Below, in pieces: positions 1 through 64,000 of a stretch of 64,000 nt of DNA. The notes beneath the pieces were generated by a model. It made no database searches. It saw nothing but the letters and a program-made list of their open reading frames with translations, and had not been told where the DNA came from. The DNA lies in the NCBI GenBank assembly GCA_000708835.1, contig DF237007.1, positions 197,291 to 261,290 on the forward strand. Reading direction: 5' to 3'. The DNA comes from Klebsormidium nitens (taxonomy: Eukaryota > Plantae > Klebsormidiophyceae). Numbering within the stretch: the first letter of the stretch is position 1; the number at the start of each line of letters is the position of its first letter. The position numbers and the translations under genes are program-made.

Positions 1-3000
1 GTTGGCCAGCAGATAGTCTAGTCTCTTGGGGTAGTCCAGGAATGCGGGAGCCATCTCCAGAATGGACTTGCGGCGCTGCTCGTTGGACAGGCCCTTCAGA
101 GTGGTCACCTGGGTTGGTATAAAGGGAGCGGTTGGGAGAATTTAGAGGAACAAAAAGGTAATGACAAAAGAACAGATGAGGAAGATACTGGCGGTCTGTC
201 GGACGGGCCACACAAAGATGATCACACGGCTTTTGCCGAAGGGCTGCTAGAAAGTGATTGTAAATCGAGTGTAATCAAAAGAGGTAATGCACGGAAAGGA
301 GAGGAGGTAAAGTTCAATGGCCATGCGATGCTGCCCTTTTTATCAGGGCCCTTCGGAGTGGTCCTCTGAGTTTTAATGAGGGCAGTGATTGAGAATGAGA
401 TGAAAAGAAGACAGGTAATGTAGGTAAAGCCGATAAGAAGAAGGCGCAGCTCGCCAAAGCGTACAAACAATATCACCTGACATTCGACAATCTGCACCCC
501 CCCATCCCCACCTAAGACACTACAACCCAAAACCCTTAACCTTTTACCCCCCTGATTCACAATTCCGGAGCTCACCATCTTGTGGCAGTCCAGGTTGCAC
601 ATGGAGCACACCCCCCGCTCTAGTTCGAACAGCCGCCGCCGATTGTGGGCGCTGCTCGTTCGCGTCGAGTACTGATCCGCGCAGGTCGGCGAACAAAAGA
701 GGTCGGCCATCTTCTTGGGAAACTTGGCGAAGCGGCCCCTGCGTCCAGAAGTTTATTGATGTCTTCAGATTTGTTAGGAAAGGTGATCTTGCAAGTCCCG
801 ACAAGGAGGAAGGCGAAGGGTCAATCATCAAGAAGAATGTGGAGTTCTAACAGAAATAGACTGCGCTGACCTGACATAGCAACCGCAGCCGGACCTTGAA
901 GAGCTTACTTGAGTTCGGGACACGAGACGTAAGATAAGAGTGTCGGCCTCATGCACAGACATAGAGGCTTCAGCTTACCGTAATGGCCTTTGCCCTAACC
1001 GCAGAAATGGATATGATGTTCGACCCGTGACTTTTAAGGACCTTCAGCGTAGCTCTGAGCGACGTATCGTCCTTGCAGCCTTGATAGTTCTCTTCTTACA
1101 TAGAGTGTTTCAAGAAGCAGGCACGAATAGTTTCATCTGAGAGACCAACTCCAATCGACCCCGTGAAACTCCAGCCTGGCCGTCCATGTTTCCCAACAGC
1201 TGGCAGTACTTTGGGAAGATGAACTGAATCGACTGGAAGCAGATAATCAAGCACTTCTACCAGACCGCACATTCGCTCCTTCTACAATATGCAATTCCGA
1301 ATCAAACAAGCTGTCCTTCACTCACCTGCAGATTTTCTGGCACATCTTGCACAGCGGGTTGCCATCCTCGTCCAACCCCTGATTGCTCTTCTGCGGCTCC
1401 CCGAAGATCGACCGCCACTCGACGCCCCGCATGCTCGCGCCCGCCGGCAGCGGCTCCCCCACCTCGTCACGCGCCGCCACGCGCTTCTTGCTGCCGCCCG
1501 CCCGCAGGCCCTGCGGGTGACGTGATGCTGATGTCAGCGACGATCTTCGGAAGCTCATATGAAACATGTCAAATCTTTCAGGAGTGTAATAAGTATGGGG
1601 CGACTCCCCGCCTCGTCCCCGCGCCGCCACGCGCTAATTGCTACCGCCGGCCTTCAACCCCTGTGGGTGACGTCATGCTGATGTCAGCGACAATCTTCGA
1701 GATGCCGACAAATCATCCGGCTTTCGGGTTGAGATTCCTACAACAGAGGAGAGCCAAGGGCGGCTGTCCCGCGCCGCCATGCGCTTCTTGCTCCCGCCCG
1801 CCCTTAGCCCCTGCGGGTGACATCATGCTGACGTCAGCGACATCGAAGCTTTCATCAGATACTGGAACTTTTGGGCGTCAGCTTTTAGAACTGGAGGACG
1901 CCGAGAAGCAGTTCCTCAGCCTCGTCCAGCACCGCCACTTGCTTCTTGCTTCCGCACGCCCTGAGCAATGACGTCACGCTGACATCAGCAACAATTTGAG
2001 AGAATACATCAAAGTCCGGGTCGTTCGGCTGGAGTTGATGGGTATGTACATCAACAAATTCCCCGCCACCACGCTCTCTTGCTCCACCCCCCCTCAGGCC
2101 CTGCATGATGACGTCACGCTCAGGCCAGCAACAATATTCATTCGGTCAAGAATCTGGGGGTGGGTTTCCGACTTCAGGTCAAATAGATATACAGCCACAG
2201 CATCAGAGCGCGGTGTCTGGCCTCGTCCCAGATCCGAACAAACCCAGAAGCCCTACACGTCGAAAACCCAAAATTAACAGAACCCACAAAAATTGAACAC
2301 CCATGTACCCAGAGAAGAACGTTACACATACACCGTGAATCAGAACAAAAACCAGGTCTCACCCCCGTCGCGCCTCCCCTGACTTTCTCAAGCTCCAGCT
2401 CGAGCGGTGCTTTGAGCGGCATCCCCTGGAGCTTCGACCGAAAAATCGGACGCAGCTTGGTCCACTCGTCCAGAAATTGACGGGCGGCGCGCAGGTGGGC
2501 GCCGCACGTCAGCAGGAGTTTCGGGAGGGGCCCCTGGTAAGACCTGCAAAAGATAACCGAAACTGAGTGACATAGAAAACCGTTTAGCTCCGGGCGTGTG
2601 AAAGGCTTGCGGGCAGCCTTTTACTGGATGCAAGTTGCAACAAGGAGAATTGTCTGGAATCATTTTCGTCTCCAGAGGTGAATTTGCAAGCTTCAAAGAT
2701 CACCAGAAAGATAGGCTTAGGGACCAAGGGGATTGGGGGTAAGAGAACGTCACTGAAAGAGAAGCCTACTGAGCCGACGTTCGACACTGATCGTGTGTAG
2801 GATCGGATGCTGAACTCCTAACCTGTACCCAATATCTCTTGACTTCACACTGGTTTTCAATAAAAATCGACTTTTGAGGATAACCTATTGGCCCACCGCC
2901 TTACCGGACATCCTCTTCCGTCTTCAGCTTGGCCAACTCCTCCCTCGGAAAGTTGAGCCCCAGCAACTCCGCGCCCCCCCCTCCAGACGCCCCGCTTTTT

Positions 3001-6000
3001 ACCCCCCGGTACAGATGCACTCGCCCCGTGTTCGGACTGATCTCAAACAGCAGCTTTCCCACCGGCACTCCCCCATCGTCCTCCCCCCCTTTTTCCCCAG
3101 CCTTTGCGTCCCCCCCGGCGCGAGTGAAAACGTCGAAGACGGGCCCCTGCGAAGACGGAAACAGGCTCTTCCGGGCGCGCTTCCCGCCCCGTCTTTCATC
3201 CGGGGGGGTGCCGTCGATGGGGAAGCTTCGCCTGCGGACGCCCGGGGGGGTGAGGATGCGTACCTTGTCCGACGAGTTTTCAGTAACCTTTGCTTCGGCT
3301 GCGTTTCGCGCCTTCGTTTCACCGTCACCCGATGGAGCAGCGAAAGGAAAGTCTTGGTCATCCATTGCGACCCCATTTTCTTCCTCCCCCTTCGAAGAAC
3401 CCGCCTCCGCCTCTTCATGCGGCTTCGCACTCGTTTCTTCGCTCGCGCTCACAAACTTTCCGTTCCCGGGGGGGTCAATTTCCGCCTCCATTCCACCCCC
3501 CGGCTCGTCCACTTTTTCGGTTCCATCACCCGCCCCTTCCTCGCGGTCCTTTTCTTCCCCGTTCTCCTCCTTCTCCGCTCCGGGGGGTCCCGTTCTGCAG
3601 CCAAACCCAACCCCCCCTTCCCACTGCGTCGCGCCCCAGTCGTCGGTTTCTGCGTTTTCTGTCCGAATGTTCTGTCCGGACGCCTTGTCCTCAACCGCGT
3701 CCACGTGGATTCCCCTAACCGCGTTTTCGGACCCGTTAACCACGGTCGTAACCCGCTCCAACGACTCGCTTAACCGCATCCAGCTGGTTTCATCGTCCGT
3801 GTCCTTGGCGCAGAACAGGTACACGTTGACGGCACTAGACTGGCCCCGCCGATGAGCGCGATCCTCGGCCTGCGTGAACGAGAAGTGGAACGAGGAATAA
3901 GGCCCAGCAACGGGACTATTCGTCCAACATCAACAAGAGTGGTCTGCACAATGAGGGAATGTCTCCGATCCAGACCGACCGCGCCGGCGGGCGATCATTA
4001 GCCTGTCATTTACGCCGGGAGATTTTCGGGATCCTTATTGACCTAATGGTGCACCCAATCTGCCCGTTCCACTCGATCGGACAACATGCTAAACCTTTAC
4101 TAATGAGCGACCGGGAGGTGTGTTCGTTTTCGTAATAGTTAACCTGTCTCGTCAGCGAATTCTGACCGCAGTCAATACGGTAGCCTAGAACTCAGGCACT
4201 TTCTTGATCTCTTCCCAATCCAAAGATGCGCTTCTTTCTGTAGTCTGTAAGCTTCAGCTCTCTTTGAATCAGACTCCCATCAATCCCTTAAAAACGCAAC
4301 ACCCACCCCGCGCTTACCTGCATGAGGTCAGCCGATGACGAGGGCAACTCCGCAAAGACGACTGTCTGTGCAGCGCTGAAGTCCAATCCGACGCCNNNNN
4401 NNNNNNNNNNNNNNNCGCATGAGGTCGAGCCGATGACGAGGGCGAACTACCGCCAAGACGACTGTCTGTGCAGCGCTGAAGTCCAATCCGACGCCGCCAG
4501 CTGTCACGCCCACAATGGCTACTCGAATCTCGTCCCGGTGCTTGAAGTCCTGGACCGCGGCTTGCCGGTCGTGGCCGAGCGTGCTGCCATCAATCCTGAC
4601 GTAAGCAACGCCGCAGTCGTGCACGTATCGCTGCAAAAAGAGAGAAAAGTTGGCACCGCTTCTTCAAGATGAAGAAGACTCATCAACAGAACTCTCTAGA
4701 GGGGGCATAACGAAAACATCCATCTTCCGTTCCTGCATCGCACCTTTAACCAACGTCTGAGGTCGTGTGAATGTTGATTCAACTCTCGAGAGTTGATGGG
4801 CTCCTTGCTTGCGGCATCCATTCACTTCAATGTAACAATGTCCAGAGAGGCTCATGATTCCCATATTATATTTGTTGAACATGAGCTCAGCGAACCTCAC
4901 GTTTGTAAGAGCTTGAAAGTGCGAGAGTCACCAGTGGGGTTCGGCAAAGTACAACCACAGTGGTTGAAGATGTTTCAGAAAGGCAGTCACGGTCAAATGC
5001 GAGTGCCTTAGAACTCGTACCTGGATTCGGTCGAGCACCTCGATATGGTGAGCGAAGATGATCATTTTGGGTACGTCTTCTGCCCCTTCCTCTTTCTGGG
5101 GGGTAAGGCCCACGTTGTTCGCCAGCCACTCCCTTACCCCCCGGAGCTTCGCCAGCCCAATCTGTTGATACGTCAGGCCCCCGTCTTCCTTTCCGCTGAC
5201 GTCTGCATAGGCAAAAGCGGAAAGTGAGCGGTAAGCAAGTGGTGCATGGTATGGAGCCGCCACATGATTGGTGCCGGAATCGTATCTCTGCCCCCGTTAA
5301 TTTCTCAGCGGGCGGGATGATTACTTTAGTGACCATGCAGAGTCCTGTCTCGCAAAGGTAGACATGAAAAGCCCAAGCTGCCCCCGAAATGTTTCAGATC
5401 GGACTCTTGAACACTCCCACCGCTTATGTCATCCCTTTCACCGCCTCTCCGTTTCTCCTGTCCCCGCTTTCCTCCCATAGCACCAGAATGAAGCATAATG
5501 ATCCTTTTGCAAAATCACCGTAGGTCAAACCCCCCTGCTTGCTTTCTTCCGCAAGCATCACAGACTGCTTCCTAAGCAACCTCCCAACAAAAGCAGACCA
5601 CGTCACCCCCTCAAAAAGCATAAGAGAAAAAGTCACTCACCCCCCCTCCACCAGCCTTCTCAGCGCCTCTTCTTCCACCTCCCCGTCCTCGCTTTCTTCC
5701 GTCAGCACCTTAGAGAGCTTCGTAGCAACTCCTCTCCTAAAAGAGGTTTCCAAACGTGCCCCCCAGAAACCAAGAACGGAAGTCAGACTTACCCCCCCCC
5801 TCCACCAGCCTTCTCAGCGCCTCTTCTTCCTCCCCCCCCTCCTCGCTCTCTTCCTCCAGCATCCGAGCTTCCATCCTCGCAAACTTGCGCCCCCGCACCT
5901 TCCCCATCGCCGCCAGCTCAGCCGCCAACTGAGCGGTCCGTTCTTTGGCGTCCTTGATGTCTCCCGCCTCTAGTTTCAGCCGGATGACCTGGCGCCGCTT

Positions 6001-9000
6001 CGGGGGGAGCTGATCCAGGACGTCCGACTTGAGCCGCCGGACCTGGGGGGAGCGTCCAAAGATGGGTTTCACAACTCAGACAACTCCACTTTCTCATGGT
6101 TACACAGTTTCATCCTAATTGGGCTTGAAAGGGTACTCGACCGCTCCCCAATACAACGACGTCCCTCCCAGAAAGCGCAGGCGAGAAAATCGACATGACA
6201 CACCCTAGGACACTGACCTCATAGTTCGCAATATCGCACTTCCTCATGCGTTCTTGTTCAGGCCAACTTTTGAGAATTTGAACTGCTGGTAAGGTAAAAG
6301 CGCGGACTCTCCTAACCATGACAGTCTCCGCCAGCAGCACGTGGAGTCCATGGAGCCTGACTCTTTGGAGTAGTCCCTTCACTCCGTACATTAGTTTGAT
6401 CGTATACAAACGATATGAGCACGTAAAAAAACGCTCTTCTCTTCCGAAAGAAGTCTCCCCAATTCCCTTACCATGACAGTTTCCGCCAGCAGCACGTGCA
6501 GTTCATGCAGCCTGGCCCCCTTGGAGTAGTCTTTCACGATATTGCCGCACCCGCGCCGCAGCGTGCGCACGTCACAGTACGCCTTGGCGAACACGTACTT
6601 GGTGCGGCCGAGCAGACCGGTCCACAGACCATCGGCCTGGTGGAAAATGTCGAACGGCCTGCAAAATGTAAACTTCAAAACATAAAAATCGGTCTAAGAG
6701 TCTGACAAGGAGTGGCTAAGCAACACGGCGCCCGCAGTACGTTTCTGGCAAACGCAAAGTTGTTAAAGCCGAGCAGACCGGTCCACTAACCATCCGCCTG
6801 GTGGAAAATGTCGAACGGCCTGCAAGAAACAAGTGGTTAAAACTTGGTTAGGACTCTCGAGGCTTCTGCAAATCCAAGGGTTAATGGAAGAAACTTCGAT
6901 CGTGAAAGGCAGATGGGGCAAGGCCGATCGGAGCCATCTACCTGACGTCGAAAGGCCTGAAAAAGACTTTCAAGTTATCTGGGTTAGTGACTTGGTGTTG
7001 GGGCTAATGAAAGACGTTTTGGTCAAGCCGAATGAGCTCAACCGAGTCGTTGCATCGGTACGCGGGCCGTCCACTGCTTGAAGATCATTTCTGTGAAGGG
7101 CCAGCAAGAGAGGCCGAGTTCAAAATTGGAGGGTCAGGGACTCGGTTCAGAAAGTTGGAGAGCGTCTATCCCTAGAGCAAGAAGCGAACGGTTCATATGC
7201 CGTCAACCTGGTGGAAGATGTCGAACGGCCTGCGAGGCTGACACGAGAATCTTAACCCGGGGCGCCATAACCATTCGTTTGCTGGTTAAGTTCTTTCGCC
7301 TTTTCTACCTGGCTGACGAGCCCCAACGGCCTTTGAATAAAGATCGAACGACGGAATAGGACGACTCTCTGGAGGCATCAGGACTTTGAAACAGTATGCC
7401 CAAACAATATGCCTGCTCCGAGATCCATACGCTGCAGGTTCTTTAGGTTGGATTGACAGAGATGGCTCTGTTGACATACGACCCCAGCAAGATGTTAGCC
7501 GAGTATCGGAGATGGGCATCGTGACGTAGCGAGCTTATGCTACGGTATCGGAGGACTCACAGGAACAAGAACGAAGACTGAGTGTCAAGAGGCGGAAGAA
7601 CGGACAAAGCGAGTTTTTATCACAAGGTGCTGTATCCGACGAACCTGTTAAGCGACGGCGTTCCGGATAGCAGGACTGCTCGCTTCGTCTTCTGCAGAAA
7701 CTCTTTGACGGTCTCCTTTTCCTCCGTCTCTTTGGGATTCTTGGTCGTCCGCAGGTTGTGACTCTCGTCCACTATAAGCACGCCCCACTTATGGGCCGCA
7801 AACGTCCGCTTCAGGCGCCGCAGCATCGTATACGAGATGACCACAACCTGGGGTTGGGAAGCAGAAACGTCAAGGAAAGAAAGGGTACGTGCCGTGAAGA
7901 GTCGAGCGATCCTTGAGACGAAAGACCGATTCACTGTGTGCCAAGAAATTGGCCTAGAAGACGCAAGACTACATGAACACATCTTTCGAAGGCAAGTGCG
8001 GATGAATTCAGAGCGGAACGATGTGACAGAAGGTGGATGAGCCGGTCGAATGAGAGAGCAGGCAGCGTTTTTCGACTAAATATGAAGCCCGGCGTGTGCA
8101 AGCGGCTCCCCAGTGGCCTCAGAAATTGCACAAGAAGAATCTAACGGTGTCTGGTCAATCTCACAGGCACGTATCTTGACCTTGAAGGTCGTTCCAGTCT
8201 GCCCAGACCGACGTGATCAGATTAGGTGACAACATACTCTTCTATCCAGCCGAAAAGCTGCTTCATGTCATGCCTTACCAACCTTATCAAGGAGCATTCT
8301 AACACTGAACGAGAAAAATGATTTGATCCTGGTCTCGAGCGATCAATCTAACAACTTACGCACGAACTAATGGGCGCTGGAACTAAGATGGGCGCCCGCA
8401 AGTCGGGTGCGGTTGGTCCGGTGGTTATGGTGAGTTCGGGTGCGGAGCGCATCATTCTTTGGTCTAGGAATTTTACAAAAGTACTCGGCTAATTTGGGTC
8501 GTATTTCAAGCGACCACTTCAAGTTTGCCAAGATTGAGCGATAAGCCTCACCTTTGGGCACGGCACCCCTTCTTGCAGATCGTTCTGGAAGGAAAACACG
8601 AGGTGCACGTCTCTTGGGCCCAGGAAAGGAAGCCACCTCTCTAGTTCTTCCGCCCAAGGGAGCCGCATGCTGGCAGGAACGACAACGAGGAGGGGCCACT
8701 CGGCGCGGTAACAGCTGGCGATAGCAATTCCCTGGAGGAGTGAAAGCGACAATCGGGTTGGTGACTCGAGAAAAAGTTGGAAGGTCTAATTCTGAGTGCT
8801 TGGGGCACCCGCTGCAGAGCGTTCCTATCTGCGGCCTCAGCAGATTTAAAAGTCAAAGCAATCTGGAATGGCCGAAACAATAGATGCAGATAAATGGGCT
8901 TCCGGACCTTGGACCGGGCTCGATTGCACAAGCCATTAGTTCTGAATCAAAAGTTGTCCTTGAAAGCCTTTGTGCCTGATCTGGTCGGACCTCAAAACGT

Positions 9001-11372
9001 TGAAGGATTTCACAATCAATCACGTGCATACGCCAATCTGGTCACGCGCAATATAAAGCAAGCGCGCTGAAACTACGGCAGTCTTTCTTGTTCTGACGCA
9101 TAGATTATCCGCATCGATCTTGGAGCCCCTCTGATAGAAGCACCAGAGGACCACTCAGATCCGCAAAAGCTGCAACTGAAAAATAATGTTCAGCAGATCA
9201 TCTTTGCACAATCCAGCGGTTACCAACAGCTGCAGTGAGGTCCATATTCTCTCCCACCTGTATTGTCTTTCCCACCCCCATTTCGTCGGCTATCAGGCAG
9301 CGCCCCCCCCTGCGCAGGCCGTACCGCACCCCCTCCCACTGGAACGGCAGCAGCGTCTTTCGCAGCCCGGCCGGAAGGCCCTGTTCCATTAGCGCGTCCA
9401 CTTCCTCGTCCCCAATGTGCCAACTTTTGAGCGGCCGCCACGAGCTGTCACAGGGCCTCTTGATGGGAGGGACTGGAGACTGGGCTCCGGAGGGATCCCC
9501 CGGCACCAAATCCCCTTTCGTAATCTCTTCTTTGGCACTGTTCGACCCGCTTCCAGCGCTTTCGGCAGGGCCCCATCTGACGCGCAGTGCCCGCAGTGTA
9601 GACTCTGGAATGCCTGCGACATTTGCTTCCGGGACCTTTGACAGGGCCCTCAGAACGGCGTCGTAAGTGACTATGGGGAAAACGAGAAAACCCTCGCTGT
9701 CCAGAGTCTCGTCAGATACCCACTTCTGTGGAAGCACCCCTGGGCACGCTCGCTCGAGCACGGACCTAGTTCTCTGCTCCGGATTCTCAAACGAATCTGG
9801 TGCGAATACACTCCCGATGGGGGGTTCGCAGAAAGCATACTGGACTGAGACCCTCAAAAGGTCGACCGTTTGGAGTTCGAGGGAAACCTCTAGAGGTCTT
9901 GGAATGACCTCAGGGCCCTGAGGCATGACGGGAATGTTAAGAGGTTCTGGGATTTGCTGGAAGGACTGTGGAAATTGGGGATTTGGATCAGGCTGGTGTG
10001 AAGAGGCGGCGTTGCAGAATGCCGGTAACACTCTCTGGTGAGGATGCGCCATAGGCTGCACATAAGCCGATCTAACCCCCCTCGCAGCTGAGTTTATGAA
10101 GACCCCCTCAGAGGGTATGTTGGCACTGGCGGGCGCAGTCAGACCAGAGAGACTATTTCCTCGGAGGGGCCTATTCACATCAGAAGAATTCGCTGCAGTC
10201 TGCCTCTCGCCCCCAGAGTTCCCCCCCTGACCCTCATCAACATCGTCCCAGAAGTCTTCTGGCACCTCATACTCGGGACTGTTGCTCGGCTTCTCGCTGC
10301 CAACCTCCGGCTTAAGTCCGTTGCGCAGCTCAGTCTTGCTCGCGTCCACATCTTCTATGTTCACCTCTGCCCCTCCAGATTCCGCCGCCTCTGCTGAACC
10401 CCCGTTCCGGCGACACGCCTGTAGCGAGGGCAAGTCACAGCGCGCATCTGAGCACTTTGGCGGGGGGCGGGCAGCAGGCGAGCTGGCGACACCTGGCAAT
10501 CCCTCATTTGCTGGTGGCATGTGAGAAGGACCGGGCGCAACGCTCTCCTTCCCGGGCTGACAGCTGGCGCACTCCGGTGTATCGCCTGTTCCTCCATAGC
10601 CCCCAGACGGGCCTGAGGGAGGGGCGGCATTGGCAGGGGAAGGCAGGGCCGTCAACCATTGGAGATGCAGTTGAGGGAAGGGGACCTCCGAAAGAGGGGG
10701 CTGGAAGTGTGGGGGTATACTGAGACGGGGGGTCACCTGACAAGGGGCTGTCTGCTGAAATGTGGGGATAGATATCCCTGGGGACGTGTGTGCTGCCTGG
10801 TACCACGCGGCCGCATTCCGCCTCCGCAGCGCCGCCATCCGATTGGCATCAATCCGGCTGCGCTGTTCCTCAGAGAGTGCGACGCCATCACTGTTTACAG
10901 GAGGGATGGGAGGGGCCACATCTGAGTACGGCCGCTGCTCTCTAAAATTGTGCCCCCTATTCTGAGGAGTGTGCTTGTCAACCACAGAGTGGGGGGGTGG
11001 GAGGTCGGCACCAGGAGGCCGAGTGCTTGCTCCAAAACTTGAGACAATAGGCGCCACATTCAAAGGACTTGAACCTGTTTGTTGGACGGCTGGCGAAGCT
11101 TGATTCGACGGGCCCAGCTCTGCTTCCCCCGCCACAGGCTCACTCGCTCCCCCCCTTCCACCATGTACACCGGCAGCAACTTGCGGTGGGGGGGTGACAC
11201 CAACTTGACGCCGCTCCGCTTTCACAAGGATTGCCTGGAGCGACGCCTTCTCCCCCGACAATTTCCGGCGACCAGTGCTTGGAGAAGCGATTGGCACGGG
11301 GAGCGGAGCGTCCCAGTCCTCAATCTGGTCTGGCAGGCCATCCCACCAGGCGTCTTCCTCAGCGGCTGCCAT
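1..11372 (-). CDS. ZRANB3: ZRANB3/SMARCAL1-like SNF2 annealing helicase (HNH-bearing type), copy 1, apparently intact; 3' end runs off the window
   Basis: Phase-consistent GT-AG exons: 11372-9258, 8731-8552, 7847-7645, 6658-6472, 6042-5793, 5202-5021, 4630-4318 (spans an N gap), 3869-2905, 2543-2363, 1510-1326, 738-576, 108-<1. Motifs: LIADEMGVGKTIQ (Walker A), LIVDESH (Walker B), LLSGTP, KMIIFAHH, YVRIDGS, AGGVGLDFSAA, QAEDRAHRRGQ, plus CKMC and CSMC clusters. The HNH domain is seen only in the paralog at 51197-52165. Confidence 0.9.
1430..2140 (-). repeat. Tandem array of ~150-bp units, each carrying a 3' splice site plus the start of ZRANB3 exon 10
   Basis: Minus-strand CAG acceptors at 1511 (true), 1661, 1811, 1961 and 2101. 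Each is preceded by a GCTGA(T/C)GTCAGC(A/G)TGACGTCA-like motif and followed by GGCCTG...AGCAAGAAGC...GTGGCGG-like exon sequence. Confidence 0.85.
4396..4415. other. 20-N assembly gap inside ZRANB3 exon 7 with duplicated, error-containing flank
   Basis: About 75 bp right of the gap repeats 4322-4395 with indels. The paralog exon (46318-46530) has a single copy. Confidence 0.85.
6317..7235 (-). repeat. Decayed intronic copies of both edges of ZRANB3 exon 4
   Basis: Acceptor plus exon-start copies (CAG|GCCGTTCGACAT..CCACCAGG) at ~6820, ~6957 and ~7230 versus the true acceptor at 6659. An exon-end plus donor copy lies at ~6317-6385 versus the true donor at 6471. Confidence 0.8.
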
Positions 11373-11777
11373 GTCGGCTTCCAGCTTTTGATGTTTAATG
11401 CAACTTACAAAACATTTGCATTCTCAGCTTGGACAAGGAATGCGACAAGCTGGCAGGCCTCCCTAGTCCCACATCCTGAATTGCATGAAAAGACTGCATC
11501 GGAAACACCACCACATGTGGATCAGGATGGCGCCAATTTGCTGCTTGAAGTTGAAGTTGGAAGTCAGCTAGTGCAACATAGTGACAAATGCGGATTGGAA
11601 GTCTTAGATAGATTTCGAGGAGGAGGCTTTCTCAATCGTCGATAGTCTGAGCATTGCTGGCTGGACGGTGAACATGAAGCGCGACAAGTTGTGGTGTTTC
11701 ATAAGAACCGTCGATGAAGGAGAGTAGTTGGTTGGACGGCTCACTTCCGCCCCAACGTTTGCAGAATGAACCTTCAG

Positions 11778-12989
11778 TCAGGCTAGGCACGGTAGTGGGG
11801 AAATCGAGGAGCAAACTTCCTCCGGGAAGTTCGGGAGTCGGAGGGACTTACATCGCGAGCCGTCCGATGGTGCCACGCGGCTACCGATCGACCGAAAGTT
11901 TGACAAGCAATTTTAGTCCGTACCGCCGATGACGTACACTGAATCTGCTTTTCGCCCACTGTAGTACCTAGTACAGTGTGTCTGGACTCTGCACTGAACT
12001 GGAGGTACCTAGTAGCCTCAGGCAGAGGCTAAGCCATTGCCGCGATTAAAGAAGCTTGAAGTTGAAGTTGCATGGGTTGATAGGTTGCGCAAAGAGATAC
12101 AGCACAAGACTTCTGGACGTTGTTTGCATTTCAAATAGAAAGCATTCACCATTGTTTTCAGGCTCTAGCTCATAGCGCTAAATCCAAATCATGTGTAGCA
12201 TCGGGGGGTTTAATATTAGGAGCTCAATGCTCTATTCGAACTTTTATATCGGGAGCGAGTTCCTTTTACCATGTTTTGGTAGTATGACTCATATATTTCT
12301 CATATGGTATCAATTCTCATTTGATAGTTTTGGGGCTAAGTTCAATCGCTTGCCATGATGCCATGAATTAATGGTAGCGTGTCTGGAGAATATTTCGAAC
12401 ATCGTCATACACGAACCTTTATATATGTATTGAATTGTACCCGATTGTATAGATTCATGCGTTTGATACATTGAAGCAAGAAGGGTAAAGAAACCTAAGA
12501 AAACCATGCTTTCTATAGAAGAAGTGCTACCCAGTTGCTGTATCTGCAGCGCTGCGCTGTATTCTTTCAAACACTTTGCTTAATATTTTGACGTCAACAC
12601 CACCTCTTGTGGTGTACGATGGCTCAAAATGCATGTACTCGAAAGCACTAAGAGGACTGGGCACTCCGATTGGTCACATTTGTCGATCTTCCCCGATCTC
12701 CGGAGGCCTGGTTAGTTGGGAACTACGGTAAAACCTTGAATTTCACAAACTTGCGTGCCCAGCCTTTGTTAGGGTGCCCCTTAATAACATTTCCCCCCCT
12801 GGTAATGGTATTTACCCCTATGCACTGAGCCCAATTAGGGACGGGTCAGGAGACCGTTAACGTTTCACCAAGGCCGATCGGACGGCCGCGGTTCCGATCC
12901 CGCGCGGTCCGGTCAATCGAAGTTGTGAATTTACGTCACCGTCGCACGTGTGCCTCCGGAAGTTTGACCTGTAGGCCGTGCCGACCTTG
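11778..12989. mobile_element. Candidate non-autonomous insertion (hAT-like 8-bp TSD), present in the left arm only
   Basis: Homology to the right arm breaks at ~11760 and resumes at ~13000. ACCTTCAG flanks both ends (11770-11777 and 12990-12997). Weak terminal inverted match: CAGGCTAGGCACGG versus CAAGGTCGGCACGG. Confidence 0.4.
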
Positions 12990-13708
12990 ACCTTCAGAGC
13001 AAGTACTACCCTGTGCTCTTTTGCCTTTTGCCCCTTGTCTTTGAAGCAATGGCGCGGGCTGTGCGCTGAGAGTCAGACGGTGTGGTTGTGTAACTGACAG
13101 TTTAGGGGCTGCGCGGCTTTCTGGTAGGGCCTGCGTTCAGCTTGCATTGGTTTCCTTGTTCAGCAAAGGTCTGTGGGTCCAACGAGAGCCTGGACTGCAA
13201 ACAGCGGGTTTGCCAAGCAGTATCCCTCTCTGGCGCAGCGACATTGCTCGGCCCAGTCACCTCTTTACAAGATGTGACGCCCTGCTCATCTCGTCAAACG
13301 GCTCGGCGGCGTTGGATTTCTTTGGCAGCTGTCCATTAAGAATCTGTTACGCATAGAGAGCGATGAGCTTTGCTGGGGCCAAGGACGAAGCGCGCCGCTG
13401 GTTCAACCAAAGCATGCCTGGTTTCTCATTCTCAGGTTTTGCTGGGGCCAGGAGCCTGGGGGCGACAGAATTGTGCATGGGCTCTGAGACAGCCAGCTAC
13501 TTGGTAAACCAGTAAACCCTCGATAGTCTTTGCTTGAGAAACTTAATCTACCTGACAGCTCGCATGCGCTGCCCTTCAGGACAACATGTACACTTCCAAA
13601 GTCACGAGCTGAATTTGGAGCATAGTTACTAGCATCAGCTAGAAACGCCCTTTACTTACCACCCCAGAGTGAGGTTCTTGTGACTTTGCCCCCCCCCTCC
13701 CTAGGGCT

Positions 13709-14557
13709 ATGTCCCCCCTGAAGGCCTCCCCGATGCGCTCCCGCTTCGGCAGGAGCGCGAGCCTGCCCTCCACTATTCTCTTCAGTGATAGCGCCCCCCC
13801 AAAAGAAGAGCGGCTCAAGCCATCGCCCTCGGCAGACTGGGAGGAAGCCGCCCGCGACCAACTCGAGATTCAGGCCCTCGCTTCTTCTATGCTGCAAGCT
13901 GCAGCAACCGGCTGTTTCTACATAACGCCCGCTCCTGTGATTTTCAAATCCCCTCTGCCGAGCGATGGGCAAAGCCCCCCAAGCCCAGACTCTCCGCTGC
14001 CCCCATACTGGAACAGGGGGGTGAATGGGTACGCAGATAGCTCAGACCGAGGGGGGGGTGCGAGCCCGCCAGCGCAGGTTCCGAAGGATGAGCTGGTTCC
14101 GGGGGGCCAATACGGTGTCACATGGTGGGACAGCCGAAACGCGGAGGCGCTCGTGCGGGGCCGCGTGGAAAAGTTCCTCTGTCTAGATCCTCTATTGCTG
14201 GCGAATCAGCTGAGGGAGCTTTCATCCTCAGAACCTGCATTCATCGAGGGGGGGCCGCATCATTTGACCAATCTAGTCGACGTGTTTTGGAGTATGGCAT
14301 GCAATTCGGGGGGACGGGGCACCGTTTTACCCCCCCCTGACGGGGGAGGATACTGCGGCGTGTGCTTTGCTGAGATGGGAAGGAGCAGTTGCTACAACCC
14401 GTTTCACGCGAGGGGGGTCCCAGATTGGTGGCGGGAAATGCAGGAGTACTGGGACGAGTCGCTCGAGAAGGCGCGGGAAGACGGGCGCGATGTGGACTGC
14501 ATGTTCTTTTGTGGGAAGATGGGGTGTCTAAACCCGGTGGCATGCACATTCAGGTGA
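13709..14557 (+). CDS. 282-aa protein of unknown function with Cys/His-rich C-terminus, copy 1
   Basis: Uninterrupted ORF preceded by a conserved acceptor (CCCTAG|GGCTATG). The paralog at 37283-38131 has the same length. Motifs CGVCFAEMGRSSCYNPFH and CMFFCGKMGCLNPVAC. Confidence 0.8.
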   Translation: MSPLKASPMRSRFGRSASLPSTILFSDSAPPKEERLKPSPSADWEEAARDQLEIQALASSMLQAAATGCFYITPAPVIFKSPLPSDGQSPPSPDSPLPPYWNRGVNGYADSSDRGGGASPPAQVPKDELVPGGQYGVTWWDSRNAEALVRGRVEKFLCLDPLLLANQLRELSSSEPAFIEGGPHHLTNLVDVFWSMACNSGGRGTVLPPPDGGGYCGVCFAEMGRSSCYNPFHARGVPDWWREMQEYWDESLEKAREDGRDVDCMFFCGKMGCLNPVACTFR

Positions 14558-16142
14558 GTCTCTCAGGCCAACTTTGAAGGGGAGACCGCCTTCCAGCAAG
14601 CAATTCAATCGATTCTTGGTTGCAACAAATTGCGCAACAAGTAATGTTGCACAAGCGTTCGGATGATTTTGTTAGACTGGATCAGGTCAGTAAACGGTTG
14701 TCTTCCTGACAATAAGAGGTGCTTGTGAGATGGAAGGTGTTTGAGGTAGTAGACCATAGTGGTTCCTGTCATTGGCTCTTTCTGAAGAGGAGCATGGATG
14801 GGCAGTAGATGCTGCTTTGCTCCGGTTGCCACCACTTCGACATTCCTTTTGAAACGTGAAATCACCCAGATTTGTCCTTCTTAGGCATCCTTGGACAGGT
14901 CTTGCTGCTTCTATCTGTTTCTTCATCCAGCCATCAAATCACGATGCAACTTCTTGAGGTGTAGATGCCCTTTGCAGGAACTCGATTCTTGTCAGCACAT
15001 GAAACAAACCGCACACGAAACAAACATGTTGCTCATATTCGAGCCTTCTATGTAAGTTAGATATGCTTCGAAGCAAGCCATCTAAGTAGGTTTTTCCAAG
15101 ATTGGATGCTAATTCGGATGGATGTCACTGGCTTTTTCCAGGCATGACGAACAAGCTCGACGCAAGATCTGCCAAGAGACGGGCAGGATACGACGGCGAG
15201 CCACCTTTGGATCCTCATGGATGGCAGATTTAGGCTTGCCAGGAATGTTCTAGCAGCTTCCGTGTTTTCCGGTGCAGCTCTTAGTTGCGGACCATGAGAA
15301 TCGTGAAGCTGCGGTGTCTTCTGCATACGTGCAGGGTTGAGAGGAGCTAAGATTTGGTGTAACGCCAAATGTACATAATTAGAAAGAAAAGAAGACTTGC
15401 ACGAGTAGGTAGTGTGGGGAATCTGTAATTATGTTTCATCCCAGAAACGAATGATCCAATAAAAGACCATCAGCGGCGTCGACCTGTACACATGATACTC
15501 ATGCCATCCTACATGCATTGCATTCTGCATCATGGTATATTCTCTAATATTCGTCGGATCGGCCATGTCAAATGACCGTTTCGTTTGCACAATTGAACCG
15601 CGTTGCATCGAATCGCATATATATATATAAAACACTGTGTGCTTGAAAAATATCATGATACGTCATGCTGATTGCACATGAAGCGTATATCATAGCAAAC
15701 CAATGTGCGGTCATGCTTGCTTGAACCTTGCGCGCAAAACAATCGCCTGTAAAGTCTCAATGTTTTCGAACACATTGGAGGGGAGTGCCGTGAGCTCAAA
15801 TTTCAGACCTTGCCAGGTAGTACTTGATCTCCTTGGATAAAGATCGACTGTACAGCTTGTACCTTCTAATATGCATGGACTACCATGTAGGTATACACCA
15901 TGTACATGACGCGATACACTATAACCTGCAGACAACGAGCATAGAGCTTCAATCAAAACGACTTCCTTGTCTTGTCAATCACTGGTAAAGACGAGCCAAG
16001 AGAGCCCTAAATTTCTATCCGTCTAGTGAAAATGCTTAATGCACAGATCCGCCAGTGAATTGCCAACCATGTTGACAAGGATGGCTAGCAAGATGAATCC
16101 TCATAAATCAAGGTGCTTCTTCAGGCTTTGAACAATGCTCAC

Positions 16143-18597
16143 CTAGACCCTGAAGCGAATCTTGAAGTGAACGCCGTCGACCTCCTCCTCCCTGTCGGTA
16201 CCATACGCTTCAATGTAAATGTACCCGACAGTCTTTGCAAGAGTCCGCCCTGTCGCCCACTTGAGCAGCTTGGAGACGCCTTTCGTGTACAGAACGAGTT
16301 GAAGCTTTCCTTTCGCCAGCTCTGCAAGGAGAGGAGGCACCTTATAACCCTACTCTTGGTGTAGCTTTTACGAGCTTTAACCAAATTGAGCTCGTCCTTG
16401 TCAAGAGCACATTATAGACAGACCAAAACGCATTGCATTCGAATCCGAACACCCAACGTCACCCTGCAAACCAGGAGAATAAAAGGTCCAGCTCTTTGGC
16501 AGAGAGTCTAGAGAGTCTGGTTCGATCAACGAGACTCGTCTCGACAGGTGGAAGACCAAACGTATTGAAGATTGGCACGAAATATCGAAATGAAAAAAAC
16601 ACGGACGTTCACTTTGGTTCCATTAGTTTGCAATGTTTAGCAAGAGTCAAGGAAGACGAACTTACGAAGCTCACTCCTTTTCGCTTCTCCTGCCTCCATC
16701 TCCCCAGACCGCCTCCTCGCTCCTCCACGCATCCGACCATGTCGATCTCGATCTGTCTCCTCCACTCGAGACGTCCGCTGCCGGCCCCTTTCTCGTTATC
16801 TCCACCACGCTCCCCTTCTTTACCGGCGAGCGTCGTCAGCTCTTTCACCCCGGGCAAACCGCTCGACACTACTGAATGAATGAGAATTGCCAACCCCGGG
16901 CCCTTCTCCCAGTCGAGCAGCGCCGCGTCTTTGCTGTTGTTCAGGTTCCGCCCTAGCGTGGTAAAGCTCTCAAGGAGGTTGGTTATCCACCGGGGACACT
17001 CTATTTGGCTCGTGTAGAGCTCGCCTATCGTTTTTCCCACTAACTCGCAGAGGTGGCCAAGTTCCATTTCTGCATTTCGAGAAGGAAGATGGTGTAAGCT
17101 CACCCAATTGCTTGTTTCACGAGAGCGGCTCGCCGCGAGATGCCCGCTTTCGAGGAATACTCTTGCTACCAGTTGGCGCGAAAGTGTCATCAGGAGCTTG
17201 ACCTAACAACTCCTTCTCGAGCCTCAAGTGCACCATACCGTTTGCCTGCACATTCTTGCCCAATTTTTAGGAGGCTTTCCATGGATCTCGTGCTTCTCAC
17301 TTGGGTCACCTTGTGGTGAGGCCCCCAGCATGTTTGTCACTTGGCTCGCTAAGTGGCTGTCTCTTGTAAGACACTCACCTTTGTTTGCCAGGTGAGCCGA
17401 CGGCACAACCTCTTTCGAGTAGCGCTCTTTGACCTCTTGAAGCAGGTCAATGACTGTCGCTTCAATAGCGCCCTGCATGCGACGCATACAAGGGCAGTCA
17501 GTGCTTGCGCATCGACTTCCTTCCGCATCCTTCAGCGTACTTGCAAGGACTCGATATGCCGTTGACAGACCTTGTAAAGAATCCTACACGACACATGCGT
17601 AAATTCAGATGCGTATACCCGCTGACACGAAAGTCTTTAGTTCAAGATGGAGGACTTGCTTCCCTGAAACCTAGAATACGCTCAACAACGAAGCTTCCAA
17701 GGTGCAAACAAGAGCATCCCATGCAAGCTATCATTTATTTTCATAGATCGGGAAAGAGCTGCTCACGAAAGATACGCAAGGAGCAATGATTCCATCAGGA
17801 TTCTCTCAGATGACGCGCAGAGATTCTCAAGTAGAAGAAAACAATTTTTCTAGCATAAATAACTAACCTCGGCCTCCATGCTCTGGATAACGCTTGTCCG
17901 GATCGGTCCGAGGAGAGCTTTCTTCTCAGCGACCTTGGGTGTCGCAATGAACTGCTCTATCAGCTCATCGAGCGTCTTGAACGTCTTCTGCCGCCCCTTT
18001 GCACTGTCACTGCGCCAGAGCTCATCTGTGGCTCGCTCCCGCAGCCGAGACTCCGCCGTCCTCCCCGCGTGATCTTCCAAACTAATGACGATGTTCTTGA
18101 CGACCCTGAAGTTGTCGTCCATGTTCTTCCCAATCTTTCGAACCTCCCCCTCCAACCCCTCTGCCCGGGCCTCCAGTCGCGCCGTCTCCTCCTTAATCGC
18201 GCTCCGGACTTTTCCTATCTCGTGAGTGAGAGCCTTCTGGATAGCCCGCACCACATCGTCCGAGTTCCCTCCCCCCCCCCCCTGCAGCAAAATAATAGAA
18301 CGCACAATCTCGGCAGAAGTTATGCCAAAGCTTGGGGGGGAAATCTCAGATGTTTTCCTCTCCTCTGTCCAATCTTTCAGTTAAAGCATGCACGAGACTG
18401 TCAGGGTCATAGGCGTGAGGAAGCCAAGTGAGAGTTTTCAGACACAAACATGCAGCTTCATGCGAAGGATACAGCTCCACTGACAAAATGGAAAGAATTG
18501 GACAGGTTGCTGACAGTTTCATATGCTGAACACCCAAGACTTCAGAACCCACCTCGTTGACAGCAGCATTGACCACTTTTCTTCGTCTACCGGGCAC
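16143..18597 (-). CDS. Multi-exon gene: N-terminal coiled coil plus possible PD-(D/E)XK-like nuclease domain; one apparent frameshift
   Basis: Phase-compatible exons 18281-17868, 17472-17379, 17069-16666 and 16321-16143; the first exon near 18597 is uncertain. Adding one G in a G-run near 16703 gives IEIDMVGCVEERGGGLGEMEAGEAKRSELQLAKGKLQL. Confidence 0.45.
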
Positions 18598-20619
18598 TGC
18601 TGAAGATGCTCTCCCTGCAGCAAATGGACAATGTTGCCTGCTTCAGCAAGCCCAACCGCAGTTGAGGTGAACGTAAAACGGGATACTCGATGACAGTGAC
18701 ACCCTGACGAGGTAGGGACTGAAGATTACCACTCTGTCTCATGTGACACACTCCCGGGCTTCTGGAGGGTACCTGGCTGATCCACAAGCAACAAAGTATG
18801 GGAATTACAAAAGAAGGACTGCAGATATCAAAATTCCTTCCCATTGAACGCTCCCATGAAAAAACTCATCCCACAGGGGTCCAAACAGATGGGGTTTTTG
18901 GTCCATGTAACATCACATGACTCTGACACATTGTCTACTTGTCATCAGGACATGGGATGTTCTGCAATGATTGACGGGCTTGCAGGGCATACACAGTGGT
19001 ACAATTGTGGTACAACACTTCTTCACAACCAGCGGTCGTATGACGTTTCTCAACCCCTATGCGCATTCGGCTTTATGCAGAAGTTGGTTAAGAATCTATG
19101 CTGCACCAGAGCCGTTGGTTGAGTCATTTAATTGAAGCTGGAGCAGCATGCCTACTCAACCTGGATGCAGAACCCCTCCATAGAAGCAACACCACATTGT
19201 CAAATGAAAACTAACCTCTGCTTCCGAAGCCCAGCCCTGCTGCCTGACCCCTGTCCACCTTTCCCAAATGCTCGCAGCTTGTTTGAGCTGGAAGAACCAT
19301 TCTCAGCGGCAAGCTTCCCAATGCCGATGCCATGCTTACTGCAGACTAACCCAGCGCAGGAAAGACTCTGTCAGACCCACCTCCGTCCGCTCAAGTGCTA
19401 AATTCGCTGCAAGAAAAGCAGCTCAATGATCTCTGTACAGTGCTGCCAATGCCAAATCGCAAATGATGCCAATGGCGGATCATGTGTGTGTGTGACACTG
19501 AAGATCTGCAAAAGCCAATGCCAGCATTCAACTTCCAAGTTCAAAAATTTCTTGCTGTCTTGCTCTATTGAGGAACTACTAGAGGTGGAAGAGACAGGCC
19601 CGCCATATTACCCGAGGCTGAAGAGAATTTCTGGGGGGTGTGGAAAATTGGCCTTCCGGCCAATTTTCTCCACATATAGTGTCCATATGATGTCCATTTG
19701 ATGCTGCATATTTATAGGCAAGTTTGGTCTTGAGACAGCTGAGTGTTGGAATACCGACTCTACTGGCCGCCCGGTTCCCAAATAATAACAATATTACGTA
19801 TCTGAAGATCCATAAGCTGTGTGCTTATATAAGCTGTACTCTTGATTTTGGATGACGAAAGTTGCACTCAAAATTGCCTGCAACATGGTCATAGGTACCT
19901 ACCGGTATCACGAGCCCTGGTTGCCATTACTGGAAGTCGCCACTGGCCAGTCGTCCTGATCGCCGCCAGTCGTCTCTTTTGACAATCGGACGGCTCAGAC
20001 TTTACACGAGTATCGTATTACCGAAACCGGCAGCCGACGTCACGGCAAACCTGCCCATGAAGCAATTGTGGCTGTCCGATACGACTTTTTTGACTCTCGA
20101 CGGCTCAAAGTCAGCCTTTTTATTTCATTGAAACTTCGCCGACAACTCTCAGAGCGAACAGTTGCAGGACGATCGCAGAGACAGTCTCTTAACTAGACAT
20201 GCACACTCCCGCCGCCAGCGGCCGGGCGGCGGTACGAACGGGCATGGCATTTACGATCGTGGTTCGTAACCTGCACGACTCTAGCCGCACGTGATCGTTC
20301 GATTTTGTATTTGTCGCCTTCTACTTCGTCATCGGACGGATCACGTCTTGCATCCAATGACGTTCGATCTCAGGCCGGCTTCAATCGAAGTACGGTAATT
20401 GGCCAAGAATCAGTACGTACTGGTCGGTCCCATGCTCAGTATGGCAAGGGGCACATAGGAAGTAGCCGAACTTTTTCCGAACCGATGAAACGTCGGCGCA
20501 AGCCAGCGCAAGCGGTAGATACCGCGGAAAAGTTCGCAGGCTCAACGCGATAGATGGTACATACTTCACGGTACGTAAACTCCCCGAGGCAACTTAGCTC
20601 CCGGGAATGCCAACAAACA

Positions 20620-20716
20620 CTAAACCTAAGCTACATTGACGCGAGACCCTAACCCACACCCTAAGGCGTTCCGCCGCCACGGTGCCCCATCCACCCTAAC
20701 CCCCCGACCTAACCCC
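20620..20716 (+). repeat. Short cluster of degenerate telomere-like/telo-box motifs (ACCCTAA, ACCTAA)
   Basis: Three ACCCTAA and two ACCTAA within ~100 bp, ~600 bp upstream of the HEMC start. Confidence 0.45.
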
Positions 20717-21065
20717 ACCAAAGCCACTCGGTTGCTCGGATTGCTGGTGGCTCTGGCGTCGACAGGCATACGATTCCGAAAAAGTTCGGCTACTTTGTCC
20801 GTTTTGCCTCGGTATGACTCTGGTATTACTCCGACTCCGAGTCCCCTAACTATAACTGCTTCGATCTGCACTAGCTAAACCGTAATACGACACTCTATGC
20901 GCGCGCACACCTCCGCGCACATGCGGCCACGTTCCGACGCGCGGGCGCATTCACTGCATACCGTGGTAATATGCTCTTCAGTAGGATCCGATCAATCGAA
21001 GAGCTCCAAGCCGAGTGCCCCCTGCATCAACGTTCGACAACGCTAAATCTTATCCACAACTTCAT

Positions 21066-21105
21066 CCAATTTTATGCACGAAGCTACCTATAATAGAGCC
21101 TGGGC
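21066..21105 (+). promoter_or_regulatory. Possible HEMC core promoter (CCAAT, TATA-like CTATAATA, TGGGCC)
   Basis: Motifs lie 210-250 bp upstream of the HEMC ATG. Short motifs only; no transcript data. Confidence 0.25.
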
Positions 21106-21314
21106 CAGGCTGAGCTGGGCACTGGGCAGTTCAACTTCGAGCTGGAGGAGGAAGAACTTTCGAAGTCGGACGTACGAGGAAGCAACTTGAAGCGCCCCCA
21201 AAGTTCACTATTCGCAAGGGACCTCAGAAGGTTAGGAGTGAAGGCCGTACTTTTCAGGGGGTGAGGTTTTTAGGCCTTGGCAAATACCATTGTGTTTGTT
21301 GGCAAGGGTGCACA

Positions 21315-25963
<4,649 letters not shown>

Positions 25964-27000
25964 AGAAACGCGTTGGGCTGAGTCAGCTCTCGTCCTACTG
26001 AAACAGTGTTTGGGATGCTTGTATAACAGTGACGTTGGACGGCAATCCACTTTCCGCATTGTCGGGCTGACCGGAGAGGCAGGAGTCTACTTGAGGTCGT
26101 TGACCCCGAGCAGATCTATACTCATTGACCATTAGTAATAGTCGCAAGGATGCCATGATGTTTCGTATAGCAACGGGCAAGGTTGGGATTCACCCGGAGA
26201 TTTTCGAGTCCGGTCTAAGAGGTCCCAACTTTAAGCCATGATGATGAGCGGATCGAATATGGGCCTCGAAGAAGCACAATTGCATCTACTTGTATGGCAG
26301 CGTGCGCCCGCAGCCCTGACACATCGTTCATGAGCTAGGCGCAAACCTGGCCAAACGGCCCTGGTCCATCAAAAGCTGCACCAGCTAGGGTACATGATGA
26401 AAAGGAACATCACGTATACACTACCATTGGTGCGGTGCATTCGTTCGTTAGTGGGCCAAGAAAACATGTGCACATGCATCATGAGGGGATCATTGATTGT
26501 GAAAAATTCCAGACTGCGATGCTATATCCTGCCTATCGTGCTTCTGCCAGTGAACCAACGAGTGTCCACTTCGAGTATTTAAATGCACTATATACTCAAG
26601 CTGGAAACATTGTTTGAGTCACTTTGGAGCTGGGGCCCTATAGGGCCATGATGCATGCACGTTGTTTGCACACTAGCTGAATCCTATGCACCATTCTCCT
26701 TTGAATGTGAATACCAAGAGCGCACCCGCTCTACAATACACCCACGAGCTAACACCCATATAAAAATTCGCTCGCAGCTGAAGAGGCGCTGGGATTTTGG
26801 CTAAGTCAGAATTGGCTTTCCGATAAGTTCTCACTCAAGTTATGAGCTTCGAGTTCGGATTCCGCCCAATTTATAGTCCAGGAATCACTATATAAGTTAG
26901 ATAACTTCTAATTCCTAGATCTTTGTCGAATGCAGTCATCGATTATCTACTTTATTCAAACAAACATTATAGACTACTATGCTATCTGAGACCCTACTTA

Positions 27001-27366
27001 NNNNNNNNNNNNNNNNNNNNNNNNNNNNNNNNNNNNNNNNNNNNNNNNNNNNNNNNNNNNNNNNNNNNNNNNNNNNNNNNNNNNNNNNNNNNNNNNNNNN
27101 NNNNNNNNNNNNNNNNNNNNNNNNNNNNNNNNNNNNNNNNNNNNNNNNNNNNNNNNNNNNNNNNNNNNNNNNNNNNNNNNNNNNNNNNNNNNNNNNNNNN
27201 NNNNNNNNNNNNNNNNNNNNNNNNNNNNNNNNNNNNNNNNNNNNNNNNNNNNNNNNNNNNNNNNNNNNNNNNNNNNNNNNNNNNNNNNNNNNNNNNNNNN
27301 NNNNNNNNNNNNNNNNNNNNNNNNNNNNNNNNNNNNNNNNNNNNNNNNNNNNNNNNNNNNNNNNNA
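27001..27366. other. Assembly gap (366 N)
   Basis: Run of N. Confidence 1.
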
Positions 27367-27949
27367 GCCGATCCTGATGCTATCTGCAGCCTATATTTAT
27401 CTACCTATTTCTGATGATTATTCTAGGTCTTCGTCTTCGATCTTCGGCTTTCTTCCCGTCGAAGTAGGTCGCGACACCCCGTAACGTCCCTGTTACGTCA
27501 CCAGTCTGCATCTTAATGGTCTGAAACGGCCTTCTGGAAGCTTCCAAAGCTCCATAGCCTATGAACCACCCTCTGCATATATGAATATCCCTAAAAATCC
27601 TGCGAGGATCACGCTCCTCGTGCATGCAATCTCATAGCATGTCTTGGAATGGTTCCATGCCTGAGGGATGCCTGAGCGCCACAGCTATGAATCTTCCCCC
27701 CTTAAAACTATTGGTCCCCAATATCTACAAACTTGCGGGCCTTTCACCCTATGCTCCACTTCTCTTCCAACTTCTCAGTTCCCTAAGAACCCCTGCCGCC
27801 CAGCATGTCCTCGTCTACCTGACTTTTCTTCAGCAAAAGCTCCACGTTATTGAGATGGTATGGATACACATGCCCCACTCTATCTTCGACTTCGACCAGC
27901 TTTCGTGCCGAGTAAGTCGTAATGGGCCGTTAGAAACTACGGTATACCC

Positions 27950-28520
27950 ATATTTGTCCGAATTTTACCTCCCTTTATTCCGCGGAATATAAGGAGGGAA
28001 CAGTATTACATATATTACACGGTTTACGGTTGTTTCGTCTTCCTCCCTTTTCTCTCAGGGGTATACTACCCCGATTTCGGCCTTCCTCTTCCTCCCTTTA
28101 CTCCGCGGAATATAAGGAGGGAACCGAAACGGAGGAGTCCCGGTTTTGTGACTTAGATTTTTTTTGCAAGTTTCTCTCAGGGGTATACTACCCCGATTTC
28201 GGCCTTCCTCTTCCTCCATTTACTCCGCGGAATATAAGGAGGGAACCGAAACCGCGGAAACCCGGTTTTGTGACTTAGAAATTTTTTGCAAGTTTCTTCC
28301 AGGGGCATACGACCCCGATTTCGGCCTTCCTCTTCCTCCCTTCTCTCGCCGAAATTTCGGAGGGAACCGAAACCGCGGAAACCCGGTTTTGTGACTTAGA
28401 AATTTTTTGCAAGTTTCCTCCAGGGGCATACTACCCGGGTTTCGGCCCTTCCTCTTTCTCCCTTCTCTCGCTGAAATTTCGGAGGGAACCAAAACCGCGG
28501 AAACCCGGTTTTGCAACGTG
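27950..28520. repeat. Tandem array, ~121-bp period, 4-5 copies, immediately upstream of the KDZ transposase
   Basis: The core CCGCGGAATATAAGGAGGGAAC / CCGGTTTTGTGACTTAGA..TTTTTTGCAAGTTT recurs at ~27977, 28100, 28223, 28343 and 28464. Confidence 0.9.
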
Positions 28521-28828
28521 GGCTTCTTCAACTTGGAGCAGACACTGCTAGCAGGATTTGGGCACTTCCTCCTCCTCGCTTCTTTCGCTCGATATCAGGA
28601 GGAAAGGCAACGGAGGGGCTAGGATGGTTGATTCAGCATTTTCTGGCACATCAAAGATGGTTCACCTCTTCCGAGGGTGAACGGGAGAAATGCTGGCTGT
28701 CGAATACCAGGTCGTACAGTGACGAAGTCCAGCAAGGGGGGGGGGGGCGCGCGGGGTCCCCAGGACGTACATGACATTGCTTCATAGCTGCTGGAGCAGC
28801 GGCCCAGGTTTAGAACCAGAGTCACAGT

Positions 28829-31800
28829 ATGAATCCGAGCAAGAAGCAGCGATCCGCTGATAAAGCGATAGCGCAGGACTCAGTCTCCATTGATTCCCTT
28901 GCAGCACCACTGACTCTGCTGGGCTTCGCCCTTTTATTGGACAGCATGAAGCTGTACCCGGCGTCCTTTCCGGAACGGCCCCACGTCATCGCATCAGTTA
29001 TAAATAGGGCACTCCCTCCCTCCGAGCAAGTGGGCCATGTGGCAGTGTTCAATATAATCCAGAAGCTCAAGACGCTAGAAGGACCGTCTGCCCTAGACGC
29101 TGCTGCGTGCTTAAAGCGTCCGTGTATACAACAACTCGCAGCAGAGGCAGACAGCCTGCACGTCGCAATTCCCCGCACAAATGTCTGTCTGAGATGCAAC
29201 ACACAGCTGCGCTGGGCTGACAGCCCACAGAGGCCATTCATCTTTCCTGAGTCCGGGAAACCAGCGCGTGGAATCGTGCATGACAAGGTGTGCAAAGACT
29301 GTGGGATTCTGTTCTCTGTGGGCTTCTACACATTACAGGCTTCCGGTGTCCGACGACCATACCCAGCATCAGCCGACCATGAGCGGTGGATCCAAGTGTC
29401 AGGCGAAACGTCGATCAGCAAAGGGCTTATGCGAGCACACGACCAGAACCTGTGAGTTTCCACGGTCCTGCTGCAAGTCTCCTGAGGTTCCTGGGTCCCC
29501 TTTTGCAGTGCACCTCATTATGTAGCTGCAAGACTTGCCTGCACTTGAAACCAGCGCACGTGCGCTGGGCGCATATATGGATTAGAAATTCTGCCTCGTC
29601 CTTCCTCCTTGACACTTGTATTACATCTCAATGTGCTCAAGCCCACAACCCCCTTTCAACAGGTACCACAACCACGTCACGTTCGCCGGCGCAGTCAGGG
29701 CGCACAATGACCTGTGGGGCCTCGATCGTTTCTCAGAGGCTCCTGAAGCTGCACTCGAGACAATGCGTTGGCGCCGTTCTCTGAGGGGCAGCCTGCACAG
29801 GGAGATTTTCGAAAGAACTTACCTCCAGTACTGGGCAATCAGGTTCTGTCAAGACGGTTGCCCTTCCCTGCTAGATGAAATTGATCTTCGCTGGCCCGTT
29901 GACCGCATCCTTAGTCTCCTCAATGACCCGATCTGGTGCCAGCTGAGAGACGAGGCCCTCGCACACAGCAAGCAGTGTAAGGATCCGCTCTGCGGCCAGT
30001 ACGATCATCTAGACGGCAATGCAAAGGTGTTTAGGGACTGCTGTCGGCAGAAGGACGTTGAGCAGTTCACCACTGCCATTGGCAGGGTTGTCAAAGGCTG
30101 TCCTAGCACGCCGGTCAAAGGGAAGAAGCTGTGTCAAGCGCACCTAGCAGCAGTCCACCTAGCTGAGCCAAACAGCGCAGGCGCGTCCGATGCGGCGGAG
30201 GGAGAGGCTGAGAGCACCGGGGCTGAGATAAATCTGATGACCGACAGCGATGACGAGCCTGATGAGCTAGACTTAGAAGAGACGCAGCCAGAGCAGCGCC
30301 AGAAAGAAACTGTCAGTGCTGCACGCGCAGCACCAGCAGGGCAGGCGTGGGACACAGAGACGGCGCCGGTGGCACTCCGCACGCGTGGAAAGCAGCGAGT
30401 CTTGCAGCAAGATGACATCTACGAGGTGGAGCGCATCGAGATGCACCGCATCAAGAACGGGGTGAGCTTTGCTTACTGTAACTGGTTGCATGGACAGGGC
30501 GTTTGTCTTTCCTTCCCATTCTTATCTTCACAAAAAACTGCGTGCCAGCTGAACCAGCGACGCCACCCTGGAGCTTCCTGAGCTGATCTGTGACCTATCC
30601 CAGGACTGTAGAACAATTTGCAGCACGCTGATTCACGGATGTTGTAGCCTGGCATATACTTTGACAAGCAAGCCTGTTTGAGGTATCTCTCTACCGCTGA
30701 CACATGTATCTTTGCGCACAGTGTAGTTCGTCATCAACGCTGACGTGAGATTTTCTTCAGGTACCCATCTACCTCGTCAAATGGAAGGGCTACCCTTCTA
30801 CGGAGAACACTTGGGAAACCGAAGAAAACTTAACTGCGGTTACGAGAGACGTCCTCGATGAATACTTGAATTCGCAGCCCCAAGGTAAGCAACGTCCGCG
30901 AATGTTCCAACGTAATTACGATCATCCAATAGCTGCATTTTGATCAAAACAAGGGACTGACCGACTACTCTTCAAGCTCCTGCTGCGTTGCAGTTGCTGC
31001 GTAAGCGCAACTTACATAGCCTCCGCTCCATAAGCACATTCTTCTTCTCATCGGAAGCACGGCTCCTTGGCTTTGGAAGCCCGTCCTTCGCCTAACCCCT
31101 TTCTCGGAGAGATCCACAGACTTTCCAACTCCAACTGAAATATCCGCCAGTTCAGCACCTGAATTATGCGCAAGACCACCACAGAATCTAATCCAACTGT
31201 GCGCTTACTTCCCTTTTACCCCCCGCACCTCCCGCCTCACATAACTCGACACCGCAGGTGATTTCTACACGAGGGACCGCAAGGACCTGGAACCTGACCC
31301 CGCTCCAGTGGACGACGCCACAGGCAGCGCGCCGACAAAGTCGAAGAAGGCGGTAGCATGCACCCCCCGTACAGCGTCTGACGGGCGCGGGGTTACGGCT
31401 GGTACGGTGGTGGCTTTCTGGGTGTGCGGATACATGTTCCCTCCATTGGAGCTCATCTTGTCAGAATCGACGACAATGGTGAGCAGCTACCTCTCTAGTC
31501 ATCTTTTATATATCCACCTAGGATCTCATATGCACGGGGTTTGGGCAGGTCTTGCAATCATAAACTGTTGACCAACACGACGCGGCTTCAGATGGTCCGC
31601 GAACCACTTGAATGACTTGCCAGGGCCCAATGAAAGGAGTGTGGGGTGGGGGGTGGGGAGGGAAGGTGGCAATGCACTTTCTTGTTGATAGACAGCGAAC
31701 GAAATGGTCCTCTTTTGATCCAGTCCGCAGACAGTTTGTAGCACAAGCGAAAAAGGCAGCACGCAAACAAAACCACGAGTTTATTGCGTCCATATTACTT

Positions 31801-32906
31801 TTGCAGGTGCATCATTACTTCCTACAGCTGTTTGCGTTCGCAAAGATGCCACGCTTTGTCGGGATGGACGACATGTGCCACTGGGCACGTTTCGCAGCCA
31901 GTGGTGACCGACCGACGCTTTGCGCAAAAACAAGGGAGTTCGTCCAGAACGTCACCAAAGTCGGTGAGTGAACCAACAGAAGTTGAACAACGACACTGAT
32001 CTGTGACTTTACGGTTGTCATTCTGCGAGTACACCTAGTTCCAATGTAGCGCGGACCCTAACACGCTGCTGGCACGCCTAGTCTCCGACCAATAACAGCC
32101 AGTGTCTGCGACAGCCATTTCCTGCAGCTCCTGTGGGGGGTTTGTCGCCCTTCTCCAGCTTTCCAACCTCTCTGCTTTTGGTGCCCCTAGCATGGCATGC
32201 AGAACAACGGGCCATACGTTCTCACTGAACCTACCCTCAATCTGTCCCGCAGTCGACAAGTTTCACTTCAAGAAAAACCATGTCGGGAGATAGTATGCTG
32301 AAAACACAAATCCGTACAAGCACGAGGAACCGGAGAACGCAAACATGTCGGTTTGCGAGCAGCCCTTTAAGTGGTTCGGCGGGTTTAAGAAGACGATGAG
32401 GTAAGACACTGGTCTGGACAGCTGCACCAGAAAGCATGCGAGCAGTTTGCTGGGCGCAGATTGTGTGCTATACCATCTCGAAGTATTCTTGCACGAACGC
32501 GAAGGCGACTGGGTAAGGATACATGCGTCAGCACCATGCGTGCACAAGCCATGCGTCAACATCAGCAAGTTTCGTTCATGATTGGCTGTTGCGCAATGTT
32601 GCTTAGACAGAGGCTCGCTCAGGTATTACGACATCCTGGGACTTACGCCTCAAGTGGCGCGATGTCCGAGCTCTCCCTAAAGCAAACTACTTCACGTGGT
32701 GCAGGTACATGAATGAGCACCGTTTCAAGTTTCTTCTTCTAGTTGTGACAAAACTAGACCATATTCGCCGAGATGGACTCCTAGAAGCCAAGATCAGGGC
32801 AATTGAAGCTGCACGCGCCAGGTCCACACCGACGTCAGTCACGGCAGCCCTGCTACGACAGGTGAGACGGATCCTAGTCCATGTCCATCTCCCTGCCGAG
32901 TTCTGA
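28829..32906 (+). mobile_element. KDZ (Kyakuja-Dileera-Zisupton) superfamily transposase gene: CxC5-like, CxC6-like, chromodomain and KDZ core; one in-frame TAG
   Basis: Phase-consistent exons 28829-29451, 29663-30461, 30761-30884, 31258-31478, 31807-31963, 32253-32400 and 32705-32906. Cys clusters CLRC...CKDC and HLDGN..CC..GC..P..KKLC..H. Chromodomain IYEVERI...YLVKWKGYPSTENTWETEENL. Core motifs TAG.V.AFWVCG..ELILSES, GMDDMCH, VDKFH..NH, NMSVCEQ.F.W..GFK, MNE.RF.FLL. TAG at 32291-32293. Confidence 0.8.
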
Positions 32907-33068
32907 CGGGTTTACGACACCTCGCGATCCTGACGGGCCCCCAGGGATCCCCTCCCTGCATACATAGAAACATTCTATTCAGGGAAGGCGAAGGCACGCG
33001 CAGACGTTTGGCAAAGTTGTGACATCAAGAGGAAACTGGAACCACAGCTGCATCAAAAACCAGAGTCT

Positions 33069-34910
33069 CTACACAGGCTTTTGTCTGGTCGGCCTTTTGG
33101 AAACGTACCTTGCTGACTGCCCCGCCGGGCGCTTGTGGTAATACTCGGGAAGAAACTGTTGAATTGTCATGCGCAGTCGCGACAACTTGTTCGTCAGTGC
33201 CACGTACTCTGCCTCAGTATCCGGGCGATTCTTGTGGAAAACGGGATGAGAAATCTTGCACGGGGGCTTCTTCTCTTTGTCGTTCACGTATCCAAAGCAG
33301 TGCTATCCGTCGTTTTCAGCAGAGGATGCGTATGCGAACAACTCGTCGATGTCAGGCACGTTCCCAAATTTGCGCGTCTTCCCTACTTCTGTCCTCCCGA
33401 TCGTTTCTTCACGGAAGTCCAGGAACACTCGTCTCAGTTGCTTGTCCATGACGCCCTGCAACCAGGACGTTCCATCAGGATCTCAAAAGCACGGCTGCTA
33501 CAACAAGAAGCTCCGACATACACAGCGAACTCCGTATGATCTCCGATAAGCCCCATACTGTCTTTCTCTACAATGATATCAAACTCACCAGATAACGCGA
33601 CCCATCGTCGTCGGAAGCCTCCGAGTCTGAGTCGTCAGCGTCATCATCCTTCGTTCCTGGAAGGTCCCATTTCAGTACCTCTGAGCAGACTTTCGTTACC
33701 GCGCTGTCGTTCTCAAAATACACTCGTTGCTTCGTGGTCAGATTGACGTAGTTCCAAGCATAGCGAACGCTGTCTTCACTGACTTCGAGCACTGCGTCGG
33801 GGAAGACCAGGTTCTCCGGGTAAGTCGGGTCAGACACGAGTTCCAGGACGTGGAAAATCGCAGCAGTTTGAAGCGCCTCCCCCTTCGTCTTTGCAATGAG
33901 ACCTGGGACACGGTATCACACATTAGTGATTGCATCCAATGAAATTCAGGGCCACAAACGGAAATGCGTTTCTCCCCTCGCTCAATCTCATGCCATCTTC
34001 AGTCGACCAGTGTAAGCAGCTGTGAAACTTACCCGCCTTGTGGAGCTGGTTCTTGTCGTATAGCTTTCGCAAGACCGCCTGGATGTTGTTGAAGCCTTCT
34101 GCGTAGACTTCTTTTGCACGCCCGCAAAGAATCCATTCTCTTCTGACGACCCCTCCAAACGTGTCGTGCGTCAGCTGCCAGATTCGGAAGAACCACTGCG
34201 TCCGAGAAAAGAGATAGCCATTAACATCAGGGAACGAACGCACAGTAGTGCAGACGAGCGCACACGAGATCGACAAACGTTCAAGCTACAACGTTGCAGA
34301 TCAGCGTTGATCAACAGAATGGCGACATCTAGCATAAAAGGAGCAGACGTGTGTCATACCGTCTGGACTTTCTCGTCGTCCTCGGCCACCAGGTTGAAAT
34401 CCGCGGAGATGTCCAAGTCCTCTGCAAGATTTTGCACTGAATTAGAAAGCTTCCTCTCTGCAGGAAGCTCGGGAGCAGACTGTCGAGACATCAACACTCG
34501 TTCACAACGGGGATTCCTCCTGTCCACCTTCAACCTTCTGTACAGGTGAGTCAGTGTCGCAAATTACAACGCTCACCGAATGCAGGAAACACAGGCTCCG
34601 GAAACACTGTAGTCCACCGGTTTAGGAGACCGTCGTTTGGTGTCTTTGACACCTCCCTCATCAACGGTTCCGGCTGGGTATAACCGGTAATGGGAACGTG
34701 CGTGAAGGGGCAGGATCTTTCTTCCTGGTCGCCAACCAATTCGCGAGTCCATTGGCTGCCTCCTTTCAATTGTAATGCTCGGATCCTGTCGCTGTTGCCT
34801 TTCTTGTAGTTGTACAGCGTCTCAAAGAACTGCTGCCCCTCCTCAAAGAACAGGAAGCCGCTGTGGTCTTTTGCAGCAAACAGGAGCTGGAATAGTCGCT
34901 CAAATGTAAC
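33069..34910 (-). CDS. Spliced DUF3987 (YfjI)-like putative NTPase gene, convergent with the KDZ transposase; one in-frame TAG; 5' exons unresolved (possibly to ~36640)
   Basis: Phase-consistent exons 34910-34577, 34421-34360, 34195-34033, 33902-33589 and 33455-33109. Motifs VTFERL..LL...GFLFFEEG..FF..LYNYK, ITGYTQPE, NDGLLNRW..VFP, AKTKGEALQTAAIFHVLE, EVSEDSVRYAWNYV. TAG at 33305-33303 with the reading frame continuing beyond it. Confidence 0.65.
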
Positions 34911-37282
34911 CTGCACTCAAACAGATAGTTTGTTTTGTGCAGACTGATGGCTGACAGCAGGGGTAGTGACTCAGCAAGATTATGCGATGCAGTGCCGAGG
35001 ACAGCACTCAACTAGGTGCATTCTATTCATCAGCAATCTTCGAGTAGCAGAAGAAGCAATCAGAACTTGTAGATACACCGTAAGTTCAGCCTTGATTGAA
35101 CATTTCTGAGATGAGATCAGCTCTTTCAAGCCTTGCAAAGTGAGACTGGCTGGCTAAATGCTGTCCTGTTATCGTTCCTCCCTCTTGTACACGATCTACA
35201 CTACAGCGACAAATGCAATGATCCTGCATAATAACGGCTTATCAAGCATGTCTTATCGTCGCACAATTCTGCATGCAAATGAAAAACGAGATGCAACCAG
35301 AGCAAACCCCAGGCTAACCAATTGCAGATAAAAGCCTGAGATGCTGGACGATTCAGATACCGTGCTCAAAATCCTATACCATGAACCATCATTCGAGACA
35401 TTCCGAGCCCAAACCGACCAGACGAATAAAGACCAAACGTGCACACGAGTCTTGGAATAGAGGAGCAACATGCACAGGTAATCATTGTGAATGCAATATG
35501 CATCCGGTTATAGCTAGCTGGAAAAGAAATACATCTATACAAGTCATTCGAACTTCGCCTTTATTCAATCCTCCTTATGCAAGATGGATGCACAGGCTTA
35601 CCGCTCCCGGTGACAAACGAACCATATGCAGAATAAACGCACCGGTTCGAGAAACATACGTCCATTGCAAGAGCGACGAACTCGGATTCGACCAGATTAC
35701 GCATACATACGTTTCGACCATTCCAAAATCTGGTACCCTAAACCTTTTGATCATATGTACCGTACTAAGCTCGCATATAGCAAGCAAATGCAGCTTTCAA
35801 ACTTGTGCATTTCCTAGTGAACCAATTGGTTCACTAAGTTGCGGGTTTCAGTCTGCAGTGTTATACCCTGATATTCAATTGTTTTATTAGCTTTATAACG
35901 GTCCAGACGTTGCGAGCGTCAGCTAGGTACAAAACTTCGGGGCCCAAGTCATCATTGAACTAGCGCTGCAGCTGAGCCCTGCCTGCAGATGCGACACTGT
36001 ACTAAGCATCTTCAGCAAGAATGCATGTACAGCCTCAAGTTCACATCAAATGCACGTTCCATCCACTCAAACAGCTAGATTTTGATAACCCCAAGTAACT
36101 CTTCGTCCTCCAAGTCTGCTCGGCGCGCTTGCTAGTGATTGTATCTTGGCTCAAACCCCTACTCACCATTGTCTCGCCTTTCAACGACGACCAGTATTTG
36201 CAGCAACTCAAGTAAACCTTTCTATAACGGCAACTCAAGTCTGCAGATGGTAAAGCAAGCGGGGCGTCCAAGTAACCCGTTCGTGAATTCGCTCAAATCT
36301 ACGCGTTCGCTAACCATAAATAAAAGCAAACTCAACGTGCCGCGGCAGCTAAGCTCGCTTGGGCCCGGTTTACAAACCCTCCAGGAGCCTCCATTGTTCC
36401 ATATCGCCAAAGAAATTCCAGCCAAAGAAAGTGACACTAAGATACATTTCGCTAGAACATCCCTGGCAAGCCCAATTCGCCCATCCACGTGGATCCGAAG
36501 GTGGCGCGCCGTCGTATCTTGCCCGTTTCCTGACAGATCTTGCGCCGCGCTTGTTCGTCGTGCCTGACACGAGCAGAATACCGCGTCAGGAGAGACTTCA
36601 CATCGTTTCCTTTTGGAATCGTTTCTGGGTTCCGATATGACACGCCTTCCGTGCAGTGAGAGAAAATTCAGAATACTTAGAAAACGCCTGTTGCTGCTGG
36701 AAAAACGAGGGCTGCATGTTGAACCTCAAAATTAAGGTTTCCGTTTAAAGGCGGATCGTTGGTTACCTCTCCATGAAAACGACAAGCAAGGACGCCTTGG
36801 CACAAAAAGCGATGACTATTTGAGTGGGTTGCCCCCACAGAAAAGGAGAAAGGAAAACTTTAAATTGACCACTTTGAAAGCAGAACACCGACAACCGGTA
36901 GCAAAGCAGTGAGCAAGTTCCCTGGTACTTCGGTAACTTCAGCCTGTCCTATGAGCGCCCCCATCTTCGGTCCTGTCTTGTTTGCTCAACAAACAACTCC
37001 AGGACGATAATCTTTACTGCGCTGCCCACCAATTGTTGCCTGACTGATGCACGGTTGAGAGCAGATACTTCAACAAACCATCGACCCAGGAGCAACGCGG
37101 AAAGAGTGAGATTCTTGAAGAACAGACTCGAGGAAGCAGGACGACTCGTGTTTTGACACTGCTGTCAAAAGCGCATCAAACCCAGTTTCTGGCGACCCTT
37201 GTCCTGTCAAATAAAAGACCAACAAATTAACGACCGACAGCATTCGCAAGCCAAGCCTCCTCCAAATCACGCCCCAACAAGC

Positions 37283-38131
37283 TCACCTGAACGTGCACGC
37301 AATTGGGTTCAAGCACCCCATCTTCCCACAAAAGAACATGCAGTCCACATTGCGCCCATCCTCCCGCGCTTTCTCGAGTACCTCGTCCCAATACTCCTGC
37401 AGTTCCTGCCACCAGTCCGGAACCCCCCGCGTGTGGAACGGGTTGTAACAGCTGTTCCGTCCCATCTCATCAAAGCACATGCCGCAGTATCCTCCCCCCT
37501 CAGGAGGCGGAAGAACGGTGCCCCGCGCCCCCGCATTACACGCCATGGTCCAAAACACGTCGACTATATTGGTAAGGTGATGCGGCCCCCCCTCGATGAA
37601 CGTGGGTTCCGTCGAGGAAAGCTCCCTTAGCTGATTGGCTAAGGCTAGAGGATCTAGACAGAGGAACTTTTCCACGCGGCCCCGCACGAGCGCCTCCGCA
37701 TTGCGGCTGTCCCACCATGTAACGCCGTATTGGCCCCCCGGAACCAGCTCATCCTTCGGAACCTGCGCCGACGGGCTCGCACCCCCCCTTCGGTCTGGGC
37801 CATCTGCGTACGCATTCACCCCCCTATTCCAGTATGGGGGCAGCGGAGAATCTGGGCTTGGGGGGCTTTGCCCATCGCTCAGCAGAGGGGATTTGAAAAT
37901 CACAGGAGTGGGAGTTATGTAGAAACAGCCGGTTGCTGCAGCTTGCAGCATAGAGGAAGCGAGGGCCTGAATCTCGAGTTGGTCGCGGGCGGCCTCCTCC
38001 CAGTCTGCCGACGGCGATGGCTTGAGGCGCTCTTCTTTTGGGGGGGGGCTGTCACTAAAGAGAATAGTAGAGGGCAGGCTGGCACTCCTGCCGAAGCGTG
38101 AGCGCAACGGGGAGGCCTTCAAAGGGGACAT
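37283..38131 (-). CDS. 282-aa protein of unknown function, copy 2 (intact paralog of 13709-14557)
   Basis: Same length, no indels, about 26 mostly conservative substitutions by manual count. All Cys/His residues and the upstream acceptor are kept. Confidence 0.8.
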   Translation of the reverse strand: MSPLKASPLRSRFGRSASLPSTILFSDSPPPKEERLKPSPSADWEEAARDQLEIQALASSMLQAAATGCFYITPTPVIFKSPLLSDGQSPPSPDSPLPPYWNRGVNAYADGPDRRGGASPSAQVPKDELVPGGQYGVTWWDSRNAEALVRGRVEKFLCLDPLALANQLRELSSTEPTFIEGGPHHLTNIVDVFWTMACNAGARGTVLPPPEGGGYCGMCFDEMGRNSCYNPFHTRGVPDWWQELQEYWDEVLEKAREDGRNVDCMFFCGKMGCLNPIACTFR

Positions 38132-41100
38132 AGCCCTAAGGAGGGGGGGGGGGGGTTACAAGAATCTCAATCTGGAGTTGTAAATCAGGGCTTTTCTAGC
38201 TGATGCTAGCAACTATGCTCAGGACTCGGCCAATGAATTTGAAAGTGTAGGGTAAGGGCGGAGGGCCAGCGCAGCGCATGCAAGCTGTCAGTAGTCTACG
38301 TTTCCCAATCAATGACTACAAGGGTTTACCAAGGAAGTGGCTGTCTCAGAGCCCGTGAACATCTCCGGCGCCCCCAAGGTCTTGCCCCCAACAGACACCC
38401 GAATTCTTGGGGGCACACTGAGGAAACCCGAGCATGCTTTGGTTGAACCAGCAGCACAAGCTTGGTCCTCCCTCTGCAGCAAAGCCTCATCTCTTGCCAA
38501 GCAGAACAGATTGCTAATGGACACCTGTCAACAAGAGTCCAATGCCACAAAGCCGTTCGAAGAGACGGGCCAAGCAGGGCGTCACATCTTGTAAAGAGCT
38601 GACTGGGCCGCGCAATGTGGATGCTGCTTGGCAAACCAGCTATTTGCAGTCCAGGCTCTCGTTGGACGCACAGACCTTTGCTGAAGAAAGAAACCAATAC
38701 AAGCTGAACGCAGGCCCTACCAGAAAGCCGCGCAGCCCCTAAGAGTACACTGTCAGTTACACAACCACACCGCCTCAGCGCACAGCCGGCGCCATTGCTT
38801 CAAAGACAACTTGAATTTGAAGGGGCAAAGGCAGAACAGCACAGGCCCGGTGGTAACTTGCCTAATAGTAATAGCCAACACTTAAATGTTGGGGCGGAAG
38901 TGAGCCGTCTAACCAACTATTCTCCTTCATCGACGGTCCTTAGGAAACACAACAACTTGTCGTGCTTCATCTTCACCGTCCAGCCAGTAATGCTCAGACT
39001 ATCAACGATTGAGAAAGCCTCCTTCTCAAAAGCTAGAGACTTGTCTTCAGCCAATTCGCATTTGTCACTGTGTTGCACTGATGACTTCAACACAAGCAGC
39101 AAATTGGCGCCATCCTGATCCACATGTGGTGGTTTCTGATGCAGTCTTTTCATGCAATTCAGCATGTGGGACTAGGGAGGCCTGCCAGCTTTTCGCATTC
39201 CTTCTTCAAGATGAGCAATGCAAATGTTCTGTAGGTTGCAACAAACATCAAAAGCTGGGAGCCGACATGGCAACCGCTGAGGAAGACGCCTGGTGGGAGG
39301 GCCTGCCAGACCAGATTGAGGACTGGGACGCTCCGCTCCTCCCGCCGATCGCTTCACAAAGCACCGGTCGCCGGAAATCGTCGGGTGAGAAGGCATCGCT
39401 CAAGGCAATCCTCGTGAAAGCGGACCGGCATCAAAGTGGTGTCAGCCCCCCACCGCAAATTGTGGGTGTACATGGTGGGGGTGGGGGAGCAAGTGAGCCT
39501 GTGGCGGGGGGAGGGGAAGAAGAGCTGGGCCACTCGAATCAAGCTTCGCCAGCTGTCCAACGAACAGTTTGAAGTCCTTTGCATGTGGCGCCGGTCGTCT
39601 CAAGTTTGTTAGCAAGCACTGGACCTTCTGGTGCCGACCTCCCACCCGCCCACTCTGTAATTGACAAGCACACTCCTCAGAATAGGGGGCACAATCTGAG
39701 AGAGCAGCAGCCGTACTCAGATGTGGCCCCTCCCATCCCTCCTGTAAACAGTGATGGCGTCGCACTCTCAGAGGAGCAGCGCAGCCGGATCGAGGCGAAT
39801 CGAATTGCTGCGCTGCGGAGGCGAAATGCAGCGACGTGGTACCAGGCAGCACACACGTCCCCAGGGATGCTCATCCCCCCATTTCAGCAGTCAGTTCCTT
39901 GTCAGGTTTACCCCCCTGCCCAGGTGCCCCCACACCTCCAGCCCCCCCTTTCAGAGGTTCCCTTCCCTCAAATGCATCTCCCAGGGTCGACGGCCCTGCC
40001 TTCCCATGCCAATGTGGCCCACTTTGGGGCCCGTCTGGGGGCTTTGGAGGAACGGGCGATGCACGAGAGCGTGCCAGCTGTCAGCCCGGGAAGGAGAGCG
40101 TTGCGTCCGGTCCTTCTCACGTGTCAGCAGCAAATGAGGGATTGCCAGGTGTCGCCAGCTCGTCTGCTGCCGGCTCCTTGCCAAAGTGCTCAGATACCCA
40201 TTGTGACTTGCCCTCGCTACAGGCGTGTCATCGGATCGGGGGAACAGCGAAGGCGGCGGAATATGGGGGGCAAGAGGTGAACATAGAAGAGGTGGACGCG
40301 AGCAAGACTGAGCTGCGCAATGGATTTAAGCCCGAGGTTGGCAGCGAGAAGTTGAGCGACAGTCCCGAGTTCGAGGTGCCAGAAGACTTCTGGGACGATG
40401 TTGATGAGGGTCAGGGGAGGAACTCTGGGGGCGAGGGGCAAACTGCAGCGGATTCTTCTGATGTGAATAGGCCCCTCCGAGTGAATAGTCTCTCTGGTCT
40501 GACTGCGCCCGCCAGTGCCAACATACCCTCTGAGGGGGTCTTCATAAACTCAGCCGCGAGGGGGGGTGCGTCAATCGTTGTGCAGCCTGGGGGGCATTCT
40601 CACCAGGGAGTGTTACCGGCGTTCTGCAACGGCGCCTCTTCACACCAGCCTGACGCAGTTCCTACAGCCCTTCCAGCAACCCCCAGAACCTCTTAACATT
40701 CCCATCGTGCCTCAGGACCCTGGGGTCATTCGAAGACCTCTAGAAGTTTCCCTCGAGCTCCACACGGTCGACCTTTTCAGGGTCTCGGTCCACTATGCGT
40801 TCTGCGAACCTCCCTCTGGGAGTGTATTCGCACCAGATCCGTTTGAGAATCCGGAGCAGAGAACCAGGTCCGTGCTCGAGCGAGCGTGCCCAGGGGTGGT
40901 TCCACAGAAGTGGGTATCTGATGAGACTCTAGACAGCGGGGGTTTTCTCGTTCTACCAATTATCGCTTACGACGCCGTTCTGAGGGCCTTGTCAAAGGTC
41001 CCAGAAGCAAAAGCCGCAGGCATTCCGGAACTACACTGCGGGCGCTGCACGCCAGATGGGGCCCTGCCGAAAACGCTAAAACCGGGTCGAGCAGTGCCAA

Positions 41101-43516
41101 AGAAGAGATCACGAAAGGGGATTTGCTGCCGGGGGATCCCTCCGAAGCCCAGTCCCCACCCCCGCCAATCAAGAGGCCCTGTGACAGCTCCTGGCGGCCG
41201 CTCAAAAGCTGGCACATTGTGAACGACGAAGTGGACGCCCTGATGGAACAGGGCCTTCCGTCGGGGCTGCGAAAGACGCTGCTGCCGTTCCAGCGGGAGG
41301 GGGTGCGGTACAGCCTGCGCAGGGGGGGGCGCTGCCTGATAGCAGACGAAATGGGGGTGTGGAAGACAATACAGGTGGGGGAGAATATGGACCTTACTGC
41401 GGCTGTTGGTAACCGCTGGATTGTGCAAAGATGATCTGCTGAACATCATTGCTTTTCAGTTGCAGCTTTTGCGGATCTGAGTCGTCCTCTGGATTTTCGT
41501 TTTGAGCCGCTCCAAACTTGGTGCAGATAGTCTCTCCGGTTCGAATGTTTCAAAAAACGACTGCCGTACTTTCGGCGCAGTTGCTGTGTTTTGCGGCAGG
41601 ACCTGATTGGTGTATGCACAAATTGAGTTTTGAATTCTGTCAAAAGCCGTGACGTCCAACCAGACCAGCCCACGAGTGCTCTCGCAAACCATTTTCAGAT
41701 CAGAATCTTTGGGTAGCGCAACCGAGCTTGTCCGAATCCGGGAAGCCAACTAAATCTGCATCTGCGCCTCCAACCACTTCATAACGCTGCACACTTACCA
41801 CTTGTTCAGGGCCGCAGGTAAGGAAGCTTCCCAGCCAATTGCCTGAAGCACTCGGAATTCATCCTGCTATTCTTGACTCTCGAGTCGCCAACCGAGTTGA
41901 TGATATCACTCCCCAGGGAATCACTATCGCCAGCTGTTACCGCGCCGAGTGGCCGCTCCTAGTTGTCGTTCCTGCCAGCATGCGGCTGCCCTGGGCGGAA
42001 GAACTAGAGCGGTGGCTTCCTTTCCTGGGCCCAAGGGACGTGCACCTCGTGTTCTCCTTCCAGAACGATCTGCAAGAAGGGGCGCCGTGCCCGAAGGTAA
42101 GCCGAATTGCTCAAAGCCAGAGTTGTCATTGAGATTCCGTACTGTACCGCACTTCAGGTCGTAGGTTTTTGCGGAGCGCACTGACTCCTTATGTACAACT
42201 CATTCCTGGATCGCCAGTGAAGTTACCTCGCTCGTTGTTATCAAAAGGCCTGGGTTTGTTGCTATCCTCAATCAACTCTTGACTGCAAACGTTCATTCTA
42301 GGGAATCGCGCTTTCTCCTTCGAAATGCCCCATTTTTGGGTCGAAGCTGCGTAAGGTGCGGCATAGAGAGTAATCTTTCGGCTAGATAGAAGAGTCAATT
42401 CTCTCGCCTGATATAATCACGTCAGCCTTGACGGAGTTGCGCAACCAGAAAGTGTCAAGATAGGTGCGTTCCGAGGTTTACTCGACAACGTTAGAGGCTC
42501 TTCGTCAAATTTCCCAAGCCCTTTCTTAATTGCAAACGGCTTGCATACGTCGGGCGTGATTTCACGTTAGAAACGACGCCTGCTCTGCTTTCTTTCCTGC
42601 TCATTCTCCTTCTCTTGCCCCGTTCTGCTCTCAATCCGTTCGCGAAGGCCTTGTAAACGGATGTGTTCAGAGACCCTTGCGTCTACTTGGGCAGGCGTTT
42701 GGAGTTTGAGGCCGTTTTCATTAGCACACAGCGAATCGATCTTGCGGCCCTAGGATCGCACGGCTCTTCATCCCACAGCTAACCTTCCCTTTTCTGACGC
42801 TACTCTCTTTACATCCTACCCCAGGTTGTTGTCATCTCGTATACGATGCTGCGCCGCCTGAAGCGGACGTTCGCCGCCCATAAGTGGGGCGTGCTTATCG
42901 TGGACGAGAGTCACAACCTGCGTACGACCAAGAACCTCAAAGAGACGGAGGAGAAAGAAACGGTCAAGGAGTTCCTGCAAAAGACGAAGCGAGCAATCCT
43001 GCTATACGGAACGCCGTCGCTTAGCAGGTTCGTCGGATCCATTCGCTTCGACAAACAGTCGCCTTCCCCTGCTTTCCTGCTTTTTGAGAGTCGGATTGCT
43101 GGACGAAAAATCCTTTCCGTCCTTTTGTTTAGAGATTTAAAAAGCCTAGTCTTTGCTTTTGTATCGCTGTCTGTTTTGGGTCTTGCCTTCCTTCTCGATT
43201 CGGTCCTTGCTTTGGCTGACCAAAAAGTCAGCTCCGCGTTTGAGCAGTCTCCATCCAACCCAATGTCCAGGAATCGCTGAAATTGCGGAACACAGCAGCT
43301 TCGACCGGCATCTTCTTGAGTTTCCAAAATCTCGAAGCCTCTCGATTTGCGCCTGTCTCCCCGCCTGTGCTTGTAGAAAGGCCGTTCCAAAAAGTCCAAC
43401 AGGGAAAACCACGTGTTGGTTGGCTCTGCTCGATACACTTTGCTTTTCTTCCAAACCGACAAGCTTCCGAAAGTAGCCAGAGCCTTAACCCATTTCGCTA
43501 ACCTAGCATTGGCTTA

Positions 43517-44135
43517 CAGGCCGGGTGACACCTTCATCGAGGTGGACGACCCGTGAACAACAGTCCCGTTCGGTATTCTGCTTGTTATCTTCGAGCGTCA
43601 ACCCTTTTCACGTACCTAACCCAACATGCCTAAATCTTTCCTCTCTTGCAGGCCGACTGACATTTTCCACCAGGCCGATGGTTTGTGAACCGGTCTGCTC
43701 GGCCGCAACAAATATTGTTCGCCAGATATGACTGCGAGCGCAATGTTTGCTTAACATTGCGAGAACCTTAACCATTCTTATAACCTAGTTCTAAATTCCG
43801 CAGGCCTTTCGACATCTTCTACCAGGCAGATGCTTTGTGGACCGGCCTTGCTCAGATTGCCTTCAAAGCGGCGACTTTCAGAAGCAGAACTTAACCCACA
43901 GGCGTTTGGTCAAGGAAATTGGTTAGTTTCATCCTCGCAGGTCATTCGACATTTTCCACCAGGCCGATCATTTGTGGACCGTTTGTACGATCAGCTGGGC
44001 TGGCTTTCTTTGAGTAGAAGGAAACTTTGAGTAGAAGGAAACTGTAACTCCTTAACCCAAAGGTTGGGCTCATTGCTCATGCCTTGACGGGGTCCGTAAC
44101 CCGGAAAAAAACCCCGGAATCCTCCTTTCTCGCAG
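43517..44135 (+). repeat. Decayed intronic copies of acceptor plus start of exon 4 in the ZRANB3 pseudogene
   Basis: CAG|G(C/T)C..(T)GACAT(T/C)TTC(C/T)ACCAGGC.GAT at ~43651, 43803 and 43940 versus the true acceptor at 44135. Confidence 0.8.
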
Positions 44136-47100
44136 GCCGTTCGACATCTTCCACCAGGCCGATGGTTTGTGGACCGGTTTGCTTGGCCGGAACAAGTACA
44201 CGTTCGCCAAGGCGTACTGCGACGTGCGCACGCTGCGGCGCGGGTGCGGCAACGTCGTCAAGGACTACTCCAAAGGAATCAGGCTGCATGAACTGCACGT
44301 GCTACTTGCGGAGACGATCATGGTGGGGAGAAATTCTGCTTGCTTGATCCAATCAGTGTCAGAATCTTAAGTAAAGGCGATTCTCAAGCTAAAAGCGCTT
44401 CTGTGCACAATGTTCTATCAATGGATAGAACATTGATAGAACGATTCGGTGAATCATTTTGGTGTTGAGGGTGAGACACTCGTGTTTTTTTGCAGTCAAT
44501 TCCCGCTATTGTCTCCCCAGAACTTCAACCTGGCAAGTCGCCAAACTGCTGAATTGCCAGTCGTTTGGTTGCAAAGTGTCATCTTTCGGAGCCGTCCAGC
44601 TTTTTGAAACTGCTAGGATCTACGTTGCCAACCACTACCAGGTTCTATATTGGGAATCTCACCATTTCACGACCTTTGTCCAATCGCGTCGTTCGTCCGT
44701 TGCTCAATCCCTGGAAGAATCCTTCTTAAGGCTTTTGAACCTGGAATTGGACCACCGAGTGTTGGAGGAAGCCAAAAACGACAGTCTTCGGACTCTTCCC
44801 CCAGGTCCGGCGGCTCAAATCGGATGTCCTGGATCAGCTCCCCCCGAAGCGGCGCCAGGTCATCCGGCTGAAACTAGAGGCGGGAGACATCAAGGACGCC
44901 AAGGAACGGACCGTGCAGTTGGCGGCTGAGCTGGCGGCGGCGGGGAAAGTGCGGGGGGGGAAGTTTGCGAGGATGGAAGCTGAGATGCTGGCGGGAGAAG
45001 AGAGCGAGGAGGGGGGCGAGGAAGAAGAGGCGCTGAGAAGGCTGGTGGAGGGGGGGGGGTAAGTCTGCCTTCCGTTCTTGGTTTCTTGGGGGCACGTTTG
45101 GAATCCTCTTTTAGGAGAAGAGTTGCTTACGAAGCTCTCTTTGGTGCTGGCGGAAGAGGACGAGCAGGGGGGGTTGGAAGAAGAGGTGCTGAGAAGGCTG
45201 GTGGAGGGGGGGGGTGAGTAAATCCGTTTCCACTTTTACTGGGGGGGTGATTCGTGGTCTGCTTCTTTTGGGAAGTTGCTCAGAAAACAAGCTGCGATGC
45301 TTGCGGAAAAGAAGCAAGCAGGGAGCTTGACTGACAAAAGGATCATTATGCTTCATTCTGGTGTTGCAACAGGAGGAACGCGGGGAGAGGGGAAATGGAG
45401 AGGCGGTGAAACGGAATGATTCAGGCCGGTCGGAGTGTTCGAGAGTGATTTGTAATATTCTGGGGGCAGCTTGGGCTTTTCATGTTCACCTCTCCGAGAC
45501 ACTCGGCATGGTCACTAACTCATTCGACTGCGCGTCAAGAAGTTCTGGTGGGCAGAGGTCTCACTTTTGGCTCCGAACATGGTGCCTAGTGACTGCTTTA
45601 TACCATGCACTACCTGCTTAGCGCTCACTTGCCGCTTATGCCGCTGCAGACGTCAGCGGAAAGGAAGACGGGGGCCTGACTTACCAACAGATTGGCCTTG
45701 CGAAGCTCCGGGGGGTGAGGGAGTGGCTGGGGAACAACGTGGGTCTTACCCCCCAGAAAGAGGAAGGGGCAGAAGACGTACCCAAAATGATCATCTTCGC
45801 TCACCACATCGAGCTGCTCGACCGGATCGAGGTACGAGGCCCTAAATACCTGCATTTGAGCGTGACGTCCTTCTTGATCAGCTGTTTACTAATTTGTCTT
45901 GTCTGATGTTGGATGTGATTATCTTTTCTTCTTTCGAGTTGGAGATCGAGAAGGATGCTTGACTACCTTTTGAAACATCCTCAAACACTTTTGGTTGTTG
46001 TTTGCTGAACCCCACTGGTGACTCGGCGCATGTCGGAGCCTTTGCAGAGGTGTATTGCTCTGAGCTGTTGTCCTTGATACGTGAGCTACGTATTTCGAGC
46101 CTGTGTTGACACCATTACAATGATATAACCCGATGCCGAGAGCCCATCAAAGTTAGAGTTGTTAAATCACTGTCCCGATGACAGCAGAGCTGTCTGAAAG
46201 GTGGGATGCAGGATCGGAGCATGGATATTTCCGTTGCGCCCCCTTTTCCAGAAAGCTTTGCTGATGCGTACTCTGAACCTTGAAGAAGTGGTGACAACTT
46301 TTCTTTTCTGTTTGCAGCGCTACGTGCATGACTGCGGCGTTGATTACGTCAGATTTGACGGCAGCACCCTCGGCCGCGACCGGCAAGCTGCGGTCCAGGA
46401 TTTCAAGCACCGGGACGAGATCCGAGTAGCCATTGTGGGCGTGACAGCTGGCGGCGTCGGATTGGACTTCAGCGCCGCGCAGACAGTCGTCTTTGCGGAG
46501 CTGCCCACGTCATCTGCTGACCTCATGCACGTGAGCACGGGGTGGGGGTAGATTGAATCCGGGATCCGCACTGCGCAGGATTCGAAACAAGGGGTTCTAA
46601 ACGCGCATGTTCAAGCCAGGAACATCCAAGCCCCCCGAAGCGTGATGAAAGTACGCAGAGTAATGAAAGAGAAGGACACTATTTGGTCTGTTCTCCTTAC
46701 CTTTAAGCACAACGATAAATAAAGTCGTCAATCGAGGTTCATATCGATTTCGAAGACCGATACAAATGAGGATCCTAGACCCAAACTATGCTGACGCAGG
46801 CTGAGGATCGCGCTCCAAAGTTCCGTAGACAAGCACTTGGTCTGCAAACAGTCCCGAACTCTCAGTCCATCCGGGAGATGACAAAGCCTCACATAGCCAG
46901 TCAACTTGCTTGACATTGATTCTTGTTCCACCCGTTGTTGACACAGGCCAAGGATCGTGCTCACCGGCGGGGCCAGTCTAGTGCCGTCAACGTGTACCTG
47001 TTCTGCGCCAAGGACACAGGCGACGAAACCAGCTGGATGCGGTTAAGCGAGTCGTTGGAGCGGGTCACCACCGTGGTTAACGGGTCCGAAAACGCGGTTA

Positions 47101-48959
47101 GGGGGATCCACGTGGACGCAATTGAGGACAAAGCGTCCGGGCAAAAGTTTCGGATGGAAAACGCGGAAACCGAGGACTGGGGCGCGACGCAGTGGGAAGG
47201 GGGGGTGGGGATTGGATGCGAAATGGGACCCCCCGGAGTGGAGGAGGAGACCTGGGAAAGAAGGATGGCGAGGAAGGGGCGGATAACGGAATTGAGAAAG
47301 TGGAAGAGCCGGGGGTTGGAATGGAGGCGGAAATTGACCCCCGCGGGAACGGAAAGGTTGTGAGCGAGAGAGAAGAAACGAGTGCGAAGCCGCATAGAGA
47401 GGCGGGGGCGGATTGGGAGAAAAACAGTGGGGCTGCGTTGGACGGCAAAGGCCCTTCCTGTGCTGCTGAATAGACGGCGGTGAAACCGAGATGCGGAACG
47501 CAGCCGAAGGGAAAGAGAGGGCGTCAGACGGGGTGCGCATTCTTACCCCCCCGGGGGTCCGCAGGCGGAGCGGCTTCCCTGACAACGGTACCCCCCCGGA
47601 AGAAAGACGGGGCGGAAAACGCGCCCGGAAGAGCCTCTTCGCGTCCTCTCAGGGGCCCGTCTTCGACGTTTTCACTCGCGCCGGGGGGGACGCGAAGGCT
47701 GTGGAAAAAGGGGGGGAGGACGATGGGGGTGTGCCGGTGGGAAAGCTGCTGTTTGAGATCAGTCCAAACACGGGGCGAGTGCATCTGTACCGGGGGGGTA
47801 AAAGTAGGGCGTCTGGAGGAGGGGGCGCGGAGTTGCTGGCGCTCAACTTTCCAAGGGAGGAGTTGGCAAAGCTGAAGACGGAAGAGGACGTCAGGTACGG
47901 CCGCTACTAGTTGTAAGATTCAAGAGTTCATGCGTATGAGTAAGAACCCTGGAGTTAAAAGTGTTGGACCGTTGAAGCTCGACAGTTGGGCTCCTGAAAG
48001 CGAGGATGAATCTGTCAGATCCTTGGTATGCTATTGAGAGCTCAAACTCGGACATACAGATGAAATTGCTCCGTCCGGCCCGTTCCATTATCTTTTGGAA
48101 ACTGCAAGTTTGATTCTTCGATATTGCAAGGGCTGTGTTGACCTGCGCAGCTCTTCTCGTTTGCGGACCCCTTCCAGAAGGCTCGATTGGAAGCTCTTTG
48201 CTCTTGTCTACGCAGCTCAATAAATATCAAGGCCTGAAAGATACGTGCTTCTCAGACCGGACCAGCACTTAGTAAGCGTAAGCTTTTGGATTGGCTTCTC
48301 CGATCATAACGGGTACCAGTCAGAGCAAATTGTTCATTTGCACCAAAGGCCCCTTCCCAGACTCCTGCCCATCGGCGCGCCGCCCGCAAATCACTCGTCG
48401 TTACAGCAGTTCTTTTGACCTGCATCGATCACGACTGCTCTCAACGCGCCTTGCCGACGAGTCAGTACGAAGCGCTTTGCTGACTCTCACCATAACCTCG
48501 ACTATTCCTTGCAGATCTTACTAGGGGCCCCTCCCGAAACTCCTGCTGACGTGCGCCGCCCACCTGCGCGCCGCCCGCCAGTTCCTGGACGAGTGGACCA
48601 AGCTGCGTCCGATTCTTCGGTCGACGCTCCAGGGAATGCCCCTCAAAGCACCGCTTGAGCTGGAGCTTGAGAAAGTCCGGGGAGGAGCGACGGGGGTGAG
48701 AAGCGACTATCTCTATATTTCAGGATCTTGCTTAACCAGGCCAGCCTGGACTGAGTAGCCTCGAGTTTATGTTGAGTTACGGCTATGTTGGATTAGTTTA
48801 TGCCCGGGGGACGGGTGGCGTTTTGGGGGTTTAGGGTGGAGGGGTTGCAAAGCATGTCAATTCTGGGTCTAGGTTTGATAGTTTGTTTGAGCCCGGGGAC
48901 TTTATCTAATCCAAACTCAGAATCGACTCGGACTCCCGTTGGAAGTGTTAGGGTCAGGT

Positions 48960-49630
48960 TTTTTAAAGCGACTCCAGAGACCGCCCCTGAAAGCACCGCT
49001 CGAATTGGAGATGGACAAAATCAGGATGTCGTGACTGGTGTAAGGAAAGTGTTGAACTTTTGTTACTGGGCTGGAGGGTTTACCGTTGGGTTTCTCATCG
49101 TGCCTCCAGGGGGCCAGGGAATGGCGCTCAAAACATCGCTTGAATTGGTTCTGGACAAAGTCAGGGGGGATGGGACGGGGGTTAGTCTCTGATTGAGGCA
49201 TTCAAGCTTTCAACCAAGCTTTTCTAGGGCTGACATATACAGGGTCGCATCCTTTAGACCGGACTTCAGAAGGTGCCGCTCAAAGCATCGCTTCAACTTC
49301 AGCTCGACCATTTTAGGGGGGCCGCGCGACGGGGGTAAGACGTGTTCATTTTTTAGTTCAGGATTTACGTTCACAGTTTTGGTGCCGGACGAGGCCAGAC
49401 GCCGCCCTCTGGCATTCTGCTCATCCAAGAAACTTGATTCTGAAACCAACTATTTGGTGAACATACACGACTGCCGCTGACCTGGGCGTGACGTCAGCAT
49501 TCAGGGGTTGAGGACGAGTTTCTCAATGCCTGTAGGGACATCCAAAATGGTCGCTCACGTCAGCGTGACGTCATCCGCAGGGCCTGCGGGCCGGCGGGAG
49601 CAAGAAGCGCGTGGCGGCGCAGGACGAGGC
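48960..49630 (+). repeat. Intronic copies of exon 9 end plus donor (x3) and of acceptor plus exon 10 start (x2)
   Basis: Donor copies with GT at ~49040, 49181 and 49335 (true donor 48696). Acceptor copies at ~49504 and 49580 (true acceptor 49734). Confidence 0.75.
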
Positions 49631-52600
49631 GGGCCCCTCCGCTCTTCACATTTCTAGCAATCTCAGCCCAAAAGCCGCATGATTCCTTGGCATCTCGAAG
49701 ATTGTCGCTGACATCAGCATGACGTCATTTGCAGGGCCTGAGGCTGGGAGGGAGCAAGAATCGTGTGGCGGCGCGGGACGAGGTTCGTGAGCCGCTGCCG
49801 GCGGGCGCAAGCGTGCGCGGGGTGGAGTGGAGGTCGATCTTCGGGGAGCCGCAGAAGAGCAGCCAGGGGTTGGACGAGGACGGGAATCCGCTGTGCAAGA
49901 TGTGCCAGAAGATCTGCAGGTGAGGGAAAGGCAGCTTGTTTGAAGCCGAAATGCATATTGTAGAAGGAGCGAGTGAAGGGTCTGGTAGAAGTGCTTGGAT
50001 ATTTGCTTACAGTCGATTTGAATTACTCTTCCCAAAGTACTGCCAGCTGTTGTGAAACATGGACGGCCAGGTTGGACTTTCTCGGGTTCGATTGGAGTCA
50101 TTTCTCTCAAAGATGAAGTACTCGTGTGTGCCACTTGAGAACCTTGGTGCAGAACAAGAACCGTCAAGGCTGCAAGGACGAAACGTTCAATCAGATTTGC
50201 ACTAACGGTCTCCAGAAAGCACCGCTCAAACATCATACCCGGTTTCTCCACTTACGGCAAAGCCATTCCTAAAGCTGAAGCCCCTGTATGTGTGCACGAG
50301 GCCGACACTCACAGAACTCTATCTTACGTCTCGTGTCTCTAATTCAAGTAATATTCTTATGCGGTTTGGCTGCGGTTGCTGTGTCAAGTCAGCGTAGTCT
50401 TACGGTTTTGGTACAAATCCTAAGCTTTTCTTCACGGCTGACCCTTCGCATTCCTCCTCGTCGACGCTTTTCTGACAATAAGAACACCCGGAACGATCGG
50501 TTTTTTCTTGAAACGCAGGGGCCGCTTCGCCAAGTTCCCCAAGAAAATGGCCGACCTCTTTTGCACGCTGACCTGCGCGGATCAATACTCGACTCGCACG
50601 AGCAGCGCCCACAACCGGCGGCGGCTGTTCGAACTAGAGCGGGGGGTGTGCTCCATGTGCAACCTGGACTGCCACAAGATGGTGAGCTCCGGGGTTGTGA
50701 ATCGGGGGGGTAAAGCTTGAGGGTTTTGGGTTATAATGTCTTAGGTGGGGATGGGGGGGTGTAGATTGTCGAATGTCAGGTGTTAATGTTTGTACGCTTT
50801 GGCGAGCTGCGCCTTCTTCTTATCCGCTTTTCCTACATTACCTGTCTTCTTTTCATCTCATTCTCAATCACTGCCCTCATAAAAACTCAGGGGTCCACTC
50901 CGAAGGGCCTCTTAAAAGCACAGCATCGCACGGCCGTTGGTCCTTTTCCCCTCCGCTTTCCGTGCGTTACCTCTTTTGCATTTCTCTCAATCTCTAGCAG
51001 TCCCTTCGTCAAACTCCAAGTGATCATCTTTGTATGGCCCGTCCGACGGACCGCCTCCACTGTCTTCCTCATTTGTTATTTACCGTTCTTCTCTTCGACA
51101 CTCCGTTCTTTCCCTCGTTTGTTGTGCTTTTCCTCATTTCTTTTTGAGCTCTTTTCTCTTCGACAGTTTCTTAAAGCTCCCTTCATTTCAACCCAGGTGA
51201 CCACTCTGAAGGGCCTGTCTGACGCGCAGCGCCGCAAGTCCATTTTCGAGATGGCTCCCGCGTTCCTGGACTACCCCAAGAAACTAGACTATCTGCTGGC
51301 CAACTTTAACGAGGGCAACGCCTGGCACGCGGATCACATCGTTGCCGTCTACGAGGGCGGGGGTGAGCCGCAAACCGAAACCCTAGCCCAAAAAGCAAAA
51401 GCTCTAGTTCCAGCCCCTGAATCGTGTATTCTTGACTCTGAACCCTGAAGATTCATACCCAAGCCGAAACGTTGATTTCCAAGTGCTAGACGGACCCGTT
51501 TCTCGACTGGAAAAGACCAGAGTTAAAGTTGTATCTTGGCAGAGATGAGTGACATTTCTTTTGTCGTTGACCGAACTGCTCGGCAGCCTTAACCCGCAAA
51601 GATGCCCAAAGATCAAGCTTCAACGTCTGAAATTTGTGATTCATTGGTCGCTTTGTGGCAGATGAGTTTCGCTATCCTGCTCTATACCGAAGCCGCTGTA
51701 CTGCGGTGTCTGCTCTTCTGATACGAGACTCTTGGGTCCTTTTAGCCGTTGAATCCTTCAGATGCGTGCGGTATCAGCGTCTCCTGATTACTCTCACAAT
51801 CAGTGCTTATGCTAATGCTACTCCAATCCACGTCATACCGGGCCCTGGGCCCGATGTGAGTGCATCGCAAAGATCCGGCTGACAATGGTCTCCCCTGCCA
51901 CGCCAAAGTGACGTCACAGTCTGTTTGCTGACGTAACACTTCGCCTGACATCACTTTCGCCCCTTTTCCAGGCGAGTGCGACTTAGAGAACCTGCGCACG
52001 CTGTGCGTCCCCTGCCACGCCAAGGTGACGTCAGAGCAGACGAAGCGGCGCGCTAGTGAGGCGCGCCTGGCAAAGAACGACGACCCGAAGCAGCGGAAGC
52101 TCAGCTTCGTGCCACGTGTCAAGAAGAAGCGGCCCGCGGAGTTCGTCGACCTGGGGAGCGACGAGGTGCGGACACGTGGATATGGTGTCTCTTGCACAGC
52201 TGTGTTCCTCTCGGGAGCCAATGCATTCGCCACTAGTTTGAAAGGACTGGAGGATCACGATTGGCTCCGCCTCAGTTCGTTCTTATGGGACTTACGAGAC
52301 TTGGCTCGCCCCCGAGATGCCTTGTCTCGCCTCCTGCGGTCCTCGATCAGAAACGACAGAAAAGAGTCTCTAGACGCAAGCGCGCTCACAACGGGGTCCA
52401 TCCATCCATTTCAGCCTCTCTCAATGCTGGAATTCTCTAATGACTGCAGCGCAGGAAGCGTCTCCGCTCGCAAAAGGCCTCGTCTCGCCTCCTGAGAAAT
52501 CCAGACCACCAGAACGAACCGAAGGAGTCTCCGGATGCGATCGTGATTAAAGCAGGGGCCCATCCGTTCTAGCCATTTTCAATGCTGACAAATTTCTGTT

Positions 52601-53097
52601 GTTACATTGCAGAAGCGTCTCCGCCTGCGAAAGGCCCTGTCTCGCCTCCTTTGAAGTCCGGCCAGAACGAACGGAAGGACTCTCCGGAAGCGAGCGCGAA
52701 CCAATCGGGGCCCCCAGCGGCAGTCGGCCCGGAGGCCTCGTCTCCGGCCTCGTTGAACGGGAGCCGCAGCAGCGCCGAAGAGCTCCTGCAGTTTGACTTT
52801 CGGAAAACACGGCCCGAGAAGAAAACGCGCCGACCAAACGCGTGGAGTATGAAAGCGGGGCGAGGTGGGAAAGCGTTGGACGGCAGTCCGGTGGCTGATT
52901 TGGAGAGTGGCACGAATGCTTCCGACCGGTCTGAAAGCGAGGATCGGAATAAGGACACAGGTACGAAAGCGTGCGACCGGTCCGGCAGCGCTGAGCCTGG
53001 TTCGGACGGTTTTGATTTACGTCGAGCAGAGGAAAGGAGGGCAAGGGGAACGGTTCGGAGAAGGGGAGTGAGGAACCGTGGCGCCCGCTCCCCCTGA

Positions 53098-54069
<972 letters not shown>

Positions 54070-56059
54070 AAGACCATATTGCGCTGATTCACCTTTGGTT
54101 CACCTTTGGCTAAGAAGTGTCTGGGATAATTGTATAACAGAAAGGGTTGGGCAGAGCACTCGATTTGCAAGTCTTTGTGCAGAGCAGGGCTCGCGAAGGA
54201 GACCAAGAGTCTGCGTCCTGCCAGTTGATGACCTGCGAGCAACTTCGTAATAGTGCTCACTGTATGTCATATCTTTTCAGCACTTGAACGAAATTTTTGC
54301 GAACAAGAAGTTTCATGCTGAGTCTGAGGACAGACTCAACTCGGAATAAGATGTAAGGGTATGCACGAGGCTTTCAGAGATCATCACCCATGTGTAAGCT
54401 GCGCAGTGCATCTGTTCATCTCTGAGCGCTGAAATGCAACTTGGCAATTCTGCGGCTCACGTGCACCCGCCTCACTGAGGCTGCCAGGGCAACGTGTTGC
54501 CATTACCGGGCTGAAGTACTGCAAGGCGGCCACTTTGATTGCATGCATATTGTGCTCATGATAATTGCTCAGTCCTTGCAGCGTCCGCCCACTTGTAGCC
54601 AAATATTAGTGCCCTGGAGTACGGCCACGTTAGAGACAATATTGACACCTATCTCGTAACTTGTAACTTAAGTTAGCTGGAGGCGTACCAGCTGTCTTCC
54701 CTCCAACATCAATCAAGTCGATTCGACCACCAGCCCTTCCTTGGGCTCTGCTGTCAGCAGCCCGCTGCACTTTAATGCCACCTGTCCTCTATAGACAGGC
54801 GATCGCGGGCCGGGCGGCCGCGCCCTTGAACTCGTCAGGAGGGCCTATCATTGGCGGCCGCCATATATGGAGCTGTCAAGATCAGGGCATGCATATACTC
54901 GGAACATGCGCCGCGAGCGCGAGGCCCTTTAGATACCGCGAAAACCGCGTTGCTCGGCCCGTCCAAACCATTAGTATGCACGCAACCTGAACTAAGGGTA
55001 GTCGCATGCATGAATAAAAACGCATCCGCCGGTGATTCACTCCGGGTATCTCAGGTATTTTGCGTGCAGCAGTGACTGCATGACATATGCAACAACTCTC
55101 AGTGGATGAACATGCATGTAGCTAGACTACCAGCGAAACAATTGAGATATGTGCGACACTTCCTGCATGGATGCGTTTTTCTACTAACCTAGTCTTTCAA
55201 AACTCGGGACTGAGTCCAGCGGTTCCCGATCATTGCGACGAAACAGCCATGGGTGCCGCTGACAAATGGATATATGCAGGCTTTGTAGTATGGATTATTC
55301 ATCGACTATGGATGCACTGTTAATGCATCATGCTGCAATCCTTCATTGTGTTTCTCAGGACTCAAATTGAATGACTGCAAGCCTTCCACGCAAGATGTTA
55401 ATTGGAAAGTCAGGTATGCCCAGGGGCTTAAGCTTGACTGTCCAAGACAGCATTATTCATCGATCCTGGTCAGCATGCTGTGCACGTCTGATCAAGCACT
55501 AGTCAAATGTGTGTCATTGTCTCGTGGGTGATACTTTAGGAGGCCTCCTCTCTTCAACCGGACCTTGTTCCGACTCTAAAGGACGCCGTAGCGTTTCATG
55601 ACGACTGCTCGCTTCACCTTCCATGCGCTTACTCATCTCGAGCCAGTCGAAAAACTGCATCTAAGTCCCCCCAATAGATAGAGAGGCGTGTAATGTACAA
55701 TCGACCCGAAAAAAATTCAGGTCCCAAACCTTTGCAAGTTCGGACCCCCAACCGCTGCATTGGGCAGGCAACCACAGCGCTCGGTGGCGCTCGAGAACTT
55801 GGGTCGGCTCTCCCGAAAGACGGACTGGCAAGCCAGGAAATCAGGTATGTTAGAGGGGTGCTGACTCACTTGGGATCCATTTGACGCATAGAAAAAGTCG
55901 TGGACTTTGACGACACCAGAGTTCTCTCGGCACCACTTGAGAGAATTCAAGAGGACTTATCCTTGCAGAACTTTCCGCTCTCTCGAGGGGGCCACAAACA
56001 CTGCAATGTGATCTGGCGAACGCTGGAATAAGCTCACGGCTGTTGTTCCGTAGCTCACC

Positions 56060-57116
56060 TCAATGTGGAGCCCACTGCGGTCCGACGACGTGGACCTCTC
56101 CTTCAGCGCCGTTGAGGATGTACTTGAGCTCGTTGAGGTGCTCATCTTCCTGAGCGAAGTCATCGTAGATGATGTGGTGCGTCCCCTCCTTCGAGTCGTA
56201 CGAGTGGACGACCCCAGAGAAGTAGAGGTCGGTCTTCACGTCTCGATGTGATCCCTTCACCCAGAGGACCTTGGAGAGAAAAACAGAAGTCAGGAAAAAC
56301 ACTTCGCTGTGCAAGTGAGGTGAAGCACGGCTTTCTGATCAACGTGGAAATCGAGATGCCAATCTTCCAGAAAGAGAGACGGATTCTTTCCCCATGTGAT
56401 CCACGATTTTTCTCATCCTTCAGCGGACCTATACGGTCTAGCATTCCTTCCTTCTATGTTTCACACTTGAAAAAAAGACGAAAAGCTCTCTCGTGGGTCT
56501 TTTGTCCCAATTCTTGGTGTCTTCTCTTACCCTTTTGCAGATAAGGGTTCAAAACAAGAGAACGAGACTGGGACCGACTGAACGACATTTTCGAGAAGCA
56601 ACACCCCATCAGTATTTCTTCAAGATTCCCCTCGTCTCTTACCGCAATCCGCTCCCCAACGTAGTCGCCGTCAACTTCGCTCGTGAGGGACTCCACCTCC
56701 CGCCTCGGAGTCTTGCTCACGTAGGACCCGCTCAGAATCATGCGCTTGCGCCGGTCCTGCCAGCCTTCCCGCTTCCGCTTCCGCTCCCCGTTTTCCCCTT
56801 GGGGCTCAGGCTTCGGTCTCGCAGGCTCCACCGTTTCCAAGTACTTCCTGTCCCCTTTAGGTCCATTAGTCGTCCAGCTCGCGGGCCCGTAGAAGAGCTT
56901 GTTCCTGGAGCCTCCGTGCTTTGCGAGCGGTCCCGAGACGGTCATCACGGAGTAGCGGTACTCCCGCAACACCACTGCAGTCTCGCACGATGTGATGGGG
57001 GGGGTCCAGAATTTGCCGTGCACGTCGCTCGACTTCTTAGTGCCCTCCTGCTGTGGAGCCAGAAGAGTGCGGAGGTTTAGCGCCTTAGTTGGGGGAAGTT
57101 GGGGGGGGCGGCGCAC
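56060..57116 (-). CDS. Tudor-like domain protein (3' exons)
   Basis: Splicing 56643 to 56269 gives YVGERIAVLWVKG...DLYFSGVVHSYDSKEGTHHIIYDDFAQEDEHLNELKY, which fits the Tudor consensus (VG.RI.V.W...Y.G.V..YD....H.I.YDD...E). Confidence 0.6.
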
Positions 57117-57549
57117 GACATGTGGTCCTTGAGTCTTGCGGAAACAGATTTGTCCTTTCTCTTTCCTTAACCTTAACCTTTCGTAAAATCAAGCAATACC
57201 TTCGCAAGGGAATCGAAGTAGAGCAGTAAGCAATAGTGGCTTTGATTGGTGTCAAAAGGAACCTCCTGAAGTCGAATGCAAATGACAATTCTACTCTGAG
57301 ACCGCCAGATTGACGAGAGAACCCGAATACTCCAGGGTGTCAACCAAAGCCTCTCATCATGGAACAAAACTTGCCTGGAGGTGAGACTTGGAGAGACACT
57401 CTGGAAAACTGCGAACAAGTAAGATGGTACTCAAGAGAGCGTCCCATTCGCCCTAGCTTGGATTCAACATCAAGGTGAGATATTGGAACCATCGCCTCAA
57501 CTGTCAAGGCTGTAACAAGCAACACAAGAAGATGCGCCGTCTTACTTAC

Positions 57550-59317
57550 CGGCCCAATCAGGTAGTGCCCTTTCTGCTGGTAGCAGACCATCATGTTGCA
57601 GCGCATGATCGCCATGGCCGCGTTGGAGCACACCATCGGGTCAAACCTGTTTGAAAGGGGGTTCCTAGCTTATTGTACCTTTTTGATTATCTGGATTGAA
57701 AGCTGCTTGTGATGATGTAATAGTTACAACCCTTTCACCAAGCAAGTATCACCTTTTCATGGTTTAAGACTCACTGTCCGAGCAAGCGTGGACTTTATGC
57801 AATCTCTGTCAAGGGCTCCCTCCCCTCTACCCATGGCATTTTTGAAATAAGACACCGCCTCACAAAACCTGAAGTCCATTCTGCTTTTCGAACTCTCCAG
57901 CAATGAGCAAGGGAGTTAAGCAGGCAAATCCTTCGTGGCAAATACTTTTCAAATGCCTTTCCAATTTGAAAAAACAAAAGCTTGCCCTCATACCCACCTG
58001 TCATTGAGACACGCGAAGTCCTTCGCGACCTTCACGACGATGTTGACAAGGTCTTTCGCCAGCTGGGGATTGCTCCGGAAGGCCGCAATAGGGACTCCAA
58101 CGTCTAGTCTGCATTTCAGGAAAATCTATTGAGAAGCTGCTTCAGAGGCTTCTCTGGAGGGCTGCCAATCCTCAAAGTTCTGAAATGGTAGCTAAGAATT
58201 GAGGAATGATTGCTGAGAAGTTGAAGTCAGGAAGGAAGCAAAGGGCTTTGATCCTTGTGAGAATCTGAAGGGTCTGGAGAATCATATTTATATTTAAGCA
58301 AAAGGCTCAAGCCCACGTAAAGATACCTGGCGAGCAAAGCTTGTCTGATCATTCAGACACGAGTGACCACCTGCGTGGTCTCACATTCCTCATCTACCTA
58401 AGGCCTGTCCACTGCCTTCAGGAAGGCTTGCGCATGTCTGCAAGCCTCTGGTTTGGTAAACAATCATGCAAAAGTCGCCACTCGATGAATTTATCGAGTG
58501 CAGATCTTGCTTACCCCAGCTCGTACCAGACGCAGCCCACAATCTCTGACCGTCCCGCAGTGCCAAAGGCCCAGAAACCGTTCCTGATGGCAAACAAGAT
58601 GATAAACTAAGGTTGCTTCGCCTGCTCCTCGTGCGATGCTGCAAAATGTATGCCGTCCCCCCCGAACAGCACCCCTGTCCCAAGGAGGCTCGCCAGAACT
58701 TCCTGCCGGAAGACGTCTGGCTCTTCAAACACGTCTGGTCCGCACTTGTAGACACGGCGGCGCCACTGTCTGGATCCCAGCACCTCGCCAGGTAGGAGAT
58801 CTCGCACCTCAGCAGAGATGGACGAGTAGTTGATCGCCTCCGAAGTCTCGCAGAGGACGAAGCTGCAGCCCTGCCTCTCCAGCGCCTGGTTTTCAAACTG
58901 AACGCAGGCCACCATCCTGCACTGATCTCCGCGGGGACCAAAGTGGGCACATGGGAATTTGTCTAGGTCAGCGTCTGGAACCCAAAATGCATACCCCCCA
59001 TTGCGGAACGAGAAGCGGATGGCAGTGATCTGCCTTGTTGATCGTGGGTCCTGTTCCGCGCTAGGTTCCAAAAGCAGCTCAAGAGAAGCGCCGTCCTGGA
59101 CGAATGTTTTGCACTTCAACATGGCGCCCTCCTCACTAAGGAGCTCCAACCGCTCTAAGCTTGCTTTTGCTTCTGCATGCTTGTTGGCGTGCTCCCCTCC
59201 CTCCACATTCTTGCGGATAACAAACTTAATTTTGCGGAGGAGAGTGCGACCGCCGAACCGCTTGAGGCCAGTATTTGCCTTCTGTTTAATGATATCTGTA
59301 ATAGTCCCCTCCGTCAT
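57550..59317 (-). CDS. Coding exons of unknown function, possibly the 5' part of the Tudor gene
   Basis: 236-aa ORF at 59317-58607 and phase-compatible small exons 58108-57998 and 57646-57550. Joins to the long ORF and to the Tudor exons are unresolved. Confidence 0.4.
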
Positions 59318-59730
59318 GACTCATGACGCTTGTCTCCTGGGTGACCGCAGCAAAAAGCGCCTCCAATGAGCGGTAAGAGCGGCTGCAGGTTTTTTCGAGT
59401 GGTGCTGCTTTTGGCCATGGACCCTTGAAAGCTCTGCTTTTGAAGGGCTTGACACGGCTTGTGAATCCTCCAGAGGTCCTCCAGAGTCCAATTCGTCACG
59501 CGGGAAGACTTTGAAGTTTGAAAGGGGGCAATTTAGGTAGTGCAAAGGTATAGCGGGTTTGCATTTCGGGGCAAACGCGGCAAATTTGAAATTGAAGCCG
59601 GGGTTCTGGCACGTGGTCACGGTGACGCGATGTACCATCGCGGCCGGGCACTGCAGCCGCATTATCATTTCGTCGACGTTCGTTCGACGAACGTCGCGCG
59701 ATCTGAGCTGAAAATTCGGGAATCAGTCTG

Positions 59731-60289
59731 AGGCCCTATTCTCATTAGCGGCGGACGGCACAACAATTTTTAATCTAAATCTTCTGATTGGCTCCGGCGA
59801 ATGTGGAAAACTTCTACCGCGCTTCCACTAGCAGTTGTGCCGGCGGAACTCGATAAAAAAATGCTTACGTCAGCGGCACAAAAATATTAAAAAGTTCGAC
59901 CCTTGTGCCCCCTCGGGTCGAACTCCTATTTTTCTGTGCCGGGCAACCACGTGGTTGAACTGGCCACTCACAGCCCGAGGTGCTAGATTCTGGCGCGCCA
60001 GGGCTGCAAGTTGCAACGTAGTGATGACTGTGCACAGGAGGCAAGCACAGCAGCTGTAGGATAGCCTGTAGGGTACCTAGCTGGTCTTTTGCCTGCTCGG
60101 GGTTTAGGGTTTTGCATGCCAGCGTGGCAATTCCCGATTTTGTACCAGGACTTGTGCCGTGGTGTGATTTCACTTGCGGCCGGCACAACTTCACAAGTTT
60201 TCGCTTTTTTGGGCACTTCCGGGCAAGTTCCGGGCAAAAAAGGATTTATTAATTGTTGTGCCGTCCGCCGCCAATGAGAACAGAGCCTG
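59731..60289. mobile_element. MITE-like element with 38-bp terminal inverted repeats
   Basis: AGGCCCTATTCTCATTAGCGGCGGACGGCACAACAATT versus the reverse complement of the right end, 3 mismatches. Internal (G/C)TTGTGCC/GGCACAAC motifs recur. No clear TSD. Confidence 0.75.
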
Positions 60290-62362
60290 ATTCAGGAAGT
60301 GTCAGACAGCGTGGATCACTGTCACGTTCCGGAGTTTGAGGCAGACCGTTACTTGTGCCACGTTTGCCATTCGACACCGTCGGATAGGCTGACACGTTCG
60401 ACCTGGCTGAGTCCCAACGGCTCTATAGAGCAATGGGTTCAAACTCAAAAGAGGCTGGAGTCTCGAGATTCCGATCAAGAATCATTAGAATGTGAGCCCG
60501 AGGTGCCTGGCGGATTCTACTCTAGGTAGTCCACGACCTTGAGACTTGTAAGACTCTATCTGCTAGTCTCAATCGACTTGCGTCTTGAGCAAAAAGAAGG
60601 GCAACAATTTCGAGAGACCACAATTGTTCCGAAGCAGAATCAGGTTCTCCATCAAATGAGAATTTTCAATAGGTACTCCTCCTTAGAGGAGTCACAAAGC
60701 CACTTCTCCAACCACTGGAGATGACCATGAGCGCACACGTCTATACTTGGGAGCGCGGCTGCCTATGCCGGACTCAGGTCAGCGCTGGTCACAGGGGCTT
60801 GGAGCTCAAACCCCAACGGAGCTCCTCATTTCACCAAGGGCCCAATCAGCTTTTCCAGCACCACTCCGTCCCGGGACAGACGTGCCCCTGAGGCCTATCC
60901 TGCACCTGATCAGGCCAATGGAGGACGTGCAAGGGGCCAGACAAGCTGTGGAGGATCCTGAAGACAGCGGACCGGAAGGACGGGATGGGGGGACTACTTA
61001 CCAGCTTTTATCTCAAAAAAATTCTCTACTCACCATTCCCACTTATGCTACAGGTTGGAGAGCCTTTGCTCAGATCAAGCTTCACTTCCACACTATCTGC
61101 TGGTTTACTCCCTAGAATCAATTGTCTTTGTCTTCTCAATCTATCAGGAATGCGCACGAAGCGAAGGTATCTCCAAAGGATCGCAACGACACGAGACTAG
61201 TCGGAATGGTGATGGGCTCAATGCTCGAGGACTTCGGGGACTTGATTTCTTTTGCAATCTTGACTCAATGTTGCTGCTCCATCCTAAAGGCTCGTAAGAT
61301 TTACTAAAGGTCAAGCTTTTCCATACTCTCTACCTCCTCCAAATCCATTTTCTTTGCTTCCTGATTTTCAATCCATCATGAAAGATACCCTTTGGAGTGT
61401 ATTCAAGGGAGCAAAGTGAAGGGGACATGGTGGGCTGGCCAATCAAGCACATTCTACATGAACACCTCTCAACATTTCTCCTTTACTCGAGAGGTTGGAG
61501 ACCTCACACAAGCACAAGTCGTGCTTTAATATCATGAAAGCGCAAGAGGCAAGGATAATTAAGAGTAACCTCAAGACACTAATTGTGATTGGCACGCCCC
61601 TCTACCAATTCTCCTTGGATTTTTGGCTCACTTAAGAGGCTCATCGATTCTACATTATTGTGGTAATTGGAGACGGTTACTCAAGTGATCCAACACTAGT
61701 CGCATGAGCCATAGAAGGAAAGTTTAAAAGGGCATTCAAGAGGAGACAATGTGGAGCCCATTTGGAGAGTCTTATGACTTGAGTCATTGTCCACTTCTAA
61801 TTAGCACATCTCATGACCCTCGGAGATTTGTATTGCTCATGATTTCCTAAGTTAGTGAACAAGGCTAATTCGCGAGCTAGGGCACATTCAACTCTCCAAG
61901 AAATCGATCTTCTCTCTTTTAGATGTGAGCTAGGCTTGACTGGCAAGGGGACTCAAAACATATAGTGTCTTTTCAAGTTCACCATTGGCAAACCACTTTT
62001 TAAGCTAAGGGCAAATGACCATTTCAATCATAAAAGCTCGTACGCCTCCCCCCAAATACAAAACCCAATTCGAATTCTCCCTAACCCTCTTTCTAAACCT
62101 CACTTTGAGGAGGGGCACACGTTTAACCTCTCTTTTCCTTGAGTGGGAGGATATTCGTACATTAACTCAAATTCCTTCTCTTTCTCGAGTGTTGTTGTAA
62201 TTGGGCTTAATTGGCTCATCATTGGGTTGTCACGAGAGATTGAGCTCCACAAATAAGCATGATCGAAGTTAAAGATGCCATGCAATAGCATAAATGACTT
62301 GAAAAGGTGTGGCGCGAGCGTTGGTATGGTCGGAGAAAGTTGCGTTAAATGAAGGTGATTTG

Positions 62363-63611
62363 CTACATGGGACAGTTACGGTGGTTTTTCGCCCGGCGGA
62401 AATCTGCCGCAGACCAATTTATTTCGGGCGCGCGACGTAGCATATCCGTACGGTATCGCAAATTTTCGCCGGCGAAACACAAGGGATGTGTAGGACCTCG
62501 ATGGGTACTTCCGAGGATATTCCTCCGGAAAATTGCACATTTGCCCCCAATTTTTTCCAATTTGTTGCATTTTGGCCTTAAAAAAGGCCTTTACATATGG
62601 CTATAAAACTGCACATTTAAGAGACATGTCTGTGGGAAACTCATGCAGTGGGCCCATGATGATGTTGACAACACATGCAGAAGCTTTGTAAAGCATTCTC
62701 CTAAGCTTTTGCTGTGAAGTTGGAGCCATTTCTACTTCATGGTGGCTTGATGCTCAACCACCATTCTTCCTGAATTTCGTGGGAAGATGATCGATTGACA
62801 CTGCAGTTCCATTCCCATGGATGGGGGGACATTCCACTAGGCCAGAGGGGGGGTCCCAAGCGGGTATGCATCGCAGGCCTTGTACCCATGGTACATTTGT
62901 CCCGGGACGGTGACTGAGTCGGTCCGTATAGTAAATGAACGCCCCGTGATTCGTGACGGGTTACAACATGTACCGGTACTCCGCTCTATACGTGCCTATG
63001 GGTACCGTACCGAAGTCCACGCTGGGTACCAACACGTAGCAAAGTAGGAACCTAGTAGCTAGTGCCTAGGCTAGGTACCTACCTACTGCCTACTAGGTAC
63101 CCGGGTAGGTAGGTAGCTAAGGTCCCAGGTACCGTACCTACTAGGTAGGTAGTAGGGACTGCTCAAGCCGGGCCGCCGAGGTCCCGGTACCTACCTTTTA
63201 ACTAATATATTGGGTACCGTAGGTTTACCCAGTACAGGGACTACTCATGCAGCCTTGGGGCGGTGTCGTTCGAGTGAATTGCCACGAACTGTTTTCGAAA
63301 AGTGGGGTGTTTGTCGTACTTCGGTAACCCTACGGGTATTCTTGCTTGAAGATTACAAGGCCGGAAGCTTTTGACACTCGGTTCGAAGCACTTTCCCTAC
63401 GGAGTGCAGATCCCAGAGCCGGAGCTGAATCGGCCGATATTTGCCCCGATTTTCCGGCGATTTTGCGCGCCACATTAAAATTTGGGGCGCAGTGCCGGCG
63501 GTGACACCGTGCACGGCCGAGTTTAATTTCGCGCGATATGTCCACGGTTTCTGCCGGGATTGTGCCGCGATTTCCCGCCGGGCGAAAAACCACCATAGCT
63601 GCCCCGTGTAG
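62363..63611. mobile_element. Non-autonomous DNA transposon with ~43-bp TIRs (CTACA...TGTAG ends)
   Basis: CTACATGGGACAGTTACGGTGGTTTTTCGCCCGGCGGAAATC versus the reverse complement of the right end: 4 transitions and 1 indel. No coding capacity. GTAC-rich centre. Confidence 0.75.
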
Positions 63612-63717
63612 AGCACTCATCCAACTAGGCTCCTCCAAAGGCCGGTCGCGAATGAGATCGAGACACCATCTCAAGGAGGGGGCCTAATGCCCATTGATCG
63701 ACGAAAACGCATGAGTA

Positions 63718-64000
63718 GAAGATCGTCCGAAGACAGCTTTCCGTACGCCTTTTGCACATTTTCAGTTTAAGGTCCTGATTGAAGGCCTGACAAATGCTCC
63801 GGCGACGTTTCAGACCGTAATGAACTCAATCTTCGCGCCTTATCTGAAGAGGTTTGTCGTTGTGTACTTAGACGACATTCTCATCTTTTCGAAGTCTGAG
63901 GAAGAACACCAAGCGCATGTGCGCCTAGTTCTGGACGTTTTGCGTCGCGAGCAGTTTTACTCGACAAAAGTGAAGTCCAAGTTTGCTCAGACTGAGATCC
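63718..64000 (+). mobile_element. Ty3/gypsy LTR retrotransposon reverse transcriptase fragment, 5'-truncated, runs off the window
   Basis: EDRPKTAFRTPFAHFQFKVLIEGLTNAPATFQTVMNSIFAPYLKRFVVVYLDDILIFSKSEEEHQAHVRLVLDVLR, including the YLDD catalytic motif. It is absent from the ORF track because it has no upstream start. Confidence 0.93.

Follow-up and report, generated by a model that had tools for sequence, protein, structure and literature searches.

Do two decayed genes that lie tail-to-tail in the genome of Klebsormidium nitens, one for a transposase and one for a DUF3987-type protein, belong to a single mobile element? We addressed this question in a stretch of 64,000 nucleotides, hereafter the window (contig DF237007.1 of assembly GCA_000708835.1, positions 197,291 to 261,290), for which the original prediction had paired a chromodomain-bearing KDZ (Kyakuja-Dileera-Zisupton) transposase with a DUF3987-like neighbour. 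KDZ elements are giant transposons with accessory genes (PMC12477816, PMC12730594). DUF3987, first taken for an uncharacterised family, is a published 5'-3' helicase family (PMC11724360, PMC4889955) that belongs to SF6 and is associated with AEP primases (PMC4889955, PMC5862659); one bacterial member is an ATP-dependent 5'-3' DNA helicase that binds its own PrimPol (PMC11724360). Our results indicate that the block at 27968-34916 of the window is probably an inactive remnant, preserved on one side only, of a large Klebsormidium DNA transposon family.

Architecture of the block

The block lies, as predicted, in a non-duplicated spacer flanked by the arms of a large inverted duplication (about 1-15254 and 36451-51000), and it starts with a tandem array (Table 1). 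The array had been read as a 121-bp repeat; TRF gave a period of 122 (3.8 copies, 91% matches, 28049-28513), and self-BLAST widened the limits to those in the table. It occupies the position of the transposase-side subterminal array in a complete copy, and its unit was not common to the other copies with which it was compared. Three units carry a weak, imperfect short palindrome around CCGCGG (17-nt arms, 82% complementary). Shuffled sequence folded as well as the unit did (z -0.13), and a hairpin role was dropped on this result. A search within the window found no second copy of the array and no terminal repeat, and an assembly gap (N) at 27001-27365 hides the left terminus. Rfam returned no family over 27366-37300. 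On the right, the spacer beyond the block had no match to the seven loci L001-L007 by tblastn or blastn, and its ORFs had none in Pfam. Between the truncated end (34917) and the boundary of the arm (36451) there are 1.5 kb; the idea that the element produced the inverted duplication was speculation only and was set aside, no link having been seen.

Table 1. Features of the block, in window coordinates
Feature	Position	Strand	Basis or remark
Tandem array, 122-bp unit, ~4.5 copies	27968-28513	.	TRF and self-BLAST
Spliced KDZ-like transposase gene, pseudogene	28829-32906	+	Homology to L001/L002 ORFs and P0018
Transposase exon blocks	28838-29452, 29661-30143, 30348-30470, 30755-30889	+	Homology-supported
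Transposase exon blocks, continued	31254-31487, 31801-31967, 32198-32401, 32703-32903	+	Homology-supported
Chromodomain, intron-split, inserted inside transposase	30348-30889 (30348-30470 and 30755-30889)	+	Pfam PF00385
In-frame TAG in conserved transposase motif	32291-32293	+	Homologous-exon translations, seven loci
DUF3987-type helicase gene fragment, five exons	33069-34916	-	P0001 model, paralogue Pfam PF13148, alignment A1
Helicase exons, GT-AG	34910-34578, 34422-34360, 34195-34031, 33903-33589, about 33455-33306	-	
In-frame TAG near helicase 3' end	33303-33305	-	Homology to P0005 and L005 runs ~60 codons further
Right-hand spacer, 1.5 kb	34917-36450	.	Expected place of helicase exon 1, PrimPol and second array

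The transposase gene

The transposase exons of the window are collinear in tblastn with ORFs of the loci L001 and L002 and with the public gene model P0018 (KFL_003600140). The chromodomain inside the gene, matched by Pfam PF00385 on 30749-30940 (47.1 bits, E 2.2e-12, above the gathering score), is also kept in P0018 and in the gene products of L002, L005 and L006. The nonsense codon replaces a tryptophan that six other copies retain (KNHVGRWC, against KNHVGR*Y in the window).

Of the original label, the chromodomain was thus confirmed by Pfam and the KDZ part was not. The Pfam KDZ model (PF18758) matched neither the exons of the window, L001 and L002 nor spliced P0018, on which only Chromo and sub-threshold noise appeared; public spliced transposase models of 397-682 aa had no KDZ match, and precomputed Pfam annotation of the 502-, 624- and 682-aa products listed Chromo only. 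The N-terminal piece of L002 matched CxC5 weakly (E 0.022, 15.3 bits against a cut-off of 26.9). Among ESM-feature neighbours, P0018 fell next to PF18758 KDZ clusters (0.81-0.86), a lead only, without alignment or E-value, and the last conserved exon had neighbours at 0.95, 0.91 and 0.91, with 26 of 30 being KDZ, likewise without alignment or E-value. By these language-model neighbours and the weak CxC5 match, the transposase is probably of KDZ identity, even as it fails Pfam. A CxC5 gene also adjoins P0012, a distant relative of the helicase.

The helicase gene

The five helicase exons, in line with the at least five first proposed, match the public gene model P0001, the window's own gene, at 100%. 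The fragment corresponds to the paralogue P0005 (562 aa) from residue ~159 onward to its end; homology to full-length relatives runs on past the nonsense codon to ~33129, and the frame closes at 33069-33071. From stop codon to stop codon, the two genes are 162 bp apart in tail-to-tail orientation, close to the ~160 bp first estimated, and the similar decay ascribed to them, one TAG in each, was borne out.

Direct model searches did not reach the family: the window pieces and P0001 had no Pfam match at E <= 1, and NCBIfam and Pfam gave none on any exon-sized minus-strand piece. DUF3987 was reached only through an exhaustive phmmer search, in which the exon at 34554-34916 found 15 matches among 1.84 billion representatives, all but a few within the element's own family. 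The paralogues P0005 (54.5 bits) and P0009 (72.3 bits) passed PF13148 (cut-off 27), in agreement with the predicted DUF3987 assignment; P0005 is 66% identical to the window helicase over exon 2. Another relative, P0022, carries a precomputed PF13148 match and is 50% identical to P0001 over 311 aa (BLASTP, E 2e-100). The DUF3987 membership of the window gene therefore holds by homology, without a direct model match. PHROG 2373 ('DNA helicase') also matches P0009 and P0005. A word-index search with alignment A1 retrieved family members only, the outside anchors being P0012 and the bacterial P0015 (DnaB_N + DUF3987); the A1 profile found nothing below E 0.3 among PDB sequences, and P0022 had no tblastn match in 50,697 phage records. 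AlphaFold2, originally suggested as a check on the spliced protein, gave a poor model of P0005 (9-row alignment A1, mean pLDDT 47).

In A1, the Walker B acidic pair of the window (GFLFFEE) aligns with LLFEE/FLEE of the paralogues and APDE of P0015, and Walker A (GxxGxGK[ST]) is present in P0022, P0023, P0024, P0009 and P0011. The N-terminal part with Walker A had no match upstream or anywhere else in the window. Because exon 1 is missing, the window copy has no P-loop, and the NTPase label first given to it does not apply.

Recurrence of the pair and a third gene

The tail-to-tail pair was found in eight distinct loci: the window and L001, L002, L005 and L006 in K. nitens, and L003, L004 and L009/L010 in two JGI metagenomes, so that outside the window it lies on four K. 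nitens scaffolds and on three different contigs from metagenomes, seven loci in all. The co-occurrence check that had been proposed thus returned the same orientation throughout, the only exceptions being truncated loci, L007 (cut inside the helicase gene) and L008 (cut inside the transposase gene). The window from 28838 to 34916 is collinear with L001 and L002, and the same order is seen in L003-L006 and L008-L010; with L007 and L008 counted, gene order is kept in ten distinct loci.

Complete copies consist of three spliced genes, for the KDZ-like transposase, the DUF3987 helicase and a PrimPol, bracketed by related repeat arrays. The PrimPol gene stands head-to-head with the helicase gene in L001-L005 and L007, and L006 has a piece of it. 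Gene products of L005 and L002 match Herpes_UL52 in Pfam, and AEP motifs (hLFFDLE, DxSVYxxxRxFR and the zinc-finger CxxxxRxHxxNNG) were read in L001 and L002. In L001, arrays spanning ~16 kb match each other in inverted orientation (3933-4791 against 19334-19475 and 20208-20317; 82-85% over 53-62 nt), and in L002 related arrays lie at both ends of the block (5311-5860 and 17890-18247). The transposase-side array lies ~430 bp beyond the 5' end of the transposase gene in L001 and ~1.7 kb away in L002. Between the arrays, both loci hold only the three conserved genes, L002 having one extra gene model before its right array; neither a capsid or packaging gene nor a family-B DNA polymerase gene was seen there, the DNA-synthesis gene being PrimPol. 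L001 has a candidate 33-nt terminal inverted repeat (3694-3726 / 20376-20408), which is flanked by no matching target-site duplication and was found in no other copy. At the boundaries, L001 and L002 show related arrays on both sides; no termini or target-site duplications were defined.

Co-divergence, age and decay

Single exons and database gene models served as queries in searches with the window genes, and per-exon counts were pooled for identities and dN/dS. Pairwise identities of transposase and helicase correlated with r = 0.88 over 21 pairs, and dN/dS of both genes was 0.13-0.18 among closer copies. These comparisons showed that the two genes co-diverged, both under purifying selection. 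The proposal that they move as one element beginning with the array is supported by sequence comparison, in that the pair recurs and co-diverges; the predicted element of two genes is one of three, PrimPol included. All copies are old: their synonymous sites are almost saturated, and outside coding sequence the window had no detected similarity to other copies, so that these comparisons give no evidence of recent mobility.

What is left in the window is the transposase-side array, the transposase gene with its one nonsense codon and the helicase gene with one nonsense codon and no first exon. PrimPol was not found anywhere in the window. Contigs of four presumed RNA runs were also compared with 29100-35099 and none was placed, which is weak evidence of silence because contigs cannot prove absence. 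The window copy illustrates how such elements decay.

Comparison with known elements

The family resembles KDZ elements of fungi (TET/JBP carriers), Ectocarpus and Chlamydomonas in its large, intron-rich transposase, possibly with N-terminal cysteine clusters, and in elements of more than 10 kb with extra genes inside and occurrence in algae (PMC12730594, PMC12477816). It differs in cargo, PrimPol and a DUF3987 helicase in place of a TET/JBP dioxygenase, and in a transposase that has an inserted chromodomain and stays below every Pfam KDZ threshold. Defined termini with 7-8 bp target-site duplications would be expected of KDZ elements; the candidate inverted repeat of L001 has no such flanking duplication. 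In chromoviruses (Ty3/gypsy), too, the enzyme that integrates the element is joined to a chromodomain, which is presumed to guide insertion to marked chromatin; these are retrotransposons, and the chromodomain is C-terminal in their integrase, whereas here it lies inside a DNA transposase.

In prokaryotic PrimPol-DUF3987 modules, such as AgaPP-AgaPH, a gene for an AEP-superfamily primase-polymerase likewise adjoins one for a DUF3987 P-loop helicase in a mobile element (PMC11724360, PMC4889955, PMC5862659). Unlike those modules, the Klebsormidium family has a eukaryotic host and spliceosomal introns, divergent genes rather than an operon or fusion, and a KDZ-like recombinase rather than a tyrosine integrase. 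Self-synthesizing transposons (Polintons/Mavericks and casposons) also combine an integrase or transposase with their own DNA-synthesis enzyme, a likeness that is functional only: they use a family-B DNA polymerase, with capsid genes in Polintons, whereas here we saw PrimPol and a separate helicase and no capsid. Helitrons and Replitrons are eukaryotic DNA transposons encoding a helicase for their own mobilisation, yet they rely on an HUH Rep endonuclease and an SF1 helicase in a rolling-circle-like manner, in contrast to the SF6-like helicase and KDZ-like recombinase found here.

Proposed mechanism and alternative explanations

In intact members, the transposase would bind the subterminal arrays and then cut and paste the element, and the chromodomain may guide it to marked chromatin. 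By analogy with prokaryotic mobile elements, PrimPol and the helicase may form a primase-helicase pair, which would prime and unwind element DNA, either copying the excised or excising element or refilling the donor site. The helicase of complete members is predicted to be of the SF6/MCM-related kind, in which unwinding has been shown for a bacterial member only, and a part of PrimPol and helicase in transposition is something that we purely infer. Only tentatively, then, do we suggest that intact members might be eukaryotic DNA transposons of a new, self-priming kind, in which a KDZ-like transposase is joined by the element's own primase-polymerase and replicative helicase. Synthesis of element DNA could then start without regard to the firing of host origins, whether in replicative transposition or in episomal amplification. 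The window copy cannot carry out any of these steps.

Chance neighbourhood of two unrelated decayed genes would agree only with the fragmentary state of the window copy, and the recurrence of the pair in eight loci with the same orientation and spacing class refutes it, leaving it a negligible probability. We regard as unlikely that the block is an integrated, capsid-less virus- or plasmid-like replicon with a PrimPol-helicase core, in which the KDZ-like protein is a mere integrase or a transposon that settled in the replicon's ancestor. The Herpes_UL52/PrimPol kind of the primase and the use of PrimPol-DUF3987 pairs as replication modules in prokaryotic integrative elements and phages (PMC11724360, PMC4889955, PMC5862659) speak for such an origin, but the gene content between the arrays of L001 and L002, with no capsid or packaging gene seen, does not, and DNA transposons typically have such repeat arrays at either end. 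Moreover, transposase and helicase have diverged in step from the time the family split, so the transposase is not a late insertion.

Still less likely, in our view, is that helicase and PrimPol are passive passengers, or host genes captured once, and persist through a role in the host or in evasion of silencing that has nothing to do with element replication. Giant transposons, KDZ elements included, often bring along accessory genes whose use is unclear (TET/JBP in fungi, a variety of genes in Ectocarpus; PMC12730594, PMC12477816), and PrimPols are active in repair too (PMC11724360). Against this, two functionally coupled genes have stayed together head-to-head, and the helicase gene shows dN/dS of ~0.13-0.17 across copies at synonymous divergence from ~1 to beyond 2. 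The few phmmer relatives of helicase exon 2 (the ~15 representative clusters above), nearly all from its own family, do not fit recent host-gene capture, and no clear single-copy host orthologue of either gene in streptophyte algae has been seen so far, which weakens this explanation.

Implications

Eukaryotic cut-and-paste DNA transposons are thought to depend on host replication and repair for gain in copy number; to our knowledge, the exceptions are Polintons and Helitrons, with quite different enzymes. In line with the initial statement that no described KDZ-DUF3987 pairing was known, we found no paper describing a KDZ-like transposase combined with a DUF3987 helicase and PrimPol. The intact copies on DF238065 and DF237137 offer concrete proteins for testing, among them KFL_011160020 and the gene next to it, the PrimPol and helicase pair of one intact copy. 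The window copy, itself deeply diverged, is a further independent example of the gene linkage. If the self-priming reading is true, these eukaryotic elements would have a prokaryotic counterpart in integrative elements whose replication uses PrimPol-DUF3987 pairs. Selection has held a primase-polymerase and a helicase next to a transposase through long divergence, which points to another way in which a transposon might replicate itself and would connect transposons of eukaryotes with the replication modules of mobile elements in bacteria and archaea.

Linkage of transposase and helicase genes across loci

Loci encoding relatives of either protein were collected from Klebsormidium nitens scaffolds and JGI metagenome contigs, and the reading frames of the K. 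nitens locus L001 were mapped onto all of them. The tail-to-tail pair of a transposase gene and a DUF3987-type helicase gene was found at eight distinct loci. In K. nitens, these comprised the window, which has the pair without a PrimPol gene; L001, L002, and L005, which have the pair with PrimPol; and L006, which has the pair and a PrimPol piece at the scaffold end. Among the JGI metagenomes, L003 and L004 carry the pair with PrimPol, and the contigs L009/L010 carry the pair and stop before the PrimPol position. The two exceptions were truncated K. nitens copies, namely L007 (PrimPol and helicase, cut within the helicase gene) and L008 (transposase alone, cut within the transposase gene). A Plavaka-type transposase gene (76–2017) adjoins the copy in L007. 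Wherever that side survives, the third gene and the helicase gene are arranged head-to-head; products of the third gene match Herpes_UL52, and its frames show AEP/PrimPol motifs and a zinc finger.

Pairwise identities of helicase exons and of transposase exons were correlated (r = 0.88, 21 non-independent pairs) and gave identical groupings. Among the closer copies (dS 0.7–1.5), dN/dS was 0.13–0.18 for both genes, in estimates that pool per-exon local alignments and thus lean towards conserved parts. At the DNA level, the window could be aligned with the other copies in exons only. The helicase gene occurs in multiple copies, not as a syntenic single-copy gene, and every intact transposase copy found had its neighbor. 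These findings support the original prediction that the two genes travel together; the proposed two-gene module holds as a linked pair, but the full module has three genes, with PrimPol added.

Identity of the two genes

Exon blocks of the plus-strand gene shared 33–76% amino-acid identity with their collinear relatives. Of the proposed chromo-KDZ transposase, the chromodomain was recovered by a Pfam match (E = 2e-12), with an intron splitting the domain, and the gene contains one in-frame TAG. A second candidate stop at 31969–31971 was rejected, as it falls just inside an intron (GTGAGT donor at 31968). The Pfam KDZ model was matched neither by single exons nor by the public spliced model P0018 (KFL_003600140), and precomputed Pfam matches of three longer transposase gene products comprised Chromo only, without KDZ. 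Three weaker lines point to a KDZ relationship: a weak match to the KDZ-associated cysteine cluster CxC5 (E = 0.022, on the N-terminal piece of L002), KDZ clusters as the nearest language-model neighbors of two separate parts of the transposase (scores 0.86 and 0.95), and a motif pattern that we take to be of this type. Given the unmatched model and these supporting lines, we call the gene KDZ-like rather than a KDZ member.

Features of the window (positions in nucleotides)
Feature	Position	Strand	Remarks
Inverted-duplication arms	~1–15254 and ~36451–51000		86–92% identical in blocks
282-aa ORF in each arm	13709–14557; 37283–38131	+; -	
Small inner island of the duplication	15139–15254 and 36451–36566		paired
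Porphobilinogen deaminase exons	24074–25529		PF01379, PF03900; in spacer
Assembly gap (Ns)	27001–27365		in spacer, 600 bp left of array
Tandem array	27968–28513		122-bp unit, ~4.5 copies; TRF 28049–28513, extended by self-comparison
KDZ-like transposase gene	28829–32906	+	exon blocks collinear with related genes elsewhere
In-frame TAG, transposase	32291–32293	+	replaces tryptophan conserved in six other copies
DUF3987-type helicase gene fragment	34916–33069	-	five exons, 100% identical to public model P0001
In-frame TAG, helicase	33303–33305	-	homology runs ~60 codons further, to stop 33069–33071
Sequence without assignment	34917–36450		1.5 kb, up to duplicated arm; replaces PrimPol and second array
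Partial second porphobilinogen deaminase copy	53104–54140		direct orientation, ~28 kb downstream; pieces 75–100% identical

The minus-strand gene ends 162 bp from the transposase gene, in agreement with the predicted tail-to-tail spacing of ~160 bp, at least five exons, and one TAG. Family searches with exon-sized pieces of this gene gave no match, and an exhaustive phmmer search of 1.84 billion representatives with exon 34554–34916 returned only 15 proteins. Pfam DUF3987 was matched above threshold by the full-length paralogues P0005, P0009, and P0022 (precomputed for P0022), PHROG 2373 'DNA helicase' was matched by P0009 and P0005, and P0001 and P0022 shared 50% identity across 311 residues (E = 2e-100). 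DUF3987 had been regarded as uncharacterised, a view corrected by published surveys and biochemistry: surveys class it as an SF6, MCM-related helicase family of phages and mobile elements, fused to or beside AEP or DnaG primases (PMC4889955, PMC5862659), and a bacterial PriCT-DUF3987 protein is a 5'-3' helicase that binds its neighboring PrimPol (PMC11724360).

The window copy is a remnant

The window DNA is eukaryotic, with short GT-AG introns, and the gene block sits, as predicted, in the non-duplicated spacer (~21 kb) between the arms of a large inverted duplication. The window copy retains a single array and both genes of the pair, each interrupted by one nonsense codon; the helicase gene also lacks exon 1. 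The copy has neither PrimPol nor a second array. The helicase gene starts at the equivalent of P0005 residue 159. In the paralogues, the Walker A loop is encoded by the N-terminal exon, and this exon was missing both from the 2.4 kb upstream of the gene and from the window as a whole. Contigs from four presumed RNA runs (four studies) included none on 29100–35099, which is weak negative evidence. Twenty presumed RNA contig sets contained 6–10% of sampled words of 28800–36500; as 29100–35099 was uncovered in the four runs, these words indicate transcribed or repeated sequence in the margins (28800–29099 or 35100–36500), most likely in the 1.5 kb without assignment. The window copy is inactive, a dead two-gene remnant of a three-gene module.

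Arrays and element ends

The array predicted at the start of the block was confirmed, with a TRF period of 122 bp instead of 121 bp. Three units contain a short imperfect palindrome centered on CCGCGG; the 122-bp unit folded no better than shuffled sequence, and no further copies were found elsewhere in the window. The array occupies the position of the transposase-side array of L001, ~320 bp from the transposase start codon versus ~430 bp in L001. The assembly gap to its left hides any terminus that the window copy had on that side.

Comparison of copies for shared boundaries revealed that tandem arrays flank the three genes at either end in L001 and L002, with array sequence varying from copy to copy. 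The L001 arrays match in inverted orientation (3933–4791 versus 19334–19475 and 20208–20317; 82–85% over 53–62 nt), and those of L002 (5311–5860 versus 17890–18247) share a palindromic TTCATTCAGG...CCTGAATGAA motif. Just outside both L001 arrays lies a candidate 33-nt terminal inverted repeat (3694–3726/20376–20408, 85% complementary), which would bound a 16.7-kb element. No target-site duplication flanks this candidate repeat, and mobility of the block is inferred. L002 has an extra 282-aa gene model (16514–17449) on the stretch from the 5' end of the transposase gene to the right-hand array, with no counterpart at that place in L001 or the window. An uninterrupted 513-aa ORF (16380–17921) lies past the transposase side of the metagenome copy L003.

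Relation to known KDZ elements

Full-text literature searches found no paper pairing a KDZ-type transposase with PrimPol or a DUF3987 helicase. In a 4-Mb contig of ENA ERZ25878582, P0012, a remote relative of the helicase (28% identical, PF13148 47.6 bits), adjoins a gene with a KDZ-associated CxC5 cysteine cluster, so the helicase–KDZ association may reach beyond Klebsormidium. KDZ elements are giant transposons with accessory genes, for example TET/JBP genes in fungal elements and other genes in those of brown and green algae (PMC12730594, PMC12477816). The elements described here resemble them as giant KDZ-like transposons with accessory cargo, but their cargo is unusual in being of replication type, and the interest of this transposon family lies in the putative role of that cargo in replication.

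Follow-up and report, generated by a model that had tools for sequence, protein, structure and literature searches.

The KDZ group of DNA transposons takes its name from Kyakuja, Dileera and Zisupton, and members of the Dileera clade combine CxC5 and CxC6 clusters with a KDZ core. The TSD of Dileera and Zisupton is 8 bp (PMC12730594). Chromodomains are documented on integration enzymes of other kinds: in retrotransposons they guide integration into heterochromatin (Gao et al. 2008, PMC2259100, as cited in PMC6839031), and the integrases of Polinton/Maverick elements and adintoviruses have a predicted chromodomain on the DDE integrase of a DNA element (PMC8502044). Chromoviruses (Ty3/Gypsy LTR elements) are reverse-transcribing and have the chromodomain appended to the C-terminus of a retroviral-type integrase. 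The Polinton/Maverick and adintovirus enzymes, also integrases of the retroviral type, belong to virus-like elements that encode a polymerase and capsid proteins.

The gene described here lies on the plus strand at 28829-32906 of a 64-kb stretch of Klebsormidium nitens DNA (the window). As in Dileera and other KDZ elements, its family has a putative N-terminal CxC5-like cluster, a predicted DDE RNase H-like core, motifs of the DGN, G-x-D-x-x-C, D-x-F-H...H...C and C-E-Q type, and large elements with accessory genes. Unlike KDZ elements, it has green algal hosts, a DUF3987 NTPase and a primase as cargo in place of TET/JBP, and a chromodomain embedded between the predicted D1 and D2, where one relative also has a PHD finger. 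With chromoviruses it shares the joining of a DDE-fold integration enzyme to an HP1-like chromodomain, but here the insertion appears to be within a cut-and-paste-type transposase core, with neither RT nor LTRs; the window gene has no Pfam match to RT or rve, and the likeness to chromoviruses is a functional analogy only. With Polinton/Maverick elements and adintoviruses it shares a DDE enzyme with a chromodomain in a DNA element, and differs from them in fold subfamily, domain position and element type. Full-text literature searches returned no description of a KDZ, Kyakuja or Zisupton element with a chromodomain; the paper defining KDZ (Iyer et al. 2014, PNAS), which lay outside their scope, might list such a fusion.

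Gene structure and chromodomain

The window gene has seven exons that splice into 757 codons and a stop, with one in-frame TAG (Table 1). All six introns are canonical GT..AG and the reading frame is maintained across every junction. The annotated K. nitens protein KFL_000580360 (P0025, 'Chromo domain-containing protein') is 100% identical to residues 1-654 of the model and terminates at the in-frame TAG. Every one of the six intron positions was seen again in paralogs, and exon order and introns are alike in four other loci; at the DNA level, blastn aligned paralog loci in their exons only. The helix encoded by exon 7 is kept in P0026, P0019 and P0017 and also in unannotated DNA of locus L003. 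The GT-AG introns, the identity to KFL_000580360 and the paralogs with the same introns bear out the seven-exon, in-phase model of about 757 codons proposed in the first-pass annotation, and its linear order of CxC5-like cluster, second Cys cluster, acidic linker, chromodomain and KDZ-like motifs was likewise recovered.

Table 1. Positions of gene features, lesion and neighbouring elements in the window.
Feature	Coordinates	Strand	Description
Tandem array	28049..28513		3.8 copies of a 122-bp unit, immediately upstream of transposase ATG
Exon 1	28829..29451	+	Residues 1-207 + 2 nt; N-terminal region, CxC5-like Cys cluster
Exon 2	29663..30461	+	Helical region, DGN, second Cys cluster, acidic linker, first third of chromodomain
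Exon 2 residues	30012-30014; 30420-30422		Predicted catalytic D325, within invariant DGN; cage Y461
Exon 3	30761..30884	+	Remainder of chromodomain; cage W482 (30782-30784) and Y485 (30791-30793)
Exon 4	31258..31478	+	Linker, core beta-hairpin (TAGT...CG...ELILSES motif)
Exon 5	31807..31963	+	GMDDMC motif; predicted second catalytic Asp D610 (31867-31869)
Exon 6	32253..32400	+	DKFH...H...[W-C] motif; CEQ motif with predicted catalytic E677 (32357-32359)
Lesion	32291..32296	+	TAG TAT versus paralog TGG TGC (conserved Trp-Cys)
Exon 7	32705..32906	+	Conserved C-terminal helix (MN..RF.FLL...KLD); frame open downstream of TAG
DUF3987-like NTPase gene remnant	33132..34931	-	Convergent to transposase gene; about C-terminal half to two thirds left

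The Pfam Chromo profile (PF00385) matched residues 461-511 of P0025 with an E value of 1.2e-15 and 57.6 bits (cut-off 25.1), and matched exon 3 alone at 2.2e-12; searches of Pfam with single exons returned no family other than Chromo. Intron 2 (30462-30760) divides the domain. Matches in the PDB were to LHP1 (2.9e-12) and HP1 (1e-11), and a paralog model superposed on HP1 1kna gave a TM of 0.85 and an rmsd of 1.6 A. Alignment to HP1 (1kna) and LHP1 (8xag) places Y461, W482 and Y485 at the aromatic cage, the positions of which in HP1 are Y24, W45 and Y48. An intron-split chromodomain with three aromatic cage residues had been proposed earlier, and the Pfam match and the HP1/LHP1 alignment agree with that proposal. 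The sequence evidence supports the presence of an integral HP1-like chromodomain with an intact aromatic cage in a transposase gene. Because three paralogs (P0001, P0023 and P0024) have Cys, not Tyr, at the third cage position, methyl-lysine reading is apparently not kept uniformly across the family.

Catalytic core and transposase class

In Foldseek and Atlas shape searches with the whole model the chromodomain dominated the matches, and the DDE fold was seen only by an exhaustive VIA search. For this we used an AF2 model of the paralog P0026, of middling quality (mean pLDDT 60), to which VIA-align matched the cores of about 25 integrases and transposases, all over residues ~229-653, including those of ASV, PFV, HIV, MMTV, Tn5, TnsB, IstA, MuA, piggyBac and the P element, with Z scores of 6-8 that are likewise middling; Hermes gave Z 8.1. 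The model has D240 on a strand, D543 right after a strand and E610 in a helix. All nine aligned members have the Asp of DGN, and no member that extends as far as the other two motifs lacks D2 or E. The catalytic triad of the window protein is accordingly predicted as D325, D610 and E677. The cluster described at first as CxC6-like contains the invariant DGN, that is, the predicted first catalytic Asp. Since the DDE alignments span both sides of the chromodomain, and since the DGN Asp lies in that cluster, the chromodomain would sit inside the catalytic core, after the first strand and between the predicted D1 and D2, which contradicts the first-pass placement between the Cys clusters and the core, upstream of the latter.

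The assignment to KDZ is indirect and draws on sub-threshold profile matches, on language-model and structure neighbours and on the predicted RNase H-like fold. For KDZ, CxC5 and CxC6 alike, all family members stayed below the gathering score of Pfam. The KDZ profile (PF18758) had no match in the window protein or in the K. nitens paralogs; the metagenome relative P0019, which matches the window model by BLASTP at 3.5e-44, gave 23.8 bits against it (E 4.2e-5, cut-off 26.6, profile positions 119-206). The CxC5 profile (PF18718) gave 17.4-18 bits in three members (cut-off 26.9), with exon 1 covering profile positions 4-115 of 117 at a sub-threshold E of 0.005, and CxC6 (PF18721) had no Pfam match even at E 10. 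In ESM Atlas features, KDZ clusters made up 32 of the 40 neighbours in one search (score 0.96) and CxC5 clusters 20 of 40 in another (score 0.95, TM 0.65-0.74); the TM of the Atlas structures to CxC5/CxC6/KDZ clusters was 0.66-0.75, and clusters of CxC6 or CxC5+CxC6, at 0.82-0.91, are leads only. The earlier identification of KDZ, CxC5 and CxC6 domains fell below every Pfam threshold, and the Atlas neighbours and the predicted fold speak in favour of the KDZ link. Taken from sequence comparison and modelling together, a DDE-type, KDZ-like (probably Dileera-type) enzyme of divergent type is supported.

The window copy and its family

The in-frame TAG at 32291-32293 was confirmed, and the annotated product ends there; the nonsense codon results in a product without the catalytic Glu (predicted E677). 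The TAG was the only lesion noticed at first; the adjacent TGC to TAT change is a second probable lesion, and by comparison with paralog DNA the window copy has also lost the conserved Cys of a Trp-Cys pair found family-wide. Read-through of the TAG and an alternative splice skipping it were both rejected, because conserved residues are in frame on either side and paralog DNA has TGG at this codon. The window copy is inactivated and incapable of autonomous movement, and its inactivation is probably recent. The element is probably also truncated. The remnant of the convergent partner gene (tblastn identity up to 69%, E 3e-54) no longer has its N-terminal region, and the locus has no primase gene. 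Host genes flank the copy, encoding porphobilinogen deaminase and an SNF2 protein. The surroundings, with host genes either side, have no obvious repeat richness, which counts against the transposon reading.

K. nitens has at least six paralogs, which are old and have identities of 48-69%. Word-indexed protein searches, with P0001 or the family alignment as query, returned these six paralogs and nothing else, and a search with residues 255-744 of P0019 returned PHD proteins only. Relatives outside K. nitens were found in Chlamydomonas sp. UWO241, in C. eustigma and in metagenomes; metagenome scans also returned two compost contigs with similarity confined to the chromodomain. A convergent partner gene was present in all five of the other K. 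nitens paralog loci examined (annotated as DUF3987 in four), and one of these five has a gene for a UL52-type primase. One metagenome relative has a different cargo, MT-A70.

The units of the tandem array contain a palindromic motif centred on CCGCGG, with an extra copy of the motif at 27968-28000, and the paralog loci have different arrays in the equivalent place. The array is a candidate for subterminal repeats or transposase binding sites. An inverted partner of it was not found in the 64 kb by inverted-repeat and motif searches. The check for sibling copies yielded the paralogs, and no termini; TIRs, a TSD and a near-identical sibling copy were not found in the window, by blastn between loci or in metagenome scans, and therefore mobility is read only from copy number and linked cargo.

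Alternative readings and the possible role of the chromodomain

It is extremely improbable that the chromodomain exons come from a gene of their own, joined to the core by a faulty gene model. No RNA contig was found over the gene, as this reading would allow: 24 probable RNA runs of K. nitens contained next to no words of the stretch, and the contigs from four of these runs included none on it, which does not amount to silence. However, the frame is intact through all junctions, the independent annotation yields an identical model, exon order and intron positions are repeated in four other paralog loci, and in the metagenome relative P0019 a single intronless ORF includes a chromo-like segment at the corresponding position. 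With this segment, and with the fusion and its introns shared by six K. nitens paralogs, the sequences support a chromodomain-core fusion that is no artefact of the gene model. It is also very unlikely that the KDZ label is a false lead and that the catalytic domain is of a different DDE superfamily (hAT-, MULE- or IS66-like). The sub-threshold Pfam scores are consistent with such a reading, as are Hermes, a hAT transposase, as best solved structural match and the presence of MULE and IS66 clusters at TM 0.39-0.43. However, feature and structure neighbours in the Atlas are overwhelmingly KDZ, CxC5 and CxC6 clusters, and KDZ is the sole Pfam transposase family matched. No solved structure of a KDZ enzyme is known to us, nor was one among the matches, so Hermes is only the nearest solved fold.

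A further possibility is that the family consists of host chromatin genes domesticated from a KDZ transposase, perhaps binding or cutting methylated chromatin, and that the window gene is a pseudogenised paralog. The strong purifying selection between paralogs (dN/dS 0.09-0.11 at dS 0.7-1.4), their long divergence with saturated dS and their conserved introns are compatible with host genes, and the failure to find near-identical copies, TIRs or TSDs points the same way. We nevertheless consider domestication unlikely, given that the loci are at unrelated sites and yet always have the convergent partner gene and sometimes the primase gene, that small contigs stop at the 5' arrays in a repeat-like manner, that the distribution is patchy with MT-A70 cargo in a metagenome relative, and that the predicted D-D-E is retained in members reaching those motifs. 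The stretch is probably a copy, inactivated recently, from a DNA transposon family that is old, has several lineages and encodes a chromodomain-containing, KDZ-like transposase. For such a transposase, the most likely mechanism would be one in which the N-terminal CxC5-like zinc module probably binds the subterminal repeats of the element, and the RNase H-like core would carry D325, D610 and E677. The HP1/LHP1-type chromodomain, held on two flexible linkers in a loop after the first catalytic strand, would bind nucleosomes marked with H3K9me or H3K27me and so tether the transpososome to repressed chromatin, directing insertions into safe sites in a chromovirus-like manner. Insertion guided by methylated H3 is a reasonable inference from this analogy. 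It is less likely, though a serious alternative, that the element is a transposon in which the chromodomain does not serve target choice. The transposase might instead be brought to those of its donor copies that are silenced and carry H3K9 or H3K27 methylation, allowing their excision, or the domain might recruit or mimic heterochromatin proteins in self-regulation. The same chromodomain evidence serves these versions equally, and a reader within the core on flexible linkers would be suited to nucleosome contacts of any kind. Ciliates offer a parallel to this alternative: their domesticated transposases excise DNA under the guidance of methyl marks that chromodomain proteins read. The present evidence fits reading at the donor and reading at the target alike; target choice is the best-documented precedent for chromodomains of transposable elements (PMC2259100, as cited in PMC6839031).

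A broader and more tentative reading, which we hold to be possible but doubtful, is that of a widespread clade of cut-and-paste DDE transposases with a methyl-lysine reader inside the catalytic domain, which would tie target capture, or access to the donor, directly to a histone mark; the papers searched describe no such clade. The range of this clade would include green algae and probably sponges and other animals, from Atlas clusters combining Chromo with CxC5/KDZ-like folds. If this is true, it would be a natural DNA integration enzyme addressed by chromatin. Chromatin-guided integration is well documented in LTR retrotransposons and far less so in cut-and-paste DNA transposons, and DNA transposons would then have reached the same safe-haven strategy independently; the enzyme would also offer a compact natural scaffold for integration addressed by histone marks. 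The window copy is dead, and the interest resides in the family rather than in the locus. For K. nitens, a set of 'Chromo domain-containing proteins' would be re-labelled as transposases encoded by a transposon family with primase and helicase cargo, which is relevant to counts of chromatin regulators in this early-diverging streptophyte.

Gene structure and condition of the window copy

Three-frame reading and manual splicing gave seven exons whose phases are compatible and which join into 757 codons with one in-frame TAG; all introns (211-373 nt) have GT-AG borders. The public K. nitens gene model KFL_000580360 (P0025; 'hypothetical protein' at NCBI, 'Chromo domain-containing protein' at UniProt) is independent, ends at the TAG and has the six upstream exon junctions in common with ours. 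Its protein is identical, letter for letter, to window residues 1-654, which assigns the window to K. nitens scaffold DF237007. The first-pass annotation, with seven in-phase exons and about 757 codons, is thus borne out by splicing and by this public model.

The TAG had also been taken as the only lesion. It is real and in frame, but the adjoining conserved Cys of the D-K-F-H...H...W-C motif is lost with it (TGC to TAT): the window reads AGA TAG TAT where all paralogs have CGG TGG TGC (Arg-Trp-Cys). At five of these nine bases the window departs from the paralog consensus, four times by a G-to-A or C-to-T transition. The window copy has five private changes at columns where the four other compared lineages agree, fewer than the intact paralog P0026, and in exon 7 the frame is open and the sequence conserved. 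Apart from the TAG/Cys lesion the copy is little damaged. Since the annotated product ends before E677, the Glu of the predicted catalytic triad, it is predicted to be incapable of catalysis.

Coordinates of features in the window and in loci of related proteins (L001-L003, K. nitens paralogs; L007, distant metagenome relative)
Feature	Sequence	Position	Strand	Remarks
Assembly gap (run of N)	window	27002-27366		about 0.7 kb upstream of array
Tandem array	window	27950-28513		122-bp unit, 3.8 copies, just 5' of ATG
Extra palindromic copy	window	27968-28000
Transposase exons	window	28829-29451, 29663-30461, 30761-30884, 31258-31478, 31807-31963, 32253-32400, 32705-32906	+
Basic motif	window	30372-30398		residues 445-453
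Lesion	window	32288-32296		TAG at 32291-32293
DUF3987-like NTPase gene remnant	window	33132-34931	-	C-terminal two thirds matches paralog loci; annotated gene 33303-36169
Annotated 318-residue gene	window	36452-38131	-	Pro/Ser-rich start, Cys/His-rich end
Unrelated array	L001	9994-10111		pre-ATG
Unrelated array	L003	1-301		pre-ATG
Unrelated array	L002	95-244		pre-ATG
Insert, about 3.6 kb	L001	20140-23789		gene call from 20812 on
P0019 gene	L007	450-2684		intronless
MT-A70 gene	L007	3133-3930		convergent to P0019

The chromodomain and its place in the transposase fold

P0025 residues 461-511 match the full length of the Pfam PF00385 profile (E 1.2e-15, 57.6 bits, cut-off 25.1), and exon 3 by itself gives 2.2e-12. 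The closest solved structures are Arabidopsis LHP1 (8xag, 2.9e-12) and Drosophila HP1 (1kna, 1e-11), and alignments to both put the three aromatic cage positions at Y461, W482 and Y485. Intron 2 splits the domain between ...HRIKNG and VPIYLVKWKGY. The intron-split chromodomain with three cage aromatics described earlier stands. Superposing the chromodomain of the P0026 AF2 model on 1kna gives a TM of 0.85 and an rmsd of 1.6 A. The third cage Tyr is Cys (KWKGC) in paralogs P0001, P0023 and P0024 (loci L004, L001 and L003), and P0026 has Trp at position 1 and Phe at position 3; given these substitutions, reader specificity may vary among paralog lineages. A basic motif, A-L-R-T-R-G-K-Q-R, directly precedes the chromodomain, and its R-T-R is conserved in most family members, metagenome fragments included. 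A nuclear localisation signal is one possible role; a histone-tail-like peptide adjoining the reader is a more speculative one.

The KDZ and CxC assignments, which the first reading had proposed checking by profile, are partly supported, by indirect evidence. No K. nitens member reached the Pfam threshold for KDZ, CxC5 or CxC6; below threshold, CxC5 was matched over nearly its full length in three members (E 0.003-0.005) and KDZ only in the distant relative P0019 (23.8 bits, E 4.2e-5, cut-off 26.6), a protein whose alignment to the window protein shows clear homology (BLASTP 3.5e-44, residues 245-714). Dileera-type clusters among the ESM Atlas neighbours (CxC6 97%, CxC5 90%) mostly have no Pfam KDZ match either, so that lack of PF18758 is typical of this clade. 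While the direct evidence from profiles is weak, the methods independent of it agree with KDZ. KDZ accounts for 32 of the 40 nearest named Atlas clusters to the C-terminal 177 residues of P0026 (score 0.96), which in the Atlas structure search reach TM 0.66-0.75 against CxC5-, CxC6- and KDZ-annotated clusters; for P0025 residues 95-380, half of the 40 neighbours are CxC5 clusters (score 0.95, TM 0.65-0.74).

The P0026 model, based on a 28-row alignment (mean pLDDT 60, pTM 0.56), is best at residues 170-300, 400-450, 490-550 and 620-660. Exhaustive structural comparison found two kinds of match, chromodomains and DDE enzymes. The latter include Hermes (Z 8.1, model residues 201-649), the integrase cores of PFV, ASV, RSV, MMTV, HIV, MVV and HTLV (Z 5.7-7.7), and Tn5, ISCth4, TnsB, IstA, MuA, piggyBac and the P element transposase. 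These are Z values of middling size, and the comparison is one of matched residue spans. Nearly all the DDE matches cover about 229-653, that is, both sides of the chromodomain (393-448). In the model, the invariant DGN Asp (D240, window D325) is on strand 236-243, the GMD Asp (D543, window D610) comes immediately after strand 539-542, and the CEQ Glu (E610, window E677) is within helix 608-623, the predicted arrangement being the usual D-D-E layout. These positions, with the matches flanking the chromodomain, place the second Cys cluster, acidic linker and chromodomain, as modelled, in the loop that follows the first catalytic strand; this corrects the first reading, which had set the chromodomain between Cys clusters and core. 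Disordered stretches (P0026 residues 299-386 and 449-492) flank this loop segment.

Relatives and genomic neighbourhood

Of 1.84 billion proteins searched exhaustively by HMMER with exon 2, only 22 matched. Six are the K. nitens paralogs (P0001, P0023, P0024, P0025, P0026 and P0027), Chlamydomonas sp. UWO241 and C. eustigma contribute one each, the repeat-rich P0020 is a spurious match, and the others are metagenome fragments. Eight of nine aligned members have a Pfam Chromo match (E up to 1). All six intron positions are common to the paralogs, the intron sequences do not align to each other, dN/dS is 0.09-0.11 among P0001, P0023 and P0024 at dS 0.7-1.4, and dS against the window copy is saturated. 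These are thus old lineages maintained by selection rather than recent copies. P0019 has a PHD finger ahead of a chromo-like segment whose cage is degenerate, and next to its gene, in place of other cargo, lies an MT-A70 gene (N6-adenine methyltransferase family).

A convergent gene directly follows the transposase in all five other paralog loci fetched (L001-L004 and L008). It is annotated DUF3987 in four; the L008 partner has no Pfam match and no alignment to the others. A UL52-type primase gene is also present in L003, and a third gene occupies its position in L002 and L008; the window has no primase gene. L001 and L003 are collinear over about 11 kb. An insert absent from L003 interrupts the L001 element on DF237680, and since the gene call spanning it has a piggyBac-type DDE_Tnp_1_7 domain, it is probably a nested transposon. 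In the window, single pieces of the DUF3987-like remnant gave no Pfam match, and the 318-residue gene has neither a Pfam match nor an equivalent in the paralog loci. The whole insert is bordered by two host genes, one for porphobilinogen deaminase and one for an SNF2 protein.

The window and three of the loci each have a tandem array ahead of the ATG, with a different sequence each time, and two small paralog contigs end in or beside one. Each window unit contains a near-perfect palindrome centred on CCGCGG. The assembly gap lies in an AT-rich block (26-28 kb, GC 0.385), and the element's left end may be missing from the assembly there. Searches around the window copy turned up no right-hand terminus, TIR or TSD, comparison of loci and metagenome scans yielded no close sibling copy, and none of the RNA contigs examined lies on the gene; for these reasons we only infer mobility of the family.

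Significance of the chromodomain

Retrotransposon chromodomains are cited as steering integration into heterochromatin (Gao et al. 2008, PMC2259100, via PMC6839031), adintovirus integrases have a predicted chromodomain (PMC8502044), and for KDZ CxC domains a part in recognising DNA or chromatin proteins has been proposed (Iyer et al. 2014, via PMC12062965). By analogy, the chromodomain may have a comparable role in this transposase. The full-text literature covered does not describe a KDZ/Kyakuja/Zisupton architecture with a chromodomain; the superfamily's defining paper lies outside that coverage, and an earlier mention is possible. The same N-terminal fold occurs together with Chromo in two Atlas clusters: one has 93 members and includes Porifera, the other has 109 members, also carries zf-C2H2 and in addition matches the C-terminal core. 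The design is thus probably widespread, merely unnamed.

The feature is real and was correctly read: it is an inactivated member of a KDZ-like transposase gene family. According to the model, this family embeds an HP1-type reader in its catalytic core, where the reader's mode of action is putative.
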